Virus record (IMG/VR): IMGVR_UViG_3300028886_000011
Location: 1 to 49,146 of that record
Source of the DNA: a virus
Length of the DNA stretch: 49,146 nucleotides
Strand: one strand, 5' to 3'
Shown: piece after piece, positions 1 through 49,146 of the stretch
Layout: each line of letters opens with the position of its first letter
Position numbering within the stretch: the stretch's first letter is position 1
Translations under genes and position numbers: made by a program
Notes under the pieces: model-generated
What the model saw: only the letters and a program-made list of their open reading frames with translations
What the model was told of the DNA's origin: nothing
Database searches by the model: none

Positions 1-127
1 TAATGCTTTTATCTTTGCTTCAAGCAGCTTGATTTCTGTTTTTGTCTTTTTGTCTGTCAAAGTATCCTTGTTCTGTCCTGTCAGTTCGATAATCAGCCTT
101 ATTGCAGATATGCAATTTTTGTCTTTC
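1..127. repeat. Terminal direct repeat: bases 1-127 are identical to 49020-49146 (circular closure overlap)
   Basis: Direct comparison of both window ends (taatgcttttatctttgcttcaagcagc...gcaatttttgtctttc). An ORF reads in frame across the junction. Confidence 0.95.
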
Positions 128-363
128 TCGTTGGTTGCAATTTTAAACAATTTAAGTGCCATTACCTCAGCACCCGACAATTCTTTACCGCTGTTATCAC
201 TGTATGTATTATCAAGCATACTTTGCACGGCTTTCCGCATATCCGCTTTTTTGCGTCTTGCTTTGCCTGACGTTATGCCACCCTGTCGTGCGATTTCGAC
301 CTGTTCTCGACCTGTTTTAAACTGTGTATCGGGATTTCCCTTTTTGAGATTTTCTTCATTCAC
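1..363 (-). CDS. Putative small terminase-like protein, N-terminal part (ORF wraps the junction and ends at 48936)
   Basis: GTG at 363 follows AAGGTGGTGA. The frame is open to base 1 and continues in frame from 49019 to TAA 48938-48936, giving 148 aa (VNEENLKKGNPDTQFKTGREQVEIARQGGITSGKARRKK..., then coiled coil). Function assigned by position upstream of terL only. Confidence 0.45.
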   Translation of the reverse strand, partial: MNEENLKKGNPDTQFKTGREQVEIARQGGITSGKARRKKADMRKAVQSMLDNTYSDNSGKELSGAEVMALKLFKIATNEKDKNCISAIRLIIELTGQNKDTLTDKKTKTEIKLLEAKIKAL

Positions 364-431
364 CTTTTCACCACCTTTACAACGTAAGCAGTCTTGTTAC
401 ATCTTTTTCCGTGTGTCCGTCCCAATGTTTA

Positions 432-701
432 CTAACTGCTCCTCTGACTTGCTCTTATTGTAGTACAACAACAGCCATAATTGCGAAGTTCTGGTAAATC
501 TTCACCATATATATAATTGTGATTGTATTCTGATTTTAATGTATCAATCATTAATTGTCTGTAACGAGGATATTTATTATTGTTTAGTCTTTCGATAAGA
601 GTTCTTTTTGAAGCACGAATAAAATTATCCTCTCTCATGCTTACTAAGCAACCACTTCCAAATTCACAGACAGCACATTGTTTATCTCCAGCACCACACA
701 T
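432..701 (-). CDS. Cys-rich hypothetical protein (C-x6-C-x2-C near the N-terminus, GCCC near the C-terminus)
   Basis: 89-aa ORF. ATG at 701 is preceded by AGGAGAG. Possible metal-binding cysteines. No family recognised. Confidence 0.55.
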   Translation of the reverse strand: MCGAGDKQCAVCEFGSGCLVSMREDNFIRASKRTLIERLNNNKYPRYRQLMIDTLKSEYNHNYIYGEDLPELRNYGCCCTTIRASQRSS

Positions 702-709
702 TTACGAGT

Positions 710-811
710 TCACTCTCCTATTCTGCCTTGCTTTTCGGCTTTCGCTTTTGATTTATAAACTTTTCCTGTTTTGCCGTACTTGTAACCGCCTTTGACTTTG
801 TTGACGGGCAT
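710..811 (-). CDS. Small Lys-rich hypothetical protein (33 aa)
   Basis: ATG 811 lies 5 nt after AAGGTGGTGA and directly after the stop of the upstream gene. Sequence: MPVNKVKGGYKYGKTGKVYKSKAKAEKQGRIGE. Confidence 0.45.
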   Translation of the reverse strand: MPVNKVKGGYKYGKTGKVYKSKAKAEKQGRIGE

Positions 812-823
812 ATTTTCACCACC

Positions 824-1363
824 TTATTTGTACTTTTCAATGATTTTTGCAGCAGAGTTGTTCTCGCTAATAAATTGAAGAACTCCACCTTTGCGATTTT
901 TTAGCCCAAAGTTTATAGCGTCTGAAAACGTCTTAATACTTGGATTTACTTTTTTTGCACTAGAAATAAACTGTTCCTGTGCCGCTGCTCTTTTCTCTGG
1001 AACTGTTGGTAATCTGCTCATAACCATATCGACTTCTTGGCTCAACTTTTTACTAATTAAGTTTTTAGCATAATTTACCTGCTTTTCTGTCCCCGACAAT
1101 TTAGGGTAAGCGATGTTTATTAGTACGTTTTCATTGTTAATACGTCGCTCAATCTCTGACATTGCGTTTTTATCTGTTACTGATTTAGCCATATTGTCTA
1201 ACATGCTGTCACCATATGCAGAAGAAAAGAAATAAAAGTCCTTTTGTTGGCTTTTGGACAGTCCTCTGCTCAGCTCCGAATTAAGCACACTTTTAAAACT
1301 TGCGTCACCGCTTGATGCTTGCGTTGCCCTGTTGGCTTTACTACTTGCACCTCGACCACCCAA
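824..1363 (-). CDS. Hypothetical protein, 'MGGRG' N-terminal family, paralog 1
   Basis: 179-aa ORF with TTG start after AAGGCGGTGA. The N-terminus MGGRGASSK matches the N-termini of the ORFs at 1888 and 48918. Confidence 0.6.
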   Translation of the reverse strand: MGGRGASSKANRATQASSGDASFKSVLNSELSRGLSKSQQKDFYFFSSAYGDSMLDNMAKSVTDKNAMSEIERRINNENVLINIAYPKLSGTEKQVNYAKNLISKKLSQEVDMVMSRLPTVPEKRAAAQEQFISSAKKVNPSIKTFSDAINFGLKNRKGGVLQFISENNSAAKIIEKYK

Positions 1364-1386
1364 CTTAATTCACCGCCTTATTTTTA

Positions 1387-1888
1387 TCATTTACGCTTTG
1401 ATTTTTTGAATTCGCTAAATTCTTTTGCTTTTTTCAAAGCGGTCTTTTTCATTTCTTCAAGCGAAATGGGGCGTTCTTGCCTTTTTAATAACCTGTTTGC
1501 AAGGGTCATTGCTTGCCCACCTTCCAAAATTTGTAAAGCTGCTCTTTTGGTACGGCTTATGGGTGCCTGCATATTAAAGTCCCATGATCCTGCGTTTATC
1601 GCTTCGTTGCCTTTTTTTGCCATCTCTTTTAGTTGCTCGGTGGAAAGTTTGCTCGCTTCATATACTTCTTCGCTAAAACTTTTTTTCATAACTCTATTCA
1701 AACCAATTCCCAAATCAAATATTTGCTTCTTCCCTTTTTCGTTGGTATATTCAAGTTTGCCGAACCCCCCCGTTCAACCTTTCGGGCAACACTAACTCTT
1801 TTATTGCTTCTGCAAATTGCGTATCACTCTCATTCTTCTTAATTTTTGCTTCTTTTGATTTTCCGCTCGAGCTTCCTCTACCGCCCAT
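1387..1888 (-). pseudogene. 'MGGRG' family paralog 2, frame broken at a G7 run (1765-1771)
   Basis: ATG 1888 (MGGRGSSSGKSKEAK...) stops after 45 codons. The 1387-1713 ORF frame is open up to 1773. Removing one G of the G7 run fuses both parts into a 166-aa protein. Confidence 0.6.
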
Positions 1889-1889
1889 A

Positions 1890-2927
1890 TTATTCACCAA
1901 ACTTTCTCGCTTGAAAATGTTTTACTTCCGCATTTCCAAAATCAAAATCTATCTCTGAGCCGTACAAAATAACTTGCTTCGGCTGTAACCTTGTCATAGC
2001 CTCTTTCATTCCGTCAACCCATATTTCTTTCGCCTTTTTATCTCGCATTACTCCGACAGTTGACACAGCCACCGTTCCGCCCTGTTCCAGACCATCAAAG
2101 CAAAATTGATATGTTTCTTTTTCAGCCCATGATAGTGTTGGAATAACTTTAATCCCTGCGTCTTGACACATCTGCCCGATAAGTCTTGACCTGTAAGCAT
2201 TCCATATCTTCATAGCCATAGGCATATCCATATAAAGCGACCAATCGGGAGTAAAAACACACTGAAACTTTTTCAAGCGTTCTATGATAAGTTGAGGGCT
2301 GTTCCATATTCTTTCAAATTGGTAATCGTCAATAAAGAAATGTACGCCTACATTTGTTTCCTTTGCGGTCTTGACATAGTTAAAACCAATCAAATTTTCG
2401 GGAATATAATTGCACTTCTTGAGAATAGGCATATTGTAAAAGCCTTGCGTTCTGCTTTCATCATATTCATTGAGATTTACGGAATTATATGTCTTTTCTC
2501 GTTCGTCACCGTAGTAGCCGTCATCATCTTCGTTTTCAAAATCGGGTACAGATATATCCAAATCAAAACCAAGGTCACCCATATCAATATCGGTTATGCC
2601 GTCAAGTTCCAAATCCAATAAATCCATGTCCCACGTTGCAAGCTCACTGACTTTGTTATCTGCAAGTCTGAACGCTTGAATTTGCTGTTCTGTCAAATCG
2701 TCTGCAATAATGCACGGTACTTCTTTCATACCGATTTTCTTTGCAGCTTTCAGGCGTGTATGACCTGCAACAATGGTTTTATCCTTGTCGATGACAATCG
2801 GCACCTTGAAACCAAATTCACGGATAGAGTTTGCTACATAATCAACTGCATCGTCGTTGTGACGAGGGTTATTTGCATACGGTATTAACTCGCTTGTTTT
2901 GATGTACTCAACTTTCAATTCCGACAT
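1890..2927 (-). CDS. ParB-like N-terminal (nuclease/CTPase-fold) domain fused to DUF4417
   Basis: ParB motifs: PYANNPRHNDDAVDYVANSIREFGFKVPIVID, VAGHTRLKAAKK. The C-terminal half (VHFFIDDYQFERIWNSP...FTPDWSLYMDMP...KVIPTLSW) matches the DUF4417 pattern. ATG 2927 follows GAGGTG. Confidence 0.7.
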   Translation of the reverse strand: MSELKVEYIKTSELIPYANNPRHNDDAVDYVANSIREFGFKVPIVIDKDKTIVAGHTRLKAAKKIGMKEVPCIIADDLTEQQIQAFRLADNKVSELATWDMDLLDLELDGITDIDMGDLGFDLDISVPDFENEDDDGYYGDEREKTYNSVNLNEYDESRTQGFYNMPILKKCNYIPENLIGFNYVKTAKETNVGVHFFIDDYQFERIWNSPQLIIERLKKFQCVFTPDWSLYMDMPMAMKIWNAYRSRLIGQMCQDAGIKVIPTLSWAEKETYQFCFDGLEQGGTVAVSTVGVMRDKKAKEIWVDGMKEAMTRLQPKQVILYGSEIDFDFGNAEVKHFQARKFGE

Positions 2928-2939
2928 ATCGCACCTCAA

Positions 2940-3200
2940 TCAATCACACTGCCCGAAAACGCCGTCATCGTCATCAACAGGCTTGTTGCAGTTTTGGCAA
3001 TGTGAATTACATTTCTGCTTGCAATCCCCTGTTTGCTCAATATTTGCAAGCTCCGTCAACAAACTGTCATCGTATTCGGTATCGCATACCGCTTTGAACG
3101 CTTTTGCCAAATCTTTTATTTCTCGGGCGGTAGGCTCGTAGTCGTTCAGCCTTTCCCCGATTATATCAAAAAAGTTCTGCTTGATTTCTGCTTTTGTCAT
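2940..3200 (-). CDS. Hypothetical protein with a Cys-rich acidic C-terminus
   Basis: ATG 3200 follows GGAGGG. First gene after the stem-loop at 3244-3277, so possibly the first gene of the late transcript. Confidence 0.55.
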   Translation of the reverse strand: MTKAEIKQNFFDIIGERLNDYEPTAREIKDLAKAFKAVCDTEYDDSLLTELANIEQTGDCKQKCNSHCQNCNKPVDDDDGVFGQCD

Positions 3201-3243
3201 AATAAAGTCCCTCCGATTTGTAACATTTACCTCCTGCATATAG

Positions 3244-3277
3244 CACAAAATCCGTCATCTAACCATTGACGGATTTC
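3244..3277 (-). terminator. Stem-loop with U-rich 3' side downstream of the tRNA
   Basis: 10-bp perfect stem AAATCCGTCA / TGACGGATTT (3248-3257 / 3267-3276) with a 9-nt loop. On the minus strand it reads TGACGGATTTTGTGC. Confidence 0.45.
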
Positions 3278-3330
3278 GTACCAAAAAAATAAGAAAGGAG
3301 GCATTACTGTAAAATGACTGCCGTTGTAAT

Positions 3331-3405
3331 TGGTTGCAGAGGTCGGACTTGAACCGACAATTTTTAGGTTATGAGCCTAACGAGATGCCTTTACTCTACC
3401 CTGCT
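3331..3405 (-). tRNA. tRNA with CAT anticodon (Met, or Ile2 if lysidinylated), CCA encoded
   Basis: Hand-folded cloverleaf. Acceptor AGCAGGG/CTCTGCA, anticodon stem TTAGG/CCTAA with loop CTCATAA, T arm GTCGG-TTCAAGT-CCGAC, 5-nt variable loop, 3' ACCA. Total 75 nt. Confidence 0.85.
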
Positions 3406-3411
3406 ATGTCT

Positions 3412-3438
3412 GTTCCGATTACGAGCGGTAATCGGAAC
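3412..3438 (-). other. 11-bp perfect hairpin immediately 5' of the tRNA
   Basis: GTTCCGATTAC-gagcg-GTAATCGGAAC. No U tail. Possibly a processing or attenuation element. Confidence 0.4.
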
Positions 3439-3502
3439 ACGCAACAAATTTTTTAAGGAGTATGATTACAAGGAAAAAGGTGATTTTCCAAAACCACCTT
3501 TA

Positions 3503-3778
3503 TTATAACACATTTCTTTTCTTTTTAACAGTCTTTGCACACACAAATTTTTTTAAAATTTTTTGTGTATTTTGTACATTATTTTCAAGTTCAAAAACTT
3601 TAAGTGCAAGTTTTCCTTGTTTTTTCAAGTATGACATCGATATATTCATTTTTTCGGCTGTTTGCTCTTGCGTCATGCCTTTGATGTACCTGTATATGAG
3701 CAAGTCCATCAATTCGGGGTTGTAAACACGCTGTATTTTCCCCCCCCCGACTTCCAATAAATATTCCTTTGAACTCAC
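3503..3778 (-). CDS. Sigma-70 region-4-like HTH regulator (candidate late-gene activator)
   Basis: LIYRYIKGMTQEQTAEKMNISMSYLKKQ resembles a sigma r4 / LuxR-type HTH. It sits just upstream of the tRNA and packaging genes, as RinA/ArpU-type activators do. Contains a G9 run (3740-3748) encoding GGG. Confidence 0.55.
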   Translation of the reverse strand: MSSKEYLLEVGGGKIQRVYNPELMDLLIYRYIKGMTQEQTAEKMNISMSYLKKQGKLALKVFELENNVQNTQKILKKFVCAKTVKKKRNVL

Positions 3779-3895
3779 CTTTGACCAAACTCCTTTTTAA
3801 ATGTGTCTCAGACACGCTGTAATGCCCCGTATTTGCATTTTCCGAGTGAGGGAATATAATTTCATACCCTCACTCAAAAACGCTCTAAAAACGGC

Positions 3896-4312
3896 TTATT
3901 TCAGCAGTTCGGGATTGTCGTGGACGTTGCCTATAACTTCAACGTCACCATTCCAAACTCCAACAACTTCAAAATCGTTCAACTGTTTGCATTCTTCAAA
4001 CGTTTCACCGAAAGACAACAAGAACTGCCCTCTGTCATATAAAACAACCGCCTTTTGATTGAGTGAGCCATTGCCGAAATATTCGCTTTTACCTTTGACA
4101 ATATCTCCCTCAAAAATCTTTGTGCCGTTCTTGTCGTTCAAGCCTGTAAACTGTCCAATGGTTTTAGTATTAACAATTTCCGTTGAATACCCGTCTATAT
4201 CACAGATATAATAAATAAAAGCATTTTTATCAAAAGTATCTTTATCCACGAGCAACGAGCCATATATCCATGTTGAATTTTCGTTTCGACCTCTGAAAAG
4301 TATCTCTCTCAT
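3896..4312 (-). CDS. YopX family protein
   Basis: MREILFRGRN...WIYGSLL... and the C-terminal VIGNVHDNPELL are typical of YopX. Confidence 0.7.
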   Translation of the reverse strand: MREILFRGRNENSTWIYGSLLVDKDTFDKNAFIYYICDIDGYSTEIVNTKTIGQFTGLNDKNGTKIFEGDIVKGKSEYFGNGSLNQKAVVLYDRGQFLLSFGETFEECKQLNDFEVVGVWNGDVEVIGNVHDNPELLK

Positions 4313-4315
4313 TTG

Positions 4316-4813
4316 TCATTCTCCTTTTACGACATAGCCAAACGGAACAACACCATTTACAATGGATTTCCAATGTTCACGTACATCGGGGTGTGCTATG
4401 CTGTTTTCGTTCTCTGACAACAGTTCTTTTGCTCTTTCCTGCAACGCTTCCCATGTTTCAAGAGATATTGTGTTTTTAGTAAATTCGTCTTTATACTGTG
4501 GGAAAAGCATTTTGTCATAATCAATAATTGCCAGACCGCACTTGTTTGAACTATAACTCCACTGCTTTACAAAATTCCACATCACAAATCCCGCCTGAAA
4601 TCCTGTGATACCGCCATTTTCGGTACTGTCTGCCGCCCATGCTGCCGCAATCGCGCAAGCTGAAACAGCGTGACAAATCGTGCCGTAATCGTGTATGTAA
4701 TCATTCATAACGTGGTTCACGAAATCGGGAAGTGTTTCAAGCGTTTGTTTTTTTGCCTGTTCAAACCATTCTTTTTCAGCGTGCATTTCCTCTGTAATTG
4801 CAATTTTACTCAT
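4316..4813 (-). CDS. Hypothetical protein
   Basis: ATG 4813 follows AAGGAGAA, with an ATGA overlap with the upstream stop. Confidence 0.6.
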   Translation of the reverse strand: MSKIAITEEMHAEKEWFEQAKKQTLETLPDFVNHVMNDYIHDYGTICHAVSACAIAAAWAADSTENGGITGFQAGFVMWNFVKQWSYSSNKCGLAIIDYDKMLFPQYKDEFTKNTISLETWEALQERAKELLSENENSIAHPDVREHWKSIVNGVVPFGYVVKGE

Positions 4814-5034
4814 TTTTCGTTCTCCTTTACTCCAAAACATTCAAGTGCTTTTTTCTCTGCTGTCGAAATTTCATCAAGTGTGCGTGAAAATATCTTTACA
4901 TTCCCTGCACAGCCTTTACAGTAAAGCACTGTTGTAAAGCCTTTTTCACCTATGATGTTTCTGTCCTCGTGCGTGTACATCTCCAAATCTCCGCCACAGT
5001 AACGGCATTTTGCTTTATATATCTTCTTTTCCAT
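4810..5034 (-). CDS. Small Zn-ribbon protein (Lar-like architecture)
   Basis: CRYCGG...CKGC pairs. Start taken at the internal ATG (MEKKIYKAKC). Confidence 0.5.
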   Translation of the reverse strand: MEKKIYKAKCRYCGGDLEMYTHEDRNIIGEKGFTTVLYCKGCAGNVKIFSRTLDEISTAEKKALECFGVKENEK

Positions 5035-5227
5035 TGTCGGCTCTCCTGTTCCATCTCTCAACAATCTGCTTTTTATCATACGCAGTAATAATAACACCTA
5101 AACGGAGTGGACAATCACCAAGAACTGTTTTATGTGTCAAGAAAAGATAATGGTCTTTATCATTCCAATCCTCTTTCAATTTTTCACCGCAGAACGGGCA
5201 AGGTTTAAGCTGTTCCATCATTTTCAC
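5015..5227 (-). CDS. Lar-family restriction-alleviation-like Zn-ribbon protein
   Basis: PCPFCGEKL ... GDCP ... IVERWNRR matches the Lar family pattern (CPFCG ... WNRR). Confidence 0.6.
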   Translation of the reverse strand: MKMMEQLKPCPFCGEKLKEDWNDKDHYLFLTHKTVLGDCPLRLGVIITAYDKKQIVERWNRRADNGKEDI

Positions 5228-5483
5228 TCTCCTTATACTCGGGACACTCTTTGCGTTTCATCTCAACGTCAAGCTGTACTTCCGAGTATGCCTTAAAGAA
5301 ATCCTCCGGAAAAAACTTCATTTCAGCCTTACAGTTCGGGCAGGATTTACTCGGCTCTTTGACCTGAGAATAACATTTACTGCACTCATATCTGTACTGT
5401 GGCGGATAACTTGCTAAACAAATTGTTCTCCAAATTCCGACAGTTTTTCCAGTGCCGTAGGGCGTTTCTATCAGCTCACTCAT
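5205..5483 (-). CDS. Small Zn-ribbon protein
   Basis: ATG 5483 follows GGAGG. Contains CSKC ... CPNC. Confidence 0.55.
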   Translation of the reverse strand: MSELIETPYGTGKTVGIWRTICLASYPPQYRYECSKCYSQVKEPSKSCPNCKAEMKFFPEDFFKAYSEVQLDVEMKRKECPEYKESENDGTA

Positions 5484-5485
5484 TT

Positions 5486-5782
5486 TTATACCTCCATTTT
5501 TGCACCGCAGTTCGGACAATATTTTGCCTCTTCTTTTGGAAAATACCATTTATAAGAACATTCAGTGCAAATCCATCTATTTTTGTATTTGCCTTGGTCA
5601 TGCAACCATTTTCCCGTCTTTTCTTTCGGCTGAACGCTCGGCAAATTATCTAATACCTCTCTAATCTCTAAACCGTTCAATTCCCATATTTCGCCCCATT
5701 TATACCTGCGTGAATGTTGCCCTTTTTCAATAAGTGCCATTTCCGCCGCCTGTCTGCTAATCAAATCGTCACTCATTTTCAT
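5486..5782 (-). CDS. Small Zn-ribbon protein
   Basis: MKMSDDLISRQAA... with CTEC ... CPNCG at the C-terminus. Confidence 0.55.
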   Translation of the reverse strand: MKMSDDLISRQAAEMALIEKGQHSRRYKWGEIWELNGLEIREVLDNLPSVQPKEKTGKWLHDQGKYKNRWICTECSYKWYFPKEEAKYCPNCGAKMEV

Positions 5783-6083
5783 CACTCCAATCCAAAGCCT
5801 GACCGCAATCAGGGCAATATGTAAAACAATCATTTTCTTCATCAACTGCTAAACGACTGCACTCACAAAAAGGTGCTTTTATACCTTTTGCGAATTTATG
5901 AGCATAGTATTCAGTTTCACGATACAAAGGCTTTTTCGGCACCTGCTTTTCAAGTGCGGATATACCGACTTTCAATGCCTCTATATCTTGCAAGAATACC
6001 TCGTCAAAGTCGTCACGGTGACAGAAACTTTCTCTGTCTTTTATCAAATCTTCAAGCTGATATATCGCTTTTTCTATCGTCAT
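5769..6083 (-). CDS. Small Zn-ribbon protein
   Basis: CEC ... CPDCG at the C-terminus. 104-aa ORF. Confidence 0.55.
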   Translation of the reverse strand: MTIEKAIYQLEDLIKDRESFCHRDDFDEVFLQDIEALKVGISALEKQVPKKPLYRETEYYAHKFAKGIKAPFCECSRLAVDEENDCFTYCPDCGQALDWSDENE

Positions 6084-6664
6084 TTTCTTATCTCTCGCTT
6101 TCTCGTTGGCTTTAAAAATTCCGCTGCCGTTGCACCTGCAACGTATCGTTTATAAAGCGTATTATATGCAATACCCGTTATTTCTGACCATTCTTTCAGC
6201 GTATGCAACACTCCATTGATTTCGATTTCAACGTATTTTTGCAAAGGTGCAATAAGTTCTGTACCTCTTTTGCCACGGCAGTATCGGCTTGTGATGAGTT
6301 TTGCATCAAGACACGCAATGCACGCCCATTCTTCATAAGTATGCGTTTTGCCGTTTATCGTGATATACGTTGTCTTTTTGGGTGCGATGAGGTCAATTCC
6401 TCGTTTTCCGTCATAGTATCTCTGCTTGATAGTACTTTTCGGAAGCCCCGTAATTTCCGCCCATTCCGCAAAAGTGTGAGTTTCACCGTTGACCGTTATC
6501 AATACAGGTTGCAGTATCTTTGGCGGCGCTATCAATGCAGTTCCTCTCATGCGAAACTTGTAGTACCTTTTTTTTATTGTCAATTCGCTTATGCCCGTTA
6601 TCTCCGCCCACTCTTTGAGCGTATGCGATTCGTCCCCGATTTTAACCTGCATTGACTGTCTCAT
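6080..6664 (-). CDS. DNA-binding protein with four tandem HTH repeats
   Basis: Four units of about 45 aa: HT(L/F/Y)xEW(A/S)EITG(I/L)...(T/L)I(K)xRYxxGxRGx(D/E)LIAP. Confidence 0.6.
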   Translation of the reverse strand: MRQSMQVKIGDESHTLKEWAEITGISELTIKKRYYKFRMRGTALIAPPKILQPVLITVNGETHTFAEWAEITGLPKSTIKQRYYDGKRGIDLIAPKKTTYITINGKTHTYEEWACIACLDAKLITSRYCRGKRGTELIAPLQKYVEIEINGVLHTLKEWSEITGIAYNTLYKRYVAGATAAEFLKPTRKREIRK

Positions 6665-6737
6665 TCGTCATCGTCCTTTCCCACCGAAAATATCGTCATT
6701 GCGAAAAATGTTATCACTCCGCCGATTATCAGACCGC

Positions 6738-7328
6738 CTATGAAGTCCATAATGTTCCCCTCTTTCTGTCTGCCAAGTTCGCTTTATGCCTTTGGTAGCT
6801 GTTCCAAAGTTTTTCAAAAGTCTGCAAATCATATTTTGTTACAAAAGGCAGTTTGCAGTTGGAAATACACTCATAAATATAATCTTTCATTTTTTCAAAA
6901 TCCTCACAAATCGGGAAATCTTTGCTTTTCACTATGTACTGTCCCATTTTGTGCATATTGAAAGTTCTGTCATACTCTCCATAATAATGACGGTACTGTT
7001 CCAGCCACTCACCGAAAGTTTCGGCATTCACTCCTCTTTTAAACCTTACACGGTATTCCCAATTCAAACGATTGGCATTAACGGGCTTATATTTTCCAAA
7101 TATCAACATGGCATCTTTGAACTGATTATTTGTCAAATATATGCCCGTATCATCTTCAAACCTGTGCTTCAAATTGTAGCTTGTTTGACTGCATATACTT
7201 TTTGACGAAACAAAATTGTTATAAATCCATTTTTTAACGATTGCCTGCTGTTCATCGGTGCATTCGGTTATAAGCCTGCTGTCATTATGCTTGCATTCAT
7301 TTGTAAAAGGTCTTTCGTTAATTATCAT
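6738..7328 (-). CDS. Hypothetical protein
   Basis: 196-aa ORF in the operon. No motif recognised. Confidence 0.6.
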   Translation of the reverse strand: MIINERPFTNECKHNDSRLITECTDEQQAIVKKWIYNNFVSSKSICSQTSYNLKHRFEDDTGIYLTNNQFKDAMLIFGKYKPVNANRLNWEYRVRFKRGVNAETFGEWLEQYRHYYGEYDRTFNMHKMGQYIVKSKDFPICEDFEKMKDYIYECISNCKLPFVTKYDLQTFEKLWNSYQRHKANLADRKRGTLWTS

Positions 7329-7339
7329 TTTTTCATCTC

Positions 7340-7702
7340 CTATACATAGTCGCTTATCAATAAGTCATACGCATCATAACCACGTCTGCCGTCCTCGCAG
7401 GCTCCGTGAATGCATCTTCTGACTTCTTCCTCTGTGTAAAGTCTTTCATCACTGTCATTTTCTATATCCTCAATTTCAATTTCCTCTGCATAGTCCGATT
7501 TGGCATCTCTGATACAGAACACATAATTCGGTCTGCTGTTTTCGCCGTTGTTGTAAAACTTGTTTTTTCTGACGAAAAACCTTACAGTGCCTTTAAAGTT
7601 TTTGAGTTTTGAAAGGTCTATCACCGCAGACTGAAAATATTGTCCGTTTTTCTGATACCAAAGACCTTCCCAATTTGTCTGTTTTTTGTCAAAAGTATTC
7701 AT
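7340..7702 (-). CDS. Hypothetical protein
   Basis: 120-aa ORF, abuts the upstream stop. Confidence 0.6.
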   Translation of the reverse strand: MNTFDKKQTNWEGLWYQKNGQYFQSAVIDLSKLKNFKGTVRFFVRKNKFYNNGENSRPNYVFCIRDAKSDYAEEIEIEDIENDSDERLYTEEEVRRCIHGACEDGRRGYDAYDLLISDYV

Positions 7703-8524
7703 TCAAATAACTCCTCTCAACCTGTAATTCTTGTGTATATCGGGGGAAATGTTTATCGTGTATTCACCTGCATATTCGCAAATACGGCTTACAACTGCCT
7801 CGTCTATTTTCAGCATATCCGAAATTGTCCTCTCGGAACTGATTATCGTTATGAAATCGGGATTGATGTATCTCTGATTGATTATCTCAAAAGCGATATT
7901 CACATCGGCAGATGTGGGAAACTCACCCGACCTTGTTTTAAACAAGTCATCTATATACAGCACTTCCGCATTTTTAAAAGGCTTTATCAGAAATTCATAT
8001 TCATAGCTGTTTGCATGGGATTTCAGCTTTACAACATCGTCCCTCCATTGCATATAACGGGCTTGTTTGCCCTGTTTGAGCAGTTCCCCGACAATCGCCG
8101 TGCATATATGCGACTTTCCGCACCCTATCTGACCGCCGATAAAAAACCACTTTGCATTGGTTCTGAGGAAATTCACGGCTTTTCCTTTGATGAGCTTTTG
8201 AAAGCTCTCGCCTGTTTCGTAGCTGTCAAAAGTGTACTTATCAAGCAGATTGGAAAGACCACTTTTTTTAATTCTGTCAAGGCTCTCACGGGTTTTCATG
8301 CACTCGCAGTCTTTACTGACAATCTCGTTGCCGTGATACATATACACGATACCCTTATTATGACACACGTTGCAATTATAACCCTGTAAACTGCCCTCTG
8401 TGTTGTTCATGACTTGCACTCTGTCAAACGGCTGTTTTATGGAAGATACGATTTTTTGAAAGTCATCTTCGGACAAGCCCGATTTTGTACGCAGCTCATG
8501 TATCATTATTTGAAACTCATTCAT
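7703..8524 (-). CDS. DnaC/IstB-like AAA+ helicase loader
   Basis: Walker A GGQIGCGKSH and Walker B VLYIDDL. Follows the replisome organizer. Confidence 0.8.
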   Translation of the reverse strand: MNEFQIMIHELRTKSGLSEDDFQKIVSSIKQPFDRVQVMNNTEGSLQGYNCNVCHNKGIVYMYHGNEIVSKDCECMKTRESLDRIKKSGLSNLLDKYTFDSYETGESFQKLIKGKAVNFLRTNAKWFFIGGQIGCGKSHICTAIVGELLKQGKQARYMQWRDDVVKLKSHANSYEYEFLIKPFKNAEVLYIDDLFKTRSGEFPTSADVNIAFEIINQRYINPDFITIISSERTISDMLKIDEAVVSRICEYAGEYTINISPDIHKNYRLRGVI

Positions 8525-9351
8525 AAATTCAACCCTCCTTTAAAGTGAATATCATTCGGGATATTGCCTTTGCGATATTTGCCTGCTTTCTCGTCATCAT
8601 TGAACCACTTGGTAATATAATCTCTCATGCCATTGATGTATTTTTGAATTTCAGGCTTTGAAGTAAGTACGCTTATCATTCTTTTAAAACATTCATCAAT
8701 GTTCATGTTCGGGTAGGTGCGTGTAAGTTCGGTGTAATATTCCTCGTCAACCGTAAAAACTCCGTTTCGGCACGGAATTTGGAATTTGCCACACACTACT
8801 TTACTTTCATTTACTTTACTTTGATTTACTTTACTTTTATTTGCGGTGTTTTTCTCGGAATTATCGTGGTTTTTCTCGGATAAATTATCGTTTTTCTCGG
8901 AAAAACCGTCAAAAGACTGCACTTTAATACAGGGTTCGGTTTCCTCTTTTTTTAAGAGCCAAATCCTGTCATCTACGATGATATCACGGTGAGCCTTTTT
9001 TGCTATTTCCTTTTTAGCTTCTTGATATCTTCGTTGTACTGATTTTGCAGTTATTACAGTGACCGTTTCAGAAAGTATGCTTTTCACAAGCAGTGACCGG
9101 CTGACTAAGTATTCTAATATCTGCGTTGTCTTTTGTTCGGAAAAATTGAAATAATCCGACATTATCAATACAAAATCTTCATCACACTCGGTATAATAAC
9201 CTTTGTCGTGATAAATTTGACACAGTATGTACAAATATACTGCTATCCCGTCAGCACCATACTTCGCTTTCAGGATTCTTATTTTGTTATCCTCGAAAAA
9301 GTCCGTATCTAAAGGAAAGTAATCAAGATTTTCTTTTCTCGGTCTTGCCAT
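8521..9351 (-). CDS. Replisome organizer / DnaD-like replication initiator (DUF4373-type N-terminus)
   Basis: MARPRKENLDYFPLDTDFFEDNKIRILKAKYGADGIAVYLYILCQIY is typical of the family. ATG 9351 follows AAAGGAG. Carries internal iteron-like repeats. Confidence 0.75.
   Translation of the reverse strand: MARPRKENLDYFPLDTDFFEDNKIRILKAKYGADGIAVYLYILCQIYHDKGYYTECDEDFVLIMSDYFNFSEQKTTQILEYLVSRSLLVKSILSETVTVITAKSVQRRYQEAKKEIAKKAHRDIIVDDRIWLLKKEETEPCIKVQSFDGFSEKNDNLSEKNHDNSEKNTANKSKVNQSKVNESKVVCGKFQIPCRNGVFTVDEEYYTELTRTYPNMNIDECFKRMISVLTSKPEIQKYINGMRDYITKWFNDDEKAGKYRKGNIPNDIHFKGGLNL
8797..8905. repeat. Two sets of direct repeats inside the initiator gene (candidate origin iterons)
   Basis: 3x about 15 bp TTTACTTTACTTTNA (8797-8843), then 3x about 23 bp containing TTTTTCTCGGA (8848-8905). 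Confidence 0.7.
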
Positions 9352-9501
9352 TACTTCCGCTCCTTTATGGTCAGTGACCGGCAAGGGCAGTGTGTATCAC
9401 CGATACAGTGACCAGCCTTGCAAGTTTAACCATAAAAATTATTTTTCACTTATGCCCCGAAAGGCTGTAAAATTCAACCTCTCGGGGGATAACCATGAAA
9501 A

Positions 9502-9774
9502 CTATTTTTTATCTGTATATACCCACTTCAAACCATTTTTATAAAACTTGCGAATTATCTTTCTGCCCGTGTAAACCCATTTACCGCCCCAAAGCTTATG
9601 GACAAAATCTTCATCGAGCCTGTCTTTATGGATAGGTTCAAGCAGTTCATACCCTCTCGCCCCGTCTTTATATCGGGAGCGAATGGTTGACGGATATAAC
9701 TCATACATTTCCGCCCGTTCGGGAACGGATTTTGTTTCTCCGTCAATTGTTATCTCTGATATATACCTTTCCAT
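9502..9774 (-). CDS. Single-repeat HTH protein (same repeat type as 6080-6664)
   Basis: ITIDGETKSVPERAEMYELYPSTIRSRYKDGARGYELLEP matches one unit of the four-repeat protein. Confidence 0.55.
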   Translation of the reverse strand: MERYISEITIDGETKSVPERAEMYELYPSTIRSRYKDGARGYELLEPIHKDRLDEDFVHKLWGGKWVYTGRKIIRKFYKNGLKWVYTDKK

Positions 9775-9949
9775 TTTTTATATCTCCTAATATATAGCCT
9801 TCAAATTCAAGCCGTTCTTCGTCAGACAACGGACACCATTCGGGAATGCCTTTCCACTTCTTGTAACGCTCGAACAACGGCTTTATTTTCGGGTCACTTA
9901 TATCTACTTTGTAACCGTAACAATCGTCAGGAATAAATAAATTTTTCAC
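9743..9949 (-). CDS. Hypothetical protein
   Basis: 68-aa ORF in the operon. Confidence 0.45.
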   Translation of the reverse strand: MKNLFIPDDCYGYKVDISDPKIKPLFERYKKWKGIPEWCPLSDEERLEFEGYILGDIKNGKVYIRDNN

Positions 9950-10710
9950 CGTTTATCACCTGAAAGATAGGCTGACCACTGCTCAGCCATTGCTTTGGCT
10001 ATTCCTTCAAAAGTCTTTGCACGTTCTTTCGGGTCTTTTGATTTCCCCGTAACTTCGCCCTGTATAGCTTGCTTTTTCCAAATCGCAGAATTGCCGTTTA
10101 CATACATTCCTTTTGGCTCAACAATGTTTGTTGGTTTTAATTTCGGCAAATTTTTCAGCCACAAACACGTTTTTTTTGTGAATGGGTGCCCATATTCAAA
10201 AGGCTGTATTATCTGCGTATATTTTGGCAGCTCATATATTTTTGACGGAACGGGATTCTCAACGGCTATATGCTCGCAATCTGCATTGTATAATCTCAAA
10301 AAGAATCGTTTTGCTCGCAACCCCTGTTCGTACCTTTCTGTGTTAAGCTGCCCTGCTTTCGGGTATAGTCTGCAAGCCCCCGCATTTGAAAGGTATGTGC
10401 ATGGAGGGTGTGCAATTATCAAATCCCACTTATTTTCAATAGTGTGAGTTTCACCGTCCATGGTGCAGAAAATTATAAAATCATACGGTTCGCCACGACA
10501 ATTGTTAAGCGGTTCGATAATATTAAGTGCATCTGCTTTTATATGCCATTCGGGGTGTCCACCACTCGGTTCTTGTATGTCGCATGAATACGCTTCATGT
10601 CCTAACTTTCTGAAAGCTGTACATACCCTTTGGCTTTCTTCACACGCTACCAATACTTTCAATTTCAATTTCAACCCTTTCGATACCGTCCTCCGCCCAC
10701 ACTTTGTCAA
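9946..10710 (-). CDS. Putative DNA cytosine-C5 methyltransferase-like protein
   Basis: VLVACEESQRV...DLIIAHPPCTYLSNAG resembles the catalytic PC motif of C5-MTases. The start is uncertain because it overlaps the upstream gene by 71 nt. Confidence 0.45.
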   Translation of the reverse strand: MTKCGRRTVSKGLKLKLKVLVACEESQRVCTAFRKLGHEAYSCDIQEPSGGHPEWHIKADALNIIEPLNNCRGEPYDFIIFCTMDGETHTIENKWDLIIAHPPCTYLSNAGACRLYPKAGQLNTERYEQGLRAKRFFLRLYNADCEHIAVENPVPSKIYELPKYTQIIQPFEYGHPFTKKTCLWLKNLPKLKPTNIVEPKGMYVNGNSAIWKKQAIQGEVTGKSKDPKERAKTFEGIAKAMAEQWSAYLSGDKR

Positions 10711-11278
10711 CCGTCAAACAAGTTATCTGTTTGTCGTCCCTATACGCTATTTCGTTAATAGCGTCGCACACCGCCTTCGCAATGTTGTCGGCGTCTGGCT
10801 TTAATGTGGGGAAGTCCATTTTGTTTGTTTTTGCCTTTTTAAAATAGGCTGTGATTTTAATCTGTATCGGTGCTGTATTACTAATCATAGCACCGATAAT
10901 AGCACCGCCTGCCGCTATGTATGCCTGCTTGATTTGTCCCTCATAATCAACCGTATTTTTCGGGGTGTATGCCCGTCCTTGACGTGTAAATCTCGGACGG
11001 GCTTTGCCCTGCGGTTTGCCGTAAACTGTGAATTTAATACCCATCAGCTGACTCCATTCTTTTCTGTTGTAGTTAGGTTCACTTCCTATATCTTCGAGAA
11101 TTTCATCAACAATTATTCCTTTTTTGCCCGTATATTCGGCATACTGTTTGTCGGTGTAATATCTTCTGTCTTTTGGGTTTCGACAGGCTTTTAATACTCC
11201 ATCTCTATCCCATCTCTGTAATGTCTTAACCGAAACACCTATCATTTCGGCAAATTCTTTAGGTTTGTAATTGCTCAT
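10640..11278 (-). CDS. rusA: MerR/excisionase-type HTH fused in frame to a RusA Holliday-junction resolvase
   Basis: N-terminus: FAEMIGVSVKTLQRWDRDGVLK. C-terminus: GKPQGKARPRFT...KPDADNIAKAVCDAINEIAYRDDKQI. An internal GGAG-N7-ATG at 11044 could also produce stand-alone RusA. Confidence 0.75.
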   Translation of the reverse strand: MSNYKPKEFAEMIGVSVKTLQRWDRDGVLKACRNPKDRRYYTDKQYAEYTGKKGIIVDEILEDIGSEPNYNRKEWSQLMGIKFTVYGKPQGKARPRFTRQGRAYTPKNTVDYEGQIKQAYIAAGGAIIGAMISNTAPIQIKITAYFKKAKTNKMDFPTLKPDADNIAKAVCDAINEIAYRDDKQITCLTVDKVWAEDGIERVEIEIESIGSV

Positions 11279-11371
11279 AAGTTCACTCCCTTATGAACAT
11301 ATTATGCCATATTCAAACACTTTTGTCAATGCTTTTTGGCACTTATTTTGTTACTTCTTTTTTGTTTTTTA

Positions 11372-11806
11372 TCAAAACGGTAAATCTTCATCGGACGGCA
11401 TATCGCTGAAACTGCCGTCAAAACTGTTATTATTTGCTGTCGGCTGTGTATTCTGCACGGGTGCAGCGTTTGTATTTGCCGTATTGTTTGCCTTGCTCTC
11501 GCAGAAGTATACACCGCTTGCGACAACGTCAAATGTATAACGCTTGTTGCCGTTAGTGTCCGTGTAAGAACCTGTACGGATTTCGCCCGTCAAGCCTATT
11601 CTCTGACCTTTTGTGAAATATTTGCAGACAAATTCCGCTGTTTTGCCCCATGCAACTATGTTTATGAAGTCTGTCTGACGTTCCTCACCCTGTTTTGTGT
11701 AAGCCCTGTCAACTGCTATGCTGAAACGCGTGTAAGCCGTGTTTGACTGGGTGTATTTGAGTTCGGGGGCTGTTGTAAGTCTGCCGATTAAAGATACGTT
11801 ATTCAT
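11372..11806 (-). CDS. ssb: Single-stranded DNA-binding protein
   Basis: MNNVSLIGRLTTAPELKYT..., an OB-fold pattern, and the acidic tail DEDLPF. Confidence 0.9.
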   Translation of the reverse strand: MNNVSLIGRLTTAPELKYTQSNTAYTRFSIAVDRAYTKQGEERQTDFINIVAWGKTAEFVCKYFTKGQRIGLTGEIRTGSYTDTNGNKRYTFDVVASGVYFCESKANNTANTNAAPVQNTQPTANNNSFDGSFSDMPSDEDLPF

Positions 11807-11819
11807 TTCTCAACGTCTC

Positions 11820-12197
11820 CTATAAATTTAAATTGTTAAAAGTTTCCTGTTCTTTGTCCGTGAGCGTGCCTTTTAAGTATTTCGCTAAAAGTTTATTGTA
11901 GAGCTTTTCTTTTTCTGTCATTTCCTGCTCTCTTACTTTCATCAGTGCCTGTTTCTCCGCTTTTTCCCTTTGCAAGTCATTAAGCGTTTTAGGCGTTTGG
12001 CAACATTTGCCTAAAATACGTCTTACTGTATCTTCATAATCGTGAACCGTATAAGCATACTCAAAGCCGTCTTCTTCACACTCGAATCCAAGTACTATGT
12101 TTGCGTCACCGTCATTTGGATATACACAAATTATCTTGCTGATGTTTATGAGAACGTTTTCACCGTTAAGCGTTGTACATTCAAGAAATTTACTCAA
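11820..12197 (-). CDS. Hypothetical protein
   Basis: 125-aa ORF. Confidence 0.6.
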   Translation of the reverse strand: MSKFLECTTLNGENVLINISKIICVYPNDGDANIVLGFECEEDGFEYAYTVHDYEDTVRRILGKCCQTPKTLNDLQREKAEKQALMKVREQEMTEKEKLYNKLLAKYLKGTLTDKEQETFNNLNL

Positions 12198-12843
12198 AAT
12201 TCATACCTCCGTGTCCGTGCAGATAAATAAATCTGCTGTTTATACCTGCATTTTTTATGATAAAATCATCTGCTTTTGCCTTTGAGAGATGATTTTTCAA
12301 TACGTCTTTTTCATACGCATATTCGCCTTTTGATACCTTTTCGGCAATTCGCTGTTGAATTTCGTTGTCTTCATAATTGGCTTCAATCATATAGAAGTCA
12401 AAATTCGGTGCTATAATGCCGTTGAGGTCGTTTGTATCTGTCGCATAAATGATTTTTTCGCCGTCTTCGGTATAAATTTTATATCCACAATTTTGTACAT
12501 TGTGGTTAAGAGGTATCATTACAAGCGACACAAAATCAATGTAATTGTTTCTGGTATTCGGAGAATACACATCAATTCTCCATTTCTGCACACCGCAAGC
12601 TATCAATTTGTTGATAAGCCACTTACCGCACCCGAAACGGAGTGTCGGGCGTTTTTCGGCAAGTTTTTTTATCGTTGACGGGCAGAAATGGTCGCCGTGT
12701 TCGTGTGTGAGGAGTACCAGTTTCAAGCCCTTGATGTAGGGCTTGATGTCTTTGAACGGTACTCCGCAATCAATCAAGATTTCATCATTGATGATGACTG
12801 CATTTCCCTTTGAGCCTGTGGAGATTATATTATAAGTCATCAA
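12190..12843 (-). CDS. Metallo-beta-lactamase-fold hydrolase
   Basis: HEHGDH motif. Typical partner of phage recombination modules. Confidence 0.75.
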   Translation of the reverse strand: MMTYNIISTGSKGNAVIINDEILIDCGVPFKDIKPYIKGLKLVLLTHEHGDHFCPSTIKKLAEKRPTLRFGCGKWLINKLIACGVQKWRIDVYSPNTRNNYIDFVSLVMIPLNHNVQNCGYKIYTEDGEKIIYATDTNDLNGIIAPNFDFYMIEANYEDNEIQQRIAEKVSKGEYAYEKDVLKNHLSKAKADDFIIKNAGINSRFIYLHGHGGMNFE

Positions 12844-13440
12844 TATTCATCTCCTGTGGCGGTGTTTGCATCTGAACGGGAGTAGGCGGTGTTTCGGGGA
12901 GATTTTCGGGCTGAGGTTCATCAATTTCTGTCGGAACAAAATCGCCGTTTTCCGTCGTGTTTGCCGCTTTATTGTCCACTTCAAACGCTTTTTGCATTTC
13001 GGCTGACATAACGCCCCATTTGCTTATAATTTGACGAAGCATTGTCTTTTTTGCCATGCCGTCAAAATCTTTGTACCAAAATGAAGAATACTTCCACTCG
13101 TCTTTTTCGGGATATTTCTTTGCAAGAAAATCTTCATAGCTGACTTTCGGATACTGACCGCCCGTTGCATTTAACGAAAATGCAGGGCTGTATTTGTCAG
13201 CGTGTTTTAACATCTGCTTTTTAGACCAATACAGCACTTTTTTAAATCCGTTGAGATACTCGAACATCGCGTAATATCCGACGGTTTCAGCCGCCTCACG
13301 TTCATCAAAGTCCTGTATGGGATTGAGTTCAATTTCGTCATCAAAAGGATTGTAGTAACCAAGCTCGCCTTCCTTGATTTCCATAGCATTGATGTGCTTG
13401 TAAAATCCCGAACGTACCGCAAGCTGTATGTAACCTTTAT
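12830..13440 (-). CDS. recT: RecT recombinase, exon 2
   Basis: The frame is open from 13440 (YKGYIQLAVRSGFYKHINAMEIKEGE...FWYKDFDGMAKKTMLRQ). It joins in frame to exon 1. Confidence 0.8.
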
Positions 13441-14392
13441 CATTTATACCAACGATTTACCATTTGTGTTGGATTAGACTATCTCTTCATCTCACAAGAT
13501 GCCGTGCGCTTGGAGTGGTAACTCATCTTCCACTCTACACAGTTACATTCATCACTGTTAGTCGTTACACTACAAGTATCGGTAATGCTTTCCCTTGCAA
13601 GTCTTATATTTACCTTTCAAGTGTCCGCATAACGTAGACAGTCCGTATTTTTCGTTTGCGTCTTTTATAGACTTAAATACTTCGCCTGTCTCAATACAAA
13701 TGACTGGTTTATTACGATAACTATTATCTCTGTGTCGGTCTTTAAGCTTTGCACATCTCTTTTTTATCGTTTCTTGGCTTTGCTTTTTTCCAAGATTTGC
13801 GTTTCTGAGCTTTTCCCTTGTTTCCTCAGAAACACTATGTCCTACCTGCGGCCCTTTAAGATTGTTCTTTATAATCTGAGCTTTTTCTTCTTCTGTTTTG
13901 GAGTCCCATTGTTTTTTCCCGGCTTCTCTCAATTTTTCCTTTGTTTCCTCGCTAAAAGATATTCCGGTAATTCCACGTCCCCCACGCGTCCTGTTATATT
14001 CGGGCTTTAATTTTTCTATCCAAAAAATTTCCCGTTCGTCTAACAGAGACTTGTCACATTCTTCCAAGACTTCAAAAGAGAAATTATCATATCCGTACTT
14101 ATTATACGCACGTTTAAGGCTTTGGTTGGATTCGCTGCAAATATATTTGTGTTCTTTTTTTCTGCGTTGTATATCTACGCTTTGACCGATATATTTTTTT
14201 CCATTTACAAGATTTTTTATTAAGTAAATGCCAGTCATAATGTATCACCTCAAATACATTATAGCACGGTGTTGCCCTTATGTCAATTCTTTTTAGGATA
14301 TAGAGGCTGTGGAGGGTTTCCACCGTTAGCACATAAAACTGTACACCCCTGAGTAATAGGGTTCACACGGTTTTACTTGACCCATTAGGTTA
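13441..14392 (-). mobile_element. Group I intron (952 nt) carrying a GIY-YIG homing endonuclease
   Basis: P1 pairing: CUUGGCU (14399-14393) with GGUCAAG (14382-14376), giving a U.G wobble at the 5' splice site. Terminal G at 13441. Splicing restores GYKG and the reading frame. The endonuclease ORF is internal. Confidence 0.75.
13570..14238 (-). CDS. GIY-YIG homing endonuclease with NUMOD3 repeats (I-TevI-like)
   Basis: GIYLIKN...KYIGQS...R...EH...N, then SEETKEKLR and SEETREKLRNANLGKK repeats. Own RBS: GAGGTGA. Confidence 0.85.
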   Translation of the reverse strand: MTGIYLIKNLVNGKKYIGQSVDIQRRKKEHKYICSESNQSLKRAYNKYGYDNFSFEVLEECDKSLLDEREIFWIEKLKPEYNRTRGGRGITGISFSEETKEKLREAGKKQWDSKTEEEKAQIIKNNLKGPQVGHSVSEETREKLRNANLGKKQSQETIKKRCAKLKDRHRDNSYRNKPVICIETGEVFKSIKDANEKYGLSTLCGHLKGKYKTCKGKHYRYL

Positions 14393-14711
14393 AGCCAAGA
14401 ATAAACTGAGCATCATAATGTTCAGGAATGCCGTTTTTGGCTTTGACCTTGAACGGCACCATATAATACTGCCCCAGCTGAGGGGAGTGTGCAAGGTTAA
14501 GGCTTTCGGCAAGAAGTGAGGCACTGAGAATAGTGTTAGCCTCGCATTTCTGCAAATCGGGATTTGTCGCAACGGCTGACATGATAGCAGCTGTATATCT
14601 CTCAACTTTTTTCTTATCTCCGAGTGTCTGAGAGATAAACTTTTGGTAAGTAGGTGTAGATATTGCCGTTGAAAATTTGGGTTTCTGCATAGCCATCTGA
14701 TTGTTATTCAT
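14393..14711 (-). CDS. recT: RecT recombinase, exon 1
   Basis: ATG 14711 follows GGAGGT. ...AIMSAVATNPDLQKCEANTILSASLLAESLNLAHSPQLGQYYMVPF...AQFILG matches the RecT N-terminal region. Confidence 0.8.
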
Positions 14712-15543
14712 TTTTGTTACCTCCGTTTTTGAATTCAATATTATTTTCTATGAGAAAGGCTTTTATCGCCCTTAACTGTTCGAGTGTGCCCGTGACGGTG
14801 AAAGTCATGCTGTAAACAGGCATTTCGGAAATATTTTCTTCGGGAGTTTCCTCGACAACGGGCGGTGCAAGCTGTGTGACATTTTCTTCCACTTCACGTT
14901 TGATATTTTCCTGTTGGGTGTAGGTTTGAGCTGTCTGCTGTGCCTTTTCAATATCACGTTTTCTTTGATTGACAGACATTCTTGCCTGTGCAAGATTAAG
15001 GCAGTTCATATATTCGGCAAGGATTTCATCACCGTCATTTGTCTGAGAAATGCTGTCAACGTCGTTTTTTATGCGGTCTATGACGGAAATAATTTCTTTT
15101 TCAAGTGCAGTTTGCGATTTTGTAATCGTGACTTTCGGAATAACCCTGTCGACATCAAGCCAGTTCAAACAATATGCCGTAATAAGTTCCTGAGCATAAG
15201 CCTTGACTTTATCGTATTTTTCGGCTTTCTGCACATCTTCGACATCATCAATTTTCTTTTTAAGAACGGCATCGGCTTCCGTAAAGGGAATTTTGATGTA
15301 CTTGTCATACAGAACCTTGAAGTCTCTAAGGGGCTTTTCATATTCGGCTGTGCGTTCTTTACGCTCGGTTTCGTACTCCTCGAATTTTTTTTTGAGTTCG
15401 GTACGGGTTTTCTTGACAGCCTGCTTTGTATCTTCCGTGCAAGCCATAGCCTTGGCAATTTCGATTTTATCTGCACATTCCCTTGCAATTTTCTGTAAAT
15501 TCTGTTCCGTAACCGACAAATCCGTGATTGAAATGATATTCAT
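14704..15543 (-). CDS. DUF1351-like protein (recT-associated)
   Basis: Coiled-coil-rich 279-aa protein directly upstream of recT, as in many Firmicutes siphophages. ATG 15543 follows AGGAGAGG. Confidence 0.5.
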   Translation of the reverse strand: MNIISITDLSVTEQNLQKIARECADKIEIAKAMACTEDTKQAVKKTRTELKKKFEEYETERKERTAEYEKPLRDFKVLYDKYIKIPFTEADAVLKKKIDDVEDVQKAEKYDKVKAYAQELITAYCLNWLDVDRVIPKVTITKSQTALEKEIISVIDRIKNDVDSISQTNDGDEILAEYMNCLNLAQARMSVNQRKRDIEKAQQTAQTYTQQENIKREVEENVTQLAPPVVEETPEENISEMPVYSMTFTVTGTLEQLRAIKAFLIENNIEFKNGGNKNE

Positions 15544-15671
15544 ACTGCACCTCTCCTTTTTTTTGCAAGATATACTTGATTTTGCCGTCAAAATGGGATA
15601 TACTTTCGATAGATGTATTTTCTATTTCCCTTGTCGGTATTGGCGTACCGATAGGGGATTTTTCTTTTTTC

Positions 15672-15845
15672 TCATTCGTTGCCGTTCACCTTTTTCAAAA
15701 TCGCCTGTGCGTCCTTATCCTTAAACCAATCTCTTGCCTTGTAATTTCTGACTTCCTCGATAATCCAGCCTGCCAAAAGTACAACTGCTATCCATGCCAT
15801 AAATACAAGCACGACTGTCATTTTTATAGCTTCGCTTTCACTCAT
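15672..15845 (-). CDS. Small membrane protein (57 aa)
   Basis: MSESEAIKMTVVLVFMAWIAVVLLAGWIIEEV... has one TM helix. Below the ORF-track size cutoff. Confidence 0.45.
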   Translation of the reverse strand: MSESEAIKMTVVLVFMAWIAVVLLAGWIIEEVRNYKARDWFKDKDAQAILKKVNGNE

Positions 15846-15847
15846 TT

Positions 15848-16096
15848 TTAAACGCTCCTTTCGTCTTTCGGAATAAGTCCTCCGACAAGTACCGTTATAT
15901 CAACCCCGAATATCTTTGCGAGTATGCTCAAATCTCCCAGAGTGAACTTGTCGGGGCATTTCCTTTTTTCAAGCCATGTGGGAGATGATACTCCGAGTTT
16001 TTCATAAACTTCCTTGTTTGTCAGCTCTTGCAGCTCCATATAATACATAATCGTTGCAGTAACTTTCATCAATGGGTTTTTACATTTCTTCGGCAT
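15848..16096 (-). CDS. XRE-like HTH protein
   Basis: LTNKEVYEKLGVSSPTWLEKRK...LSILAKIFGVDITVLVGG. Confidence 0.55.
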   Translation of the reverse strand: MPKKCKNPLMKVTATIMYYMELQELTNKEVYEKLGVSSPTWLEKRKCPDKFTLGDLSILAKIFGVDITVLVGGLIPKDERSV

Positions 16097-16280
16097 AATA
16101 GTCACCACCCGAAATATGTACATGATAGCCTGCGTGTTCAACTATGGTATCGTCGCTTGTGAAAGTGACAAGTGAATTGCCCTTGCCGTTCTGAACGGTA
16201 ACAGAACCGCTCACCCAATTTATTTTGATTGTCACAACAGGCATTTTGTCATCATTGTAAACCGTTATAGTCCTGTTCAT
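16080..16280 (-). CDS. Hypothetical protein
   Basis: 66-aa ORF with an ATGA overlap with the upstream ORF. Confidence 0.5.
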   Translation of the reverse strand: MNRTITVYNDDKMPVVTIKINWVSGSVTVQNGKGNSLVTFTSDDTIVEHAGYHVHISGGDYYAEEM

Positions 16281-16411
16281 TCAAAATCCCAACTTTCATC
16301 ATAATCTCTGTCTGCTGTCGGATATTCTTCTTCATCGAGATAGCCTGTATCATATCTCTCAGTGTCTGTATTGCCGTAGAGCTCGTCATACGGTGACCAA
16401 TAATCTCTCAT
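16277..16411 (-). CDS. Small acidic protein (44 aa)
   Basis: ATG 16411 follows AAAGGAGGTG. Sequence: MRDYWSPYDELYGNTDTERYDTGYLDEEEYPTADRDYDESWDFE. Confidence 0.5.
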   Translation of the reverse strand: MRDYWSPYDELYGNTDTERYDTGYLDEEEYPTADRDYDESWDFE

Positions 16412-16426
16412 TTTTTGCACCTCCTT

Positions 16427-16672
16427 TCAGTATCTTTTGTTCGCCCTCGTCAAGAATTGCTTAGCCCATTCCTCGAAAGGATTTACGGGGATTTCCTTTT
16501 CCTCTTTGCCGAACTGGTCTGCAAGTGCTTTTGATACAGCGTTGAGTACACGTGCGTCATCAAGGGCTATTGCGAGTGCTTTGTATGCTGTGTCTTTGTC
16601 AACGTTGTATTCGGTCATGATATTGTCCAAGTGGCTGTTTCTGACCTCTTTAAACTGTTCTTTGCCGCTCAT
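16427..16672 (-). CDS. Hypothetical protein
   Basis: 81-aa ORF. Confidence 0.55.
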   Translation of the reverse strand: MSGKEQFKEVRNSHLDNIMTEYNVDKDTAYKALAIALDDARVLNAVSKALADQFGKEEKEIPVNPFEEWAKQFLTRANKRY

Positions 16673-16923
16673 TTTTCATTCTCCTTTCCGTCTGTGTCGG
16701 TCTGCTCTGCTGTTGCCTGCTGTATGCTGTCACCGAGCAATTCGACAAGTGTTACATTGAGTTTGCTTGCGAGTTTTGCAACGGTTCCCCATTTGGGATT
16801 TTTCTTTATGCCCTGTTCGATATGGCATATTGTCGGCTGAGATATTCCCGTGAGTGCCGCAAGTTCCGACTGAGAGTAACCGTTTGCATTACGCAAATTC
16901 TTCAAGTTTTCTGCAAGTGACAA
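16669..16923 (-). CDS. Cro-like XRE-family HTH regulator
   Basis: LKNLRNANGYSQSELAALTGISQPTICHIEQG. TTG 16923 follows AAAGGAGAGGA. First gene of the leftward early operon. Confidence 0.7.
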   Translation of the reverse strand: MSLAENLKNLRNANGYSQSELAALTGISQPTICHIEQGIKKNPKWGTVAKLASKLNVTLVELLGDSIQQATAEQTDTDGKENEK

Positions 16924-16961
16924 AATATCCTCTCCTTTCGTGAATTTTATTATCAAAGTTA

Positions 16962-16989
16962 TTGACAGAGTTAAAAAATGTTCTATAAT
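16962..16989 (+). promoter_or_regulatory. Near-consensus sigma-70-type promoter, rightward
   Basis: TTGACA (16962-16967), 16-nt spacer, TATAAT (16984-16989). Confidence 0.55.
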
Positions 16990-17043
16990 GGTATTAAGTA
17001 TATATTGTGGGGTTGCTGTATCTTTATCAATAGCTTTAATAAT

Positions 17044-17072
17044 ATTATATCAAAAAGTTTCATGAGTGTCAA
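17044..17072 (-). promoter_or_regulatory. Consensus sigma-70-type promoter, leftward (early operon)
   Basis: On the minus strand: TTGACA (17072-17067), 17-nt spacer, TATAAT (17049-17044). The direct repeat ATCAAAAAGTTTC occurs at 17049-17061 and 17080-17092. Confidence 0.6.
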
Positions 17073-17131
17073 TATAAAAATCAAAAAGTTTCTTATTTCG
17101 TAACTTTGCACAAAAAGAAAGGAGATTTATT

Positions 17132-17323
17132 ATGTATAACATTCAAACTGTTTCTAAAAGAATGAAGCTTGATGCTCGACAGCAAGGAATAAAACTCAAG
17201 GAAATGCTTGAAAGTTGTGGATTAAATGTAAATTTCATAATTCAAATGTCTGACCGCACGGGTGCTTTTGCCCTTGCTAAAATAGCCTTTAATCAAAATA
17301 TGATATTTTTAACCGATTTATGA
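17132..17323 (+). CDS. Short XRE-type HTH protein (CI-like, HTH domain only)
   Basis: GIKLKEMLESCGLNVNFIIQMSD...LAKIA. ATG follows AAAGGAG. Divergent from the Cro-like gene. Confidence 0.55.
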   Translation: MYNIQTVSKRMKLDARQQGIKLKEMLESCGLNVNFIIQMSDRTGAFALAKIAFNQNMIFLTDL

Positions 17324-17432
17324 CACATTTTTCCGAACGTTCCATACGATATTCCATACAAAAAATTTGCCTTTTTAGCATTATGTACAAATTTGTACTA
17401 AAAATCTTGTTTATTATTTTAAATAAAATATA

Positions 17433-17461
17433 TTGATTTTATTTAAAATCTATGTTATAAT
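17433..17461 (+). promoter_or_regulatory. Promoter with extended -10, overlapped by a 14-bp inverted repeat
   Basis: TTGATT, 17-nt spacer, TGTTATAAT. The inverted repeat ATTTTAAATAAAAT (17416-17429) / ATTTTATTTAAAAT (17436-17449) straddles the -35. Confidence 0.55.
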
Positions 17462-17520
17462 TACAGCTGTAAGAACAAATGAAAATCAACAGCCCACAGG
17501 GCAGAAAGAGAGAGATTAAG

Positions 17521-18264
17521 ATGAAAGAATTTAAATTTTATTCAGACGGATTTGAACTTCCCGTAAGCGTATGCAAAACACAAAAAGAAGCAGTCTATGA
17601 AATCACATCTGCAAGAGAAGCATTGAAACTTTTAGACAAAGAGGGTGAATGCGAAGGCGGTTGTGAAAAACTGATAATAGACGTTATTTACAAAGATGGA
17701 AGCACATATTACAATTCAAACAATTATGCAGAGGAAGGCAAGTTCAAAAGAACAGGTATTGCAAGAGCAATAGTATCCACCGAGTACGGAACGGTTGTTT
17801 TTGGTGATTTTGCTATAACGGAATACGGAGATGTAACCATAGAAGAAAGCGAAATCGAAGAGTACGGCGTATATGCAGGACAGTATGACGTAAAAGAGCA
17901 GGACGAGCAGGAAGTACAGGAAGTATCTGAAACAGAGACCAACGAAACAACGGCTGAAACGACAGCCGAGCAGGAAACAGTTGAGGGTATTTCCAAAATG
18001 GAAATACCCACAGAAACGGGCAACAGCGGATTTGAGTATACGAGAAGTCAGGCACAGGAAATCATTGTGGCAGGTACAAGCATAGCAAGAGAAAAGTATA
18101 GAGAAAAGCACGGTATATACAGTCCTATGGATTTGAAGAAGTTCAGCAGGAAACAGCTTGACGATTACTTATCAAAGGAACTTGATTACATTAACAAATT
18201 TTTGAACGATACCTTGCCAAAAGAAGTATTTAACGCCATGAAAGGAGAGACAATGTATGCTTAA
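17521..18264 (+). CDS. Acidic hypothetical protein (247 aa)
   Basis: ATG 17521 follows the conserved leader GGCAGAAAGAGAGAGATTAAG. The central E/T/Q-rich acidic tract is EQDEQEVQEVSETETNETTAETTAEQET. Confidence 0.65.
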   Translation: MKEFKFYSDGFELPVSVCKTQKEAVYEITSAREALKLLDKEGECEGGCEKLIIDVIYKDGSTYYNSNNYAEEGKFKRTGIARAIVSTEYGTVVFGDFAITEYGDVTIEESEIEEYGVYAGQYDVKEQDEQEVQEVSETETNETTAETTAEQETVEGISKMEIPTETGNSGFEYTRSQAQEIIVAGTSIAREKYREKHGIYSPMDLKKFSRKQLDDYLSKELDYINKFLNDTLPKEVFNAMKGETMYA

Positions 18265-18748
18265 AGTAAACACCATACACAGCTTGTCTTATAACACTGC
18301 TGAGCGTGAAAAATTCTGCGATTTGATAGATTTCTTTGAAAAAGAAATACAAGCCCTTGAAAGCAAAGATGACGAGATGTTTGAACAGTTAAACAACGAA
18401 GACTATGACGTTTGGGAACAGCAGTATGAGCAGGAACGTGACAAACTTTACGACAAACGTCGTAACGCATGGATAAACGCATTCGCAGCACAATTCCCGA
18501 ACAAAAAGAATGAATGGTTCGCTAATGTAATCAAGAAGTTTATTGATGAGGGTAAAGCAAATGGTGAAGCTTTTCACATATCAGCGAAGCAGTATGATTG
18601 CTTTTTGAAATACTGCTGTCACGAAGATGACAACAAAGAAGCATGGAAGTGTTACAAAACATATTGCCGTTGTTGCGGTTGTTTGATAACGCTTAAACGC
18701 CCAAGGCATGGCGGATATTACATGGAAATAACAATATTGACAGCATAA
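18257..18748 (+). CDS. Hypothetical protein with a Cys-rich C-terminus
   Basis: 163-aa ORF overlapping the upstream stop by 8 nt. Contains CYKTYCRCCGC. Confidence 0.6.
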   Translation: MLKVNTIHSLSYNTAEREKFCDLIDFFEKEIQALESKDDEMFEQLNNEDYDVWEQQYEQERDKLYDKRRNAWINAFAAQFPNKKNEWFANVIKKFIDEGKANGEAFHISAKQYDCFLKYCCHEDDNKEAWKCYKTYCRCCGCLITLKRPRHGGYYMEITILTA

Positions 18749-18817
18749 TAACAAGCTGACCTATCGGCTATACGGGCAATTTTTTATAAAAGACGGAAAG
18801 GAGAAAACGGTTTTGTT

Positions 18818-19246
18818 ATGAAGAAAGTAATAAGAGGACGTGTATATGACACGACCAAAGCAAAAAAGATTTACGAAACCGATAACGGATTAGGTCATAA
18901 TGACCTGTACTATATCAGCGAAACGCTGTATTGTAAAAAGACGGGAGAATATTTTTTGCATGGTGACGGCGGAGCAGGAACGGGATACGCCAAACACTGC
19001 GGAACAACCAGTGTTGGAGCGGAAGATATAGTACCACTGACATACAACGAAGCTAAACAGTGGGCAGAGGAACACATGAACGGTGATGAATACACAAAAG
19101 AGTTTGGTGACCCCGAAGCAGATTACACGAACAAAGTGATGACTATCAGCATAAGACAGAAAGCCATAGACAAAGTAAAGAGAGAAGCCCAAAAAAGAGA
19201 TATGAGCGTGAGCAAGTTAATAGAAGATTTGATAGAAAGCATTTAA
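18818..19246 (+). CDS. Hypothetical protein with a C-terminal ribbon-helix-helix-like domain
   Basis: The C-terminus VMTISIRQKAIDKVKREAQKRDMSVSKLIEDLIESI has a beta-strand/helix/helix (RHH) pattern. Last gene of its operon. Confidence 0.55.
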   Translation: MKKVIRGRVYDTTKAKKIYETDNGLGHNDLYYISETLYCKKTGEYFLHGDGGAGTGYAKHCGTTSVGAEDIVPLTYNEAKQWAEEHMNGDEYTKEFGDPEADYTNKVMTISIRQKAIDKVKREAQKRDMSVSKLIEDLIESI

Positions 19247-19250
19247 AAAA

Positions 19251-19280
19251 AATCCCCCGATTGTAACAAATCGGGGGATT
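19251..19280. terminator. Bidirectional intrinsic terminator between convergent genes
   Basis: 11-bp stem AATCCCCCGAT / ATCGGGGGATT, flanked by an A8 run on the left (a T run for the minus-strand transcript). Confidence 0.75.
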
Positions 19281-19282
19281 GA

Positions 19283-19489
19283 TTATTTGACCTGTTCTTC
19301 CGTTGCTCCGTGTTCTTCACGTTCGAGCAACCAATTTACAAATGCGTTCAACTTCATTCCACGATTTTCGGCAAGTTTCATATAGTCGCCTTTTTTGCCT
19401 TTCGGGAACATAACCGAGAATCTGTCGTATTTTTGCCTGTTAAAATCATTCCTGTACTGTGTCCCGTGTTCTTTTTCCCAGTCCGACAT
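19283..19489 (-). CDS. Ribbon-helix-helix (Arc/CopG-like) protein
   Basis: YDRFSVMFPKGKKGDYMKLAENRGMKLNAFVNWLLE has an RHH pattern. GGTGAT RBS. Confidence 0.55.
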   Translation of the reverse strand: MSDWEKEHGTQYRNDFNRQKYDRFSVMFPKGKKGDYMKLAENRGMKLNAFVNWLLEREEHGATEEQVK

Positions 19490-19512
19490 AATATCACCAC
19501 GCTTTCATAGAG

Positions 19513-19541
19513 ATTTTAGCATTTTTTCAATTATTACTCAA
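19513..19541 (-). promoter_or_regulatory. Promoter for the RHH gene
   Basis: Minus strand: TTGAGT, 17-nt spacer, TGCTAAAAT. The -35 overlaps repeat AATTATTACT (19529-19538). Confidence 0.45.
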
Positions 19542-19599
19542 TAATCAAAATGCACAATTTTGTTGATTGGACTTTGTTTATTATTTTTTTAAAAAACTA

Positions 19600-19628
19600 T
19601 TGAATTATTACTAAATAAGTGGTATGAT
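19600..19628 (+). promoter_or_regulatory. Promoter with extended -10 for 19687-20839
   Basis: TTGAAT, 17-nt spacer, TGGTATGAT. A second copy of AATTATTACT (19603-19612) lies in the -35/spacer. Confidence 0.5.
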
Positions 19629-19686
19629 AGTATCGACAAATAAATAAACAATTTGACAGCCGAAAGGCAGAAAGAGAGCGATTAAG

Positions 19687-20295
19687 ATGACAAAAAAGAT
19701 GTATAAAGCATTTGTAAAAAGCAAAGAAACAGGAGAACTCACAATCATAGAGAGTGAATACACAAGCAAAAAAGATTTTGCACGTGATTTGAGAGCAAAC
19801 GGATACGCAGTAAAGTTTATATCAACTCCCGAAAAGTTTGATGAAGACAGCGAAAATTACAATTGGGAACTCAAAAGACGTAAGAATGTCAGAGAAGCGA
19901 TGAAACAACACAAAGCAAGCAAAGAGCAGGCAGAAAGAGAGACGATTGATATGAAAACACAGGTAATTAACAACAATTCGGCAGAAATTCAGGTAGCAGT
20001 AGAAAATTGGTACATGAACGGGAAGCCATCTTCATCATATTTCACGATGAACGGAGAGAAGTACGCAGTGTTACCACGTTATGGCACCAGTAACGAATTC
20101 GATGCGTTTAAAGTCAAGACGTTTACGATTGGCGAAGGCACATATCATTATCCGTATTATGACCCCGAAACCCGTGAGCCGATTGACAGAATTGCAGTTG
20201 TAACAATCCCCGATGAGCTTGTTATCAAGAAAAAAGAGCAAATCGATGAAGCAAATCACGGTAATACATTATTCAAGGAATTTTTTAAGGTCTAA
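19687..20295 (+). CDS. Hypothetical protein (202 aa)
   Basis: ATG follows the same conserved leader (GGCAGAAAGAGAGCGATTAAG) as 17521. Confidence 0.65.
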   Translation: MTKKMYKAFVKSKETGELTIIESEYTSKKDFARDLRANGYAVKFISTPEKFDEDSENYNWELKRRKNVREAMKQHKASKEQAERETIDMKTQVINNNSAEIQVAVENWYMNGKPSSSYFTMNGEKYAVLPRYGTSNEFDAFKVKTFTIGEGTYHYPYYDPETREPIDRIAVVTIPDELVIKKKEQIDEANHGNTLFKEFFKV

Positions 20296-20383
20296 CGCTG
20301 ACGGCAGGGCGAATGCCCTGTAAAGCTGCACCGACATATCCGAAGCAGTCGGGAGCTAATAAAATATGAAAGAGGTTATCACT

Positions 20384-20839
20384 ATGAAAACAATGGTAAA
20401 AAATGACAGATGGAACGGTATCGAAACAGTAACAGTATGGTTTGATGATGATATGTCAACATACGAAATAATTGACAAAGAAAACGGCGAAACAATCGGG
20501 ATGATTTATGACGGAGAATTTTTAGACGAAGAAGGACAGGTTGATTATGATAAGCTGTACGAAACAATAGAGCTTGAAATAGTATTTCACATCAAAGCAA
20601 AAATAGAAACCCCCGACGAAGTTGAGATAGAAGAATATGACGAAGACGATGAAACGCCCGTAAATAAAAGACAGTATGATGTGTATTATACAGACGGCGT
20701 AAACGAAACATATACAACTCTTGACGCTGAAACGGCAGAAGAAGCACTTGAAGCAGAACAGATAGAAGTCTATGGTTGGAATCAAGAAGCAGGATATAAA
20801 AAATACAAAATAACAAAAGTTCATTACGCAATAGTATAA
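20384..20839 (+). CDS. Strongly acidic hypothetical protein
   Basis: ATG 20384 follows AAAGAGG. D/E-rich throughout (DEVEIEEYDEDDETP...). Confidence 0.6.
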   Translation: MKTMVKNDRWNGIETVTVWFDDDMSTYEIIDKENGETIGMIYDGEFLDEEGQVDYDKLYETIELEIVFHIKAKIETPDEVEIEEYDEDDETPVNKRQYDVYYTDGVNETYTTLDAETAEEALEAEQIEVYGWNQEAGYKKYKITKVHYAIV

Positions 20840-20892
20840 GATTACAAAGTCCATTGACGGCAGAGCGTAAAATAATAACCGTATGAAAAATT

Positions 20893-20932
20893 ATCCTCCA
20901 TTTCCGATAAGTTCGGGAATGGAGGATTTTTT
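20893..20932. terminator. Bidirectional intrinsic terminator
   Basis: 13-bp stem ATCCTCCATTTCC / GGGAATGGAGGAT (one G.U pair), T6 on the right, A-rich run on the left. Confidence 0.8.
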
Positions 20933-21287
20933 ATATCTCGTTTAGTTTACGCATTACATCATTGTACAATTTTACGTTAAAAAGCGAAACGGCAGACATC
21001 AGCTCGTCCATTACTGCCCAAATTTTGACGGCTGATTTACCGTCGATCAACTTTGAGAACTCGCTGTCAGATTGATAGTTGACAGTTGTTTCGCTATTGT
21101 CGGGCGGTGCATAGCTGTAAGTGGGTGTTTCCTTTTTGGAAACACCCACCGAGTTTTTCTCGGCAGTTGCTTGTAAATTGTTCAAAATGGTGTAATATGC
21201 TGCTAATTTGATACATGTATTTGCGTTTGGGTTGCGTTGTCCTTGACATTCGGCAATAGCCTCTATCAAATCATTTTCTGTTATCAA
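20931..21287 (-). CDS. Hypothetical protein
   Basis: 118-aa ORF, last gene of the post-lysis operon. Confidence 0.55.
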   Translation of the reverse strand: MITENDLIEAIAECQGQRNPNANTCIKLAAYYTILNNLQATAEKNSVGVSKKETPTYSYAPPDNSETTVNYQSDSEFSKLIDGKSAVKIWAVMDELMSAVSLFNVKLYNDVMRKLNEI

Positions 21288-21300
21288 GGACGTTTCCCCC

Positions 21301-21711
21301 TTACATCTGTTCCATTTTGTTTATAAGCTTGCGTATTTCCTGTTTTGTCTGCTCGTTAGGTGCGTCATTCATGACCTCATGCAACCTGCTGATAATTTCG
21401 TCATTTGCTTCATCACGGCTGTATCTGCCCATACTATCACGTCTGACATTGCCGTATCTCGCATAACTGTTACCACCCTCACGAGTATATCTTCTTGCAT
21501 AGCTGTTACTGTTCATATTGCCGTCATAGCTGCCACGGTTAGAATATCCGTCTTCACTATATTCATTCATAGCCATGATTGTTTCAAGGCTTTTAATAGC
21601 GTGTGTCAGCTTGTCAACAGTATCAAGACTGCCTGCTGTGAGTTCGCCTTTTTTAGCAATGTTTTCAAGTTCTTCACAAAGCATTTCTTTGATTTTTTCG
21701 TATGATTTCAT
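21301..21711 (-). CDS. Hypothetical protein with an R/S/Y/G-rich low-complexity centre
   Basis: Helical ends flank SNRGSYDGNMNSNSYARRYTREGGNSYARYGNVRRDSMGRYSRD. Confidence 0.55.
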   Translation of the reverse strand: MKSYEKIKEMLCEELENIAKKGELTAGSLDTVDKLTHAIKSLETIMAMNEYSEDGYSNRGSYDGNMNSNSYARRYTREGGNSYARYGNVRRDSMGRYSRDEANDEIISRLHEVMNDAPNEQTKQEIRKLINKMEQM

Positions 21712-21725
21712 TTTTTATTCACCTC

Positions 21726-22178
21726 TCACGCTATGCGGTTGATAACCAAATTAGCATTTTGCACATTTATCACGGGTGCAGGTGTGACAATCGGGTCTGA
21801 TGTAGCAGGTACGCTCTCGACTGAAAGTGAGAAACAACAACCTCTCGGCACTTTGATAATTGCCGTTGATGTTACATTGCCGTACTCGTCAACTGCTGCA
21901 GGTGTGATAATCGCTCTGCTTGTCAATCTCGGTTCGCCATTGATAGTAATCGCAACAGCTATTGAGCCAACTGTACCGCCTGTCGGAATTGCAATGTTAC
22001 TGTTAAAAGTTACCCGGTATGTTGCAAAACACTGATTTGTTATGCCACGCAAAATAAAAATTCCGTCGCCATTGTTGTGTACAACATAGCCTTTTTTACA
22101 CGGTATAGAATTATTGAAATTTACAGGACTGTTTAAATAGACAGTCTGGATTTCGTTATATACATATTCTGCTGCCAT
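21726..22178 (-). CDS. BclA-C-terminal / C1q-TNF-like jelly-roll protein (putative)
   Basis: Pattern YRVTFNSNIAIP...IAVAITINGEP...STAIIKVP...SLSVES...VQNANLVINRIA resembles exosporium BclA C-terminal domains. Recognised by eye only. Confidence 0.4.
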   Translation of the reverse strand: MAAEYVYNEIQTVYLNSPVNFNNSIPCKKGYVVHNNGDGIFILRGITNQCFATYRVTFNSNIAIPTGGTVGSIAVAITINGEPRLTSRAIITPAAVDEYGNVTSTAIIKVPRGCCFSLSVESVPATSDPIVTPAPVINVQNANLVINRIA

Positions 22179-22190
22179 ATCGTCACCGCC

Positions 22191-23168
22191 TTATGCGCCG
22201 CAACCACAACCGCAACCGTTATTTTGGCAAGTAAAAATCGGAGTATTGCCATATACTGGCATAGAGGGAACGGGGCAATTTTTGAGCCTGTTATAAACTC
22301 CGTCAATTTCTGCCGCTTGACCTGCCAAAATCTGAGCCGTCTGAGCCGTCTGTGAAGCTTGCATATTTGCCATATTGACGGCATTCTGCAAAGCAACATT
22401 TTCTCTTTGAGCCTGTGCAAGCTGATTTTTAACACCATCAAGTTCCAAAGCACAAAGTTTGTCGAGGATAGCCTGTGTGTTTGCGGTATTCGCTGCTCTT
22501 GTAGCACAAGCCTCTGTTGCGATAGTGTATTTAACATCGTTTGTAGCAGCTCTATTGTCGCAGCAGCACTGGGCAAGCTGAGCGGAGAGATTTGTCAAGC
22601 CCTGTGTGTTAGCTGTCTGAGCGGCAAAAGAACGCTCCAAATCGCTTATCTGATTAGTGTACATCTGCTGTGCAATAGCGTTCTGTGCATTGTTTACGCC
22701 CTGGTTTACACTGTTAAAGCCGTTGCAAAGACTGTTTTGAATAGCTGCCGTTCCGTTTGCGATACCGAGATTTGTGCTTGCAAAACCGTTAGCCAATGAC
22801 ATCTGAGTATCACCGAAACCACCGCAAATCTGAGTTGACAGTCCTGCTATACCGTCACGAACGGAAGTGATATTGTCGTTAATCATAGCGTCACGGAAAC
22901 CACCGTTTGTGTTGGAATTGATGTTCTGTTGACCGTTCAGAAGCCACGGGAACTCATAACCCATGCCGTACATACCGCCCATCATTGCACCGCCACCGAA
23001 GCCGCCAAAGCCGCCCCAGCCACCATTGAGCAAGGCTATCAAGAAAAGTATGCCAAGCCAACTATCGCCAGTGCCGCCAAAAAGTCCGCCACCATTGCCA
23101 TATCCACCGTTATAAAGTGGCTGAACAGGCATAACAAGTCCATTGCTGCTTTCATCTGTAATTGCCAT
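22191..23168 (-). CDS. Gly-rich, one-TM, N/Q/A-rich coiled protein with a Cys-rich C-terminus
   Basis: ATG 23168 follows AAGGAGAA. N-terminus: GGYGNGGGLFGGTGDSWLGILFLIALLNGGWGGFGGFGGG. Centre: N/Q/A-rich with a CCC triplet. C-terminus: CQNNGCGCGCGA. Confidence 0.6.
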   Translation of the reverse strand: MAITDESSNGLVMPVQPLYNGGYGNGGGLFGGTGDSWLGILFLIALLNGGWGGFGGFGGGAMMGGMYGMGYEFPWLLNGQQNINSNTNGGFRDAMINDNITSVRDGIAGLSTQICGGFGDTQMSLANGFASTNLGIANGTAAIQNSLCNGFNSVNQGVNNAQNAIAQQMYTNQISDLERSFAAQTANTQGLTNLSAQLAQCCCDNRAATNDVKYTIATEACATRAANTANTQAILDKLCALELDGVKNQLAQAQRENVALQNAVNMANMQASQTAQTAQILAGQAAEIDGVYNRLKNCPVPSMPVYGNTPIFTCQNNGCGCGCGA

Positions 23169-23230
23169 TTCATTTTTCTCCTTGTAAAAAAAATTATATT
23201 TTAAAGCCCCGTGCACTGAGCTTTAAGTGC

Positions 23231-23473
23231 TTATCTTATGTTTCCGAGCATATTATTAAATTGGGGTAACATCTGTTTTGCTTGATTTACCTGCTGTTGG
23301 GTGATTTGCCCCGAGTTTAACAAATGTTGTACTATGTCCTGCGGATTGTTCGTGCCGTTTGGAATGTTAAATTTTTGCTGTATCATGAATTGTAACGGAT
23401 TGCCCTTGAACTGGTTGAACATTTGCATGATGTTCATTTGCTGTCCGTGCTGCGGTATAATCGGATTTGCCAT
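23231..23473 (-). CDS. Small Q/N-rich protein
   Basis: ATG 23473 follows GGAGGT. Sequence begins MANPIIPQHGQQMNIMQMFNQFKGNPLQFMIQQ... Confidence 0.55.
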   Translation of the reverse strand: MANPIIPQHGQQMNIMQMFNQFKGNPLQFMIQQKFNIPNGTNNPQDIVQHLLNSGQITQQQVNQAKQMLPQFNNMLGNIR

Positions 23474-23945
23474 TTATATTTACCTCCATGTTTTCAAAAT
23501 CATTCAGCCTTTTCTTCAATGCTTCTATTTCGTTCCACAATGTCACTATATCGTCTTTTTTTGCATATTCGACATTAAGTTGTTGCTGTGGGTTCTCATT
23601 GCTTGTAACGGTGTTTTGTACTCGTATATCTTCTTCCTTGACAAGGCGGTATTTCTCAAACTTTGGTCTGTCAAGCTGTGAAAATCCCATTGTCTTTGTG
23701 TAACAATAAGGAGCATTTTCATCAATGAATGTTACACTATTGCCAAGTGCAACAGGATAATTTCTCGCTTCGTTTTCATCACGAACCGACACAAAACCAC
23801 CGTTCTGTATTTGTTGGGGCTGTTGTTGCATATTGCTTTGATAATTATTCATCTGCTGTGGTATTTGCTGAAAGTTTTGATATTGATATTGTTGCGGATA
23901 TTGATACGGCTGATATGTTGCAGGATAAAAATTATTGTATGCCAT
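23367..23945 (-). CDS. Protein with a Q/N/Y-rich (prion-like) N-terminus
   Basis: 32 of the first 50 residues are Q, N or Y (MAYNNFYPATYQPYQYPQQYQYQNFQQIPQQ...). The 3' end overlaps the next gene by 107 nt. Confidence 0.55.
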   Translation of the reverse strand: MAYNNFYPATYQPYQYPQQYQYQNFQQIPQQMNNYQSNMQQQPQQIQNGGFVSVRDENEARNYPVALGNSVTFIDENAPYCYTKTMGFSQLDRPKFEKYRLVKEEDIRVQNTVTSNENPQQQLNVEYAKKDDIVTLWNEIEALKKRLNDFENMEVNINGKSDYTAARTANEHHANVQPVQGQSVTIHDTAKI

Positions 23946-24318
23946 TGTTTACCTCCCAATAATAAATTGGTACTCTGTTACCGCTATCCCACGTGTCAAC
24001 GTAATTGCCGTCTATCACTGCGACAACGTGTTGACCGACAAACACTAAATACCGCCCTTTTGGGTGGTCATCTGCAAATTGCTTGACTGTATAACAATTC
24101 GGACAAGTATCGGGGACAATGTGCCTTGTCAGACCCTTGCTTTTAAGATACTCATTCCACACGCTGTCACTTGACGGCATATCAGACATCATAAAACCTT
24201 GTATTGCTAATCCGATATATGTTGTTTCCCAGTCTTGATTGAGTACAGTTGATATTGCTCTTATAACACAATCTCCGACTTGCTTTTGCTGTGGATTTGC
24301 GTTGTAGTTTACATACAT
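23932..24318 (-). CDS. Putative papain-fold cysteine peptidase (Cys...His...Asp)
   Basis: VGDCVIRAIS near the N-terminus and GQHVVAVIDGNYVDTWDSG near the C-terminus. ATG 24318 follows AGGTGA. Confidence 0.4.
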   Translation of the reverse strand: MYVNYNANPQQKQVGDCVIRAISTVLNQDWETTYIGLAIQGFMMSDMPSSDSVWNEYLKSKGLTRHIVPDTCPNCYTVKQFADDHPKGRYLVFVGQHVVAVIDGNYVDTWDSGNRVPIYYWEVNNGIQ

Positions 24319-24335
24319 TTGTATCACCTGATTTT

Positions 24336-24364
24336 AGTATAAACAAAAAACAAGGCATTGACAA
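24336..24364 (-). promoter_or_regulatory. Promoter of the post-lysis operon
   Basis: Minus strand: TTGTCA (24364-24359), 17-nt spacer, TATACT (24341-24336), then AGGTGA and ATG. Confidence 0.45.
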
Positions 24365-24386
24365 TCAAACCAATACCTTGTTTTTT
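24345..24386 (-). terminator. Stem-loop with T run after the sigma-r4 gene
   Basis: AAAAAACAAGG, 20-nt loop, CCTTGTTTTTT. The loop is large for an intrinsic terminator. Confidence 0.4.
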
Positions 24387-24401
24387 ACTATCTTTTTACT
24401 A

Positions 24402-24617
24402 CTACTCAAAATGCCTAAAAATTTTGTCCTGTTCTTTGTAAACTATTGCGGTTATCCGCTGAAAGCTCAGTCCGAATTTTTCAGCCAAATCGCTGTATGT
24501 CATTCCGTCAATAAACCGTAATTTTAAAATCTCTCTGTTTCGTACAGCGTTTCTGCCCCGTATCCATTCATCAATCAATCTTGACAATTCGGAATTTGAA
24601 ACATCTTCAATCCTCAT
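24402..24617 (-). CDS. Sigma-70 region-4-like HTH protein
   Basis: REILKLRFIDGMTYSDLAEKFGLSFQRITAIVYKEQDKI. Confidence 0.6.
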   Translation of the reverse strand: MRIEDVSNSELSRLIDEWIRGRNAVRNREILKLRFIDGMTYSDLAEKFGLSFQRITAIVYKEQDKIFRHFE

Positions 24618-24662
24618 TAGTGCTTCCTCGTTGCTTTTCCTTTTGCGGTAGTTCTGTTCTTT

Positions 24663-25025
24663 TTAGTTCTTTTCTTCACTGTCAACCTCTGCCCCATAGT
24701 AACCAACTCCATTACTGTCACCAATGATATTTACCCCCGTGCCGTCTTGCGTATATTCGTAATCCTCAAAATCATATTGATTTATGTACAATAACCACGA
24801 CACATTACACAACACGATTGATATTATTGCAATTATCAATGCAATCCACAATTTTTTGATGTGTCTTTCCATTCTTGCCATTGTAGCTTCGTACACGATA
24901 AACGGAATTTTTGTTGGGTTTTCAACATGATTTTTTGAATTTTTAACTGTTTCAACATTTTCAACATAGTTTTCAACACCATATGTTGAAGTTGTTGAAA
25001 AGTCTTTTGTGCTTTGATGTTTCAT
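24663..25025 (-). CDS. Single-pass membrane protein with VEN repeats
   Basis: TM segment LWIALIIAIISIVLCNVSWLLYI. N-terminus: VENYVENVETVKNSKNHVEN. Confidence 0.55.
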   Translation of the reverse strand: MKHQSTKDFSTTSTYGVENYVENVETVKNSKNHVENPTKIPFIVYEATMARMERHIKKLWIALIIAIISIVLCNVSWLLYINQYDFEDYEYTQDGTGVNIIGDSNGVGYYGAEVDSEEKN

Positions 25026-25028
25026 GCT

Positions 25029-25937
25029 TTACCCCTCATCATAAATTCGATTTACTTCTTTCTGCACATCATCATACAATGCACCCAGTCTTTCTTCTCT
25101 TTCCTGTCCGTTGCCGTACTTGCCCTGTATAACGTCACGTGCGATTTTATCAAGGTCAATTTTCTTTGTGTAGTCGAGTGCAATCCAGCCTTTCACACCG
25201 TCATATTCGATAAGTCCCCATTTATACTCACCGCCCGATGTCCAGTGTGTTACTTTTACAACGGCATTAAACGGCACTACTCCGAGTTTCTTGAAATCCA
25301 CACCTGCACCTTGTCTTATATTCAAGCCGTCTGTTGCGGTAACTTTTACGGCATAATCAACGACTTTTGAGGAATTAAGCTGATAAATTTCTATCTCTTT
25401 TTTGGTTGCAGTTGAAGTTGATTTTGTTTCGGTCTGCCAGTTCGGGCGGTAAAAGGCATAAACTGTCCAATCGTTGAAATTACGCCATTTTCTTCTAAAA
25501 ACAGACGTTTTCGCCCAGTTTGCGTTATTTCCGTCAACATTGCCTTCAAGAGTTGTAATCGTTGTCCCGTCAAAATCTTCAACTATGCCTACATGGTCAC
25601 AAAAATATTTGTCCTCTCTCGGATAATCGTTGTATCTGAGGAAAAACAAGTCGCCACGCTGTGGGGGCATATTCACCGACTTTTTAAACCATTTTCCGAA
25701 TTTGCCTTCTGAACCTCTCGGAATAGAGCCTGCACCGCCCTCGACCTTTTTGATATATTTCCCTATAAATCCACAATCTTTCATTATCGCACTCACGGCA
25801 TAAGCACACCAATGTGTGATATATCCGAGATGTAATTTCTTATTGCAGACGTAATCCCCGTTACAGCCCAGATATTTCCACGCTGTATCAATGAATTTTT
25901 CTTTATCGGTCACTTTTGTCATCTCCTTTTTCGTCAA
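25029..25937 (-). CDS. Endolysin: CHAP/NlpC-P60 amidase-peptidase, SH3 and CW_7 domains
   Basis: WCAYAVS...DHVGIV (Cys/His pair), an SH3-like segment LNIRQGAG...GWIALDY, and a CW_7-like segment VIQGKYGNGQEREERLGALYDDVQKEVNRI. The start is ambiguous (TTG 25937, ATG 25922 or GTG 25913). Confidence 0.85.
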   Translation of the reverse strand: MTKKEMTKVTDKEKFIDTAWKYLGCNGDYVCNKKLHLGYITHWCAYAVSAIMKDCGFIGKYIKKVEGGAGSIPRGSEGKFGKWFKKSVNMPPQRGDLFFLRYNDYPREDKYFCDHVGIVEDFDGTTITTLEGNVDGNNANWAKTSVFRRKWRNFNDWTVYAFYRPNWQTETKSTSTATKKEIEIYQLNSSKVVDYAVKVTATDGLNIRQGAGVDFKKLGVVPFNAVVKVTHWTSGGEYKWGLIEYDGVKGWIALDYTKKIDLDKIARDVIQGKYGNGQEREERLGALYDDVQKEVNRIYDEG

Positions 25938-26355
25938 CAGTGTTTTTCAGCCTGTTTATCAGCTTTTTCAAAAAGTTCGGAATAGGCACACCCATTCTTG
26001 AAAGATTTTCAAGTACGGAAATCAATTCATTGATGATAAGCCACACCGCTACCAACACAGCGAAAAATACGCTGTAATGGAAGTCAACATTTATCTGCTG
26101 TAAACCTTGCGAGATAAGCCAGTCAATTATCATGGAAGCCAAAACCAGTGCAAGATAACCCACTTTTTTAACAATGCCCTTAATGCCTTCTGTGCTTGAC
26201 AGCTCCGAGTTGTAAGCAGCTGCCAGCATTCCCGTTGCATAGTCAATTATCATGGCACATATCAAAATTATTATGGGTATAGAAACTATCCCGAGATAAT
26301 ACAAAAGTCCCGCAAAAACTGCTGATATGAATGTTTGCAATTCTTTATTCTGCAT
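25903..26355 (-). CDS. Holin (phage_holin_4_1-like)
   Basis: Multiple TM segments, IDYATGMLAAAYN..LSS..GIKGIVKKVGYL, located immediately upstream of the endolysin. Confidence 0.8.
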   Translation of the reverse strand: MQNKELQTFISAVFAGLLYYLGIVSIPIIILICAMIIDYATGMLAAAYNSELSSTEGIKGIVKKVGYLALVLASMIIDWLISQGLQQINVDFHYSVFFAVLVAVWLIINELISVLENLSRMGVPIPNFLKKLINRLKNTVDEKGDDKSDR

Positions 26356-26426
26356 AGTTCCTCAAATTCCTCCGTTTCTTCAAGGTCGATATACTCGACA
26401 TCGGCATTTTTTATCAGAAAACAATA

Positions 26427-27854
26427 TTATGAATAACCTATATTTTTGAAGTCATTTGGATGATGGCGAATAATCCAGTCAACATATTTGCTTATTGTCT
26501 GTGCTGTTCTTACATATCCAAGTACGTTTTCATGAAATCCGTTAAAATAGGTGTTCTGGAAATCATCATCATAAGCAACGTCATAATTGTAAAGATCAAG
26601 ATAGTAACAAGACGGGAAATAATTAGCCATATCTTCAATAGCATCTCTGAAATCACGAAATCTTCGTCCCCATACGGTCATTTTGTTGTGATTTGGCAAA
26701 CCGACAAGAAAAATCTTCGCATCAGGTCGAAGACTCAGAATCAACTTTATAATTCTGGAGTAATTGCCATAAAAAGAAGTGCTTGCAGAGTCTTCTATGT
26801 CTGCACTGGTGCCAACAGATATGTTTGTATCTGCAATATCATTTACACCTAATGCAATAAAATATGCATCACACAGATAGTTGCTTCCATTTTCACGAAG
26901 GTTCCGGACGTTTTGATTTGATGTACTCCAGAAAGTATTAGCTTTCAATCCGCCCACAGAGAAATTATAGGCAGTATTGCCGCACATTTTTGCTATATAC
27001 TGTATCCATGAATACTCGTAATGATCAGTACCGATAACATTATTGTTAGCATCTCTTGACTCCAGACAGCCACTTGAAAGACTGTCACCGATTACACCGA
27101 TTTTTTTGAAAACAGAACATAATCCCCCGATGATAGAAGTATCTCGCAACGGCACATCATCATTCTCCAGATAGTTTTTTATCATTCCGTCAAGCTCATC
27201 TTCAGGAAGAAATTGATTTGTCAGTTCTGCCACTGGTTGCATTAACCAATCCTTGTTGATGTGTTTGCCGAAGGGAACATATTCTAATGTTTGGTATTGT
27301 GGAACATTGTCATAGTCAATGACAGCCATAGGATACAGTACAGATACAGGGAATACTAATCTTATATATTTTACATTATCATCAGCAATACCCCATGTAT
27401 ACAAATCATCCTCATTATAATTCCAAATTCTGATAAAGGTTTTGTTGCTGTCATACTGAGCAAGTTTAACATATCCGCTTATGTTTTTGGTAATGTAAGC
27501 AGGTACATTGTCTACTGCAATATAATCAGTTCTGACATACTCAGAGTAAGTTGTTTCCTCACCTGCATTAGATATGCTTCCTGTTTCGCACGTTTCGAGA
27601 TTGATTATATTGTTGCTGATGTTAAAAACATTCTGAATAATATTATCTATTTTTCCGAATTGTTTTCTGACAGCCTTGCCTGCGGTGGTATAAGTCACTC
27701 CATCTGCACCTGTGCGAATATCAACAAGCTCGGTGTTGCCCTCTGTATCGTTGTTGTGGGCGATAATATTATCCACTCTCGCCCCCAACGCTCGTATGTC
27801 TGCACGGGCTTTTTTGTCCGCTCTCCTATTTGTAATATCGAAAAAATCACTCAT
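26427..27854 (-). CDS. Tail fibre-like protein with a C-terminal SGNH/GDSL esterase domain
   Basis: N-terminus: ELVDIRTGADGVTYTTAGKAVRKQ (Firmicutes phage fibre motif). C-terminus: GVIGDSLSSG ... GVNDI. ATG 27854 has an ATGA overlap after GGAGTGGG. Confidence 0.7.
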   Translation of the reverse strand: MSDFFDITNRRADKKARADIRALGARVDNIIAHNNDTEGNTELVDIRTGADGVTYTTAGKAVRKQFGKIDNIIQNVFNISNNIINLETCETGSISNAGEETTYSEYVRTDYIAVDNVPAYITKNISGYVKLAQYDSNKTFIRIWNYNEDDLYTWGIADDNVKYIRLVFPVSVLYPMAVIDYDNVPQYQTLEYVPFGKHINKDWLMQPVAELTNQFLPEDELDGMIKNYLENDDVPLRDTSIIGGLCSVFKKIGVIGDSLSSGCLESRDANNNVIGTDHYEYSWIQYIAKMCGNTAYNFSVGGLKANTFWSTSNQNVRNLRENGSNYLCDAYFIALGVNDIADTNISVGTSADIEDSASTSFYGNYSRIIKLILSLRPDAKIFLVGLPNHNKMTVWGRRFRDFRDAIEDMANYFPSCYYLDLYNYDVAYDDDFQNTYFNGFHENVLGYVRTAQTISKYVDWIIRHHPNDFKNIGYS

Positions 27855-28111
27855 ATATCCCACTCCGTCCATGTATCAAGGGTACTGTTATAGACAAATG
27901 CCCTTTGCGTGTCGTCCACGATAGCAACATCGCCCGACTGAAAATAAAATTCCGCTCCGTATGTAGCGATATTTGCCCTTGTCAAAACGCTGTTCAGCTT
28001 ATCCACATCAGCACCGACTAAATGCAGATGTTCTTTGTAACGGTCAAATGCGATACTTCCAACGTCTGGAACGTTGTTTTCGTTAAAATTCATGTTCAAA
28101 ATGTTTATCAT
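27851..28111 (-). CDS. Hypothetical tail-associated protein
   Basis: ATG 28111 follows GAGGTGA. Confidence 0.5.
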   Translation of the reverse strand: MINILNMNFNENNVPDVGSIAFDRYKEHLHLVGADVDKLNSVLTRANIATYGAEFYFQSGDVAIVDDTQRAFVYNSTLDTWTEWDI

Positions 28112-28124
28112 ACTTTTCACCTCA

Positions 28125-30002
28125 TCATGCGTTTTCAAGTGCGGTCAATCGTGTTTTTATGCTGTCGAGTTGGTCACGGAGATATGCACACTCCATAGCT
28201 AAACACTCATTGTAGCGTACCCCGTAATCGGTCGTATTACCGTTGGTGTTAGCCCAGTACAAACCGTAATTGCTTGCATTTAACCCCTGTGCTGTAAAAG
28301 CGTCCGAAATATCCTGTGCGGAAAGTCCGATGTGTTTTTTTGAGTTTGTATCAAGAAATTTAAAAATTTTATACTTTACGTTTCCCCATGCTGTCAACAG
28401 ATTTTCGGCTTCCGTTGGTGTGTCACCTGCCGTTGATGGTCTTACAACGCTTGATGTATCACGGTATTTTTCGCTGTCGGCAATGTTTATAGCACCCTTA
28501 CGGACAAAAGCGTTATCCCAAAAGTAATTTTGTGAGCCTAAATTTGCCATTGCTGACGGATAAAAACCATTATTCGACATAGTAAAATCAAGCGTTTCGG
28601 CTTCGCTGTCGGAAAAATTTCTTGATGTAATAAACTTTATAGCACCGTCAGAAGATACATTCAGACTGTTTGTTGACGACAAATAGCCTATCCTTGCCCT
28701 TGTCGTATCTGTCGGACGTTCGAGAGGAATTGAGTTGTTGTAAAAATCACTGTCTGAGCCTATTTTGAAATCAAGGTAAGGAGTGCCGTGAGCGGTCTGT
28801 GTCTGGTCGTTGCCGTCTTTGTAAGTATATGTATCTACACACGAAATCGCAAAAGGCATACTGCCGTTTGAATTTAAAAACTTGAATGCAGGTGCTTCAA
28901 ACAAGGCTGAACCTCTGCTGTGAAGTATTCTTCCCGAATATCCATGTTTCAGCAGATAAAAACCGTAATTTTTGCCCTCCGAATTGCTCCAGCTTGAAGT
29001 ATTGATACCCACCGTTTCGGTGCTGTTTCCGTCCGTGGTATAGCCCGAAAGCACGTCACCTTTTGCATTGGTAACTTTAACGATATGACGAACCGCCATA
29101 GATGAACCGCCTATTGTGATTCCGTTTAAAAAGCCGTTGTGCATAGTAACTCTTTTTACAGCATTACTGTCTGAAGTCGTTTTACCGTTGGCATCTATCG
29201 GAACTGTAACGGTAAAACCATTTATCAAAATACCGTCTGTGGCAGGTCTTCTGCCTCCTCCCACGCAGTGATAACCGTTTATCCACGTGCGGTGTCTGTG
29301 AAAGTCGTCATTTGAAGCATATCCCTCTGTGCCAAGTATGCCGTCTTCTTCCGCTGCATTTAAAGTATAAGTTTCAAGCCCTATCGAGTAACTTGCACTG
29401 TGCCGCCCTTGACTGTAATTTGAACGTCTTGTCACCATAAATCCGCCTGCACATGATTTGCTTGAACCTAATCCCGTTTCGCCTTTTGTGTCGTCTTCTT
29501 CGATACCAAGTTCTTCATCAGTGTATGCAACATCTTCTATTCTTCCGATAACCGCTGCCATACCTACATTTCCACGAAATTTATTGTAACAGGTCGCACC
29601 CATTGCGGTAAAATTCGGTGTGTGATGGTCATCACTTGCCATGACCGAACCGTCACCTATCAATTCATGATAAGCATTGCACATTCTCGTAAAATTATGT
29701 CCCACGTTATCGCTGTAATCAACGACCGTCTGCGTTGCCATAAACGGTGAAACTTCCTTATTGTTAAAGTTTTCAACAAGGTCTCTTTTATGCATGATGA
29801 TGGTATCATCAAATTTGTCACCGCCATGCACCTGTCCCCACCAGCCAAGAGTATCGTCAAACTCGCCGTTTACGGTTATAGCGTTAGTTGACAATCCGTT
29901 AAGCGTTGTCTCTAAATCTTCGAGTTTTCCCATTACTTCCGCATAGGCTTCGCTTTCGCTTGTACCAACTTCAATAACACCTGTGATTTCAATTTCTGGC
30001 AT
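28125..30002 (-). CDS. Tailspike / receptor-binding protein with a C-terminal S74 intramolecular chaperone domain
   Basis: The C-terminus HIGLSAQDISDAFTAQGLNASNYGLY...YNECLAMECAYLRDQLDSIKTRLTALE matches the endosialidase-chaperone pattern. Confidence 0.7.
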   Translation of the reverse strand: MPEIEITGVIEVGTSESEAYAEVMGKLEDLETTLNGLSTNAITVNGEFDDTLGWWGQVHGGDKFDDTIIMHKRDLVENFNNKEVSPFMATQTVVDYSDNVGHNFTRMCNAYHELIGDGSVMASDDHHTPNFTAMGATCYNKFRGNVGMAAVIGRIEDVAYTDEELGIEEDDTKGETGLGSSKSCAGGFMVTRRSNYSQGRHSASYSIGLETYTLNAAEEDGILGTEGYASNDDFHRHRTWINGYHCVGGGRRPATDGILINGFTVTVPIDANGKTTSDSNAVKRVTMHNGFLNGITIGGSSMAVRHIVKVTNAKGDVLSGYTTDGNSTETVGINTSSWSNSEGKNYGFYLLKHGYSGRILHSRGSALFEAPAFKFLNSNGSMPFAISCVDTYTYKDGNDQTQTAHGTPYLDFKIGSDSDFYNNSIPLERPTDTTRARIGYLSSTNSLNVSSDGAIKFITSRNFSDSEAETLDFTMSNNGFYPSAMANLGSQNYFWDNAFVRKGAINIADSEKYRDTSSVVRPSTAGDTPTEAENLLTAWGNVKYKIFKFLDTNSKKHIGLSAQDISDAFTAQGLNASNYGLYWANTNGNTTDYGVRYNECLAMECAYLRDQLDSIKTRLTALENA

Positions 30003-30004
30003 TT

Positions 30005-30340
30005 TTATTCATCTCCTTTAAAAGTCACGGAATTTCTAATGATAAAATACTGTGACTTGACTATTGTATGACACGAACCGTTTGCAAGCTGTACGCTGCA
30101 ATCATAGAAATATCGTTTTGGTGTGATATTTGTATCTTCGGGAGTTAATACAAGCGGATATTTGCCGTTCAACTCATTTGCAGATGTCAGTTTTTTAAAA
30201 ATAACATAATCACCGCCAAATTCGGGACGTACACCAAAACGGATTTTATCACCTGTTTGCAGTGTGTACGGTGTACCGTTCACGGTTTTTAGTGATATGT
30301 TCATGTACAGTGTTCTGCCCTGTTGTACTTCAAGTATCAT
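30005..30340 (-). CDS. Hypothetical tail-module protein
   Basis: 111-aa ORF between Tal and the tailspike. Confidence 0.5.
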   Translation of the reverse strand: MILEVQQGRTLYMNISLKTVNGTPYTLQTGDKIRFGVRPEFGGDYVIFKKLTSANELNGKYPLVLTPEDTNITPKRYFYDCSVQLANGSCHTIVKSQYFIIRNSVTFKGDE

Positions 30341-30485
30341 CTTTTGTCACCTCATCGGGTGCTTTCGTTTTCAGCATTTCACTTAATTTATTAACAATGT
30401 GATTATATACAGGTACTTCCTCACCATTTAAAGTAGTACGTTTCATAAAAATCAGAATGTTGTGTATATCGTTTTTATCAAGCAT
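30330..30485 (-). CDS. Small hypothetical protein (51 aa)
   Basis: ATG 30485 follows TAAGGAGGA. Overlaps the next start. Confidence 0.5.
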   Translation of the reverse strand: MLDKNDIHNILIFMKRTTLNGEEVPVYNHIVNKLSEMLKTKAPDEVTKDDT

Positions 30486-30497
30486 TAAAAATCCTCC

Positions 30498-32456
30498 TTA
30501 TGTCCTTGCAAGCACATAATATGTAGTGCCGTTTATCGTAACCGCCTGTTCAGAATATTGATTGTTTCCAATTTTTAAAGTATCTGTTATCAATATAGCG
30601 TCCGTTTTCAGCAACGAGCGGTTGTTTGTGTCAACGAAAAAACTTCCTATCTCTGAACCATTGTTTTCAAGCGAAAAGTTACTTACAATCGGGGTGTCAA
30701 CATACAATCTATTGTTGCTGTTTTTCATGATTGTTATATCATCGACAACAATCTTATCAGCATATACATCATCTGTAACAACCCTGTCGCTTTCAATGCG
30801 TCCTTTGTTATTTCCGTCTATGTAAAATTTTATTTTTTCGCTGTTCCGCTGACCTATATATGCTTTATTTGCCGTAAGTATGCCGTTTCCATTTTCGCCA
30901 ATAAACATAGATGTTAATACATCGTTGTTCGGAGAATAAAATGTCAATCCACCTGTCCACCATTCGGAGCGATAGTCTTCAAGCATATTCATTGTCACTC
31001 TGCCGTTTAACATATTGATAGACATATTACCATTAACGTCTTGAACAGTACCTGCCTTTATCAAATCGGCATTTAGCTTCCCTGTGGTTATCATGCTCGC
31101 ATTTATACGTCCGTCATCTGTCAGTGCTATATCATCAAAACTGCCGTTATATCCGTTGTGACTATGCCCTAAACCGCCTTTGTTAAATCTCCACACGTTT
31201 ACCGCTGTCGTTTTGTCGGGTTTGTCCATTATCAGTATTTCTTCGGGATAGCCTGTTTCGTTGTTTTGATTTATGACTACATAACCGCCTAAACCGCCCG
31301 TTATCCTTTCGGTTGCGTGTGCAATAGCCTTTTCAGTCAGTGACGGCTGATTTCGTATAAAATCTGACATGACTTTAAACCCCGAGTTCACTTTGTTCAA
31401 AGTAGTTGCAAAATTACTTTTTGCCTGTCCGAGTTCTATTTCGGTGTATCTCTCATTCAAAACGTCATAAGTTGTTTTTATGACTTTTGCCTTGACCGAC
31501 ACTCCCAATGCAGGATATTTCACGGTGACAATATCGCCCAACTTCACACGCTCAAGCAATGATATTGTTTCATACTCTTTCGACTGCCACAACTGCACAA
31601 ATGACACCTTGATGTTTTGTTTGATTTGGTCAATGTCGTTATTGTTTATGTAAGCATTGGCATATTGTCTTAAAAGTTCGCTTGTTATGCGTGTTTCACT
31701 GTCGAATTTATCTGACAGGTCAAGCGGTAATGTTCTCGGCTCTCCGTAATTCGACCTTGACGGCAACTCAATGACTTTTTCGGGTAGTTCATAATAATCT
31801 CCGTCTTCGTCCGTTGCATACGGATATACACTTGTGTACACGTCTGCTATGCTTGTATCGGCTGTTATATCCGTAAGATTTTTGCCGTATTGGATAGTAA
31901 CACCGTTATCTTGCCCCCTGCTGTTGTAGTGCTTGATAGTAAAATTATCAAACTCAAACTCACCCTTGAAGTTGTCAAGCACACTGCCCTCCATACCGCC
32001 CAGACATTTTCGGGCTGATACGGGGATTTTTAAATCAAACTTGCTTCGGGTGTTTGAATAGCTAACCGCTGTAAATCGGTGTGCATAATAGCAGTGGTCA
32101 AGTATAGCGTTCAGTACCGTTGTGGCATTTGTCGTTGAGAGTGTAAACGGTGTAACGGTGTTTCCGTTCAAATCGTAAGAGATGTGCTGACAATAAATCT
32201 TGACAATTCCGTTTATCGGTTTTGATATGCGGTATATCTTAAATAATTGTGGTGTAGCAGTTTCATTCGGTTTTACTTTGATTATCCTGTCGGGAACGAT
32301 TTCTTTGTAAAAATTGCCCGTTATCGGATAGCTGAACTCACATTCAAAAATGCCGTTTAATTCCTCTGTTGATGTGCATTTTGTGCAGTCTTTCAACCAC
32401 CCAATGCCGTTCTTTGTGAAGTTTGTTTCTGAACTGTTATATAAAATCGGTATCAT
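30498..32456 (-). CDS. Tail-associated lysin-like / Tal (prophage tail endopeptidase family)
   Basis: MIPILYNSSETNFTKNGIGWLKDCTKCTSTEELNGIFECEFSYP is the typical N-terminus. Follows Dit. Confidence 0.75.
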   Translation of the reverse strand: MIPILYNSSETNFTKNGIGWLKDCTKCTSTEELNGIFECEFSYPITGNFYKEIVPDRIIKVKPNETATPQLFKIYRISKPINGIVKIYCQHISYDLNGNTVTPFTLSTTNATTVLNAILDHCYYAHRFTAVSYSNTRSKFDLKIPVSARKCLGGMEGSVLDNFKGEFEFDNFTIKHYNSRGQDNGVTIQYGKNLTDITADTSIADVYTSVYPYATDEDGDYYELPEKVIELPSRSNYGEPRTLPLDLSDKFDSETRITSELLRQYANAYINNNDIDQIKQNIKVSFVQLWQSKEYETISLLERVKLGDIVTVKYPALGVSVKAKVIKTTYDVLNERYTEIELGQAKSNFATTLNKVNSGFKVMSDFIRNQPSLTEKAIAHATERITGGLGGYVVINQNNETGYPEEILIMDKPDKTTAVNVWRFNKGGLGHSHNGYNGSFDDIALTDDGRINASMITTGKLNADLIKAGTVQDVNGNMSINMLNGRVTMNMLEDYRSEWWTGGLTFYSPNNDVLTSMFIGENGNGILTANKAYIGQRNSEKIKFYIDGNNKGRIESDRVVTDDVYADKIVVDDITIMKNSNNRLYVDTPIVSNFSLENNGSEIGSFFVDTNNRSLLKTDAILITDTLKIGNNQYSEQAVTINGTTYYVLART

Positions 32457-33199
32457 CTTGTCCTCCACCTCGGTGTTATCTCGATTTTAGACACGTTACC
32501 CGCCCACGATATTGTATTATTTCCAGGCGACAAAACAGGAAATGAGTTTGCTTGATAATCATTATTTTTATTTGTCATTTGCTTATAAACGTTCATGCTA
32601 TCACTGTCACATTCAACAAAACCAGTGACATTCAAGAAATTGTACTGCCCCCCTCCTATGTGGAGGTATATATCGCCGTTACCGTAAATCTTGATGTACG
32701 GCAAACTGTCGTACATTTCGGGATTGTATAAAACGGTATTTTTTGCTGTTATCGTTTGCTTTTCATCTCCGTCAATTCGGTATAAAAACGGCTTGCAGTT
32801 AAAGGTCAACGAGAATTGTCCGACAGACCAATGCTCGCCATTATCGATTTCAAGCCCCTCTATCAGACACGCTTTACGATAGTATTCGGGTGTATAACTG
32901 TCGTACAGATTGTAATATTTGCCGTCCTCGACAAGCACACGTTTCATATCTTCAAGCGAGTAAAAGAAATTCTCGTTTTCAGAAATCTCGCTGAATTGTG
33001 TAGCGAAAAGCGACAATTCATACTCGATTTTTTTATTTTTATGTTTTTTATTATCAATGACAATATCGCCGTCACGTCCGGGCACTGAAATGAAAGATAT
33101 GTCACGCTCTGAACGGTCAAAAGTGTTTTTCTTTCTGACAAGAACATTGTGGTCACGACTATCAAAGCTCTTGAATACAAGCCAATTTATCGTACTCAT
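32453..33199 (-). CDS. Distal tail protein (Dit)
   Basis: Position between the tape measure and Tal. Contains VPGRDGDIVID. Confidence 0.7.
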   Translation of the reverse strand: MSTINWLVFKSFDSRDHNVLVRKKNTFDRSERDISFISVPGRDGDIVIDNKKHKNKKIEYELSLFATQFSEISENENFFYSLEDMKRVLVEDGKYYNLYDSYTPEYYRKACLIEGLEIDNGEHWSVGQFSLTFNCKPFLYRIDGDEKQTITAKNTVLYNPEMYDSLPYIKIYGNGDIYLHIGGGQYNFLNVTGFVECDSDSMNVYKQMTNKNNDYQANSFPVLSPGNNTISWAGNVSKIEITPRWRTR

Positions 33200-35652
33200 G
33201 CGAACACAACTCCTCTCCGTGACATTTTTTCGGTGAATATCTGCATTAACAGGTCTGCGTTATCTTCCATATCCTCTCTGTTTCCGCTGACATTATCAAT
33301 ATTAAAATTAAAAATGTATGTTGCACTGTTACCCGATTTTTCGCTGATTTTGTCTGCTACTCTGTCAATCCATTGTGTATTTTGAGATAACGGCACGACA
33401 GCTTCATCTCCGTCACCCTCCAAATATCCGACTTGACCTTTTTTCAAAACGCCGCCCTGTGCAAGCCTCGGAAGTGTGACTGTTGGGATTGCGGAAATGC
33501 TAACACCAGGCAAATTATTTATCAAATCTATTGCACCGTTTACAGCATTCGGAATAAGGTTTAATGCACCCTCAACCGTCCATATAACCGCATTGATAGC
33601 CGTCTTAAACGCTCCGCCTATTGCTTCTGCCACCTTCGTACCGATAGTTGAAAACGTTGAAACAATACCGTCCCAAAGTCCACCGAAAAATTCACCGACT
33701 TTTGAAAATACACCTGTTATATCATTCCATATTTTTTTAGCACCTTCGACTATTCTGTCTATTAGCCACTGAAAACCACCAACAACGCCATTCCACAAAT
33801 CAGAAAACCAACGTCCGATAGCTTGTAAGCCCTCTTGATACCGCTCGCACAAAAACTCAAATCCCCATACCAGCTTGTCCCAGTATGTAATAACCTCGAC
33901 AATTACAGCAATTAACGCTACAACACCTGCAATTATAATTCCGACAGGATTTGCCGCCCATATTGCGTTTAATATGCCCCCACTTGTCGCAACTGCTTGC
34001 TGCACTGCGTTTACTATCGTCATGACAGTGTGATATGCTTTAATGCCTGCGGTAAGGCTTGCTATTAAAGTTATAATTGATGTCAACGTTGCAACCGCTG
34101 TTTTATTTTTGCCTATATCATCAAGTGTTTTTGCAAGACCAGATAAAAACTCGGAAAAAGCACCACCGTAAAAATCGACAATGTGGACTAAAAAATTATC
34201 CCATATAGACTTTAACGCCGCCCCCACGCTTTCGCCGATTGAAGCAATTAGTGTAAACGCCGATTTAATCACATCAAAAACAGGCTCTAAAACAGGAAAT
34301 TGGTCTTGCAAGGCATTTACCAAGCTGTCAAAAATCTGTCCGACTGCATCAACCAAAAGGGGTAAATTTTCAATAATGCTTGAAATTATGGCACTGAATA
34401 ACTGCACACCTATATCAACAAATTGAGGAATGTTTTTGATTATTTCAGCAGTTACCTTTTTGATAAGTTCTTTCAGCACACTTATCATTTCTTTGGTATT
34501 GCCTGTTCTTATCTTTTGCGTTAAATCACTCAAAGAATTTGCACCAAGTTTGACAAATTGGTTTAATGTAGGTGTAAGTTTATCGGATATTGCTATTTGT
34601 GCTCCCTCTAATGCCGACTTGAAAAGAGTTATATTACCTGTGAGATTATCAAGTTGAGTATTTGCCATTTCCCCCGCTGAATTTTTAGCTTCATCAATAG
34701 CATTAGAAACTTCATTCCATCTATCGGTATTGGTTGCAAGCAAAGCATTCACGGATTTTAAATCAACTTTGTTGAATATATCGCTCAATGCTTTTGTTTG
34801 GTCGCCCTGTGACATTGTAGAAAGTGTTTTGTTGAAGTCGGCAAATATTGATTGCAAATCCCTCATATTGCCTTGACCATCAAAAACTTCAACACTTAAT
34901 TTTTTTATAGCCTTTGCGGCTGTGTTTGTTGGTGCTGAAAGTGCAAGAATGATGTTTCTTAAAGCAGTACCACCCTCTGAACCCTTTACGCCATTATCCG
35001 CAAGCAAACCAAGAACAGTTGAAAGTTCGGTTGTACCCCCTGCAAGCGTTTTAGCTGTGCCGCCAACCGTCAACATAGCCTCTCCCAACTGTGAAACACT
35101 TGTGTTTGTTTTTGAGCTTGCTTTTGCCATTTGGTTAACAAGTTTTTCAGTTTGTTTAAGCGATAATCCTAACGCTGACTGTGTATCAGTAACCATGTCG
35201 GAGGCGGTCGCTAAATCCATACCGCCTGCCGCTGCAAGATTAAGGACATTCGGCAACATTTTCATTGATGTTTCAGCATCGTAACTTGCTAATGCCATAT
35301 AATTTAACGCTTCTGCCGCCTGACTTGCTGAAAAGGCTGTTTCACTACCCATTTTTTGAGCAAACTCACGCAAATTCTGAATATTATCAACAGTAGTCCC
35401 CATAGTTGCGGCAACCTGTGACATAGCACTGTCAAACTGCTGACCAACAGATATTGAGTTTTTAGCAAATCCCACTGCTGCTGTTGTTGTTGCACCTATC
35501 CCTGCAAGTGTCAATTTCCCAACTTTTGCCATTACATTTTTTATTTTTTCGCTGAAATTTTCTGCTTGTTTTGACGCTTTTACAAGTTTTTCATCGAAAT
35601 CAGACTTATCCATCATCAGCTTTGCAAAAAGTTCAAATACATTTACTGCCAT
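33196..35652 (-). CDS. Tape measure protein
   Basis: 818 aa. TP901-type core AFSASQAAEALNYMALASYDAETSMKMLPNVLNLAAAGGMDLATASDMVTD, plus helical and TM-rich segments. Confidence 0.9.
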   Translation of the reverse strand: MAVNVFELFAKLMMDKSDFDEKLVKASKQAENFSEKIKNVMAKVGKLTLAGIGATTTAAVGFAKNSISVGQQFDSAMSQVAATMGTTVDNIQNLREFAQKMGSETAFSASQAAEALNYMALASYDAETSMKMLPNVLNLAAAGGMDLATASDMVTDTQSALGLSLKQTEKLVNQMAKASSKTNTSVSQLGEAMLTVGGTAKTLAGGTTELSTVLGLLADNGVKGSEGGTALRNIILALSAPTNTAAKAIKKLSVEVFDGQGNMRDLQSIFADFNKTLSTMSQGDQTKALSDIFNKVDLKSVNALLATNTDRWNEVSNAIDEAKNSAGEMANTQLDNLTGNITLFKSALEGAQIAISDKLTPTLNQFVKLGANSLSDLTQKIRTGNTKEMISVLKELIKKVTAEIIKNIPQFVDIGVQLFSAIISSIIENLPLLVDAVGQIFDSLVNALQDQFPVLEPVFDVIKSAFTLIASIGESVGAALKSIWDNFLVHIVDFYGGAFSEFLSGLAKTLDDIGKNKTAVATLTSIITLIASLTAGIKAYHTVMTIVNAVQQAVATSGGILNAIWAANPVGIIIAGVVALIAVIVEVITYWDKLVWGFEFLCERYQEGLQAIGRWFSDLWNGVVGGFQWLIDRIVEGAKKIWNDITGVFSKVGEFFGGLWDGIVSTFSTIGTKVAEAIGGAFKTAINAVIWTVEGALNLIPNAVNGAIDLINNLPGVSISAIPTVTLPRLAQGGVLKKGQVGYLEGDGDEAVVPLSQNTQWIDRVADKISEKSGNSATYIFNFNIDNVSGNREDMEDNADLLMQIFTEKMSRRGVVFA

Positions 35653-36241
35653 TATCCCTCACCTCCCTGCACTTTGGGCTTTAAACCTGCACGCTTGATA
35701 ATATCAAAAGCGATTTCATCGCCAGTACGTGTTTCTTGTTTTTGTGTTGTCGGGTGTGTCCAATCCCAAAAGCTGATTTTTACGCCCGATAATGTTCGTA
35801 TATTCTCCGACATATACACACGGTATGCCGTTGTTTCTCGTTCTTGTTCAAATCTTGCAACGGCATAATGTAAAAATGCTCTTATATTTCGCCTGTTGCC
35901 GTTGTATTCTCCGTAACTGCGACTGAAACAGGATTTTCCTCCGTCTGTCGCTGTGAACTGAAAAAACTTATCAATTCCGTATCATTCAAAATTTCCATGA
36001 TTTTTACAGGCAATGTCAAAATGTTGCACTCATATTTTTCAACAGGCACATTGTCAAGGCGTGCCAAAATTTCAATGATTTCTGTTTTGTGACCTTTTAT
36101 AGCCGCCTTAATTCCCGAAATTTTATCGCCTTTTTCAAATGCCTGTTTAACGTCTTTATCGGAAAATATTTTTGCAGACGGTTCAAGAATATCCGCAAGA
36201 ATATCAAGTGCTTCCTCATTCTTATATTCCGAAAGTTTCAT
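35652..36241 (-). CDS. Tail assembly chaperone, -1 frameshift product (gpGT-like, 196 aa)
   Basis: Slippery T_TTT_TTC at 35966-35960 lies in the correct phase. The -1 frame is open from there to TAA 35654-35652, which overlaps the tape measure ATG. Confidence 0.65.
35882..36241 (-). CDS. Tail assembly chaperone (gpG-like)
   Basis: 119-aa acidic ORF between the major tail protein and the tape measure. Confidence 0.75.
   Translation of the reverse strand: MKLSEYKNEEALDILADILEPSAKIFSDKDVKQAFEKGDKISGIKAAIKGHKTEIIEILARLDNVPVEKYECNILTLPVKIMEILNDTELISFFSSQRQTEENPVSVAVTENTTATGEI
35960..35966 (-). promoter_or_regulatory. -1 programmed frameshift heptamer TTTTTTC
   Basis: X_XXY_YYZ phase was checked against the ATG at 36241 (AGT TTT TTC). 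Confidence 0.6.
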
Positions 36242-36253
36242 GTTGCCCTCCGT

Positions 36254-36982
36254 TTATGCTGCCGGTTCGTCTGTTCCTGCCTTAATGTATGCAACAAGCG
36301 GTACAGTATTGGGAGAATTTATGCTGTAATGCCCCATAAAGTCAAAACTGAACTGTCCTTTGTCCTTGTCGTTTGATTTGATGTTGATACCGCTTGTATT
36401 CAGTGCATTTTTGATTGTTGCCGCAAGCAAACCGCCGTTTGTTTCGCCGTTTTTTCGTGAATAATCGCCAATCCATGTAATATCCTCAAAGTCGCTATCT
36501 TCAAGCACACTTTTTGGAGTTATTGTTATCATGCTTACCGTTTTTTCGTAGTAGCTCGAAAGACTGCTTGCACTTGGTGTTGTAACAAGCGTATAAACAT
36601 AATTCGGGCTTGTGCCTGAACGTGTATAGTATTTTTTGCCCGTAACAAGTGAGCTGTCAGATGTCAAAGAGTATTCTTCACCCGTGATACCTGCTGCACC
36701 GATAAGCATTTTCATAAGTGCCGGTGTAATGCTTACAAAAGTTCCAGACGCTTTCACTTCGTAATGGTCAATAGTTTTCAATTCTTTCATGTTCAGCGGC
36801 ATATTGTCAATGCCCTCACCCATATCCTTGAATGTAGGCACTGCACTTATGGTAAAACCGCCGCTTGTTGCTCCGATTATTTCAGTAAATGCACCTGTTG
36901 ACGAGTTAAAGCCTCTTACAAGTATTCCTGCATTAAGCTGTATTTCTTCAAAAACCGAAACAGGCACTTGTGTATATTTCAT
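36254..36982 (-). CDS. Major tail protein
   Basis: 242-aa ORF immediately upstream of the chaperone pair. Confidence 0.7.
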   Translation of the reverse strand: MKYTQVPVSVFEEIQLNAGILVRGFNSSTGAFTEIIGATSGGFTISAVPTFKDMGEGIDNMPLNMKELKTIDHYEVKASGTFVSITPALMKMLIGAAGITGEEYSLTSDSSLVTGKKYYTRSGTSPNYVYTLVTTPSASSLSSYYEKTVSMITITPKSVLEDSDFEDITWIGDYSRKNGETNGGLLAATIKNALNTSGINIKSNDKDKGQFSFDFMGHYSINSPNTVPLVAYIKAGTDEPAA

Positions 36983-36988
36983 TTTTTA

Positions 36989-37357
36989 TCACTCCTGTGT
37001 TATGTATTCTGCTGCTATTGTCAGCAACGTTCGTTTTACTTCTCCGTCATCTGCCATTCTTTGGGCGAATGGTGACGACCGTTTTATCCATACCAAACCA
37101 TTGTCAATTTCAAGGGTTATACCGCCGTAACCGATATAGTTTGATATTCTGTTTGTCATATTGTCAAGGTACGTCCATGAGTTGGTACGATACCACACGG
37201 ACGCTGACATTATGGTTATGTCCCCGATACTGCCCGTTGACACGTTGTATGTGATGTACGGCATTGGTGCATTATCGGGAACGCTGTTTTCATCATAAGC
37301 GGTTATGCCGAAACTGCTCCAAAAACTGTGTATTGCCTGTTGTTTATCCATCGTCAA
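36989..37357 (-). CDS. Tail terminator-like protein
   Basis: Assigned by position and size (122 aa). Contains PMPYITYNV. Confidence 0.45.
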   Translation of the reverse strand: MTMDKQQAIHSFWSSFGITAYDENSVPDNAPMPYITYNVSTGSIGDITIMSASVWYRTNSWTYLDNMTNRISNYIGYGGITLEIDNGLVWIKRSSPFAQRMADDGEVKRTLLTIAAEYITQE

Positions 37358-37731
37358 CCGCTCCCGTAACTGTCGGGGATTGTGCTCGGCAATGTGTATT
37401 CTTCGGCTGATACTTGACGCATATTCAGCGTTGCAGACACTGGGGTTTTGTTGTCGTCACCGTCTGATGTTGCACGGAAAATCTTCCCATCGCTCACACG
37501 CTTGAATATATCGTGATATTGCAGATTGATTGATTTTGTTGTAGTAACTTTATAAACGCCTGTTACTCCTTGCTGCTCTGCAATTTTAGCTTGGATAGAA
37601 CTGTCAAGTATAATTGCCGCCTGAAACTCTGCACCATCGACAAAAACATAATCAAAACCACCCCTGCCGTCCGACGCGGTTGTTTTGTCAATCATCACAC
37701 AATTTTCCATGTATTCATCAAGTAAACTCAT
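37354..37731 (-). CDS. Head-tail adaptor / head closure protein
   Basis: ATG 37731 follows GGAGGAAAAT. A DGRGGF...FQAAI...Y.V pattern as in Phage_H_T_join proteins. Confidence 0.5.
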   Translation of the reverse strand: MSLLDEYMENCVMIDKTTASDGRGGFDYVFVDGAEFQAAIILDSSIQAKIAEQQGVTGVYKVTTTKSINLQYHDIFKRVSDGKIFRATSDGDDNKTPVSATLNMRQVSAEEYTLPSTIPDSYGSG

Positions 37732-38174
37732 ATTTTCCTCCACTTTGCCAATCTTGCCCCAAACGCACCCTGCCACGTCCCTGATTTGTCTTTTGATGTA
37801 TCGGAACTGCCACCGCTTGATTTGCTGTATGAATATCCACCGAAACCTTCGGAATTGTATGGTGACATCATACTACTGTCAACAACTCCGTATTTTGTCT
37901 GCCATTCCGATATTTCCGAAACAATGCTTATAAAGTCGGGCGGGCAAGCCATAGCCCACACCGCCCCTTTGAATACTTCATCTGTCAATGTCAAGTTACT
38001 ATCGTTTTTGTACACCCCGTCATTGAATGTGCTGCCGATTATGCGGAAATACTGATTTGGTTTTAATTGACAATCGGTTGACAAACTGCCGTTTTCTATG
38101 ACGATTTCCCCGAATGTTTTCGGTTGATTTTTGTCAAACCAATTTCGGAGATACGCACATATTTCACTCAGCAC
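37728..38174 (-). CDS. Head-tail connector protein (putative)
   Basis: First gene after the capsid gene, 148 aa. Confidence 0.45.
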   Translation of the reverse strand: MLSEICAYLRNWFDKNQPKTFGEIVIENGSLSTDCQLKPNQYFRIIGSTFNDGVYKNDSNLTLTDEVFKGAVWAMACPPDFISIVSEISEWQTKYGVVDSSMMSPYNSEGFGGYSYSKSSGGSSDTSKDKSGTWQGAFGARLAKWRKI

Positions 38175-38189
38175 TTCACGTCACTCCTA

Positions 38190-39317
38190 TCAGGTTACAG
38201 TTACAACACAGGTTGCTGTGTATGTCTTACCGCCCTCAGTTATGCTCGCCGTGATTGTAGACGAACCTGCGGCAACACCCGTCACAAGACCTGTATTAGA
38301 CACAGTTGCCTTGCCTGTCGCACTTGAAGTCCATGTCACACTCGCAGTTGACGGTACAACGGTTGCAGTAAGTTGTTTAGTGTGATTTGTTCCACTTGCA
38401 GCGGTTACAGATACAGCGTTATAGTCAAGGCTTATTGACGGACTAAACTGTATATTTGCAATACCGTCAAGATATTCAGCAAACAGACCGATACCCGAAA
38501 TCATAACCATTTCTGATACTGCTCTGTTAGATATACCCGAAATATCCACACCGATAAGATTGGTTTCGCCATCGGTGACGAAGTCAAATCCTGCTTTATT
38601 GAAATCACTATCCGCAACATTGATGTAATACATAACAATGTTTTCGGCAGGAGTGGCAAAGACTTTACCGGACGGAATTTTTGATGTCATAAACAGTTTA
38701 GAAAATCCCAAAAAGTCTTTGAGATAGTCCATGCCGAATTCACGCTGTACAGTGATATTAGCTGCACCAAGATAGCGGTACACATCGAGCGTATTGCAAA
38801 ATCCGATTATTTGTGAATAACCTCTGTTCATATCTTCCCACTTTTTGGATACCTGTCCGATTGCTTCGGCAACCGCTGACTGGAAATCTGATGTTGCATA
38901 AGTGGAAGTCAGTGTACCGGTCTGTATGAAGCTCATGAAATTAGTAACAATTTTATTTTCCATCTTATACAGCATATCATCGTCTGCTGCTTGAACCGCT
39001 ACATCATAGCCGGATTTTGCGATTGCTTCGAGTGTTACACCAACTGCCTGTTTGTCAAATGTGATAGTACCCAAGTCAACTTCGGTATAGTTGACATCGT
39101 TGTAAGGTATCTCGTCACCCTCTGCAACACTGGAGGTGTTGAGTGTTACCTCTGCTTTTTTGGCAACAAGTTTTGTGCCGGGTGCTTTTCTTTCCATGCG
39201 GATTGCACCCATAATATCATTAAGTACTTTTATTTCCCTTGTAAATCTTGTCACAAAGTCAACGGCTCTCACGCTGACCATGCTTGTTGTGGTTACTGTA
39301 TTAGTTTTTACTGGCAT
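38190..39317 (-). CDS. Major capsid protein with a C-terminal Big_2 (Ig-like) domain
   Basis: Follows the scaffold gene. The C-terminus LTATVVPSTASVTWTSSATGKATVSNTGLVTGVAAGSSTITASI is a Big_2 signature. Confidence 0.8.
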   Translation of the reverse strand: MPVKTNTVTTTSMVSVRAVDFVTRFTREIKVLNDIMGAIRMERKAPGTKLVAKKAEVTLNTSSVAEGDEIPYNDVNYTEVDLGTITFDKQAVGVTLEAIAKSGYDVAVQAADDDMLYKMENKIVTNFMSFIQTGTLTSTYATSDFQSAVAEAIGQVSKKWEDMNRGYSQIIGFCNTLDVYRYLGAANITVQREFGMDYLKDFLGFSKLFMTSKIPSGKVFATPAENIVMYYINVADSDFNKAGFDFVTDGETNLIGVDISGISNRAVSEMVMISGIGLFAEYLDGIANIQFSPSISLDYNAVSVTAASGTNHTKQLTATVVPSTASVTWTSSATGKATVSNTGLVTGVAAGSSTITASITEGGKTYTATCVVTVT

Positions 39318-39332
39318 TTATTTTCCCTCTTT

Positions 39333-39983
39333 TCATTCTCGTTTCGGCAGCCCGAACAGTTCGGGATTTTCTGCAATCTTTTTCTGTCGTTCTGCCGTGT
39401 TTTTGATATTCATAATTTCTTCTTTGGTGATTGATTTACCGCCTGTATTCTGTGGCGGTGTCGCTGTTTTTGCTCCCTCAACCCGTGTTGTGCCGTGATA
39501 CTCGCCCCACTCGCCTTTTACGCTTTCAGAGAGTTTATCAGCGTTTTTGATATTGCCGTCTTTGTCAAATTCGGGGGTATAACCGCCATATTTGACAATT
39601 TTTCCTGCACCTGTTTCGGAATAACCCTGCGACAACAACCATTTTTTAAACGCTGTGTCCGACTGAGCTTTTTTCTCTTTGTCGTCAACTTCTGACTTGT
39701 ATTTGTCATAGTCTGCCTTTGTGGTTTCATACTTTCCTTTGTAATCTTCCATTTTGGCAAGCTGGCTTTTGACGTTTTCAAGCTCTGCTGACTGTGCATC
39801 AAATTTTGTCTTTATGTCAGTGTAGTTCTGGCTGTTGGCTTTGAGTTCGGCAATATCATCTTTGAGTGCGTCAACCGTTGCGTTGTGACCTGTAATAATT
39901 TCCTCTATTGCAGTATCCATATTTTCGGCTGAAACGCCTGCTTTTGACAGAATTTCCTTTATCTGACTTCTTTTGAGTGACAT
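39333..39983 (-). CDS. Scaffolding protein
   Basis: Coiled-coil, charged, 216 aa, immediately upstream of the capsid gene. Confidence 0.75.
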   Translation of the reverse strand: MSLKRSQIKEILSKAGVSAENMDTAIEEIITGHNATVDALKDDIAELKANSQNYTDIKTKFDAQSAELENVKSQLAKMEDYKGKYETTKADYDKYKSEVDDKEKKAQSDTAFKKWLLSQGYSETGAGKIVKYGGYTPEFDKDGNIKNADKLSESVKGEWGEYHGTTRVEGAKTATPPQNTGGKSITKEEIMNIKNTAERQKKIAENPELFGLPKRE

Positions 39984-40037
39984 AATAAAATTTCTCCTTT
40001 CCCTCGGTGACGTTCCTTTGTCATTTGAAATTTACCG

Positions 40038-40087
40038 TAAAAACACAAAAAGAGCCGAAAGACACGTTACTTTGTGTCAATCGGCTC
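40038..40087 (-). terminator. Intrinsic terminator overlapping the end of the Com-like gene
   Basis: Minus strand: GAGCCGA-tt-GACAC-aaagtaac-GTGTC-tt-TCGGCTC, followed by TTTTTGTGTTTTT. Confidence 0.6.
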
Positions 40088-40273
40088 AACGGCTCTATTC
40101 CAATATTCAACTGTGGATATACCATCAGCACGGCTCATAGGCTCAGTATATTGCATATACGGCTGTGGTAATATCACTACGGGAATTTGTTTTTTACATT
40201 CCTTACAATAAACCTCAATGCGTCCATTTCGATTATATGCGACTATTTTCCCACAATTACATCGAATAGGCAT
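40067..40273 (-). CDS. Com-like zinc-finger protein
   Basis: MPIRCNCGKIVAYNRNGRIEVYCKECKKQI resembles the Mu Com pattern (RC.xC ... C.xC). Confidence 0.5.
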   Translation of the reverse strand: MPIRCNCGKIVAYNRNGRIEVYCKECKKQIPVVILPQPYMQYTEPMSRADGISTVEYWNRAVEPIDTK

Positions 40274-40349
40274 TTCGTTTTTTGCGTTTTTACTTATACT
40301 AATAGTATATCACCCCTCAACAAAAAAGTCAATAACATACAAAAAGTAT

Positions 40350-40508
40350 TTATTTATATTTGCAAATTCGAGTTACTGTTTTCAGCTTTTCAAACTCTTT
40401 TATTTTGCAGTACAGCAACGGCAAATATCTCCATGATACAATTTTGTATTCTTCTTTCAATTCGTCAATCTGTCTTTGCAAATCGTTTATATATTCGTCT
40501 CTTGTCAT
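40350..40508 (-). CDS. Small hypothetical protein (52 aa)
   Basis: ATGA overlap with the upstream stop. Sequence begins MTRDEYINDLQRQIDELKEEYK... Confidence 0.45.
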   Translation of the reverse strand: MTRDEYINDLQRQIDELKEEYKIVSWRYLPLLYCKIKEFEKLKTVTRICKYK

Positions 40509-41017
40509 CTTTCACCTTTTAACACTTTTTCAACATCATCTCTTAATTTGTCAATGTTATTCATAATAGCATTTCTCAAAAATCGGTTTGGTTTCATGCC
40601 GTTTGTCATGTGTGCGTTAAGACCTTTTGACCGCATAATAGCAACAATTTTCCTTGCTTCGTTATAAGTGTACCTTTTGCCTGACGATCTGCTATGATTA
40701 TTGCCGCCAATGACAAACACCCAATACTTATCGCCCGTACTGCCCAAACTGTTGTATTTGCCTGTTCCCTCATGCACATATATAGCATATTGCATATTCG
40801 TTCCAACAATAACCGACCTGTCTTTTACGGTGTGAGTTATACTGTTTCTTAATGCTCCTGTGTCTATTCTCGGAGGGTCTTTTTGGAGTTCAAGTTTTGC
40901 TTCATCTTCAACAAACTTCCCGACACGCTCCAATGCTCTTTGTATCGCTTCGTCCGTTGCACGTCTGACTAAATCAGTATTATCCGTCAATGTTACTCTT
41001 GTTATATTTGTCGCCAT
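40505..41017 (-). CDS. HK97 gp10-family protein
   Basis: IDTGALRNSITHTV ... YAIYVHEGTG. Confidence 0.6.
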   Translation of the reverse strand: MATNITRVTLTDNTDLVRRATDEAIQRALERVGKFVEDEAKLELQKDPPRIDTGALRNSITHTVKDRSVIVGTNMQYAIYVHEGTGKYNSLGSTGDKYWVFVIGGNNHSRSSGKRYTYNEARKIVAIMRSKGLNAHMTNGMKPNRFLRNAIMNNIDKLRDDVEKVLKGER

Positions 41018-41026
41018 TGTATCACC

Positions 41027-42007
41027 TCATCTTTGAGTATATTTCGGTTTGCTTGCTTTCCATTCTTCATAGGATTTCCCGTCAAGTTTTGTAAGACTTC
41101 TTCCCGATAAATCGTGTTCAAGCCCTACCATTTGCTCTATAAGTGTACACCGACAATTATAGACCTCACTCGGCTTCCCCTGTGGGTCACCAGGATAACG
41201 ACAACCGTTAGAGAATTTACCGCCTATTTTTATTCTTTCGCCGTCAAGTTGTCGGTGTGAATGTCGTGTCCTGCCATCAAGAGTTGCTACCCACTGCATT
41301 TCACCCTCAATTCCCATTTTTTCGGCTCGTTTATATGCGTCCACTCTGCCAGCGTTTTGTGCTCCCGTGTACATTGTCCTTGCATACCTCACGGAATTTG
41401 AATAATTGCTGTTTGTAACTTTCTGCATTCGTTGTGCAAGGTTCGTTATTGCTTCCCCTTGCAGTATGCCTTGCAACAACTCTGACTGCACTTTCTTTTT
41501 GTTCCATGCAATGTCTTTCCCTGCCGCAATAGCACGTGCCACCTTTGAATTTGGCTCGGGAGGCGGTAATAAGTCGGGGTGTTCCCTGATTAACCGCTCC
41601 ACCGTCTGCCTGTCATACAAAACATATGATGTATCAATCATGGCTTTTTGCTCAATCTCGAATGTTCCATAATTGTGGTTGAGTGCGTACACATCGGGGA
41701 TATGCCCGTACACGATACTTCGGGCAATATCGTTGACATTGTGCATATCTTCGGCAAGAACATCTCTCATTTCTTCCCACCGTCTGCCGACAATAATTTG
41801 TCCCTGTCGCCAGTTGATGTATTCCTGCTGTGTGAGTTCACCTCTTGCGACCTGTGCTTGTCGTTCCTTATCCTTTTGCTTAAATGCTTTCAAATAGTTG
41901 CTCAGCTTTTTTTGTGTTTCCTTTGCAGCTCTTTGGTATTCTCTCCGCAATTCGCTCTCGACCTGTGCAAGCATAATGTCTGTTTGCTCATGTGCATAAT
42001 CTGCCAT
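41027..42007 (-). CDS. Head morphogenesis protein (MuF / SPP1 gp7 family)
   Basis: WVATLDGRTRHSHRQLDGE and NCRCTL motifs. Confidence 0.85.
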   Translation of the reverse strand: MADYAHEQTDIMLAQVESELRREYQRAAKETQKKLSNYLKAFKQKDKERQAQVARGELTQQEYINWRQGQIIVGRRWEEMRDVLAEDMHNVNDIARSIVYGHIPDVYALNHNYGTFEIEQKAMIDTSYVLYDRQTVERLIREHPDLLPPPEPNSKVARAIAAGKDIAWNKKKVQSELLQGILQGEAITNLAQRMQKVTNSNYSNSVRYARTMYTGAQNAGRVDAYKRAEKMGIEGEMQWVATLDGRTRHSHRQLDGERIKIGGKFSNGCRYPGDPQGKPSEVYNCRCTLIEQMVGLEHDLSGRSLTKLDGKSYEEWKASKPKYTQR

Positions 42008-42752
42008 TATTGCACCGCCTTATTTTTGTTTTTTGTGCCTGTTCAATCCTGTTCTTTGCAAGCTCAAAATAGTGTTCGTCAAGTTCTATCCCGATAAAGT
42101 TGCGATTTGTATTTACACACGCAACGCCTGTACTTCCTGCCCCCATGCAGTTATCAAGCACCGTTTCACCCTCATTTGTGTATGTCTTTATGAGATACTC
42201 CAACAAATCAACGGGCTTTTGTGTCGGGTGTACGGGCTTATCTTTGGAACAGTTGCATTGTGCAAATTTTATCACATCAACAGGATAACGGCTTCCGTCC
42301 TCACAAATTGTTTCACACAAATCTTGTTTTCCATAATTTGTACTTGATTTATTATGTATTGCACGATAATATTTGTGTCCGAATGTCTTTTGCGGATTAT
42401 AAGTCGGAAGTTTATCGTAAAAAATCAAGATGTTTTCGTGTGCTTTCAACGGCATTTTGTGAGAATTTAAATGCCCTGTCCCTTGTGCTTTCTGCCATAT
42501 CCATTCATAGCGGAATTGCTTTCTGTTTGCTTGTATCAAATCAGTTGTAAAAGGTTGTTGAGAAAATAGTGCTATTGCCCCCCCAATTTTCACTAATTTT
42601 CGATATTCAGCAAAAAGTACTTGTAAATCAATCTTTTTATCCCATTTGTTCATCGTTGTTCCAAACGGTAAATCACACAACACCATATCAACAGACTTGT
42701 CGGGAATGTCTTTCATCAAGTCCAAACAATCACCTTGATACAATGTCACCAT
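41988..42752 (-). CDS. N6-adenine / N4-cytosine DNA methyltransferase (beta class)
   Basis: DLPFG (a DPPY variant) at the N-terminus, HPTQKPVDLLEYLI, and VLDNCMGAGSTG (SAM site) at the C-terminus. Confidence 0.85.
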   Translation of the reverse strand: MVTLYQGDCLDLMKDIPDKSVDMVLCDLPFGTTMNKWDKKIDLQVLFAEYRKLVKIGGAIALFSQQPFTTDLIQANRKQFRYEWIWQKAQGTGHLNSHKMPLKAHENILIFYDKLPTYNPQKTFGHKYYRAIHNKSSTNYGKQDLCETICEDGSRYPVDVIKFAQCNCSKDKPVHPTQKPVDLLEYLIKTYTNEGETVLDNCMGAGSTGVACVNTNRNFIGIELDEHYFELAKNRIEQAQKTKIRRCNNGRLCT

Positions 42753-42801
42753 TGCCTTACCCCTCCGAAACGGCTGTTTATGAAATCTTCAAATGTCATT
42801 G

Positions 42802-43014
42802 TCATTCCTCCGAACTGTCAAGGTTATACAGTTTTTCAATATAATCCATGCGAATCTTGTTAAGTTCGGTATAAAAGAGATTGTGCTCTAAAACCTTTGA
42901 GGAGTTGATAAAACTATCAAACATTTTCGTACGTTTTTCCATGCCGTTTATTGCTTTTATCAATTCTTTACGATATTCTTCTTTTGTGATTTTCTTGTTT
43001 TCAAAATCCATCAT
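42802..43014 (-). CDS. Hypothetical protein
   Basis: 70-aa ORF. Confidence 0.5.
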   Translation of the reverse strand: MMDFENKKITKEEYRKELIKAINGMEKRTKMFDSFINSSKVLEHNLFYTELNKIRMDYIEKLYNLDSSEE

Positions 43015-43076
43015 TTACACCCTCCACAACAACCGTATTCCACATTTTTGTTAAATACATTGCACATAATAGACCT

Positions 43077-43352
43077 CTATTCTTCATTTGTTCTTATTCT
43101 TTCTGAATAAAAACTTTTCTGCTCAAACAGTAAGGTACAAACATCATGTTCAATAATCAATCGTACATCATTTGGATAATGGTATTGAAGCCACTTAAAA
43201 ATTGGGCTTAACATTTCTGTAAGGTCTCCGTAATTTTTAGGCGAACTGTCATAAATGTGATTTTCGCAAATTTCACAATCAATGTTTTTACAAACTTGTT
43301 TATGGACACAATTGTTACACGTTCTCCAACGTTCTTTTTTGTAAGTTTTCAT
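43077..43352 (-). CDS. Cys-rich hypothetical protein
   Basis: CNNCVHKQVCKNIDCEIC. Confidence 0.5.
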   Translation of the reverse strand: MKTYKKERWRTCNNCVHKQVCKNIDCEICENHIYDSSPKNYGDLTEMLSPIFKWLQYHYPNDVRLIIEHDVCTLLFEQKSFYSERIRTNEE

Positions 43353-43362
43353 TTTTCCTCCG

Positions 43363-44916
43363 TTAAGATTTCAAAATTTCAAGTGCTTCATCTCTCGTTA
43401 CACCAATCGACTTTGAGATGATGCTTGCAGCTTGATTTTCCGTCAATACGCCGTTCGCAAACTGCTGTACAACGCTTATCAAACTCTGCGTCTGTGCTCC
43501 GTTAAGCTGCCCCCCGATTTTTTCGGCTTCCTCTATGCTTTCGCCTATGTCAACATTTTCGGTTTCTTCGCTTTCGTTTTGCTCTGCTTGCTGTACCATT
43601 CCCATTCTTTCAGCGTTCTCGGCGGTTATCTGTTGCAATACGTCTTCCGTCTTGTCACCGTCACCGAGTACAGTTAAGATTTTATTAGTTCTGTATTCCT
43701 GGGATAAATCGCCTGCGGCTGCGGTTATTGCCTGTATGGTTTCGGTTTGGTTTATCAGCACAGACCGAGTAAATGTCGGTTCATCGTCAATACCTACAAT
43801 CTTAAACAAGCTGTATAAACATTCCAATGCACACATTTCAAAATCGTCTGCTTTGTGGTTCAGCGGTTCATAAGCAGCTTTTATCTGTGTAGCCGTCACC
43901 GCTCCGCCTTTGATTTCATCAATGTTGAGTGCTTGGAAGTCCTTGTATATTTGCCTGTCAAGCCGTTCTATTTCCGCCTGTCGTTGTTCGTATGGTACAT
44001 TGACTGTATATGGAGTTATGGTCTGACCGTCAGAGGGGTTTGCAACTTTTATTCTCCTCAGCTCATCAAGCAACTGAACCATATCGGATTTATCCATACC
44101 GTCAGCACCCGAAATCAACCAGTACAGTTGTGTTTCCGTCAAATCATCTGCAAGGCTGTTGACAAGCTCGTCAACTGCGTCAATGTGGTCTTTTATGCCT
44201 GCAAGTTCGTTCAAGTGCTTGCTGTTCGCCCAAAATGGCACTATCGGGAACGCAGGGTAATTTTGACCGTCTATTATCTGCGTACCGTCAATTTCGGAAA
44301 TGCGGATTGTAATTGAATATGGTCTTTTACTGTGCAATACAACTCCGTTTACTTTGCCACTTTCATCGGTATTCCATTCATATTCGGTATATCCATCTTC
44401 TTCATAAAGCGTTGCCCTCAATGGCTTGTTATCGGCTATCTGCCAAAACCTTATGCCCGACTGCAACGCTCCTGTTTCTTCGTTTCGCAATGGGACAAAC
44501 TCAATACTTGTAAAGACTTCAACATGGTCTAAATTCCAAAAAAGAAAAGATACCGTTTTTGTCAATGACTTTTTACCTGCTTGATTAAATTTGATGTCAA
44601 AATCTTTCCCGAGCTTTGCCTTGTTGTTTTCGTCCTTTAAAGTCACGCCATTTCCTAACAAAAATTGATTAAGCTGTGTTGTGAGGATATCGAAATAGTT
44701 TGATTTTATTCGGTGGTTTGGTGTCCATTCGTTCTTCGTCAATCTGCCTGCCAAATCAACATAAAATTTCTCACGCTCAGCAGCTTTAACATTCTGCTGT
44801 TTGGCGTACTTGTCGGACGTGTCCGCTTCTTTGTACATTTTGGATTGTTTATATTTCAAAATCGTATTATACACGAACTGCATTTTATCACGTTCGTTTT
44901 CCCCGACTTTCAACAA
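43363..44916 (-). CDS. Portal protein (SPP1 gp6-like)
   Basis: 517 aa, located upstream of MuF, with an acidic C-terminal tail. The start is uncertain (TTG 44916 or ATG 44883). Confidence 0.8.
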   Translation of the reverse strand: MLKVGENERDKMQFVYNTILKYKQSKMYKEADTSDKYAKQQNVKAAEREKFYVDLAGRLTKNEWTPNHRIKSNYFDILTTQLNQFLLGNGVTLKDENNKAKLGKDFDIKFNQAGKKSLTKTVSFLFWNLDHVEVFTSIEFVPLRNEETGALQSGIRFWQIADNKPLRATLYEEDGYTEYEWNTDESGKVNGVVLHSKRPYSITIRISEIDGTQIIDGQNYPAFPIVPFWANSKHLNELAGIKDHIDAVDELVNSLADDLTETQLYWLISGADGMDKSDMVQLLDELRRIKVANPSDGQTITPYTVNVPYEQRQAEIERLDRQIYKDFQALNIDEIKGGAVTATQIKAAYEPLNHKADDFEMCALECLYSLFKIVGIDDEPTFTRSVLINQTETIQAITAAAGDLSQEYRTNKILTVLGDGDKTEDVLQQITAENAERMGMVQQAEQNESEETENVDIGESIEEAEKIGGQLNGAQTQSLISVVQQFANGVLTENQAASIISKSIGVTRDEALEILKS

Positions 44917-44958
44917 ATCTTGATATGTAATTATAGTGCCTATGGTTTTTCACTCCCG

Positions 44959-45336
44959 TCAATCTATATTGCAGTGGTTCATTCTTTCGGTCAGTTTTCC
45001 CAACTCTTTTTGAATGTCTGTGATTTGCTGTTGCTGTTGTTTTATACAGTTGCAAAGTATCAACACTTCTTTGTCAACAAAATCGGTGTTTTCGACTTTA
45101 TCTATCAACTTCAATATGTTGTCTTTCTGCTTGTCTTTGCTTTCTTCGTACAAATACCAATCTTCACACATCAAGCAGTAATCAACAGGCAGTATTTTAA
45201 CTTCATATTCTTCGCCGTCTTGCCCGTCACGTTTAAAAAGTCTATCGGCTTTCATGTAGTAAAATGTCGGATAGATTTCGGCTCTTGTTATGCGTTTGCC
45301 GTTTCTCATAGCAAACAAGGCTTGTTCAAATTTCAT
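44959..45336 (-). CDS. DUF2829 (Tad2-like) protein with a coiled-coil tail
   Basis: MKFEQALFAMRNGKRITR ... CEDWYLY, then QQQQQITDIQKELGKLTERMNHCNID. Confidence 0.65.
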   Translation of the reverse strand: MKFEQALFAMRNGKRITRAEIYPTFYYMKADRLFKRDGQDGEEYEVKILPVDYCLMCEDWYLYEESKDKQKDNILKLIDKVENTDFVDKEVLILCNCIKQQQQQITDIQKELGKLTERMNHCNID

Positions 45337-45350
45337 TCATTTTCACCCTT

Positions 45351-45713
45351 TCAGATGTTGCAATAGTTCATTCTCTCGTTCAAGTCTTTTACTTCATCTT
45401 GCAATTCTTTAATTTGCTGTTGCAGTTGCTCAACAACGCAATTATACAACGGCGAATTGTTTTTGTTGGCGTAATCGCCATTTCTGATTTCTTCTGCTTT
45501 TCGACCAGTTTCTTCCATTGGAGTGTAAACACTCCAATTATCAGACAATATATAATCTATACTCAACACAGTCATTATTTCGTCGGGTTCGTTATAGTGG
45601 GCAGCATAAATATTCATGCCGTCTTTTATGTAAAAATATTTTGCAAAACACTTATCCCAAACGTGAACTTTAAGTCCTTTTCTCATATACTGTAACGCTT
45701 GTTCAAATTTCAC
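45351..45713 (-). CDS. DUF2829 (Tad2-like) protein with a coiled-coil tail
   Basis: (GTG)KFEQALQYMRKGLKVHV ... SDNWSVY, then LQQQIKELQDEVKDLNERMNYCNI. Confidence 0.65.
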   Translation of the reverse strand: MKFEQALQYMRKGLKVHVWDKCFAKYFYIKDGMNIYAAHYNEPDEIMTVLSIDYILSDNWSVYTPMEETGRKAEEIRNGDYANKNNSPLYNCVVEQLQQQIKELQDEVKDLNERMNYCNI

Positions 45714-45716
45714 TGT

Positions 45717-45968
45717 TTACACTCCTTTCGGTTTGTGCAATGAAAGGAAAGCCACTCTCCATTTCAATAAGCTTACTTTATCTTTTAATTCTTGGATTTG
45801 CCTTTGTGCGTCCTTTGATGTTGACAACTGCATTTTTTCACGTTCAGCAACGCTTTTGTCAATCAAGTATTGGATATGCTTTTCGATTTCTTTGTAACTC
45901 TCTTTGTTGTCGGTTTTAAATCTTATCTCATAATCGCCACCGCCGACAATGGTGTTATACTCAATCAT
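45717..45968 (-). CDS. Hypothetical coiled-coil protein
   Basis: 83-aa ORF. Confidence 0.5.
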   Translation of the reverse strand: MIEYNTIVGGGDYEIRFKTDNKESYKEIEKHIQYLIDKSVAEREKMQLSTSKDAQRQIQELKDKVSLLKWRVAFLSLHKPKGV

Positions 45969-45980
45969 TGTTGCACTCCT

Positions 45981-46232
45981 TTATTCAATAACTGTCGTTT
46001 CAAATTCCTCTATTTCCCATTTGCAAGTGTTTTTGTATTCTTCAAGCAAACACCAATCATCAAGAAGCATTATCTCCGTGCCTATATATTCACACCAAAA
46101 TTCTGTTTCATCATAGCTATTGTGCTGATATATTTTACCGTCTTTGACATAATAGTAAAAATACGGTGGAAGCGATTGTCTTGTTACTTCTTTACCGTCT
46201 TTCATAGCTTTTAAAGCCTGTTCAAAAGTCAT
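45981..46232 (-). CDS. DUF2829 (Tad2-like) protein, short form
   Basis: MTFEQALKAMKDGKEVTR ... LDDWCLLEE. ATG follows GAGGAG. Confidence 0.65.
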   Translation of the reverse strand: MTFEQALKAMKDGKEVTRQSLPPYFYYYVKDGKIYQHNSYDETEFWCEYIGTEIMLLDDWCLLEEYKNTCKWEIEEFETTVIE

Positions 46233-46237
46233 TACTA

Positions 46238-46414
46238 TCACTCCTCGTAATATCCCGATATTGCGTACATACTGAAACGCATAGTATCTGATAATTTGTT
46301 TTGAGTTTTTGCTTTACTGTTTACAAGTTTGCATATATAGAACTCGCAATTATCACACTCTCTTATTATTTCGTCTTTGGTGCTTATAATACCGTCTTTC
46401 ATGCACAAAAACAT
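46238..46414 (-). CDS. Small Cys-containing protein ending in SGYYEE
   Basis: ATG 46414 follows GAGGAG. The C-terminus is shared with the next gene upstream. Confidence 0.5.
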   Translation of the reverse strand: MFLCMKDGIISTKDEIIRECDNCEFYICKLVNSKAKTQNKLSDTMRFSMYAISGYYEE

Positions 46415-46418
46415 TTTA

Positions 46419-46637
46419 TCACTCCTCATAATATCCTGACAATGCGTGCATACTGTCACGCATGATTTGTGGTAAATTTATTTTTGCAATAGATAAAATT
46501 GTTTTTGGGTGTTCGTTTGTGGCAAACAGAAATAACAACAGGAACATTTTTGTTGAAAAGTCGCTTTTGTCAAATCTTTCTGTCAATGTTTTTTCGTCAA
46601 GTTCTTCAAAGGTTTTATAAGCGTCATAAAATTCCAT
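46419..46637 (-). CDS. Hypothetical protein ending in SGYYEE
   Basis: 72-aa ORF. Confidence 0.5.
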   Translation of the reverse strand: MEFYDAYKTFEELDEKTLTERFDKSDFSTKMFLLLFLFATNEHPKTILSIAKINLPQIMRDSMHALSGYYEE

Positions 46638-46700
46638 TCAATCACTCCTATTTCAAAAAATACCACCATTTCACACAGTCGGGGATATTCGGTGATGTGA

Positions 46701-46808
46701 TTATCCAATAATTGAAATAACCAAACGCAACAAGCCCCCCCCTATGCAAAGCAGTATGATAACAATGGCTAAGATGTTACCTGCAATATCATCTTTTCTA
46801 TTTTTCAT
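46701..46808 (-). CDS. Small hydrophobic peptide (35 aa)
   Basis: ATG follows GGGAGGAAACACAG. Sequence: MKNRKDDIAGNILAIVIILLCIGGGLLRLVISIIG. Confidence 0.4.
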   Translation of the reverse strand: MKNRKDDIAGNILAIVIILLCIGGGLLRLVISIIG

Positions 46809-47106
46809 CTGTGTTTCCTCCCGTGTACGGTGTGCCGTCTGGATTAAGCATAACACATACCGACACTTTGCCTTTATTGGTAATACAAAAATAACAAACC
46901 CCCGTTTTATCGTGCTTGTATATTTTATAATTGTCCGTTTTATCAATAATTGTCATTTCGGACGGTGCGTTTCTGTCATCAGTTGATTTTGTGGGATTAC
47001 AACCACCCAACGCTAAAACTATCAACATTGCCAACAACGCTGTCAGCACCGCTGTCAACACCCCTGTCAACAATGTTATTACAGTGATTCCTTTCACTTT
47101 TATCAC
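46798..47106 (-). CDS. Putative lipoprotein
   Basis: Hydrophobic signal sequence ending in the lipobox-like LALGGC. GTG start overlaps the terL stop. Confidence 0.55.
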   Translation of the reverse strand: MIKVKGITVITLLTGVLTAVLTALLAMLIVLALGGCNPTKSTDDRNAPSEMTIIDKTDNYKIYKHDKTGVCYFCITNKGKVSVCVMLNPDGTPYTGGNTDEK

Positions 47107-48281
47107 CTGTCTTTCGGTACAACTTTCATGGTTTTTACAAAATACCGGATTGAATCCAAAGAATGGTCATTCTCTTTCACTGGTGTTTCATCATCATTCC
47201 ACACATACCCCTCAAATTCACGCCTTACAAATTCCAAGCTCGGATTTATCTTGATTTTGCCTTTTTGGATTGCAACCGCTGTTTCTCGTATGCCGTCATT
47301 TACAGCATTATCAGCGGATACAACGTGAAATATATGTGCCCTTTTCATAGCCGTTATGAAACTTGCCGCACTCGGGTCAACGATTACCTTCAGCTTTGTC
47401 CATTCGTTCCCGTACGCCCCGAACTGTGATAACATATCCTGTACATAATCATCATCTGTCTTATTTCTCTGCTCAGTTCTGCCACTGTAATAATAACCAT
47501 CAACAGCATACCAAACACCGTCTATTTTCGCCCATAGCAACGCTGCGAACGCATTGAGTGTACCATAGTCAATAGATAACACAAATTTCTCTGCACGGTG
47601 TTTCCAATTTTCGGGAGGTTCTTCAAACGACTGTTCATACATCGGGTATATCAATCCCTCTGCAAGCGACCATTCGCCTTGAATGTACCGCTTGTAATAA
47701 ACCGTTCCTGCATACTCTTGACATAGGTTTTCAACAAACTCTTTCGGTAGATATGGATTGTCAAATATGGTTGAAGTCTGATAAAAAATATCGGGTGCTG
47801 TGTCAATAAACTGCTTGATGTAGTGGCTTGGGCTGTCGGGGTTTGCCGTTCCGTCAAAATAGCTGTGTTTGCACCTCAAACGGCTTTTCAGCATTTGGAA
47901 TACAGGCTCAGCCCACGTTGTCATTTCGTCACCGTATGCGTATTCTATCGTCATACCTTGTATTCTTGCAACGTGCTTTTTGTTATCAGCACCCAACACC
48001 CACACTTTACGACCGAATAGATTTGCCCTGTTGTTGCTGATAGTGCCTACAAGCCTGTCCCCGAATATTTCACGCATTGGGTCAAGGATATTTCTTTCAG
48101 CCGTTCCCTGCGTATTCCCGAGAATGACCGCCGCACCCTCACCTCTTAGGCACATCAATCTTCGGGGGATAACATAAGCATAATCAAGCCACGACTTGCC
48201 CGAACCTGTCGCACCGACTTTGATATTCCAACGGTGGTTGCAGTTTTGGAGATATTCTTTTTGTTTATCGCTTAAAGGCAT
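47103..48281 (-). CDS. terL: Terminase large subunit
   Basis: Walker A VGATGSGKSW. C-terminal nuclease-region acidic residues. 392 aa (PBSX-type size). Confidence 0.9.
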   Translation of the reverse strand: MPLSDKQKEYLQNCNHRWNIKVGATGSGKSWLDYAYVIPRRLMCLRGEGAAVILGNTQGTAERNILDPMREIFGDRLVGTISNNRANLFGRKVWVLGADNKKHVARIQGMTIEYAYGDEMTTWAEPVFQMLKSRLRCKHSYFDGTANPDSPSHYIKQFIDTAPDIFYQTSTIFDNPYLPKEFVENLCQEYAGTVYYKRYIQGEWSLAEGLIYPMYEQSFEEPPENWKHRAEKFVLSIDYGTLNAFAALLWAKIDGVWYAVDGYYYSGRTEQRNKTDDDYVQDMLSQFGAYGNEWTKLKVIVDPSAASFITAMKRAHIFHVVSADNAVNDGIRETAVAIQKGKIKINPSLEFVRREFEGYVWNDDETPVKENDHSLDSIRYFVKTMKVVPKDR

Positions 48282-48294
48282 TTTGCACCGCCTA

Positions 48295-48918
48295 TCACTT
48301 ATTCAGTTTTTGCTTTGCTGTTGATACCATTCGGGAAAGTCTTTCGGTCATATCGTTGGCAGCGGCTAAACCATACTCCAAACTTTTTTGGGTTTGGCGT
48401 ACTTCTTTTCGTATGCGTCCTAATGCTTGTGCCGGAGGATTTTTTTGAAGTATGCTTTTCATGTTTTCGGCTTCTAATTGAGAAAGAACGCCGTCTTTGA
48501 TAGATTGAAGTCCGCCGTTATAATACAATTTTGCACTTTCAAGCCGTTTTTTAGCGTCTTTTTCAAAATCGTCAACGCTTTTAAATGTTTTTTTGCGTGA
48601 GTACAATCCTTTTCCTTGGACAACCAACTGACCGCTTTTGTTTATTCCAGCTTTAATATTGAGTGTGCTTAATTGCTGTCGGTACAAATCGGACGATTTA
48701 TCAACAGGTGCAATCACGCCGTCATCCGGTAGTAAATTGGCGTGTACCCATTTATATTGACCGTTTTTTTCCACTATCCAAACTTCACCATTTGGATTTA
48801 AGGACGTTCCAGGCGTTTTCAAAAATACATTCCCGTCATAAGTTTGCACTTGCCTTTGTGTTTCCTCACCCTGAACTTGTTTCTTTTTCTTTTTACTATT
48901 GCTGCCTCGTCCTCCCAT
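48295..48918 (-). CDS. Hypothetical protein, 'MGGRG' N-terminal family, paralog 3
   Basis: MGGRGSNSKKKKKQ... ATG follows GGGAGGT. Lies between the TerS-like ORF and terL. Confidence 0.6.
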   Translation of the reverse strand: MGGRGSNSKKKKKQVQGEETQRQVQTYDGNVFLKTPGTSLNPNGEVWIVEKNGQYKWVHANLLPDDGVIAPVDKSSDLYRQQLSTLNIKAGINKSGQLVVQGKGLYSRKKTFKSVDDFEKDAKKRLESAKLYYNGGLQSIKDGVLSQLEAENMKSILQKNPPAQALGRIRKEVRQTQKSLEYGLAAANDMTERLSRMVSTAKQKLNK

Positions 48919-48935
48919 TCTTTTTTACCTCCCAA

Positions 48936-49146
48936 TTATTCAATCACGCTGTCAACGTCACTCAAAATTTTGTTGATATTGTCAAGCAGTTTTTTGCTTT
49001 CGGTTTCATCAAGTCCCGATAATGCTTTTATCTTTGCTTCAAGCAGCTTGATTTCTGTTTTTGTCTTTTTGTCTGTCAAAGTATCCTTGTTCTGTCCTGT
49101 CAGTTCGATAATCAGCCTTATTGCAGATATGCAATTTTTGTCTTTC
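48936..49146 (-). CDS. Putative small terminase-like protein, C-terminal part (continues from 1-363)
   Basis: Same ORF as the 1-363 feature. TAA at 48938-48936. Bases 49020-49146 duplicate 1-127. Confidence 0.45.
   Translation of the reverse strand, partial: KDKNCISAIRLIIELTGQNKDTLTDKKTKTEIKLLEAKIKALSGLDETESKKLLDNINKILSDVDSVIE
49020..49146. repeat. Second copy of the 127-bp terminal overlap
   Basis: Identical to 1-127. Confidence 0.95.

Follow-up and report, generated by a model that had tools for sequence, protein, structure and literature searches.

The question raised by this locus is whether the two pieces of recT lying on the minus strand of the window (the whole stretch of 49,146 nt of viral DNA analysed here) are separate genes or a single gene whose product depends on splicing. 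In our judgement the 952-nt insert between them is very probably a T4-like, IA2-type group I intron that is mobile and resides inside recT. This view is carried by the anatomy of the insert, its homology to known introns, the covariation of its helices, the polymorphism of intron presence and absence among recT alleles and a conservation far higher in the intron than in its exons; splicing catalysis by the RNA and the specificity of the endonuclease that it encodes are predictions drawn from these features.

All coordinates given for the split gene in the preliminary description (14711-14393 and 13440-12830) were verified. The recT ATG lies at 14711, exon 1 closes with T14393 (...AQFILG plus T), the insert runs from 14392 to 13441 (952 nt, starting with UAACC and ending with UAUAAAUG) and exon 2 opens with AT AAA GGT (Y-KGYIQLAVRSG). 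As also claimed there, the recT frame meets an early stop on entering the insert, reading Leu-Thr-stop (TTA ACC TAA), and the exons join in frame (319 + 611 = 930 nt, i.e. 309 codons plus stop), recreating the GYKG motif of RecT, which is present in 80 of 81 homologous loci. The joined 309-aa protein matches Pfam RecT PF03837 across the junction (residues 38-264, 7.7e-35, 120.7 bits) and PHROG 148 (4.6e-67). Its alignment to uninterrupted homologues, a check proposed at the outset, leaves no gap at the junction in any of the 81 homologous loci tested; the uninterrupted RecT of phage Roos is 56% identical to it and likewise gap-free over the junction. In gene-caller output exon 1 appears as a 108-aa orphan ORF ending in GLT and a stop, and exon 2 as a 184-aa ORF. 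Since exon 2 has no in-frame ATG before 13384, the stretch 13440-13385 (YKGYIQLAVRSGFYKHINA) can be translated only once the transcript is spliced. The splitting of recT is thus confirmed as a real observation, far above chance. The predicted ligated junction joins UUCUUGGCU to AUAAAGGUUAC, also written as TTCTTGGCT joined to ATAAAGGTTAC; the joined 25-mer was absent from JGI metagenome or metatranscriptome contigs.

Table 1. Positions of the recT exons, the intron elements and the endonuclease gene with its expression signals
Feature	Position	Strand	Remark
recT exon 1	14393..14711	-	codons 1-106 + first base of Tyr107
recT exon 2	12830..13440	-	rest of Tyr107 to codon 309 + stop
Group I intron	13441..14392	-	952 nt, IA2-like, ORF within P6 loop
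P1 5' strand, exon CUUGGCU	14393..14399	-	U14393 = splice-site U of U.G wobble
Internal guide sequence GGUCAAG, P1 3' strand	14376..14382	-	pairs with exon
P3 5' strand CCGUGUG	14364..14370	-	7/7 pairing with 13508-13502
Two extra hairpins between P3 and J3/4	14329..14362	-	ACCCU...AGGGGU 14362-14345; GUACA...UGUGC 14344-14329
J3/4 (UAA) + P4 5' strand CGGUG	14321..14328	-	
P5 (CCCU/AGGG)	14275..14316	-	enlarged loop holds -35 hexamer
P4 3' strand CACCG(UG)	14265..14271	-	
P6 5' strand CUAUAA	14259..14264	-	pairs with UUGUAG 13575-13570; overlaps -10 hexamer
Sigma-70 promoter TTGACA-17 nt-TATAAT	14258..14286	-	12/12, TG extended -10; upstream of endonuclease ORF
RBS GAGGTG of endonuclease ORF	14246..14251	-	7 nt ahead of ATG; read from sequence
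GIY-YIG homing endonuclease ORF	13570..14238	-	222 aa; stop UAG within P6 3' strand 13575-13570
P7 5' strand GACUA	13559..13563	-	pairs with UAGUC 13481-13477
P7.1 hairpin	13540..13557	-	CAGU-GAUGAAUGUA-ACUG
P7.2 hairpin	13513..13535	-	GAGUGG...CCACUC
P3 3' strand CGCACGG	13502..13508	-	
P8 hairpin	13488..13501	-	CAUCU-UGUG-AGAUG
J8/7 (AAGAGA) + P7 3' strand UAGUC	13477..13487	-	
P9 hairpin (CCAAC/GUUGG) + 3' tail UAUAAAUG	13441..13472	-	terminal G13441

The elements of a group I ribozyme could be placed along the two ends of the insert (Table 1). The P1 helix was recovered as originally described, with the exon end complementary to the guide and U(-1) opposite G, and so was the terminal G at 13441; every intron at the same site ends in G before A(T/C)AA(A/G)GG. 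The P3-P9 core with its P3/P7 pseudoknot, on whose existence the intron reading had been staked, was located as well, P5 and P6 being assigned from this one sequence plus analogy. The mark of the IA2 subgroup is the presence of extra P7.1 and P7.2 elements between the P7 5' strand and the P3 3' strand (PMC3984707); both hairpins occupy this position here, in the region homologous to the T4-type nrdD intron. The P5 loop measures 6-9 nt in the other recT-site introns, its enlargement being unique to this variant. The core, the promoter inside the intron and the wide spread of the lineage are all additions to the preliminary description.

The proposed search with the Rfam group I model (RF00028) did not identify the insert, which scored 15.8 bits (E 0.35), under the gathering score of 50, a detection threshold that serves as an operational criterion and carries no biochemical definition. 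Searching the halves of the insert at a permissive E-value returned group I at 11.2 bits and nothing in the 5' half, and at the gathering score the whole window yielded tRNA only. No tested member of this subfamily reaches that score. For the insert, we attribute the shortfall to the 683-nt P6 loop with its 669-nt ORF and to a subfamily-specific two-hairpin insertion absent from the model. ORF-less relatives obtain 31-44 bits (E 4e-4 to 5e-8), and a 288-nt ORF-less intron at the identical recT codon (L123) obtains 40.7 bits (E 6.4e-9). Homology to a recognised intron is direct in the 3' core, where blastn aligns 96 nt (the P7-P7.1-P7.2-P3'-P8 block) with the T4-type nrdD intron at 78-79% identity (E 8e-12); the nrdD intron reaches 72.4 bits when searched with RF00028. 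Profiles of 20 relatives (nhmmer) match only 14385-14264 (E 1.9e-16) and 13570-13467 (E 8.5e-21), the E-value of the 5' profile being partly circular because its relatives were retrieved with a pattern derived from this intron. The model CM R1, made from relatives alone with the window sequence excluded, gave a single match at 13571-13435 (94.3 bits, E 3.6e-14), with 16/16 pairs standard. In viral contigs the J8/7-P7 19-mer GATGAAGAGATAGTCTAAT retrieved only group I-type cores.

Covariation lends further weight to this fold. At positions defined by anchors, P3 is fully paired (7/7) here and in 33 of 40 unique relatives, which present 25 sequence variants with compensatory changes at five of the seven pairs. 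In an alignment of 21 sequences (A3) the 37 named pairs were 96.1% paired, as compared to 33-46% when slid, and 19 of them showed double changes; none of 500 shuffles was as good. The named helices that covary are P3, P3b, P7.2 and P8, whereas P4, P7 and the first extra hairpin do not vary and are hence uninformative on structure. The second extra hairpin has three covarying pairs, and a pattern including both hairpins matched 92 stretches in viral contigs. The P1 guide also covaries with the exon among 20 same-site recT introns, the pairs being CTTGGCT/GGTCAAG, CTTGGGT/GCTCAAG and ATGGGGT/GCCCCA. Applied to a simple MAFFT alignment of the 3' halves, RNAalifold found part of P7.2 and nothing more; the structure was therefore named by hand and then tested. 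A first hand fold, with P2 GUAAAAC/GUUUUAU and P3 UGUGC/GCACG, was discarded as unconserved in the relatives, which covary for CCGUGUG/CGCACGG. Regarding other kinds of intervening sequence, an intein is ruled out by the stop codons after the junction, and a group II intron is unlikely given that the sole ORF of the insert is of the GIY-YIG type, not a reverse transcriptase, and that Rfam gave no group II match in it.

The GIY-YIG ORF previously noticed inside the insert, free-standing and preceded by an RBS, stood up to domain searches (222 aa; PF01541, 1.7e-10, 41.4 bits against a cut-off of 22.6). NUMOD3 (PF07460) is marginal at 20.2 bits against a cut-off of 20.4, two SxETxxKLR repeats being visible. 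Residues 2-82 match the catalytic domain of I-TevI (1LN0/1MK0, E 5e-10), and the 1LN0 alignment retains the GIY, YIG, RR position, E (DEREIFWI) and N (EYN) elements. The product also matches PHROG 314 (homing endonuclease, 2.9e-38), and is at most 36% identical to phage homing endonucleases. It is an I-TevI-like GIY-YIG homing endonuclease whose predicted site-specific cleavage of the intron-less allele finds indirect support in the existence of such alleles and in the near-identity of the intron across diverged exons (see below). The promoter at 14286-14258 is predicted to drive its expression; as this signal falls within P5, P4' and P6, the ribozyme core shares sequence with the expression signals of its passenger gene.

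Comparison among alleles bears on the mobility of the element. Four recT alleles carry the intron with differences at 4 of 952 positions (99.6% identity), while exon identity among them is 59-95%; this contrast is a clear mark of horizontal spread that is still under way. The exons of the window diverge from those of L185 with a dS of 0.98 (dN/dS 0.13) and from those of L189 with a dS of 0.61 (dN/dS 0.12), the dS to L188 being saturated, and in the four diverged alleles conceptual splicing yields an unbroken ORF (295-319 aa). Intron-less alleles of 92-94% amino acid identity exist in the same gene order (DUF1351-RecT-Lactamase_B_2-SSB-RusA), and a protein search gave uninterrupted RecT at up to 92% identity over 100% coverage. 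L192, with the site GTCTTGGGATATAAGGGTTAC, and L193 carry intron-less sites. Intron-plus alleles have in common CTTGGCT followed across the splice site by ATAAAGGTTACATACAGCT, and in close intron-less alleles this stretch shows differences at synonymous sites; the exon bases flanking the junction thus look co-converted. The identical recT codon is occupied by related introns in a Megasphaera isolate genome as well as in at least 20 viral contigs, and across this same-site lineage the RecT proteins are 28-60% and the endonucleases 24-58% identical. A near-identical intron in diverged exons, the intron-less alleles and the many same-site contigs together argue for an active and widespread homing intron. 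When 25 kb of the window were compared by megablast with a collection of 50,697 phage records, no match was obtained, so that the phage has no sequenced close relative there.

Three other explanations deserve to be weighed against a functional homing intron. A free-standing endonuclease gene could have split recT into two polypeptides that reassemble with no splicing involved, as is reportedly the case in Aeromonas phage Aeh1, where mobE splits nrdA into separately translated polypeptides that reassemble. The 108-aa and 184-aa ORFs annotated on either side of an endonuclease gene with its own promoter and RBS would suit such a gene in pieces, but it would leave untranslated 19 conserved codons (13440-13385) that nevertheless match the uninterrupted homologues; moreover, the non-coding flanks of the ORF constitute a covarying ribozyme core, and an ORF-less version exists at the same codon (L123). 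We therefore hold a gene in pieces to be very improbable. A chimeric join in a metagenome assembly, or a chance similarity, could be entertained in so far as the sequence of the window is that of a metagenome-assembled contig. The same arrangement recurs, however, in all eight places shown, among 24 contigs from independent assemblies of different samples made with different assemblers (ENA, Logan), as well as in IMG/VR contigs and the Megasphaera isolate genome, so that the artefact is effectively refuted and its probability negligible.

A somewhat larger, still small, probability attaches to a dead or splicing-impaired intron, i.e. a recent homing invasion that splices poorly and leaves recT effectively a pseudogene. 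Splicing is a prediction from the sequence, the near-identity of the intron copies means that the invasion is recent, leaving splicing competence in these alleles without a record of long-term selection, and the promoter-bearing enlarged P5 loop, found only in this variant, might disturb folding. On the other hand, all core helices are intact with standard pairs, the junction carries the consensus nucleotides, the pairing of P1 with the exon is perfect and the spliced ORF has been kept open in the four diverged alleles. The persistence of the same-site lineage over the range of RecT and endonuclease divergence given above implies long-term tolerance, and this in turn argues for splicing.

If the insert is a functional homing intron, as we favour, recT would be transcribed as a precursor on which ribosomes are halted by the stop two codons into the intron. 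The RNA would fold into P1, the P3/P7 pseudoknot, P4-P6, P7.1, P7.2, P8 and P9; a free guanosine bound by P7 would attack after U14393, and the freed exon would then attack after G13441, yielding GGC-U joined to AU-AAA and a 309-aa RecT with GYKG restored. The endonuclease looped out of P6, expressed from its own RBS and perfect sigma-70 promoter, would cut intron-less recT near the GYKG codons, and repair off an intron-carrying copy would transfer the intron, together with a few adjoining bases of the exons, to the new allele.

Homing introns in phage genes are well known, and the recT intron does not overturn current understanding; with it, a recombination gene joins the conserved phage genes known to be colonised by such elements. 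Our literature searches found no published report of a group I intron in recT, nor any relevant result for a P3.1/P3.2 nomenclature of the extra hairpins. As no tested member reaches the Rfam threshold and no name was found, the large two-hairpin phage subfamily is possibly an undescribed structural subclass. Likewise, recT may offer at its GYKG codon a heavily used, previously undescribed homing site, which a whole intron lineage occupies. It is tempting to speculate, with more doubt than confidence, that this site, the two-hairpin subclass, the gain of a promoter and an annealing protein as host all hold together. A sigma-70 promoter inside the core would make production of the endonuclease independent of recT, and the host of the intron is an annealing protein that could help to repair the break made in the homing of the intron. 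Gene callers split recT into 108/184-aa orphan ORFs, so phage recombinases are mis-annotated in many metagenomic contigs, and because RecT proteins are mined for recombineering the true spliced 309-aa product matters.

Among known systems the closest is the T4-type nrdD (sunY) intron, with which the recT intron shares an IA2-type core having P7.1 and P7.2 and no P2, the 96-nt 3' block and the J8/7-P7 sequence GAUGAAGA(U/G)AUAGUCUAAUC, compensatory changes separating the two in P7.1 (CCGU...ACGG in nrdD) and P7.2. It departs from nrdD in its recT host, in carrying the ORF in the P6 loop and not after the core, in the two extra hairpins of P3-J3/4 and in remaining below the Rfam threshold that nrdD passes. 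The T4 td intron likewise loops its ORF from P6, has an early in-frame stop codon and expresses its endonuclease from an intron-internal promoter, and its homing co-converts flanking exon. Both elements encode a GIY-YIG enzyme, the likeness to I-TevI being limited to the N-terminal catalytic domain; they differ in host gene and in promoter, a sigma-70 consensus here as opposed to T4 middle/late promoters, and the recT intron resides, unlike in T4, in a siphovirus-like phage whose close relatives encode an integrase. The group I intron of Bacillus anthracis recA (Ko et al. 2002, cited in PMC3984707), set alongside by its description there, similarly lies at a conserved site of a gene for homologous recombination, and likewise in a Gram-positive lineage; its host is chromosomal and not a phage, and RecT is an unrelated single-strand-annealing protein. 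Finally, the tape-measure intron GP42/GP43 of Geobacillus virus E3 (KP144388) belongs to the same subfamily, matching both halves of the ORF-deleted recT intron at 78.8% (blastn), but is unannotated, about 310 nt long, devoid of an ORF and lodged in another host gene.

Direct reading of the minus strand between positions 12700 and 14850, with its ORFs listed, returned exactly the coordinates that the preliminary description had assigned to a split recT gene. The frame starting at the ATG at 14711 runs to ...AQFILG and, on read-through, meets Leu-Thr-stop, while another frame, beginning at 13440 with (Y)KGYIQLAVRSG, closes at 12830. Joining T14393 to A13440 yields the anticipated 309-aa protein, which matches Pfam RecT over residues 38-264, spanning the junction (120.7 bits, 7.7e-35), as well as PHROG 148 "RecT-like ssDNA annealing protein". 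The uninterrupted RecT of Faecalibacterium phage Roos is 56% identical to this product, its AQFVLGYKGYIQLALRSG aligning gap-free with AQFILGYKGYIQLAVRSG at the junction. The comparison with uninterrupted homologues, proposed earlier as a check, upheld the reconstruction: a single tblastn segment crosses the junction in each of 81 related viral-contig loci, 80 of them with the GYKG motif. Uninterrupted full-length RecT proteins of up to 92% identity (coverage 100%) are present in a large protein collection, and two of these, P0001 and P0003, are encoded by one unsplit recT (307 or 317 aa) in the same gene order as in the window: DUF1351, RecT, Lactamase_B_2, SSB, RusA, Lin1244_N and IstB. In the downstream piece no in-frame ATG occurs before 13384; translation of 19 conserved codons (13440-13385) would therefore require the pieces to be joined as RNA.

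The 952-nt insert (14392-13441, minus strand) was searched with the Rfam group I model RF00028, as had also been suggested, and the outcome was formally negative (15.8 bits, E 0.35, against a gathering score of 50), with little signal from either half alone; the partial alignment marks GAUGAAGAGAUAGUCUAA as J8/7-P7. Positions 13567-13472 are 78-79% identical (blastn, E 8e-12) to a stretch found in dozens of T4-like phages, which in phage SA20RB separates the two parts of the anaerobic ribonucleotide reductase gene, directly upstream of a homing endonuclease gene, and scores 72.4 bits as an Rfam group I intron; this stretch is the nrdD (sunY) intron. The 19-mer GATGAAGAGATAGTCTAAT recurs in 12 viral contigs, each time within the same kind of core, and the 5'-half pattern TGAACCC-N-GGGGTGT-N-CTAACGGTG retrieved 92 stretches from viral contigs, 38 of which are compact ORF-less introns. 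In 56 matches on fetched loci the P7 strands follow downstream at the expected distance, though they form no part of the pattern. ORF-less members of this subfamily score 31-44 bits with RF00028 (E 4e-4 to 5e-8), significant and sub-threshold, and none of the members tested reached the curated Rfam threshold. Profiles of the two intron halves (nhmmer) match the intron only, with E-values of 1.9e-16 and 8.5e-21, that of the 5' half being partly circular because its relatives were collected with a pattern from the same region. For the 3' half, a covariance model (R1) built from 20 relatives with the window sequence left out has its sole match in the 49-kb window at 13571-13435 (94.3 bits, E 3.6e-14), over the full model length and with all pairs standard.

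A first hand fold of the intron was corrected by comparison with relatives, giving the helices listed below.

Secondary structure elements of the recT intron (window positions)
Element	5' strand	3' strand	Strand
P1	14399-14393	14382-14376	(-)
P3	14370-14364	13508-13502	(-)
First extra hairpin	14362-14358	14350-14345	(-)
Second extra hairpin (P3b)	14344-14340	14333-14329	(-)
P4, after J3/4 UAA	14325-14321	14271-14267	(-)
P5	14316-14313	14278-14275	(-)
P6, ORF in loop	14264-14259	13575-13570	(-)
P7	13563-13559	13481-13477	(-)
P7.1	13557-13554	13543-13540	(-)
P7.2	13535-13530	13518-13513	(-)
P8	13501-13497	13492-13488	(-)
P9	13472-13468	13453-13449	(-)
Terminal G of intron	13441		(-)

The long-range P3, which closes across the ORF, forms 7 of 7 pairs in the window and in 33 of 40 unique relatives with positions set by sequence anchors; its four variable pairs occur as 25 different sequences among the relatives, and with partners mismatched, 7/7 was attained in no more than 7% of trials. 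In an alignment of the ORF-deleted window intron with 20 ORF-less relatives (37 named pairs, including the P3/P7 pseudoknot), the paired fraction of cells is 96.1% and drops to 33-46% once partners are shifted by one to three columns; both sides change in 19 pairs, and none of 500 shuffles reached any of five measures. P4, P7 and the first extra hairpin are invariant in these relatives and thus uninformative on structure in either direction. The two extra hairpins (14329-14362, minus strand; also in the fetched loci L086-L183) are conserved and consist of GAACCC-N8-GGGGUGU followed by a covarying stem; they are covered by the pattern that retrieved the 92 stretches.

Numerous other recT genes have an intron at the same site. 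Despite RecT identities to the window of only 28-60%, about 20 intron-bearing loci proved to be recT genes interrupted between residues 106 and 108 (tblastn of RecT against those loci). Exon 1, wherever locatable, always ends in ...F-x-(L/I/V/M)-G plus T, and all the introns end in G, followed immediately by A(T/C)AA(A/G)GG. The guide tracks the exon (CTTGGCT/GGTCAAG, CTTGGGT/GCTCAAG, ATGGGGT/GCCCCA), a P1 covariation that fixes the 5' splice site. Intron lengths are 288 nt and 795-948 nt, the longer ones carrying GIY-YIG ORFs 24-58% identical to that of the window, always in P6. The ORF-less 288-nt intron, at the same codon of a recT whose product is 56-60% identical to the window RecT (viral locus L123, 7485-7772), aligns with RF00028 from P1 to P9 (40.7 bits, E 6.4e-9) and offers a convenient minimal construct for assays of splicing. 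A Megasphaera micronuciformis F0359 scaffold (NZ_GL538186.1, about 360-1230) holds recT exon 1 and the 5' end of a same-site intron (86% over 79 nt) with a GIY-YIG ORF 30% identical, exon 2 being at the edge of the fetched stretch.

Outside recT, the tape-measure gene of Geobacillus virus E3 is annotated as N- and C-terminal proteins, GP42 and GP43, and the unannotated gap of ~310 nt between them (KP144388, about 33538-33847; fetched as L195, 2499-2808) matches both halves of this intron subfamily. Two subfamily introns lie ~1.2 kb apart in some viral contigs (L086, 12369-12702 and 13623-13949; L124), and a second, different group I intron adjoins one in L114 (621-976; RF00028 85.5 bits). Another contig fetched for its intron, L092, carries a ROOL RNA (3712-4290, minus strand; RF03087, 330 bits) beside tRNA genes.

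The intron ORF (14238-13570, minus strand; 222 aa) is preceded by GAGGTG seven bases upstream. It had been described as GIY-YIG/NUMOD3: the first domain was confirmed by Pfam (41.4 bits), while NUMOD3 scored just below its cut-off. Residues 1-82 align with the solved I-TevI catalytic domain (1LN0/1MK0, E 5e-10), with the GIY, YIG, Arg, Glu and Asn positions all present, and the whole protein matches PHROG 314 "homing endonuclease" (2.9e-38); endonucleases of isolated phages are at most 36% identical. The ribozyme core contains a perfect sigma-70 consensus (14286-14258, minus strand; TTGACA-17 nt-TATAAT, extended by TG ahead of the -10), whose spacer is P4' and whose -10 overlaps the P6 5' strand. 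The -35 hexamer belongs to a ~25-nt stretch that enlarges the P5 loop and is absent from the other introns at the recT site.

An identical 222-aa protein is recorded in 31 blocks of the collection, among the matches listed always between the two recT pieces, and one contig among the records is identical to the window. Across four diverged recT alleles, each giving an intact 295-319-aa protein upon conceptual splicing, the intron differs at 4 of 952 positions, whereas the exons are 59-95% identical (window versus L185, dS 0.98 and dN/dS 0.13; versus L189, 0.61 and 0.12; dS saturated versus L188). All intron-plus alleles carry CTTGGCT|ATAAAGGTTACATACAGCT at the junction, where TTGGGAT|ATAAGGG or TTGGGTT|ACAAGGG stands in the closest alleles without an intron, the differences being synonymous and clustered there. 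Recent homing driven by the endonuclease, with short flanks of the exons co-converted, is expected to leave this pattern.

The conserved codons that have no possible translation unless joined, the covariation of the ribozyme and the existence of an ORF-less version all contradict a split recT gene that yields two polypeptides. That the intron is dead is unlikely, given its intact core and the long persistence of its lineage at this site, and the recovery of the arrangement in many independent assemblies excludes an assembly artefact. We retain a group I intron in recT as the best explanation.

The window is a siphovirus-type phage genome (large terminase, SPP1-type portal, Mu F-like protein, tape-measure protein and tail endopeptidase) to which none of 50,697 phage records is closely related; the relatives of its RecT carry names from assemblies of Clostridia and Oscillospiraceae. 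Three small ORFs, paralogous and in tandem (44959-46241, minus strand; MKFEQAL.. / MTFEQAL..), separate the terminase gene from the portal gene; against Pfam Tad2-like (Thoeris anti-defence), one reaches the threshold (26.8 bits), a second matches weakly (18.2 bits) and the third gives no match. The minus strand also encodes a tRNA (3334-3405; 56.1 bits, anticodon CAU read from the alignment) and a 349-aa ORF (1890-2939) in which an N-terminal ParB domain precedes a fused DUF4417 (246.7 bits).

It is textbook knowledge that conserved phage genes can harbour group I introns encoding GIY-YIG endonucleases (PMC3984707). No published group I intron in recT was found in the literature, most subscription journals lying outside coverage, so that absence is not proven. 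Our study adds modestly to this background a new, widely occupied putative homing site in recT, a putative promoter embedded in a ribozyme core, and a subfamily feature, the two hairpins between P3 and J3/4, matched to no named element in the literature. These hairpins are absent from the T4-type nrdD intron, from which the window intron further differs by compensatory changes in P7.1 (CAGU/ACUG versus CCGU/ACGG in nrdD) and also in P7.2.

Follow-up and report, generated by a model that had tools for sequence, protein, structure and literature searches.

A mosaic accessory-gene locus with acr-aca-like layout and putative RHH repressors in a gut-Clostridia-type phage

In phage P22, the immI region encodes two RHH repressors, the divergently oriented Mnt as well as Arc, which control the operon of the antirepressor Ant. 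In case of anti-CRISPR loci, there is precedent for repression by Aca proteins via an inverted repeat in the promoter (PMC9410906), and both functions can reside in one protein, as in AcrIIA1, a bifunctional Acr-Aca regulator of the HTH type (10.1101/787200), and in AcrIE10, a bifunctional Acr-Aca protein of the RHH type (PMC13530269). Fast-evolving accessory genes have been proposed to serve mostly counter-defence (10.1101/2023.04.06.535777), and mosaic phage proteins arise by shuffling of protein fragments (PMC10684548). The locus described here has a layout that matches loci by which phages disarm bacterial defences, and we consider it moderately probable that it is an autonomous, repressor-controlled accessory-gene (moron-type) locus whose cargo most likely serves counter-defence or host takeover.

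The window, i.e. the whole analyzed stretch of 49,146 nucleotides, is a complete phage genome of the gut-Clostridia type. A codon-score gene call assigned 73 genes to the minus strand and five to the plus strand, the latter all within 17479-20839, and together with ORF A (63 aa, 17132-17323, plus strand) as sixth gene the plus-strand genes span 17132-20839, which bears out the original prediction that this is the only plus-strand block of the genome. Upstream of ORF A lies a sigma-70-type promoter of perfect consensus (TTGACA-16-TATAAT, 16962-16989, plus strand), which faces a perfect-consensus extended -10 promoter (17044-17072, minus strand) of the minus-strand early operon that begins with an XRE HTH gene (16669-16956), and the 5' ends of the two transcripts would overlap by about 40 nt. 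To the eye, ORF A looks like an XRE-type HTH protein that ends after helix 4; a Pfam search gave no match, and its 3' end is a deletion junction at which about 430 bp are removed in comparison to the relative L004. On the other side, a strong intrinsic terminator with a 15-bp stem (20893-20927) separates the last island gene from the end of the minus-strand late operon.

The island thus separates the end of the late/lysis operon from the early switch. In temperate siphoviruses, the same genomic position also houses lysogenic-conversion and superinfection-exclusion genes, and the island could be a region of such morons, whose expression by the prophage would help or shield the lysogen, for example through exclusion of other phages, and would not serve counter-defence. 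The matching position adjoins attP in integrating relatives, where the equivalent island, located at the prophage end, has attP/integrase on one side and the lysis genes on the other: L012 and L013 carry D-family genes (see below) between integrase and lysis genes, the integrated form of L014 has the island abutting host DNA, and the Lactobacillus phages LFP01 and JNU_P7 have D homologues between endolysin and integrase. The autonomous units, each with promoter and terminator, and the host sigma-A type of the promoters also agree with this idea. We nevertheless regard it as rather unlikely, as no integrase was found among the approximately 39 larger ORFs scanned in the window, and as L007, L008 and L006 have the same deletion junction and lack the integrase/attP segment there, with ORF A seemingly truncated, and yet keep the island under purifying selection. 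Moreover, the island encodes no membrane or Sie-like proteins and gives no PADLOC match, and a related cassette carries an ArdC homologue as cargo (L051, see below). That the island is kept, although no integrase was detected among the scanned ORFs, argues for a role in lytic infection.

Within the accessory-gene locus, the two predicted extended -10 promoters were confirmed on the plus strand, both with TG and 17-nt spacers: P1 (TTGATT-17-TG-TATAAT, 17433-17461) and P2 (TTGAAT-17-TG-TATGAT, 19600-19628). Since promoter-like matches in the region are no more frequent than in shuffled sequences (16 versus 15.3), the credibility of P1 and P2 rests on their position and on their conservation in relatives; the P1 region is 99% identical wherever it is present. 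Both promoters share a distal motif at equal offset, which starts 49 nt upstream of the -35 element, as the palindrome TGTACAAATTTGTACT at P1 (17384-17399) and as TGCACAATTTTG at P2 (19551-19562). A perfect inverted repeat, ATTTTAAATAAAAT-N6-ATTTTATTTAAAAT (17416-17449), extends over the -35 element of P1; its 14-nt arms are conserved in relatives and were reached in none of 1000 shuffles. At P2, a 19-nt direct repeat, reached in 0 of 300 shuffles, is common to P2, where TTGAATTATTACTAAATAA covers the -35 element and spacer (19600-19618), and to the candidate promoter of the divergent gene E (TTGAGT-17-TG-TAAAAT, 19513-19541, minus strand), where TTCAATTATTACTCAATAA lies over the -35 element (19526-19544). 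These non-random repeats look like operators, judged from the sequence. Which E allele is present (100, 76 or 56% identity) goes together with the type of the intergenic region between E and P2, and each type has its own repeat pair, but this could be mere linkage, because E and P2 adjoin. In L004, a separate promoter with another inverted repeat serves D, which is at odds with one single D operator.

The conserved core of the island consists of the genes D and E, which converge on a common bidirectional intrinsic terminator (19251-19280). D (142 aa, 18818-19246, plus strand), the last gene of operon 1, is 99% identical across all clade members, with a dS of about 0. Its first 100 residues form an all-beta domain followed by two helices, and a PDB fold search, HicB structures included, gave no match for this new all-beta domain. 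The C-terminus is the RHH domain that had been expected for the last protein of operon 1: its DUF6364 match scores 28.0 bits against a curated cut-off of 27.3, with RHH_1 and CopG below cut-off, and the homologue of D in L012 passes the RHH_1 cut-off. E (68 aa, phrog_13890, 19283-19489, minus strand) is indeed divergent from P2, and the sequence comparisons suggest that it is probably an RHH repressor as well. While a Pfam search with E gave no match, the allele in L005 has weak ParG and Arc matches, and the profile of E aligns in register with the RHH domain of the D family (hhalign probability 84%). The original assignment of an RHH gene divergent from operon 2 therefore stands for the orientation and is probable for the fold.

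Two such regulators, of which one diverges from a small operon, in a phage with a neighboring cI/Cro-type switch recall a secondary immunity module like immI, in which F, G or B would be antirepressors directed against the phage's own repressors or those of resident prophages. D has a weak PHROG match to an Arc-like repressor, and in small inoviruses the E homologue is the only gene on the opposite strand, which resembles the placement of a phage repressor gene. An immI-like function is nonetheless very unlikely, as the cargo proteins have no ANT, Bro or KilA-type domain and as their extreme mosaicism is atypical of antirepressors. Even less can be said for D as an antitoxin, in which a HicB-like neutralizing N-domain plus RHH domain would counteract a toxin encoded by a neighboring cargo gene. 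This idea draws on a Methylobacterium plasmid, where a full-length D homologue (28% identity), annotated as HicB antitoxin and matching Pfam HicB with its C-terminus, is encoded 8 nt upstream of a PemK/MazF toxin. In the window, however, D is followed by a terminator rather than a gene, its N-domain shows no fold match to HicB structures, the examined GTDB loci show no gene family that recurs beside D, and no PemK homologue turned up among the ORFs of the 80 loci, and we thus consider an addiction module highly improbable.

Downstream of both promoters, nearly identical leaders were found as predicted, with the common core ACAGCC-loop-GGCAGAAAG. Leader 1 (ACAGCC-CACAG-GGCAGAAAG, 17489-17520, plus strand) is followed by the SD-like GAAAGAGAGAG and contains the hairpin GCCC-ACA-GGGC at 17491-17501, and leader 2 (ACAGCC-GAAA-GGCAGAAAG, 19656-19686, plus strand) contains the hairpin GCC-GAAA-GGC and precedes the SD-like GAAAGAGAGCG. 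The segment GGCAGAAAGAGAG[A/C]GATTAAGATGA, for which no chance match is expected, occurs at 17500-17524 and 19666-19690. A third copy, GGCAGAAAGAGAGACGATTGATATG (19929-19953, plus strand), which the original prediction had missed, lies in frame within ORF F (19687-20295). Its translation reads ..AERETIDM.., and module F2, of which this copy was formerly the ribosome-binding site, may start internally at 19951. The proposed hairpins are predicted in every leader, though they are weak (-6.1 and -4.9 kcal/mol), and with fold z-scores between -2.6 and 0 they surpass shuffled sequences only marginally.

Could the leader be a cis-regulatory RNA, i.e. a translational operator or processing site that is recognized by a protein of phage or host and co-regulates both operons post-transcriptionally? 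Behind five different promoter types in L004-L011 and L015, the core of about 20 nt is selectively conserved with diverging flanks, the stem is retained with three loops (ACA, GAAA, CAAA) directly 5' of the SD, and the distant L017 has the same GCC-GAAA-GGC hairpin directly 5' of its SD. Yet the stem has only 3-4 bp, without real covariation and with the marginal fold z-scores mentioned, Rfam gave no match even at E<=1, GAAAG is merely the usual SD of this phage, and the recombination breakpoints that coincide with the core suffice to explain its conservation. We hold such a specific regulatory RNA to be unlikely. The leader, a GC mini-hairpin that abuts a GAAAG-type Shine-Dalgarno sequence, is more plausibly a portable expression cassette, made of hairpin and SD, that doubles as a recombination joint.

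This joint is directly visible in BLASTN comparisons, in which the leader is the exact breakpoint of cargo exchange. Homology to L007 ends at 17518, and positions 19656-19930 of the window match L007 5553-5832; homology to L004 stops at 19675 and resumes at 19984, and the inserted module F1 therefore has leader copies on both sides. As the leader has no in-frame stop codon, neighboring genes can fuse into two-domain proteins. With the cargo modules defined as BN, BC, C, F1, F2, GN and GC, the pairings BN+BC, BN+F2, F1+F2, F1+BC, F2+GC and GN+GC are seen, joined at acidic linkers or in-frame translated leaders.

All cargo genes lie on the plus strand. In the clade-restricted B (247 aa, 17521-18264), residues 106-153 form an acidic T/E/Q-rich linker between an N-module (about residues 1-105) and a C-module (154-247). 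Next comes C (163 aa, 18257-18748), which has a Cys-rich C-terminus and belongs to operon 1 or operon 2, varying by relative. F combines F1 (88 aa, 19687-19950), a cassette inserted relative to L004 that in L007 and L008 opens the first gene of operon 1 as its N-terminal part, with F2 (114 aa, 19951-20295), which is a free-standing gene in L004, L007 and L010 and fused to other modules elsewhere. In G (151 aa, 20384-20839), the acidic linker EVEIEEYDEDDETP connects an N-module (1-75) to a C-module (97-151), and the ribosome-binding site of the gene shows homology to the z-type leader of L005. The cargo modules are restricted to this phage clade, databases with billions of proteins having yielded tiny families of 10, 11 and 17 relatives, and they are real, constrained proteins because their dN/dS of 0.05-0.29 indicates purifying selection; the gene-wide values contain no arms-race signal.

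As anticipated, B, C, F and G have no recognizable family, F having only a sub-threshold DUF7424 match. Comparisons with known anti-defence and defence families (Pfam, PHROGs, NCBIfam, PADLOC, PDB sequence and PDB fold) gave no match, nor did the cargo resemble toxin or antirepressor families by sequence or fold. Two strongly acidic proteins, B and G, had been proposed as DNA mimics. For G the acidity holds, as it is the second most acidic of the 78 proteins (pI 4.05-4.09, net charge -28), whereas B (pI 4.5-4.6) ranks near the 10th percentile, with 16 of the 23 net negative charges in the 48-aa low-complexity linker. DNA mimicry is a weak idea, because the charge of B is mainly in this disordered linker and the model of G is of low confidence (pLDDT 62) without significant fold match.

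D-family genes are widespread in mobile elements of Clostridia, and in several of their loci promoter-operator-leader cassettes are repeated as arrays. Four perfect extended -10 promoters are present in L012, and cassette pairs occur in L017, L058, L059 and L061, where they flank D, and in L051, where both lie just downstream of D. The cassette right after D in L051 drives a homologue of the anti-restriction protein ArdC (ArdcN, 58 bits versus a cut-off of 22.6), an association seen in one of 83 loci. This distant locus offers the sole pointer to function, and an indirect one.

How might the accessory-gene locus work? The two host-sigma-A promoters, each overlapped by an operator-like repeat and each followed by the same portable 5'-UTR, would drive two short operons. 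D and E are the likely repressors, of which D may act on the P1 palindrome and E on the repeats over P2 and its own promoter, and such an arrangement could permit an expression burst that is then shut off, as in acr-aca loci. The leader would serve as homologous-recombination joint for cargo swaps, possibly via the phage's own RecT, and the small, clade-restricted and mostly acidic cargo proteins most likely bind host proteins early in infection, plausibly in counter-defence. The predicted acr-aca-like logic is supported by the regulatory layout, with an RHH-ended operon 1, a probable RHH gene divergent from operon 2 and promoter-overlapping repeats; family and fold matches do not support the anti-defence role that had been attached to it.

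Among known systems, the P22 immI region likewise places two RHH repressors, one of them divergent, over a small non-essential operon in a phage genome, but the island has no Ant-like protein, D has an extra 100-aa domain, and the cargo is mosaic. HicB-type antitoxins share with D the domain order of an N-domain and a C-terminal RHH domain, and one D homologue is directly upstream of a MazF/PemK toxin, but the D N-domain has no detectable HicB fold match, and no toxin adjoins D in the window or in 80 genome loci. The morons in the lysin-att region of temperate siphoviruses are also autonomous promoter-gene(s)-terminator units between conserved modules, with contents that vary among close relatives, whereas the island units have a repeated promoter-leader cassette in common and come with dedicated RHH regulators, and exchange occurs at the leader itself, even within reading frames. 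Pairwise module recombination is also known from mosaic phage proteins thought to contact the host (PMC10684548), but in the island, which is one small locus, a translatable 5'-UTR and a low-complexity acidic linker form the joints. The acr-aca loci differ in that the island cargo has no homology to any known Acr, in that D and E, being RHH proteins, are outside the described HTH Aca families, and in that there are two regulators and two promoters; the RHH domain, moreover, is C-terminal in D and N-terminal in AcrIE10. What the island has in common with acr-aca loci is a strong constitutive promoter with a repeat inside the core promoter (PMC9410906; 10.1101/787200; PMC13530269), an operon order of small, unrelated, fast-turnover proteins first and a DNA-binding regulator last, and, as in AcrIIA1 and AcrIE10, a two-domain regulator of which one domain binds DNA.

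The island (17132-20839) is the sole plus-strand block of this phage, as the original prediction had stated: a gene call by codon score gives 73 minus-strand and five plus-strand genes, the latter all within 17479-20839, and the 63-aa ORF A (17132-17323) is a sixth. Because of its 127-bp direct terminal repeat, the window (G+C 39.8%) is a complete, circularly assembled phage genome. The early operon starts on the minus strand at an XRE HTH gene (16956) and further encodes DUF1351, RecT, a metallo-hydrolase, RusA, a DNA methyltransferase, a replication initiator and a DnaC-like loader. The terminase, portal-type and tail genes, a lysis cassette with endolysin (25029-25937), and six to eight genes without assigned function that end at 20931 are likewise located on the minus strand. 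As the late operon ends and the early operon begins on either side, the island fills the gap between them. No integrase was found among the about 39 larger window ORFs that were scanned, and a megablast search with the island as query gave zero matches in GenBank phages.

A pair of perfect-consensus promoters in head-on orientation (plus strand 16962-16989, minus strand 17072-17044) forms a convergent-promoter switch that separates the XRE early gene from ORF A; the predicted transcription starts lie about 40 nt apart, so that the two transcripts would have overlapping 5' ends. The recT gene of the window is split: residues 1-106 of RecT from the related locus L007 correspond to 14711-14394 and residues 108-300 to 13438-12833 (minus strand, within 12833-14711). 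The interrupting stretch of about 955 bp contains a GIY-YIG homing-endonuclease ORF (13570-14238) and a weak, sub-threshold group I intron match (13456-13645; 15.8 bits, E=0.32), and it is probably an intron with homing endonuclease. Two orphan DNA methyltransferases and one ParB_N-DUF4417 protein are encoded outside the island on the minus strand (9946-10710, 41988-42752 and 1890-2939) and possibly serve anti-restriction functions, and a phage-borne tRNA-Met with the anticodon CAT lies at 3331-3405 (minus strand).

Operon 1 (ORFs B, C and D) and operon 2 (F and G) are preceded by the consensus-like extended -10 promoters P1 (17433-17461, plus strand) and P2 (19600-19628, plus strand). The number of promoter-like sites in the scan was no higher than in shuffled sequences, and it is the location and the conservation in relatives that make both predicted promoters credible. 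The -35 region of P1 is overlapped by a perfect palindrome with 14-nt arms, which none of 1000 shuffles matched, and a 19-nt direct repeat (19526-19544 and 19600-19618) covers the promoter of the divergent gene E as well as P2 (0 of 300 shuffles). In acr-aca loci, a repeat operator lies within the promoter core, and the repressor gene comes last (PMC9410906). Repeats are found inside the P1, P2 and E core promoters in just this way, and judged by their sequence and placement they are candidate operators. Moreover, the motif TG[C/T]ACAA[A/T]TTTG has just two exact matches in the genome, 17384-17395 and 19551-19562, and in both cases the distance from the motif start to the downstream -35 element, that of P1 or that of P2, is exactly 49 nt. 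Three types of E-P2 intergenic region exist in the clade, each with its own related repeat pair, in which the E promoter is covered by one copy and the -35/spacer region of P2 by the other. In the types not found in the window, the place of the TG[C/T]ACAA[A/T]TTTG motif is taken by related split inverted repeats (TGCACAAA..TTTGTGCA and TATACAAA..TTTGTATA). Terminators follow operon 1 at 19251-19280 and operon 2 at 20893-20927. The island thus has the attributes of a moron, namely its own promoter and terminator, conserved flanking modules, and a content that is variable, present or absent across relatives; at the compared locus L003, the P2-leader-G' unit even has the opposite relative orientation.

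Both promoters are followed by near-identical leaders, which agrees with the original prediction. The 25-nt leader GGCAGAAAGAGAG[A/C]GATTAAGATGA occurs at 17500 and 19666, where chance would produce no such match, and a third copy with a 1-nt insertion (19929-19953) is located in frame within ORF F (19687-20295). Nine related loci carry such leaders, eight of them identified by exact-protein look-ups (L004-L011) and one from IMG/VR (L015). In these loci, the core ACAGCC-(CACAG|GAAA|CAAA)-GGCAGAAAG stands behind five different promoter types, and the A-rich 5' part varies between loci. The 3' segment with the Shine-Dalgarno (SD) sequence occurs in three alleles, AGAG[A/C]GATTAAG (x), ATGAGGTAA.. 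(y) and [A/G]TGAGGTTATCAC[A/T] (z). As the usual SD of this phage is GAAAGGAG, the conserved core amounts to a GC mini-hairpin that directly abuts the 5' half of the SD. Strict co-variation of the leaders between genomes, as seen with two x-type leaders in the window and two y-type leaders in L004, had to be rejected, since L007 has one z-type and one y-type leader. An IMG/VR scan for the exact leader found nothing, a degenerate pattern recovered one true homologue in IMG/VR (L015), and all 26 matches of that pattern in JGI metagenomes were dismissed as GC-rich chance matches.

What could be the role of this leader? In BLASTN alignments of the window with related loci, the breakpoints lie exactly at the leader core. 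Homology to L007 stops at 17518, and window positions 19656-19930, which comprise leader 2 and the N-terminal module F1 of F, align with L007 5553-5832, which there represent leader 1 and an F1 homologue. Homology to L004 breaks at 19675 and restarts at 19984; as it is absent in between, the F1 cassette is an insertion with a leader copy on each side. Homology to L005 begins at the SD of G, which is of the z type. The most economical explanation of these sequence comparisons is that the leader is a portable expression cassette that doubles as short homology for cassette exchange, and we infer that the phage-encoded RecT takes part in this exchange. The rival reading, which we retain, assigns the leader a dedicated riboregulatory role. 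The predicted hairpins were indeed recovered in every leader, but they are weak (-6.1 and -4.9 kcal/mol, z between -2.6 and 0), the stem is tiny and shows no covariation, and Rfam covariance models gave no match in 16900-21000, neither at gathering score nor at E<=1, so that the stem, the covariation and the Rfam search lend riboregulation no support.

The cargo is modular. The proteins B (17521-18264), F and G (20384-20839) split into the modules BN, BC, F1, F2, GN and GC, which are found in the pairings BN+BC, BN+F2, F1+F2, F1+BC, F2+GC and GN+GC; GN or BN can also have other partners, F2 or BC can also be free-standing, and the location of C (18257-18748 in the window) in operon 1 or operon 2 depends on the genome. 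Two kinds of module junctions exist, T/E/Q-rich acidic linkers such as EVEIEEYDEDDETP, and leaders that are translated in frame, such as ..AERETIDM.., ..KEVITM.. or ..TAERQKDKVIIM... The pairwise dN/dS values of 0.05-0.29 show that the modules are constrained proteins rather than decaying ORFs, and gene-wide dN/dS gives no sign of diversifying selection. Database relatives of B, F and G (17, 11 and 10, respectively, with 1.8-5.8 billion proteins searched) all belong to this clade, and no relatives of B or F turned up when IMG/VR was scanned. As originally predicted, the cargo has no recognizable family: B, C, F and G have no match in Pfam, PHROGs, NCBIfam, PADLOC or PDB sequences, except for a single, sub-threshold Pfam match of F to DUF7424, and PDB sequence searches with D and E likewise gave nothing significant.

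The high acidity that had been claimed for two of these proteins holds for G, which is a true outlier (pI 4.05-4.09) with all three parts being acidic. B has a net negative charge of 23, of which a disordered 48-aa linker accounts for 16, and its two folded modules are near neutral. The suggested DNA mimicry of the Ocr/ArdA type is therefore not supported, as there is no Pfam ArdA or Ocr match, the charge of B is mostly linker charge, and the structure that AF2 predicts for G is of poor quality (pLDDT 62), with no significant PDB fold match (best E=0.64). The top match of that model, AcrF1 (E=0.64, 45 columns), was rejected because of the low confidence of the model.

Operon 1 closes with a protein that has a C-terminal RHH domain, just as had been proposed. 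The C-terminal 35 residues of D (18818-19246) match DUF6364 with 28.0 bits (cut-off 27.3), RHH_1 and CopG matches are sub-threshold, the D family profile has weak CopG and MazE7 matches, the D homologue of the temperate phage locus L012 passes RHH_1, and the AF2 model contains the two helices of an RHH fold at the C-terminus; this region is an RHH domain. The N-terminal 100 residues are confidently modeled (pLDDT 91.5) as an all-beta domain plus two helices. Foldseek gave no match of this domain in the PDB, and in BFVD only uncharacterized phage proteins; the top PDB hits of the D model, Sec3 (E 0.12) and Pur-alpha (E 0.47), were dismissed as noise. D is 99% identical across all clade members, and in DNA comparisons with L004 and L007 its dS is about 0-0.012 versus 0.15-1.1 in neighboring genes. 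The P1 region is as invariant as D across the clade. The low dS of D suggests a recent sweep, segment exchange or constraint at the nucleotide level.

The D family comprises 174 tblastn-confirmed GTDB loci, mostly in Clostridia, and occurs in a 142-aa form and in a 101-aa form that consists of the N-domain alone. D homologues are encoded between endolysin and integrase in temperate Lactobacillus phages, and also in a small inovirus (L097, bajarodino virus 27, 1195-1548). A D homologue directly upstream of a MazF/PemK toxin gene on a Methylobacterium plasmid keeps a toxin-antitoxin reading of D among the rivals. For the window locus, we rejected D as an antitoxin, since a terminator follows D with no adjacent co-transcribed toxin, no PemK homologue is encoded in the ORFs of 80 D-family loci, and no gene family recurs beside D in the GTDB loci examined.

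The 68-aa protein E (19283-19489, minus strand; phrog_13890) is indeed encoded divergently from operon 2. Its predicted RHH nature is probable: E has no Pfam match, but aligns in register with the D-family RHH (hhalign probability 84% over 33 columns), and the E allele of L005 has weak ParG (E=0.06) and Arc (E=0.18) matches. E occurs in three alleles, 100, 76 and 56% identical to that of the window, which track the three E-P2 intergenic types. In the inovirus L098 (Dulem virus 64), an E homologue (5045-5332) is the sole gene on the opposite strand, the position that a phage repressor occupies. The inoviruses with D and E homologues, L097 and L098, are 5.8-6.3 kb in size and stem from animal faeces. 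An antirepressor module like P22 immI is a further rival that we keep for the island.

More distant relatives of the locus, L012 and L013, represent a temperate phage whose D homologue has 45-48% identity. Its gene order is repressor, integrase, an array of small plus-strand genes with D among them, and minus-strand lysis genes; at L014 this phage is found integrated, and the array there borders on host pst genes. The L012 array (5372-8528) has four units of small genes without assigned function. Each unit is driven by a cassette of about 80 nt that is nearly identical to the other three, with a perfect TTGACA-17-TG-TATAAT promoter, a common leader and common repeats (TAGTCTAT twice and ATGCGCAT), and the third unit ends with the D homologue. 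Repeated promoter cassettes also occur as pairs at L017, L058, L059 and L061, where they flank D, and at L051, where both copies are located just downstream of D. At L017, each cassette contains the 14-bp palindrome AATTAGCGCTAATT twice, and the leader has GCC-GAAA-GGC directly before the SD. The regulator-last arrangement of operon 1 recurs at L012, L017, L058, L059 and L061. The L051 cassette immediately after D drives a homologue of the anti-restriction protein ArdC (ArdcN with 58 bits, plus a metallopeptidase domain). The L051 region 8446-10162 has two copies of a terminator-promoter cassette with a single difference, namely that the 18-bp element ACATTTACATCCAAATGT of the promoter spacer is exactly reverse-complemented in copy 2, and the ArdC-like protein is encoded by the unit between them. 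At L059, a 65-aa acidic protein (6009-6206) is encoded by a cassette-driven gene beside the D homologue; its AcrIC5 match is sub-threshold (20.2 bits versus 27, E=7e-4), and we treat it as a lead, set aside as evidence.

The segment with integrase and attP is missing from the window clade, which seems to be an ex-temperate lineage in which it was lost. L004 keeps about 430 bp (1300-1740), including a tRNA/tmRNA-like 3' end (GGTTCGATTCCCCTCGTCTCCACCA), itself a weak cmscan match, and one deletion junction relative to L004 is common to the window (17290-17330), L006 and L007. To us, the start of an 84-aa ORF of L004 looks like the N-terminus of a tyrosine integrase; a comparison of this ORF with the integrase of L012 by BLASTP gave nothing, nor did Pfam, and tblastn gave one weak match. 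Prophage-expressed conversion or exclusion genes are a rival that stands. The window clade has kept the island without an integrase.

We favor the view that the island is a repressor-controlled accessory locus, from which host-directed proteins would be produced in a burst that is then shut off; D would pair with P1 and E with P2. Its function is most likely counter-defence, given the layout, the position, the clade-restricted mosaic cargo, the retention of the island without integrase, and the association with ArdC. The original observation is confirmed and extended. Its acr-aca-like interpretation is supported in part, for layout and regulation, with D as last gene in its own operon and repeats in the promoters, but not for function or DNA mimicry; searches of Pfam, PHROGs, NCBIfam and PDB sequences with B, C, F and G found no known anti-defence homologue, nor did a PDB fold search with G. 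Rather doubtful, in our estimation, is the far-reaching proposal that D-family RHH proteins and repeated promoter-operator-leader cassettes mark a widespread, so far undescribed class of counter-defence islands under Aca-like regulation, carried by phages and prophages of gut Clostridia. There, the translatable 5'-UTR would be expression signal and exchange site, yielding combinatorial two-domain inhibitors, and D would be bifunctional, an orphan HicB-like neutralizer directed at a toxin or a defence protein of the host and joined to a repressor domain of its own.

Aca genes have served as guilt-by-association anchor for the discovery of anti-CRISPRs in Proteobacteria, and to our knowledge almost no anti-defence genes from gut or rumen Clostridia phages are known. 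Such an anchor for these phages could be the RHH proteins of the D family, provided that they are repressors of the Aca kind. The value of the island is that of a well-defined, testable candidate and not of a demonstrated system. It also is an unusually clear case of a short expression cassette doubling as recombination joint, which shifts genes between operons and fuses genes in frame into new two-domain proteins.

In comparison with known systems, the island follows the logic of acr-aca loci (PMC9410906): a strong promoter with a repeat in its core, small unrelated proteins first, and a DNA-binding regulator last. The described Aca families are of the HTH type, whereas D and E lack an HTH and have RHH-type matches only. 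For this, AcrIE10, a two-domain RHH regulator-inhibitor, is a precedent (PMC13530269), and together with AcrIIA1, likewise a two-domain regulator-inhibitor protein (10.1101/787200), it is also a precedent for the two-domain architecture of D.

Follow-up and report, generated by a model that had tools for sequence, protein, structure and literature searches.

Gene sets in which a small sigma-type regulator accompanies a membrane or holin-like protein and a cargo devoid of signal peptides are represented by UviA-UviB-bcn (pIP404) and by TcdR-TcdE-toxins of the C. difficile PaLoc. A second point of reference is provided by the exosporium, whose proteins have no signal peptides and a high content of Cys, Gln and Gly, as is well established (PMC10470788, PMC12357932). 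This study examines a viral locus that shares features with both. In the reading tentatively favoured here, which we hold to be possible rather than probable, it encodes a late, sigma-r4-controlled group of self-assembling proteins made in the cytoplasm, with a coiled-coil stalk (g4), a TNF-like trimer (g5) and helpers.

Organisation and spread of the module

The window, i.e. the whole stretch of 49,146 nucleotides of viral DNA analysed, contains seven packed genes on the minus strand (20931–24318), here termed g1 to g7, bounded by a hairpin-embedded promoter on one side and a bidirectional terminator on the other; as first read, this is a real operon, and all seven open reading frames were recovered at the positions and on the strand given in the earlier note. 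The first, g1 (23932–24318), encodes a soluble protein of 128 aa; its start is the ATG that follows AGGTGA, while the program-made list of reading frames begins instead at a GTG three codons upstream. Next come g2 (23367–23945; 192 aa) and g3 (23231–23473; 80 aa), which share the previously noted overlap of 107 nt (23367–23473). They are followed by g4 (22191–23168; 325 aa, counted from MAITDESS), g5 (21726–22178; 150 aa), which starts 12 nt downstream of g4, g6 (21301–21711; 136 aa) and g7 (20931–21287; 118 aa). The TTG start of g7 is supported because the N-terminus MITE.DL is conserved, and the intergenic spacings from g4 to g7 are themselves conserved at 12–14 nt.

The gene order is kept in about 100 loci, 81 of them viral and 18 from genomes, including those of Ceridwen, an isolated phage of Butyrivibrio, and of a Vescimonas prophage. 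The set is thus self-contained and syntenic, as had been proposed; neither loss of synteny nor well-known families in structure searches, both named beforehand as evidence against that proposal, was encountered. Across the 81 loci, g3 occurs in 54, g6 in 74 and g7 in 47. The seven genes do form a conserved unit, but the unit is larger than first described, since two minus-strand genes upstream also belong to it. These are sig4 (24402–24617; 71 aa) and TM120 (24663–25025), a 120-aa bitopic membrane protein whose gene starts 3 nt past the endolysin stop codon and which matches no Pfam or PHROG family, holin families included. Relatives of TM120 adjoin the sigma-r4 gene in 33 of the 81 loci, whereas the lysin is shared in only three. 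We conclude with high confidence that TM120, sig4, the hairpin-embedded promoter, g1–g7 and the terminator constitute an accessory module of approximately 4.1 kb that moves as a unit.

With equally high confidence, the carriers are siphophages of rumen and gut Clostridia, and the endolysin gene precedes the module, which is followed by the integrase or early genes. Many of the candidate hosts fall in spore-forming families. Among ten sampled loci, nine have an endolysin gene as upstream neighbour; these lysins come from at least five unrelated families, and the module holds together across these changes of lysis genes. An integrase lies downstream in six sampled loci. In one locus (L062) the placement is reversed and the lysin comes after the module. 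Another (L103) encodes a lysin 65% identical to that of the window, with an integrase directly after it and no module; because this phage manages without the module despite its related lysin, the module is regarded as accessory and dispensable. In the Vescimonas prophage, the module lies at the prophage end and adjoins host genes. Ceridwen, which carries the complete module and no integrase, has been seen solely to grow lytically, on Butyrivibrio fibrisolvens (PMC7372960).

Regulatory elements

The sig4 product consists solely of a sigma-70 region-4-type helix-turn-helix, which matches Pfam Sigma70_r4 (29 bits; cut-off 24.1) and the SigF region 4 fragment 8jzt (E = 2.7e-4). Linkage between sig4 and the module is seen in 42 of 81 loci, and in one of these (L040) it persists even though sig4 is inverted there. 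A role as dedicated regulator of the operon is therefore likely.

Between sig4 and g1, several elements on the minus strand are superimposed. A hairpin with a T run (24346–24385; −17.5 kcal/mol, z = −6.2) resembles a terminator for the late transcript; the −35 element and spacer of the operon promoter fall within its loop and 3′ arm. At least 33 of 76 loci have a hairpin with a T run before g1, as compared with 15 of 375 control windows, and the stem sequences differ. The promoter-like site TTGTCA-17-TATACT (24336–24364; 10/12 matches) is present as originally read and scores highest among such sites in the region; its −35 hexamer is kept in the nearest relatives only. Alternatively, the promoter may be read as TTGATT-N21-TATACT, the local form of a family motif, TTCATT-N21-TAnAAT, found in 25 of 73 upstream regions (approximately 1.2 expected). 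Further upstream, the direct repeats TAGTAAAAA-GA-TAGTAAAAA (24382–24401), with phased A-tracts visible by inspection, are a candidate operator or UP-like element. The repeat unit varies between loci, tracking the recognition helix of sig4: GCACG is present in 14 of 21 loci with a VRQ-type helix and in none of 27 others, these loci being phylogenetically non-independent. Exact 6-mer direct repeats are only weakly enriched (23 of 76 upstream regions versus 69 of 375 controls).

At the other end, a hairpin at 20893–20927 (−20.7 and −26.6 kcal/mol on the two strands, z = −5.6 and −7.0) is followed by a T run on the plus strand and a short one, UAAUUUUUC, on the minus strand. It closes both the operon and the convergent plus-strand genes, in agreement with its earlier description as a bidirectional terminator; hairpins with T runs lie 3′ of g7 in 26 of 48 loci.

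As the promoter in the window is a good match to sigma-70, it might fire without sig4, in a lysogen too. This bears on the idea of a moron for lysogenic conversion or exclusion, a cassette that the prophage would express and that would alter the lysogen, for example through a block to superinfection by a membrane-anchored g4 complex. The sigma-70 match, the presence of an own promoter and of terminators on both sides, the dispensability of the module, its position at the classic lysin–integrase junction and its location beside host genes in the Vescimonas prophage all suit such a cassette. We nevertheless consider it rather unlikely: the module is complete in Ceridwen, which lacks an integrase and has been seen only as a lytic phage (PMC7372960), it is tied to sig4, itself co-transcribed with late genes, a PADLOC search of the products gave no match, and export signals are lacking in all of the seven products but one. 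Specifically, signal-peptide-like N-termini are absent from g1, g2, g3, g5, g6 and g7, as judged from their sequences.

The g4 protein

The N-terminal motif of g4 is conserved (consensus MALTDEN..MVMPV.P; MAITDESS in the window). It is followed by a Gly-rich hydrophobic segment (residues 28–70, approximately) and then by an N/Q/A-rich helical body. The transmembrane segment assigned to g4 earlier is borderline: a hydrophobic maximum exists (hydropathy 1.67), but flanking Lys/Arg residues are absent. Alignments of the body contain indels of 7 and 11 residues, and the hydrophobicity period is not clean, with peaks at 5.8, 3.65 and 4.35 residues. Both the CCC triplet and the CGCGCGA ending are present as reported; the conserved Cys clusters comprise CCC, C239, C298, C314 and the terminal CGCGCG. 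The description of the products as Cys-rich holds in the sense of such conserved clusters, but not as an outlying Cys percentage (3.7% in g4 versus a window mean of 2.3%). Relatives of g4, which form at least 7999 clusters at 90% identity, are without any Pfam domain or informative name, and PDB and Pfam searches with g4 itself gave no match; the best PDB profile match, to an HR1-like stretch of a spike protein, is non-significant (E = 0.14).

Such an architecture, with a fusion-peptide-like Gly-rich hydrophobic segment and a long coiled coil, and with the spike stretch as top (non-significant) profile match, could also fit an accessory to lysis or egress, in which membrane-active g4, together with TM120, finishes or times the disruption of the envelope and has the other products as cofactors. 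The attachment of the unit to endolysins of five unrelated families and the start of TM120 only 3 nt after the lysin stop point in the same direction. The hosts, however, are monoderm Clostridia, so that no outer membrane is present for fusion. Moreover, the similarity to the spike falls short of significance, the module is missing from a phage whose lysin is related, in L062 the lysin comes after the module, and little time would remain for an operon that is regulated on its own and expressed later than the lysis genes. A function in lysis is thus judged distinctly unlikely.

Low-complexity products and family searches

Three of the products, g2 (24.5%), g3 (37.5%) and g4 (19.7%), have the highest Gln + Asn contents in the window (mean 9.9%, sd 3.7, n = 71 ORFs). 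As noted before, 32 of the first 50 residues of g2 are Gln, Asn or Tyr; this N-terminus precedes a small conserved domain and a C-terminal coiled-coil-like helix, and the stretch that overlaps g3 is a non-conserved tail. The g6 protein has helical ends flanking a variable middle rich in R, S, Y, G and N, in line with its description as R/S/Y-rich, and the motif ARGRG.NARRDSMGRYS is conserved. In g7, conserved helical ends (MITE.DL.EAIAEC...C.KLAA.YTI and MDELM...NPRLY..VMRKL) likewise enclose a variable middle; comparison showed g7 and g6 to be unrelated.

PHROG matches were found for g2 (phrog_21718), g3 (phrog_22984) and g6 (phrog_28802), and every PHROG match of a module product carries the label ‘unknown function’. 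A PDB profile search with g2 returned nothing significant, and a PDB search with g6 no match. Indeed, none of the seven products matched a described family in Pfam, NCBIfam, PADLOC or PDB sequences, as the earlier note had anticipated.

The extreme Q/N/Y content of g2 and g3, the Gly-rich segment of g4, the disordered R/S/Y middle of g6 and the missing export signals could reflect an intracellular low-complexity matrix, condensate or amyloid-like assembly that organises late infection or is released as extracellular glue. What is conserved, however, are the folded and helical segments, with the low-complexity stretches free to vary in length and sequence, and the best conserved member, g5, is a compact β-sandwich. 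A matrix of this kind is improbable.

The g5 protein and its predicted fold

For g5, a jelly-roll similar to C1q and the BclA C-terminal domain (CTD) had been proposed, and the predicted fold agrees. The AlphaFold2 model (pLDDT 76, pTM 0.71) matches, in Foldseek searches of the PDB, the exosporium proteins 9h38 (F-BclA-CTD, E = 1.8e-7), 8d02 (BxpB) and 7r1m (ExsFA), with E values of about 1e-7 and TM scores of 0.65–0.72; it also matches phage fibre knobs (Foldseek searches of PDB and BFVD). At the level of the predicted model, a C1q/TNF-type jelly-roll can be taken as established. The earlier denial of any resemblance to normal virion genes went too far, this fold being the usual viral fibre knob.

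Relatives of g5 form 593 clusters at 50% identity; the best 150 of these measure 68–196 aa and are free-standing, with no stalk fusion. Residues C27, C114 and C115 are invariant. No other module gene is as well conserved: median identity is 71%, versus 38–48% for the neighbouring genes, and at rank 120 the match identity is 77% for g5 versus 62% for g4.

The three top structural matches, together with the many candidate hosts in spore-forming families and the common lack of signal peptides and richness in Cys, Gln and Gly, are the grounds for supposing that a sporulating lysogen produces these proteins in its mother cell and builds them into the coat or exosporium. This remodelling of the spore surface fits poorly and is very improbable. 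It is established that Butyrivibrio fibrisolvens forms no spores, and since the complete module is present in its phage Ceridwen, a role in spores is unlikely. In profile searches, no product reaches BclA_C, the exosporium-leader family TIGR03720 or any other spore family. Collagen repeats are absent, the g5 fold is common in viral fibres, and the regulator is tied to a late lytic transcript.

The g1 protein

The assignment of g1 as papain-fold-like is borne out by its residues but less so by its fold. Cys17, His97 and Asp108 are invariant, and alignments show this triad to be conserved in distant phage relatives, down to 25% identity; a CPxC motif at 72–75 is specific to the lineage of the window. 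In the AlphaFold2 model (pLDDT 92), Cys17 lies at a helix start and His97 just before a strand, and the top Foldseek match, to Josephin-2, is weak (E = 0.08, TM 0.46). The g1 protein is probably a papain-fold cysteine hydrolase or transferase. It matches phrog_3754, with relatives in 151 phage records; the wider family is found alone in phages of Bacillus, Geobacillus, Prevotella and Pseudomonas.

Proposed mode of action

In the favoured reading of a late, self-assembling protein set, sig4, as the last gene of the late transcript, would provide a stand-alone region-4 helix-turn-helix that binds the direct repeats before g1 and switches on the promoter whose −35 element sits in the late-transcript terminator hairpin. 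The operon would therefore be a separate, very late lytic unit. Its products other than g4, being without export signals, would be made and assembled in the cytoplasm. The g4 protein may form an elongated coiled-coil stalk, probably trimeric, with a hydrophobic Gly-rich N-terminus and C-terminal Cys clusters. The g5 protein would be a TNF/C1q-type trimer, acting either as a knob on the g4 stalk or as an ExsF/BxpB-like clamp, that is, a free-standing trimer holding a peptide of a fibrous partner. The Q/N-rich g2 and g3, and g6 and g7 with their helical ends and disordered middles, could serve as partners or assembly helpers, and g1 might process or cross-link the other products with its Cys-His-Asp site. 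The outcome would be an appendage of fibre or coat type, dispensable to the phage and either carried on the particle or placed at the dying cell's membrane. We infer trimerisation, the stalk–knob or clamp interaction, timing and assembly site. A knob role is opposed by the conservation of g5, far above that usual for receptor-binding knobs, and an appendage by the position of the dispensable operon outside the tail gene block. The favoured reading is further weakened by the irregular hydrophobicity period of g4, the poor fold match of g1, the low enrichment of exact repeats, the phylogenetic non-independence of the helix–repeat co-variation and a promoter that might fire without sig4.

Comparison with known systems

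Among papain-fold enzymes, the order and placement of Cys17, His97 and Asp108 in g1 match those in Josephin deubiquitinases, C39 leader peptidases and transglutaminases, but the structural match is not significant (Josephin-2, E = 0.08, TM 0.46) and no family profile is reached; at 128 aa, g1 is also shorter than the matched Josephin chains (152 and 182 residues).

Like UviA-UviB-bcn and TcdR-TcdE, the module combines a sigma-related regulator with a small membrane protein beside a lysis function; these would control a cargo that similarly lacks export signals. The module differs in that sig4 has region 4 only and is not a full group-5 sigma factor, TM120 matches no holin family, and the cargo shows no toxin or bacteriocin domain.

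With ExsFA/BxpB and the BclA/F-BclA CTD of the Bacillus cereus-group exosporium, g5 shares the predicted TNF/C1q jelly-roll (TM 0.65–0.72). ExsF/BxpB is free-standing and about 150 aa long, as is g5; the neighbours of g5 are also rich in Cys, Gln and Gly, and signal peptides are absent from both sets. However, g5 does not belong to the exosporium families by sequence profile, and the module has no collagen-like partner or exosporium leader; instead, it is phage-encoded, lies behind a lysin and occurs in a phage of a non-sporulating host too.

The knob fold of g5 is equally that of the phi812 central spike knob (9eul), the short tail fibre of cyanophage A-1(L) (8ke9) and the collagen-like C1q proteins of giant viruses. 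In contrast to viral C1q/TNF fibres, g5 is not fused to a stalk (among the best 150 of 593 clusters) and is unusually conserved, and the module genes form a dispensable transcription unit of their own, placed after the lysis genes and away from the tail block. In its layout, the module nevertheless resembles fibre-plus-chaperone cassettes, with a coiled-coil-like protein encoded directly upstream of g5 and small genes after it.

Layout and composition of the operon

ORF calling finds seven genes on the minus strand at 20931-24318 (g1 to g7 in operon order; g1 at 23932-24318, g7 at 20931-21287), where the earlier note had also placed them. The peculiarities that it had read from the sequence are present: the first 50 residues of g2 include 32 Q, N or Y, its gene shares 107 nt with g3, g4 contains a CCC triplet and ends in CGCGCGA, and R, S, Y, G and N are abundant in the middle of g6. 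The operon is closed by a hairpin (20893-20927) that is stable on both strands, at -20.7 and -26.6 kcal/mol, and the proposed promoter TTGTCA-17-TATACT (24364-24336) is indeed the top promoter-like site of the region. It is preceded by another hairpin (24346-24385; -17.5 kcal/mol, z -6.2), and by reading of the sequence its -35 hexamer sits within the loop and 3' arm of that hairpin. Two genes lie upstream of g1: sig4 (24402-24617), encoding a 71-residue sigma-region-4 protein, and TM120 (24663-25025), encoding a 120-residue membrane protein. Together with the hairpin-embedded promoter, g1-g7 and the terminator, they form a module behind the endolysin gene.

The Q/N contents of g2 (24.5 %), g3 (37.5 %) and g4 (19.7 %) are the highest in the window (mean 9.9, sd 3.7, 71 ORFs). 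A low-complexity matrix or condensate is nevertheless a quite improbable product of the operon; g2, g6 and g7 have conserved folded or helical ends, and it is the low-complexity stretches in between that vary freely. The idea that g6 and g7 are paralogues was rejected (hhalign probability 0.4 %). As read from the translations, g1, g2, g3, g5, g6 and g7 have no signal-peptide-like N-terminus, and none of the products bears a lipobox.

Searches with g1-g7 against Pfam, NCBIfam and PADLOC reached no model and gave nothing above noise; the best PADLOC defence match (E 0.014) fell on low-complexity g4 and is not meaningful. The NCBIfam scan of g1-g7 contained no exosporium-leader partner (TIGR03720). 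Profile searches of PDB sequences with g1, g2, g4, g5, g6 and g7 returned nothing significant, and the six products that match PHROGs all fall into families of 'unknown function'. Literature searches on phage-encoded BclA, ExsF or C1q modules turned up no account of this operon, and the paper on Ceridwen, an isolated Butyrivibrio phage with the module, labels every gene of it hypothetical.

Distribution and genomic setting

There are 267 confirmed relatives of g5 in IMG/VR; 80 kept loci and phage Ceridwen make up a set of 81 that was compared by tblastn. Contig ends truncate many of the 81 loci, and within this limit g5 was found in 81, g4 in 79, g6 in 74, g1 in 64, g3 in 54 and g7 in 47. The upstream genes are less frequently detected (sig4 in 42/81, TM120 in 33/81), and the window's lysin and holin occur in only 3/81 and 2/81, respectively. 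The figure for g2 (33/81) is an under-detection because this protein is of low complexity; a gap big enough for it is always there in the 81-locus set. Gene order is invariant across loci, and the intergenic spacings from g4 to g7 (12-14 nt) are operon-like. Identical order is seen in 18 contigs from rumen and gut Clostridia genomes, in Dulem virus 33 and in a prophage of Vescimonas fastidiosa; a Vescimonas prophage was also the sole match in a plasmid search, and megablast of the region against phage genomes gave zero matches. Extra genes within the module of some loci (between sig4 and g1, g1 and g2, g3 and g4, g4 and g5, or g5 and g6) are sporadic and uninformative; in Dulem virus 33, an endonuclease gene is inserted between g3 and g4.

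The surroundings of the module vary. An endolysin precedes TM120/sig4 in nine of ten sampled loci, and the lysins represent five families that are unrelated to one another (GH25, glucosaminidase, ELLD, CHAP and amidase_2). The module is followed either by replication genes or by integrases (tyrosine or serine type) in reverse orientation. At locus L062 the lysin comes after the module; at L040 the TM120-sig4 pair is inverted and downstream of g7, with its adjacency kept; and at L103 a lysin 65 % identical to the window's is followed directly by an integrase, the module being absent. From this turnover of lysins and neighbours and from the arrangements at L040, L062 and L103, it follows that the module is an accessory unit travelling with its own regulator. 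That it is genuine, widespread and accessory can be stated with high confidence. In metagenomes of rumen and gut, g4 and g5 each account for thousands of clusters at 90 % identity, and no product is informatively named, which places the module among the more abundant unexplained gene sets of phages of fibre-degrading Clostridia.

The module has its own promoter and terminator, is sited at the lysin-integrase junction and is dispensable, all of which are traits of a moron cassette. A prophage-expressed conversion or exclusion cassette of this kind is still a somewhat unlikely explanation. The module is present both in a cultured lysogen (V. fastidiosa MM35) and in an isolated phage (Ceridwen, on Butyrivibrio fibrisolvens DSM 3071). 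B. fibrisolvens is a non-spore-forming species.

A predicted jelly-roll protein

The earlier note had proposed a BclA-CTD/C1q-like jelly-roll for g5, and the predicted model bears this out, matching the fold at E ~1e-7. The AF2 model (pLDDT 76, pTM 0.71) matches 9h38, 8d02, 7r1m, EDA and C1q chains with E 1e-7 to 1e-4 and TM 0.54-0.72. The best match is the C-terminal domain of F-BclA (9h38; E 1.8e-7, TM 0.67-0.72), and BxpB (8d02) and ExsFA (7r1m) are also matched; the model further resembles TNF and C1q chains, the phi812 spike knob and cyanophage fibre domains. On this basis, g5 is predicted to adopt a TNF/C1q-type jelly-roll beta-sandwich. At the level of profiles, no Pfam family is reached at E <= 0.1, so that BclA_C, C1q and TNF are unmatched, and the g5 profile matches no PDB sequence. 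The top BFVD matches come from uncultured phages and are free-standing, at ~135 aa; collagen-C1q proteins rank next.

With 150 aa, g5 consists entirely of the head, with no collagen-like or other N-terminal stalk. A profile search of 1.84 billion representatives retrieved 593 clusters; the best 150 of these are 68-196 aa long, and therefore g5 is never fused to a stalk among them. It is the best conserved gene of the module, with a median identity of 71 % vs 38-48 % for the others at loci that were picked via g5; independent protein searches agree (rank-120 identity 77 % for g5, 62 % for g4). A tail fibre with its chaperone would have a hypervariable distal receptor-binding domain among tail genes; g5 lacks this character, and the module lies behind the lysin.

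The length and free-standing form of g5 fit ExsFA/BxpB (~150-170 aa), and the earlier note had likened the composition of the products to that of spore-surface or exosporium proteins. The spore-surface idea is weakened to the point of being very improbable. No product reaches any spore-family profile, the fold of g5 is common in viral fibres, and a sporulating host with an exosporium, another hallmark of ExsFA/BxpB, is missing in the case of Ceridwen, in which the module is complete and which has been observed only in the lytic cycle on B. fibrisolvens (PMC7372960).

The N/Q/A-rich protein g4

The g4 protein (22191-23168, minus strand) has relatives in at least 7999 clusters (90 % identity), which carry neither a domain nor an informative name. 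In the alignment, a conserved motif at the N-terminus and a hydrophobic segment rich in Gly are accompanied by an N/Q/A-rich body, in which indels measure exactly 7 and 11 residues, and by invariant Cys positions that end in CGCGCG. The hydrophobicity of g4 has no clean heptad or hendecad period, and it is the 7- and 11-residue indels that suggest a coiled coil.

Hydropathy is borderline for a membrane span and flanking K/R residues are absent. A lysis or egress accessory centred on a membrane-active g4 is unlikely. Spanins combine a membrane-anchored coiled coil with an outer-membrane lipoprotein partner in a diderm host, a constellation that is not found here, the hosts being Clostridia.

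As a separate observation, residues ~99-188 of g4 have their best PDB profile match in a spike protein (9r1q), in its HR1-like heptad region, at a non-significant E of 0.14. Taken with the Gly-rich hydrophobic segment upstream, this gives g4 a loose likeness to a class I fusion protein.

The Cys-His-Asp protein g1

The g1 product shows no match to Pfam, NCBIfam or PDB sequences. Its model (pLDDT 92) has Cys17 at the start of helix 17-25 and His97 just before strand 98-102. D16, C17, H97 and D108 are invariant down to 25 % identity and are kept in Geobacillus GBK2, Bacillus Tsamsa gp15 and Pseudomonas PAK_P2 gp042. A conserved helix-start Cys, a His by a strand and an Asp as third residue constitute the arrangement of the papain fold (clan CA). 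Foldseek matches are weak, led by Josephin-2 (E 0.08, probability 0.72, TM 0.46) and followed by ataxin-3 and PaToxP. Members of the g1 family turn up in 151 phage records, most of which lack the other module genes.

Residues 72-75 of g1 form a CPxC motif in a strand-loop-helix setting reminiscent of a thioredoxin-type active site. The Clostridia-phage lineage keeps this motif almost without exception, and the Bacillus and Geobacillus relatives lack it; PAK_P2 retains only CP. A Zn- or redox-type reading of g1 was set aside because CPxC is lost in distant relatives while Cys-His-Asp stays.

Proposed regulation by sig4 and a buried promoter

The sig4 protein scores 29 bits against Pfam Sigma70_r4 (cut-off 24.1) and matches the region 4 fragment of SigF (8jzt; E 2.7e-4). 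Only region 4 is matched; region 2, which binds the -10 element and the core enzyme, has no counterpart.

At least 33/76 loci have a hairpin with a T run in the 150 nt upstream of g1, vs 15/375 control windows, and the stem sequences of these hairpins differ between loci. Of 73 distinct upstream regions, 25 contain T[CT]AT[TC]-N21-(-10-like) (~1.2 expected), with a sharp peak at spacing 21. In the window (24336-24401, minus strand) and upstream of g1 among L001-L099, this promoter-like element, TTCATT-N21-TAnAAT, is buried in the terminator hairpin, TTCATT being in the hairpin loop. A conserved sigma-70 -35 box was found in the window's nearest relatives only, and was rejected outside them. 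In L019, L020, L022, L035, L077, L094 and L095, an acidic ORF of ~25-32 codons (M[ED]SYDND..L[LM]MLDDDLFP...), missing from the window, lies between hairpin/promoter and g1.

Direct repeats are located just upstream of the promoter-like element, and their unit varies by locus and tracks the recognition helix of sig4. Among the 21 loci with an S-V-R-Q-type helix, 14 have GCACG, which none of the 27 others has; GATACG accompanies a VIQI or VAQV helix, and AGTAAAA accompanies FQRI or VQHT. Enrichment of exact 6-mer direct repeats is weak, and the co-variation is no more than suggestive, as related loci have both features through common descent. Considered along with the inverted arrangement at L040, the co-variation suggests that sig4 is the dedicated regulator of the operon. 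The regulatory design would then combine a protein with region 4 only, repeats that co-vary with it and a promoter set within a terminator hairpin. The sig4 gene follows the lysin and TM120 with no visible break, and as the simplest reading we infer a very late lytic unit.

Other genes of the window

At 17479-20839, five plus-strand ORFs (261, 163, 142, 202 and 157 aa) interrupt the otherwise minus-strand genome; they have no PHROG match and only a sub-threshold match to DUF7424, and the nearest relative, L002, has an integrase there. The replication module contains a homing-endonuclease-like gene (13570-14238, minus strand; phrog_314, E 2.9e-38; GIY-YIG/HNH families). Directly ahead of the holin, a 481-aa tail-fibre-like protein (26427-27872, minus strand) carries a GDSLSSG (GDSL-like) motif in its C-terminal half. 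At L062, a 740-aa protein just upstream of TM120 matches Lipase_GDSL and has no tblastn match to the 481-aa protein; the two suggest a virion-borne esterase. In the early region, a ParB_N + DUF4417 protein (1890-2939, minus strand; E 1.4e-73) lies near a DnaA/IstB-like ATPase, a RusA resolvase fused to a MerR helix-turn-helix and a Lin1244-type protein.

Possible functions and relation to known systems

The reading that we tentatively favour is a late set of cytoplasm-made proteins that self-assemble. In this assembly, the stalk would be g4, as a coiled coil bearing Cys clusters, and g5, a putative trimer, would serve either as the knob of this stalk or as an ExsF-like trimeric clamp. The g2, g3, g6 and g7 products may be partners or helpers, and g1 a putative processing or cross-linking enzyme. 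If the module forms an appendage or coat, it could influence phage adhesion, stability or host range in rumen and gut.

There is a smaller chance that the operon builds a non-virion supramolecular structure in or on the infected cell of non-sporulating Clostridia. Such a structure might, at similarly low probability, take the form of an exosporium-like coat, a fibre lattice or a class-I-fusion-like membrane-active fibre, and its trigger might, with no greater likelihood, be the stand-alone sigma-region-4 protein acting on the promoter buried in the terminator hairpin. If real, a structure of this sort, formed outside the virion, would represent a novel means by which phages remodel cells, and a phage-encoded cell-remodelling system without described counterpart. 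That the operon is something categorically new is a minority prospect.

The closest known systems are the ExsF/BxpB-BclA pair of the exosporium and viral fibres with C1q-type knobs. In the former, a free-standing TNF-like trimer clamps the N-terminal peptide of the fibrous protein (PMC12357932, PMC10470788). The module shares with this pair the fold and the free-standing architecture, but differs in having no profile match, no collagen stalk or leader and no sporulating host. With the C1q-knob fibres it shares the viral setting; unlike them, it has no hypervariable knob and does not lie among tail genes.

Follow-up and report, generated by a model that had tools for sequence, protein, structure and literature searches.

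Diverged Tad2-fold paralogs of an insertion-less "mini" branch in a phage cassette between the terminase and portal genes

Our analysis of a phage genome shows that three diverged small genes between the large terminase subunit (TerL) and the portal, here called c1, c2 and c3, are true paralogs whose products almost certainly have the Tad2 (DUF2829) fold. They belong to an insertion-less "mini" branch, without the β2-β3 insertion, its helix α2 and the canonical ligand signature. In our best explanation, to which we assign a probability of roughly 0.55, they are oligomeric accessory proteins, probably counter-defence, that bind a target other than gcADPR in the canonical pocket. The window, that is, the whole stretch of DNA analysed, covers positions 1 to 49,146 (49,146 nucleotides) of IMG/VR record IMGVR_UViG_3300028886_000011, from a gut or rumen-type phage. 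The features on which the argument rests are these:

43363..44916, minus strand: SPP1-type portal (PF05133 1e-29; phrog_64 8e-37)
44959..45336, minus strand: c1, ORF of 125 aa with an ATG start
44966..45039: DNA repeat D1, the conserved 3' end of c1; partner 45355-45428, the 3' end of c2 (74 nt, 72% identity)
45283..45337: DNA repeat D3, the conserved 5' end of c1; partner 46179-46233, the 5' end of c3 (55 nt, 73% identity)
45351..45713, minus strand: c2, ORF of 120 aa with a GTG start 8 nt after AAGGAG
45717..45968, minus strand: ORF83, an 83-aa ORF interposed between c2 and c3
45981..46232, minus strand: c3, ORF of 83 aa, ATG after GAGGAG
46238-46459, or a 58-aa version from 46414, minus strand: small ORF, upstream cassette gene
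46419-46637, minus strand: small ORF, second upstream cassette gene
46798..47106, minus strand: DUF6440 protein, first cassette gene (PF20037 26.9 bits, cutoff 26.5)
47103..48281, minus strand: TerL (Terminase_6N 1.8e-10; phrog_2 2e-37)

The three ORFs lie where the first-pass annotation had put them, on the minus strand, and all are intact and preceded by a Shine-Dalgarno site; the boundary that it gave at 46241 is an alternative GTG upstream of the c3 ATG. The motifs that it quoted are present in the translations. The N termini read MKFEQALFAMRNGK, MKFEQALQYMRKGL and MTFEQALKAMKDGK, the (D/N)W motif at the end of the core is found as EDWYLY, DNWSVY and DDWCLL, and the tail motif ERMN(H/Y)CNI, ascribed to two copies, occurs as TERMNHCNID in c1 and NERMNYCNI in c2. 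The description of a tandem between terminase and portal holds for the position, with TerL as the upstream and the SPP1-type portal as the downstream boundary, but the copies are not strictly contiguous, since ORF83 separates c2 from c3. They belong to a longer series of small genes that spans 2.2 kb.

Pairwise BLASTP and an independent profile bear out the claim of three diverged paralogs. The pairs c1/c2 (over the full length), c1/c3 and c2/c3 match at 5e-17, 4e-13 and 3e-7, with merely 27-38% identity. We also built a profile from 91 members of the family, with the window proteins and their closest relatives excluded, and ran it against all 879 six-frame ORFs of the window. Only the three paralogs score, at 79, 68 and 60 bits (E 1e-23 to 1e-17), the lowest value being that of c2 (59.9 bits). 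Their similarity is far above chance.

Direct matches to the Pfam family are uneven. With a gathering cutoff of 25 bits for PF11195, c3 is the sole copy above threshold, at 27.0 bits and aligned over profile positions 1-40 of 73 only; c1 falls below it at 18.2 bits, and c2 gives no direct Pfam match. When 80 homologs and the three window proteins were scanned, 62 of the 83 sequences matched PF11195 at E <= 1e-3. The family profile retrieves five distinct solved Tad2 sequences from the PDB (1.7e-10 to 6e-5), among them ModTad2 end to end at 1.7e-10, SPO1 Tad2 at 7e-8 and HgmTad2 at 9e-7, and hhalign against ten Tad2 proteins of the experimentally tested set gives 98.6% probability (E 1.4e-15, 63 columns). 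A profile from the three window proteins alone reaches 93%, but only its first 20 columns are aligned, and phmmer with c3 against the PDB finds Tad2 only at E about 0.09. Matches of the full-length protein profile to influenza HA2 coiled coils in the PDB were rejected as an artefact of the heptad tails. A PHROGs search returned only families of unknown function, and an NCBIfam search gave no match.

The wider mini family, with 201 representatives after clustering at 50% identity and 412 clusters at 90%, came into reach only through an exhaustive search. A word-indexed homolog search with the three N-domains yielded only 3 proteins, and a related-locus search with them one IMG/VR locus. Searches of GTDB genomes with the N-domains and with the portal, and of JGI metagenomes with the N-domains, found no relatives, and blastn of the region against INPHARED phages matched terminase fragments only.

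Structure prediction agrees with the profile searches. The AF2 monomer of c3 (pLDDT 89.3, pTM 0.76) consists of H3-11, E16-18, E25-30, E33-38, E43-46, H52-55 and E60-62, and that of c1 (pLDDT 85.7) has its elements in the same order. Both models show the N-terminal helix, the five-stranded antiparallel sheet and the short helix before the last strand that characterize the Tad2 fold. In Foldseek searches of the PDB, the top 5 matches of c3 and the top 14 of c1 are all Tad2 (probability 0.99-1.00, TM up to 0.72), and the structure matches in BFVD are Tad2-like/DUF2829 viral proteins. The DUF2829/Tad2 fold thus holds for c1 and c3 at the level of predicted models, and the sequence of c2 points to the same assignment. 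The earlier placement in DUF2829 stands, borne out by the c3 Pfam match, the family profile against Tad2 chains, hhalign and, for c1 and c3, the AF2 and Foldseek results. The mini domain spans ~60-70 aa across the branch and about 62 aa in these paralogs, with the topology α1-β1-β2-β3-β4-short helix-β5, and it keeps the Tad2 scaffold residues F3, A6, L7, G13 and D59-W60.

Comparison with solved Tad2 proteins provides the signature difference. A functional gcADPR sponge of the Tad2 type is a homotetramer with two pockets between protomers. SPO1 Tad2 (gp34.65; PDB 8SME/8SMF/8SMG, 8WJE) is the best Foldseek match for c3 (8smg_A, TM 0.62/0.60) and among the best for c1 (8wje_B, target-normalised TM 0.72, rmsd 1.5 Å). 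Like the window proteins, it begins with a helix and continues into an antiparallel sheet that ends ..AEDW.IV, on the common scaffold F..AL..(L/M)(K/R).GK.V. However, SPO1 Tad2 has 89 aa with a ~24-aa β2-β3 insertion carrying α2, the helix that pairs Tad2 protomers into a V- or X-shaped dimer unit, whereas the window proteins have a tight hairpin there; in the c3 model the insertion is replaced by a two-residue turn between E25-30 and E33-38. ModTad2, or MoTad2, from a Myroides odoratus prophage (PDB 8V3E, 9EIB), is a sponge for His-ADPR and cUMP with known pockets (10.1101/2025.08.24.671296). It is the best profile match in the PDB and the top Foldseek match for c1, but it keeps REGWNGKG, ATWTPSVSD and an insertion of ~20 aa that the mini family skips.

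The same holds for HgmTad2, also known as AcrIIA7 (PDB 8KBI-8KBM, 8WJC), which likewise comes from gut phages and falls in the same superfamily by profile and Foldseek. HgmTad2 sponges gcADPR and cGG/cGAMP; its gcADPR pocket is formed by W21/N22/G23 and W87/S90/T92/D93, and a long β2-β5 insertion makes up its second pocket, for cyclic dinucleotides (10.1101/2023.11.15.567273). Both pocket elements are missing in c1, c2 and c3. Aligned to Tad2, mini-family sequences have a gap of about 20-28 columns at the β2-β3 site (about 28 with hhalign), and across 244 mini-family homologs the insert is 0-7 aa long.

The residues that contact the ligand are missing as well. In SPO1 Tad2 these are W25, N26, W73, D79, T78 and S76 (10.1101/2023.05.01.538930), and in aligned canonical Tad2s the ligand positions are invariant or nearly so, the W of the G-W-N-G motif being invariant and the N nearly so. 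At SPO1 W25/N26/W73/S76/T78/D79, c1 has I/Y/K/P/D/Y, c2 has K/C/T/S/D/Y and c3 has L/P/E/G/E/I. The β1-β2 loop therefore lacks G-W-N-G, with I21-Y22 in c1, K21-C22 in c2 and L21-P22 in c3, and the motif W-x-x-S-x-(S/T)-D before LAEDW is absent in all three as aligned. A register shift in the W73/D79 region is possible because each of the three has an acidic residue one position early. Among the 244 mini-family homologs, none combines W25, N26, W73 and D79; the conserved positions are scaffold positions only, the surfaces are variable and no shared pocket is visible.

One member of a published screen of 84 sponges serves as a reference for the branch (10.1101/2025.08.24.671296). Tad2_80, a 73-aa protein from IMG/VR, is the only tested homolog that aligns end to end to the mini profile without the insertion, and it is of similar length, although the similarity is moderate (21.7 bits). 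N26 and W73 are absent from it, as from the window proteins, but it keeps a W at W25 and a D at D79 and has no coiled-coil tail.

Outside the shared domain, the three proteins differ. c3 is a stand-alone mini-Tad2-fold protein. c1 has its N-domain at about residues 1-63, then a helix at 67-82 and a long, coiled-coil helix at 89-123 before the TERMNHCNID end, and c2 has a c1-like N-domain followed by a helical tail with a clean 3-4 heptad pattern up to NERMNYCNI. Tails of this kind, which add 55-60 aa, are absent from every solved Tad2. From the heptad pattern and the helix in the AF2 monomer, we infer that the tails of c1 and c2 may drive oligomerisation.

The neighbouring ORF83 has a small head (YNT..Y.I.F.TD..Y..E) and a heptad tail, and it matches no Pfam, PHROG or NCBIfam family. 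By BLASTP it hits the middle of two fusion proteins, P0006 (5e-8) and P0007 (4e-6), in which its head has a mini-Tad2 domain on one side and a coiled coil on the other; P0007 ends ..LNEKMNYCNID, which resembles c1 and c2. The similarity between the ORF83 and c2 tails is weak (9e-4) and may reflect coiled-coil composition only. The cassette is assembled from exchangeable parts, namely mini-Tad2 heads, the ORF83 head, a coiled coil that may or may not follow at the C terminus and, in relatives, a Cys-rich head. A tail shared by many different heads could be traced no further than P0006, P0007 and a 178-aa protein of the related locus L011, and a profile search with the coiled-coil tail matched only a c1 ortholog. 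Across the mini family, most relatives are bare domains. There are also ten two-domain mini-Tad2 fusions and multi-copy arrays, with three copies in locus L066 and two in L064. Several diverged copies in one phage, together with tandem and modular fusions, fit a function at domain-domain interfaces.

The ~2.2-kb cassette is an accessory insertion at the TerL-portal junction. In relatives with 57-61% TerL identity the portal directly follows TerL, and none of 50 relatives has a mini-Tad2 domain within 6 kb. Only the window phage and its close relatives showed the terminase-portal placement and the separate head and tail genes, and even among these the content varies (L001, L011 and L061): L001 is missing c2 and ORF83, and the 87%-identical L011 has other genes at the site. 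Of the remaining cassette genes, the DUF6440 protein has an N-terminal membrane segment and an LGGC lipobox and is a putative phage lipoprotein. The genes at 46238-46459 and 46419-46637 share only an 18-aa C terminus, ..SGYYEE (BLASTP 9e-7), and the stop/RBS junction that follows (repeat D2; 67 nt, 78% identity). A scan for promoters and terminators gave nothing above shuffled expectation. The same late operon also holds a DNA methyltransferase moron; this phage does, therefore, place counter-defence genes there.

Repeats within the cassette indicate how it is reshuffled. D1 encodes the shared coiled-coil end of c1 and c2. L061 carries a chimeric c3::c1 gene whose switch of parent lies inside the D3 segment, and the stop/RBS junction of the two upstream genes also precedes this chimera. 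D3 is thus a likely recombination substrate between paralogs, and copy number shifts by recombination between the conserved paralog 5' ends. Against this turnover, c1 and c3 are under purifying selection, with dN/dS of 0.14 for c1 against its L001 ortholog and 0.12 for c3, compared with 0.10 for TerL. The c1 ortholog is frameshifted in L061-L063, which suggests that c1 is dispensable.

In our best explanation, the heptad tails of c1 and c2 would supply the oligomerisation that canonical Tad2 obtains from α2, and c3 would self-associate or pair with its paralogs via α1. By analogy with the Tad2 fold in every studied case, the oligomer may then bind its target at subunit interfaces, the target being another small immune signal or a protein rather than gcADPR in the canonical pocket. 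A counter-defence role of any kind is, on balance, slightly favoured. The location counts against this explanation: c1, c2 and c3 are housed in a late structural operon, and sponges would be expected early.

What the target is separates two further readings, each of which we regard as tentative. The proteins could be sponges for a different, possibly undiscovered signal, held in a new pocket between mini domains of c1/c2/c3 homo- or hetero-oligomers, with ORF83 possibly recruited through its coiled coil. Tad2s do use second pockets elsewhere, for cGG/cGAMP in HgmTad2 (10.1101/2023.11.15.567273) and for cUMP in MoTad2 (10.1101/2025.08.24.671296), and 19 of the 84 tested homologs inhibited no tested system, for which the authors suggest unknown ligands (10.1101/2025.08.24.671296). 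The recurrence of multi-copy arrays and two-domain fusions in the mini family also speaks for such a pocket, as do P0006 and P0007, which as Rosetta-stone fusions join a mini-Tad2 domain to the ORF83 head and a coiled coil. However, no candidate pocket residues are conserved among the 244 homologs, the second pocket of HgmTad2 uses an insertion absent here, and expression from a late operon is unexpected for a sponge. Sponge activity through a different pocket is our hypothesis and is not implied by the DUF2829 label; that the proteins sponge some signal, of whatever kind, is possible but on the unlikely side. A bolder version, in which mini-Tad2 is a distinct and widespread class of sponge without the gcADPR pocket, whose hetero-oligomers (through the coiled coils of c1, c2 and ORF83 or through tandem fusions) trap an undescribed immune signal at composite interfaces, is speculative.

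Alternatively, the mini-Tad2 domain could be a generic interaction or oligomerisation head directed at a protein of the host or the phage; it might, for instance, directly block a defence sensor or effector, with the variable C termini providing activity or avidity. TerL and portal proteins are known triggers of some defence sensors, and c1, c2 and c3 are co-expressed with both. This reading would also account for one N-domain being fused to many unrelated C-terminal regions: diverse extensions of >30 aa are found in 40 of the 152 relatives collected at that stage, and BFVD matches of 200-240 aa carry the mini domain too. Conservation restricted to scaffold residues, with variable surfaces, fits as well. 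However, no known Tad2-fold protein acts in this way, and the earlier anti-Cas9 claim for AcrIIA7, a DUF2829 protein, was not reproduced (10.1101/2023.11.15.567273).

A structural or chaperone role in head assembly or packaging is doubtful. It is suggested by the coiled-coil tails and by the setting, since the cassette genes are on the same strand, tightly spaced and equipped with good ribosome-binding sites within the head-morphogenesis operon. As a main reading we reject it, since close relatives lack the genes: phages at 57-61% TerL identity have TerL and portal adjacent, L011 has other genes at the site, L001 does without c2 and ORF83, and L061-L063 have a frameshifted c1. In other phages, moreover, the mini family lies among small early-type genes, far from structural genes.

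The reading proposed in the first-pass annotation, gcADPR or nucleotide sponges with differing specificities, is not supported at the level of residues. On this reading the Thoeris signal gcADPR (3'cADPR or 2'cADPR) would be sequestered by Tad2-type sponges in the canonical pocket between protomers, and the copies would differ in oligomer form or specificity. The Tad2 fold and the relation to PF11195 are in its favour, Tad2 homologs are functionally plastic (10.1101/2025.08.24.671296), and c2 W19-D20 and c3 W46 each sit two positions upstream of ligand sites (those of W25-N26 and W73, respectively). However, c1 and c3 have no equivalents of W25/N26/W73/D79, those of c2 are out of register, and mutating these near-invariant positions abolishes binding, as for W21A/N22A and S90A/T92A/D93A in HgmTad2 (10.1101/2023.11.15.567273). 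The proteins have no insertion with α2, from which the dimer unit is formed, and Tad2_80, the only insertion-less homolog tested, inhibited 0 of 7 Thoeris, CBASS and Pycsar systems, Thoeris types I, II and IV included (Table S2, 10.1101/2025.08.24.671296). A canonical gcADPR sponge role for c1, c2 and c3 is improbable at best, and the full reading with specialised copies hardly credible. Weakest of all is the idea of decaying duplicates without current function, which would match the 27-38% identity, the frameshifted ortholog and the variable copy number, but which we reject because dN/dS of 0.12-0.14 is like that of TerL, the ORFs are intact with Shine-Dalgarno sites, identical proteins are found in independent samples and the AF2 models are confident.

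In a sizeable branch of PF11195 only the scaffold is left, and the features by which Tad2 sponges gcADPR have been lost. Annotation names every PF11195 match "Thoeris anti-defense 2-like", and for the mini branch this label over-predicts function. The cassette is a clear small example of how accessory genes are reshuffled, through paralog recombination at conserved starts and shared stop/RBS junctions. If mini-Tad2 proteins do sponge an undescribed signal, they could serve as bait to find it and the defence system behind it, in the way that Tad1 and MoTad2 led to 3'cADPR and His-ADPR. It is reasonable to search the mini branch for sponges of signals not yet known, or for a novel role of the fold.

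The three DUF2829/Tad2-like genes c1, c2 and c3 carry every motif that the first-pass annotation had quoted for them, and all three lie between the TerL and portal genes, as it had placed them. The proposed tandem array holds only in part, because it is broken by an 83-residue gene, ORF83, between c2 and c3; the strand is minus.

Genes of the TerL-portal cassette, from first to last in transcription order (window coordinates)
47103-48281, minus strand, TerL
46798-47106, minus strand, DUF6440 putative lipoprotein, with an N-terminal membrane segment and LGGC lipobox
46419-46637, minus strand, small ORF
46238-46459, minus strand, small ORF
45981-46232, minus strand, c3 (83 aa)
45717-45968, minus strand, ORF83 (83 aa)
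45351-45713, minus strand, c2 (120 aa, GTG start)
44959-45336, minus strand, c1 (125 aa)
43363-44916, minus strand, SPP1-type portal

From c3 through ORF83, c2 and c1 to the portal, the intergenic gaps are 12, 3, 14 and 42 nt, and all of these genes have a GGAG-type ribosome-binding site in front of them. The DUF6440 gene directly follows TerL, overlaps its stop codon, and is conserved in two related viral loci, L001 and L011; its product could be a moron of the superinfection-exclusion type.

The copies are true paralogs. BLASTP aligns c1 with c2 at 5e-17 over the full length, tail included, c1 with c3 at 4e-13, and c2 with c3 at 3e-7. An independent profile of 91 family members, from which the window proteins and their nearest relatives had been left out, picked exactly c1, c2 and c3 from 879 six-frame window ORFs, at 79, 68 and 60 bits. 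Taken together, the motifs, the pairwise matches and the exclusivity of the profile confirm the original observation.

Membership in the DUF2829/Tad2 fold is likewise borne out, although the direct Pfam search gives it little support. There, c3 scores 27.0 bits against PF11195 (cutoff 25), in an alignment limited to profile positions 1-40 of 73, whereas c1 falls below the cutoff (18.2 bits) and c2 gives no match. When the three N-domains were used for an exhaustive HMM search, 201 cluster representatives came up at E <= 1e-3, most of them stand-alone proteins of 58-75 aa with the pattern MKFEEALKAMREGKKV.R...Y...ILAEDWEIVE, and a 96-sequence domain alignment, used in a word-indexed search, gave 412 clusters at 90% identity. 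PF11195 individually matches 62 of 83 aligned sequences (the three window proteins plus 80 top hits). Against the PDB, the family profile finds ModTad2 end to end (1.7e-10), SPO1 Tad2 (7.4e-8), HgmTad2/AcrIIA7 (8.8e-7) and SptTad2 (5.8e-5), and essentially nothing besides solved Tad2 chains. Alignment by hhalign to ten Tad2s, nine from Table S2 of 10.1101/2025.08.24.671296 plus ModTad2, gives 98.6% probability (E 1.4e-15, 63 columns). AF2 models of c3 (pLDDT 89.3, pTM 0.76) and c1 (pLDDT 85.7) share one topology: a helix, four strands, a short helix and a last strand. In the PDB, the first 5 Foldseek matches of c3 and the first 14 of c1 are all Tad2 structures (probability 0.99-1.00; best target-normalised TM 0.72, rmsd 1.5 Å), with no other credible match, and BFVD matches are mostly proteins named Tad2-like or DUF2829. 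These results establish the fold; for c2 it is assigned from sequence, and c2 probably shares it.

The coiled-coil-type tails noted for two copies are also present. Both c1 and c2 have two helices beyond the domain, in c1 spanning H67-82 and a 35-residue helix at 89-123 (pLDDT 88-96 in AF2). The last helix of each has regular 3-4 hydrophobic spacing and ends in (E/K)(R/K)MN(H/Y)CNI. ORF83 seemed unrelated at first sight, but its head, YNTIVGGGDYEIRFKTDNKESYKEIEKHI, shows homology to an inner stretch of the fusion proteins P0006 (250 aa, E 5e-8) and P0007 (288 aa, E 4e-6). Each of these opens with a mini-Tad2 domain and closes with a coiled coil; the terminus of P0007, ..LNEKMNYCNID, is as in c1 and c2. 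These Rosetta-stone fusions argue that ORF83 may cooperate with mini-Tad2 proteins. The heptad tail of ORF83 shows a weak resemblance to the c2 tail (9e-4), which may be compositional.

In published structures, Tad2 is a tetramer whose dimer units pack via helix α2, within the β2-β3 insertion, and via β2, and whose dimers interlock along α1. The gcADPR pockets lie between protomers and are lined in SPO1 Tad2 by W25, N26, W73, S76, T78 and D79 (10.1101/2023.05.01.538930); mutation of the HgmTad2 equivalents, W21/N22/G23 and W87/S90/T92/D93, abolishes binding (10.1101/2023.11.15.567273). Across the ten-Tad2 alignment, W25, W73 and W85 do not vary, and the R, G-N-G-K and D79 positions hardly do. 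The mini family, the insertion-less homologs to which c1-c3 belong, shows a gap of ~20-28 residues that falls right on the β2-β3 insertion, where AF2 predicts a plain hairpin. For the six ligand positions, hmmalign and hhalign give the same residues: I, Y, K, P, D, Y in c1, K, C, T, S, D, Y in c2, and L, P, E, G, E, I in c3. A small register shift may be present, since c2 has a W-D pair and c3 a Trp two residues early, and each of the three carries an acidic residue immediately before the D79 position. The canonical signature as a whole is nonetheless missing from these sequences.

In 244 mini-family homologs, 0-7 aa stand in place of the β2-β3 insertion. Trp is found at W25 in 30% of them, Asn at N26 in 9% and Asp at D79 in 36%, and the W73 position is unconserved; none has the full ligand combination. 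Conservation is confined to scaffold positions (F3, A6, L7, G13, D59, W60). In the parts of the 84-sponge screen drawn on here, the active Tad2 homologs compared mostly retain GWNGKG and W..S..D, with Tad2_75 (no GW loop) and Tad2_79 (KWSKD) as exceptions, and, of the insertion-less homologs, only the 73-aa Tad2_80 matches the mini profile over its whole length; it failed to inhibit any of the seven systems (10.1101/2025.08.24.671296).

A separate viral locus, L010:339-855 (IMGVR_UViG_3300042890_001412), encodes an intermediate 87-aa DUF2829 protein (..REHWNQ..STWLPGHSDLLAEDW) whose ORF overlaps that of a fully canonical Tad2 (..VGWNGKG...VPWLASQTDMLAEDW), so canonical and divergent paralogs can share one phage.

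The suggestion that c1-c3 are sponges for gcADPR or other nucleotide signals is thus unsupported, given the missing insertion, the missing signature and the inactive Tad2_80. Sponging of some other signal is a tentative possibility, helped by the second pockets in use in other Tad2s (10.1101/2025.08.24.671296), and it is also possible, if doubtful, that c1-c3 bind proteins. That they are canonical gcADPR sponges is improbable on the three counts just named, an assembly role is quite unlikely, and we give almost no credence to junk. We favor a reading in which c1-c3 would act as oligomers. The coiled coil would hold c1 and c2 together, perhaps with ORF83, and c3 would associate via α1 or with its paralogs. 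Such an oligomer would bind its target at domain interfaces, most plausibly for counter-defence.

A 2.2-kb stretch of small genes has been inserted between TerL and the portal: in IMG/VR relatives (L012-L017, TerL identity 57-61%) the portal directly follows TerL, and none of 50 relatives has a mini-Tad2 domain within 6 kb. Close relatives differ in what the insertion contains. L001 (TerL 96%) has c3 and c1 but neither ORF83 nor c2, and a 64-aa Cys-rich head besides; L011 (TerL 87%) has no mini-Tad2, and its Cys-rich head is fused to a coiled coil (178 aa). This head (ATVEFEV..CHDC..FPEWCPL) is alone at L001:1982-2176 and tailed at L011:7801-8337, much as c1 and c2 are modular combinations of a head and a tail.

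Three further loci, L061-L063, have a single gene (L061:3678-4053) that does not differ from c3 over the upstream junction and first ~32 nt and is c1-like from there on; it is a product of recombination at repeat D3, the conserved 5' ends. Its frame is broken in all three, which are runs of one study, by the loss of one base from a T7 run (T6 present); the break could mark a genuine pseudogene, a phase-variable tract or an assembly error common to all. The two small ORFs downstream of the DUF6440 gene show no relationship beyond their closing 18 aa (..MR.SM.A.SGYYEE) and the stop/RBS junction TAYGAGGAGTGATAGTAATG, within repeat D2 (46236-46302 / 46417-46483, 67 nt, 78% identity); their ..YEE-stop codons double as the Shine-Dalgarno site for the next gene. 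Because the same junction precedes the c3::c1 chimera in L061, it may be a cassette boundary for recombination. With dN/dS of 0.14 and 0.12 (TerL, 0.10), c1 and c3 are under purifying selection, and proteins identical to c1 and to c2 turned up in independent assemblies.

Outside this cassette, mini-family genes occur among small early-type genes, with multiple copies recurring. Two further metagenomic phages, both unrelated, have diverged copies close together, three in near tandem in L066 (9470-10189) and two in L064 (8532-10201), which makes multi-copy arrays a recurrent trait of the branch. In a set of 152 relatives, 10 are two-domain fusions and 40 have assorted C-terminal extensions.

The window as a whole appears to be the complete genome of a siphovirus-type phage infecting a Gram-positive anaerobe, encoding ParB-DUF4417, a DnaC-like loader, RecT, RusA, MuF, a tape-measure protein and an endolysin (CW_7 and SH3 domains); no relatives turned up in GTDB genomes.

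Other features of the window
41988-42752, minus strand, N6/N4 DNA methyltransferase (PF01555, 1.6e-29), between portal and MuF-like head protein
1890-2939, minus strand, ParB_N + DUF4417 fusion protein (DUF4417 1.4e-73), near one window end

Together with two small ORFs (43077-43352 and 42802-43014), the methyltransferase makes the head operon host to a second accessory insertion. The 184-aa RecT-family ORF (12830-13384, minus strand) matches RecT profile positions 95-187 only and adjoins a GIY-YIG/NUMOD3 homing-endonuclease-like ORF (13570-14238, minus strand); recT may be split or truncated by endonuclease insertion.

The proteins c1-c3 are Tad2-fold paralogs of an insertion-less branch, under selection and encoded in a mobile accessory cassette; neither the canonical pocket nor the α2 dimer element is present in them. 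The family is already known, and c1-c3 would count as Tad2 homologs by the criteria of the 2025 screen (10.1101/2025.08.24.671296). What is new is the residue-level demonstration of a mini branch without the known binding apparatus, the coiled-coil-tailed versions, the modular link to ORF83, and recombination-driven copy-number change at a TerL-portal hotspot. The main use of these findings is as a warning against over-annotation and as a lead toward new sponge ligands.
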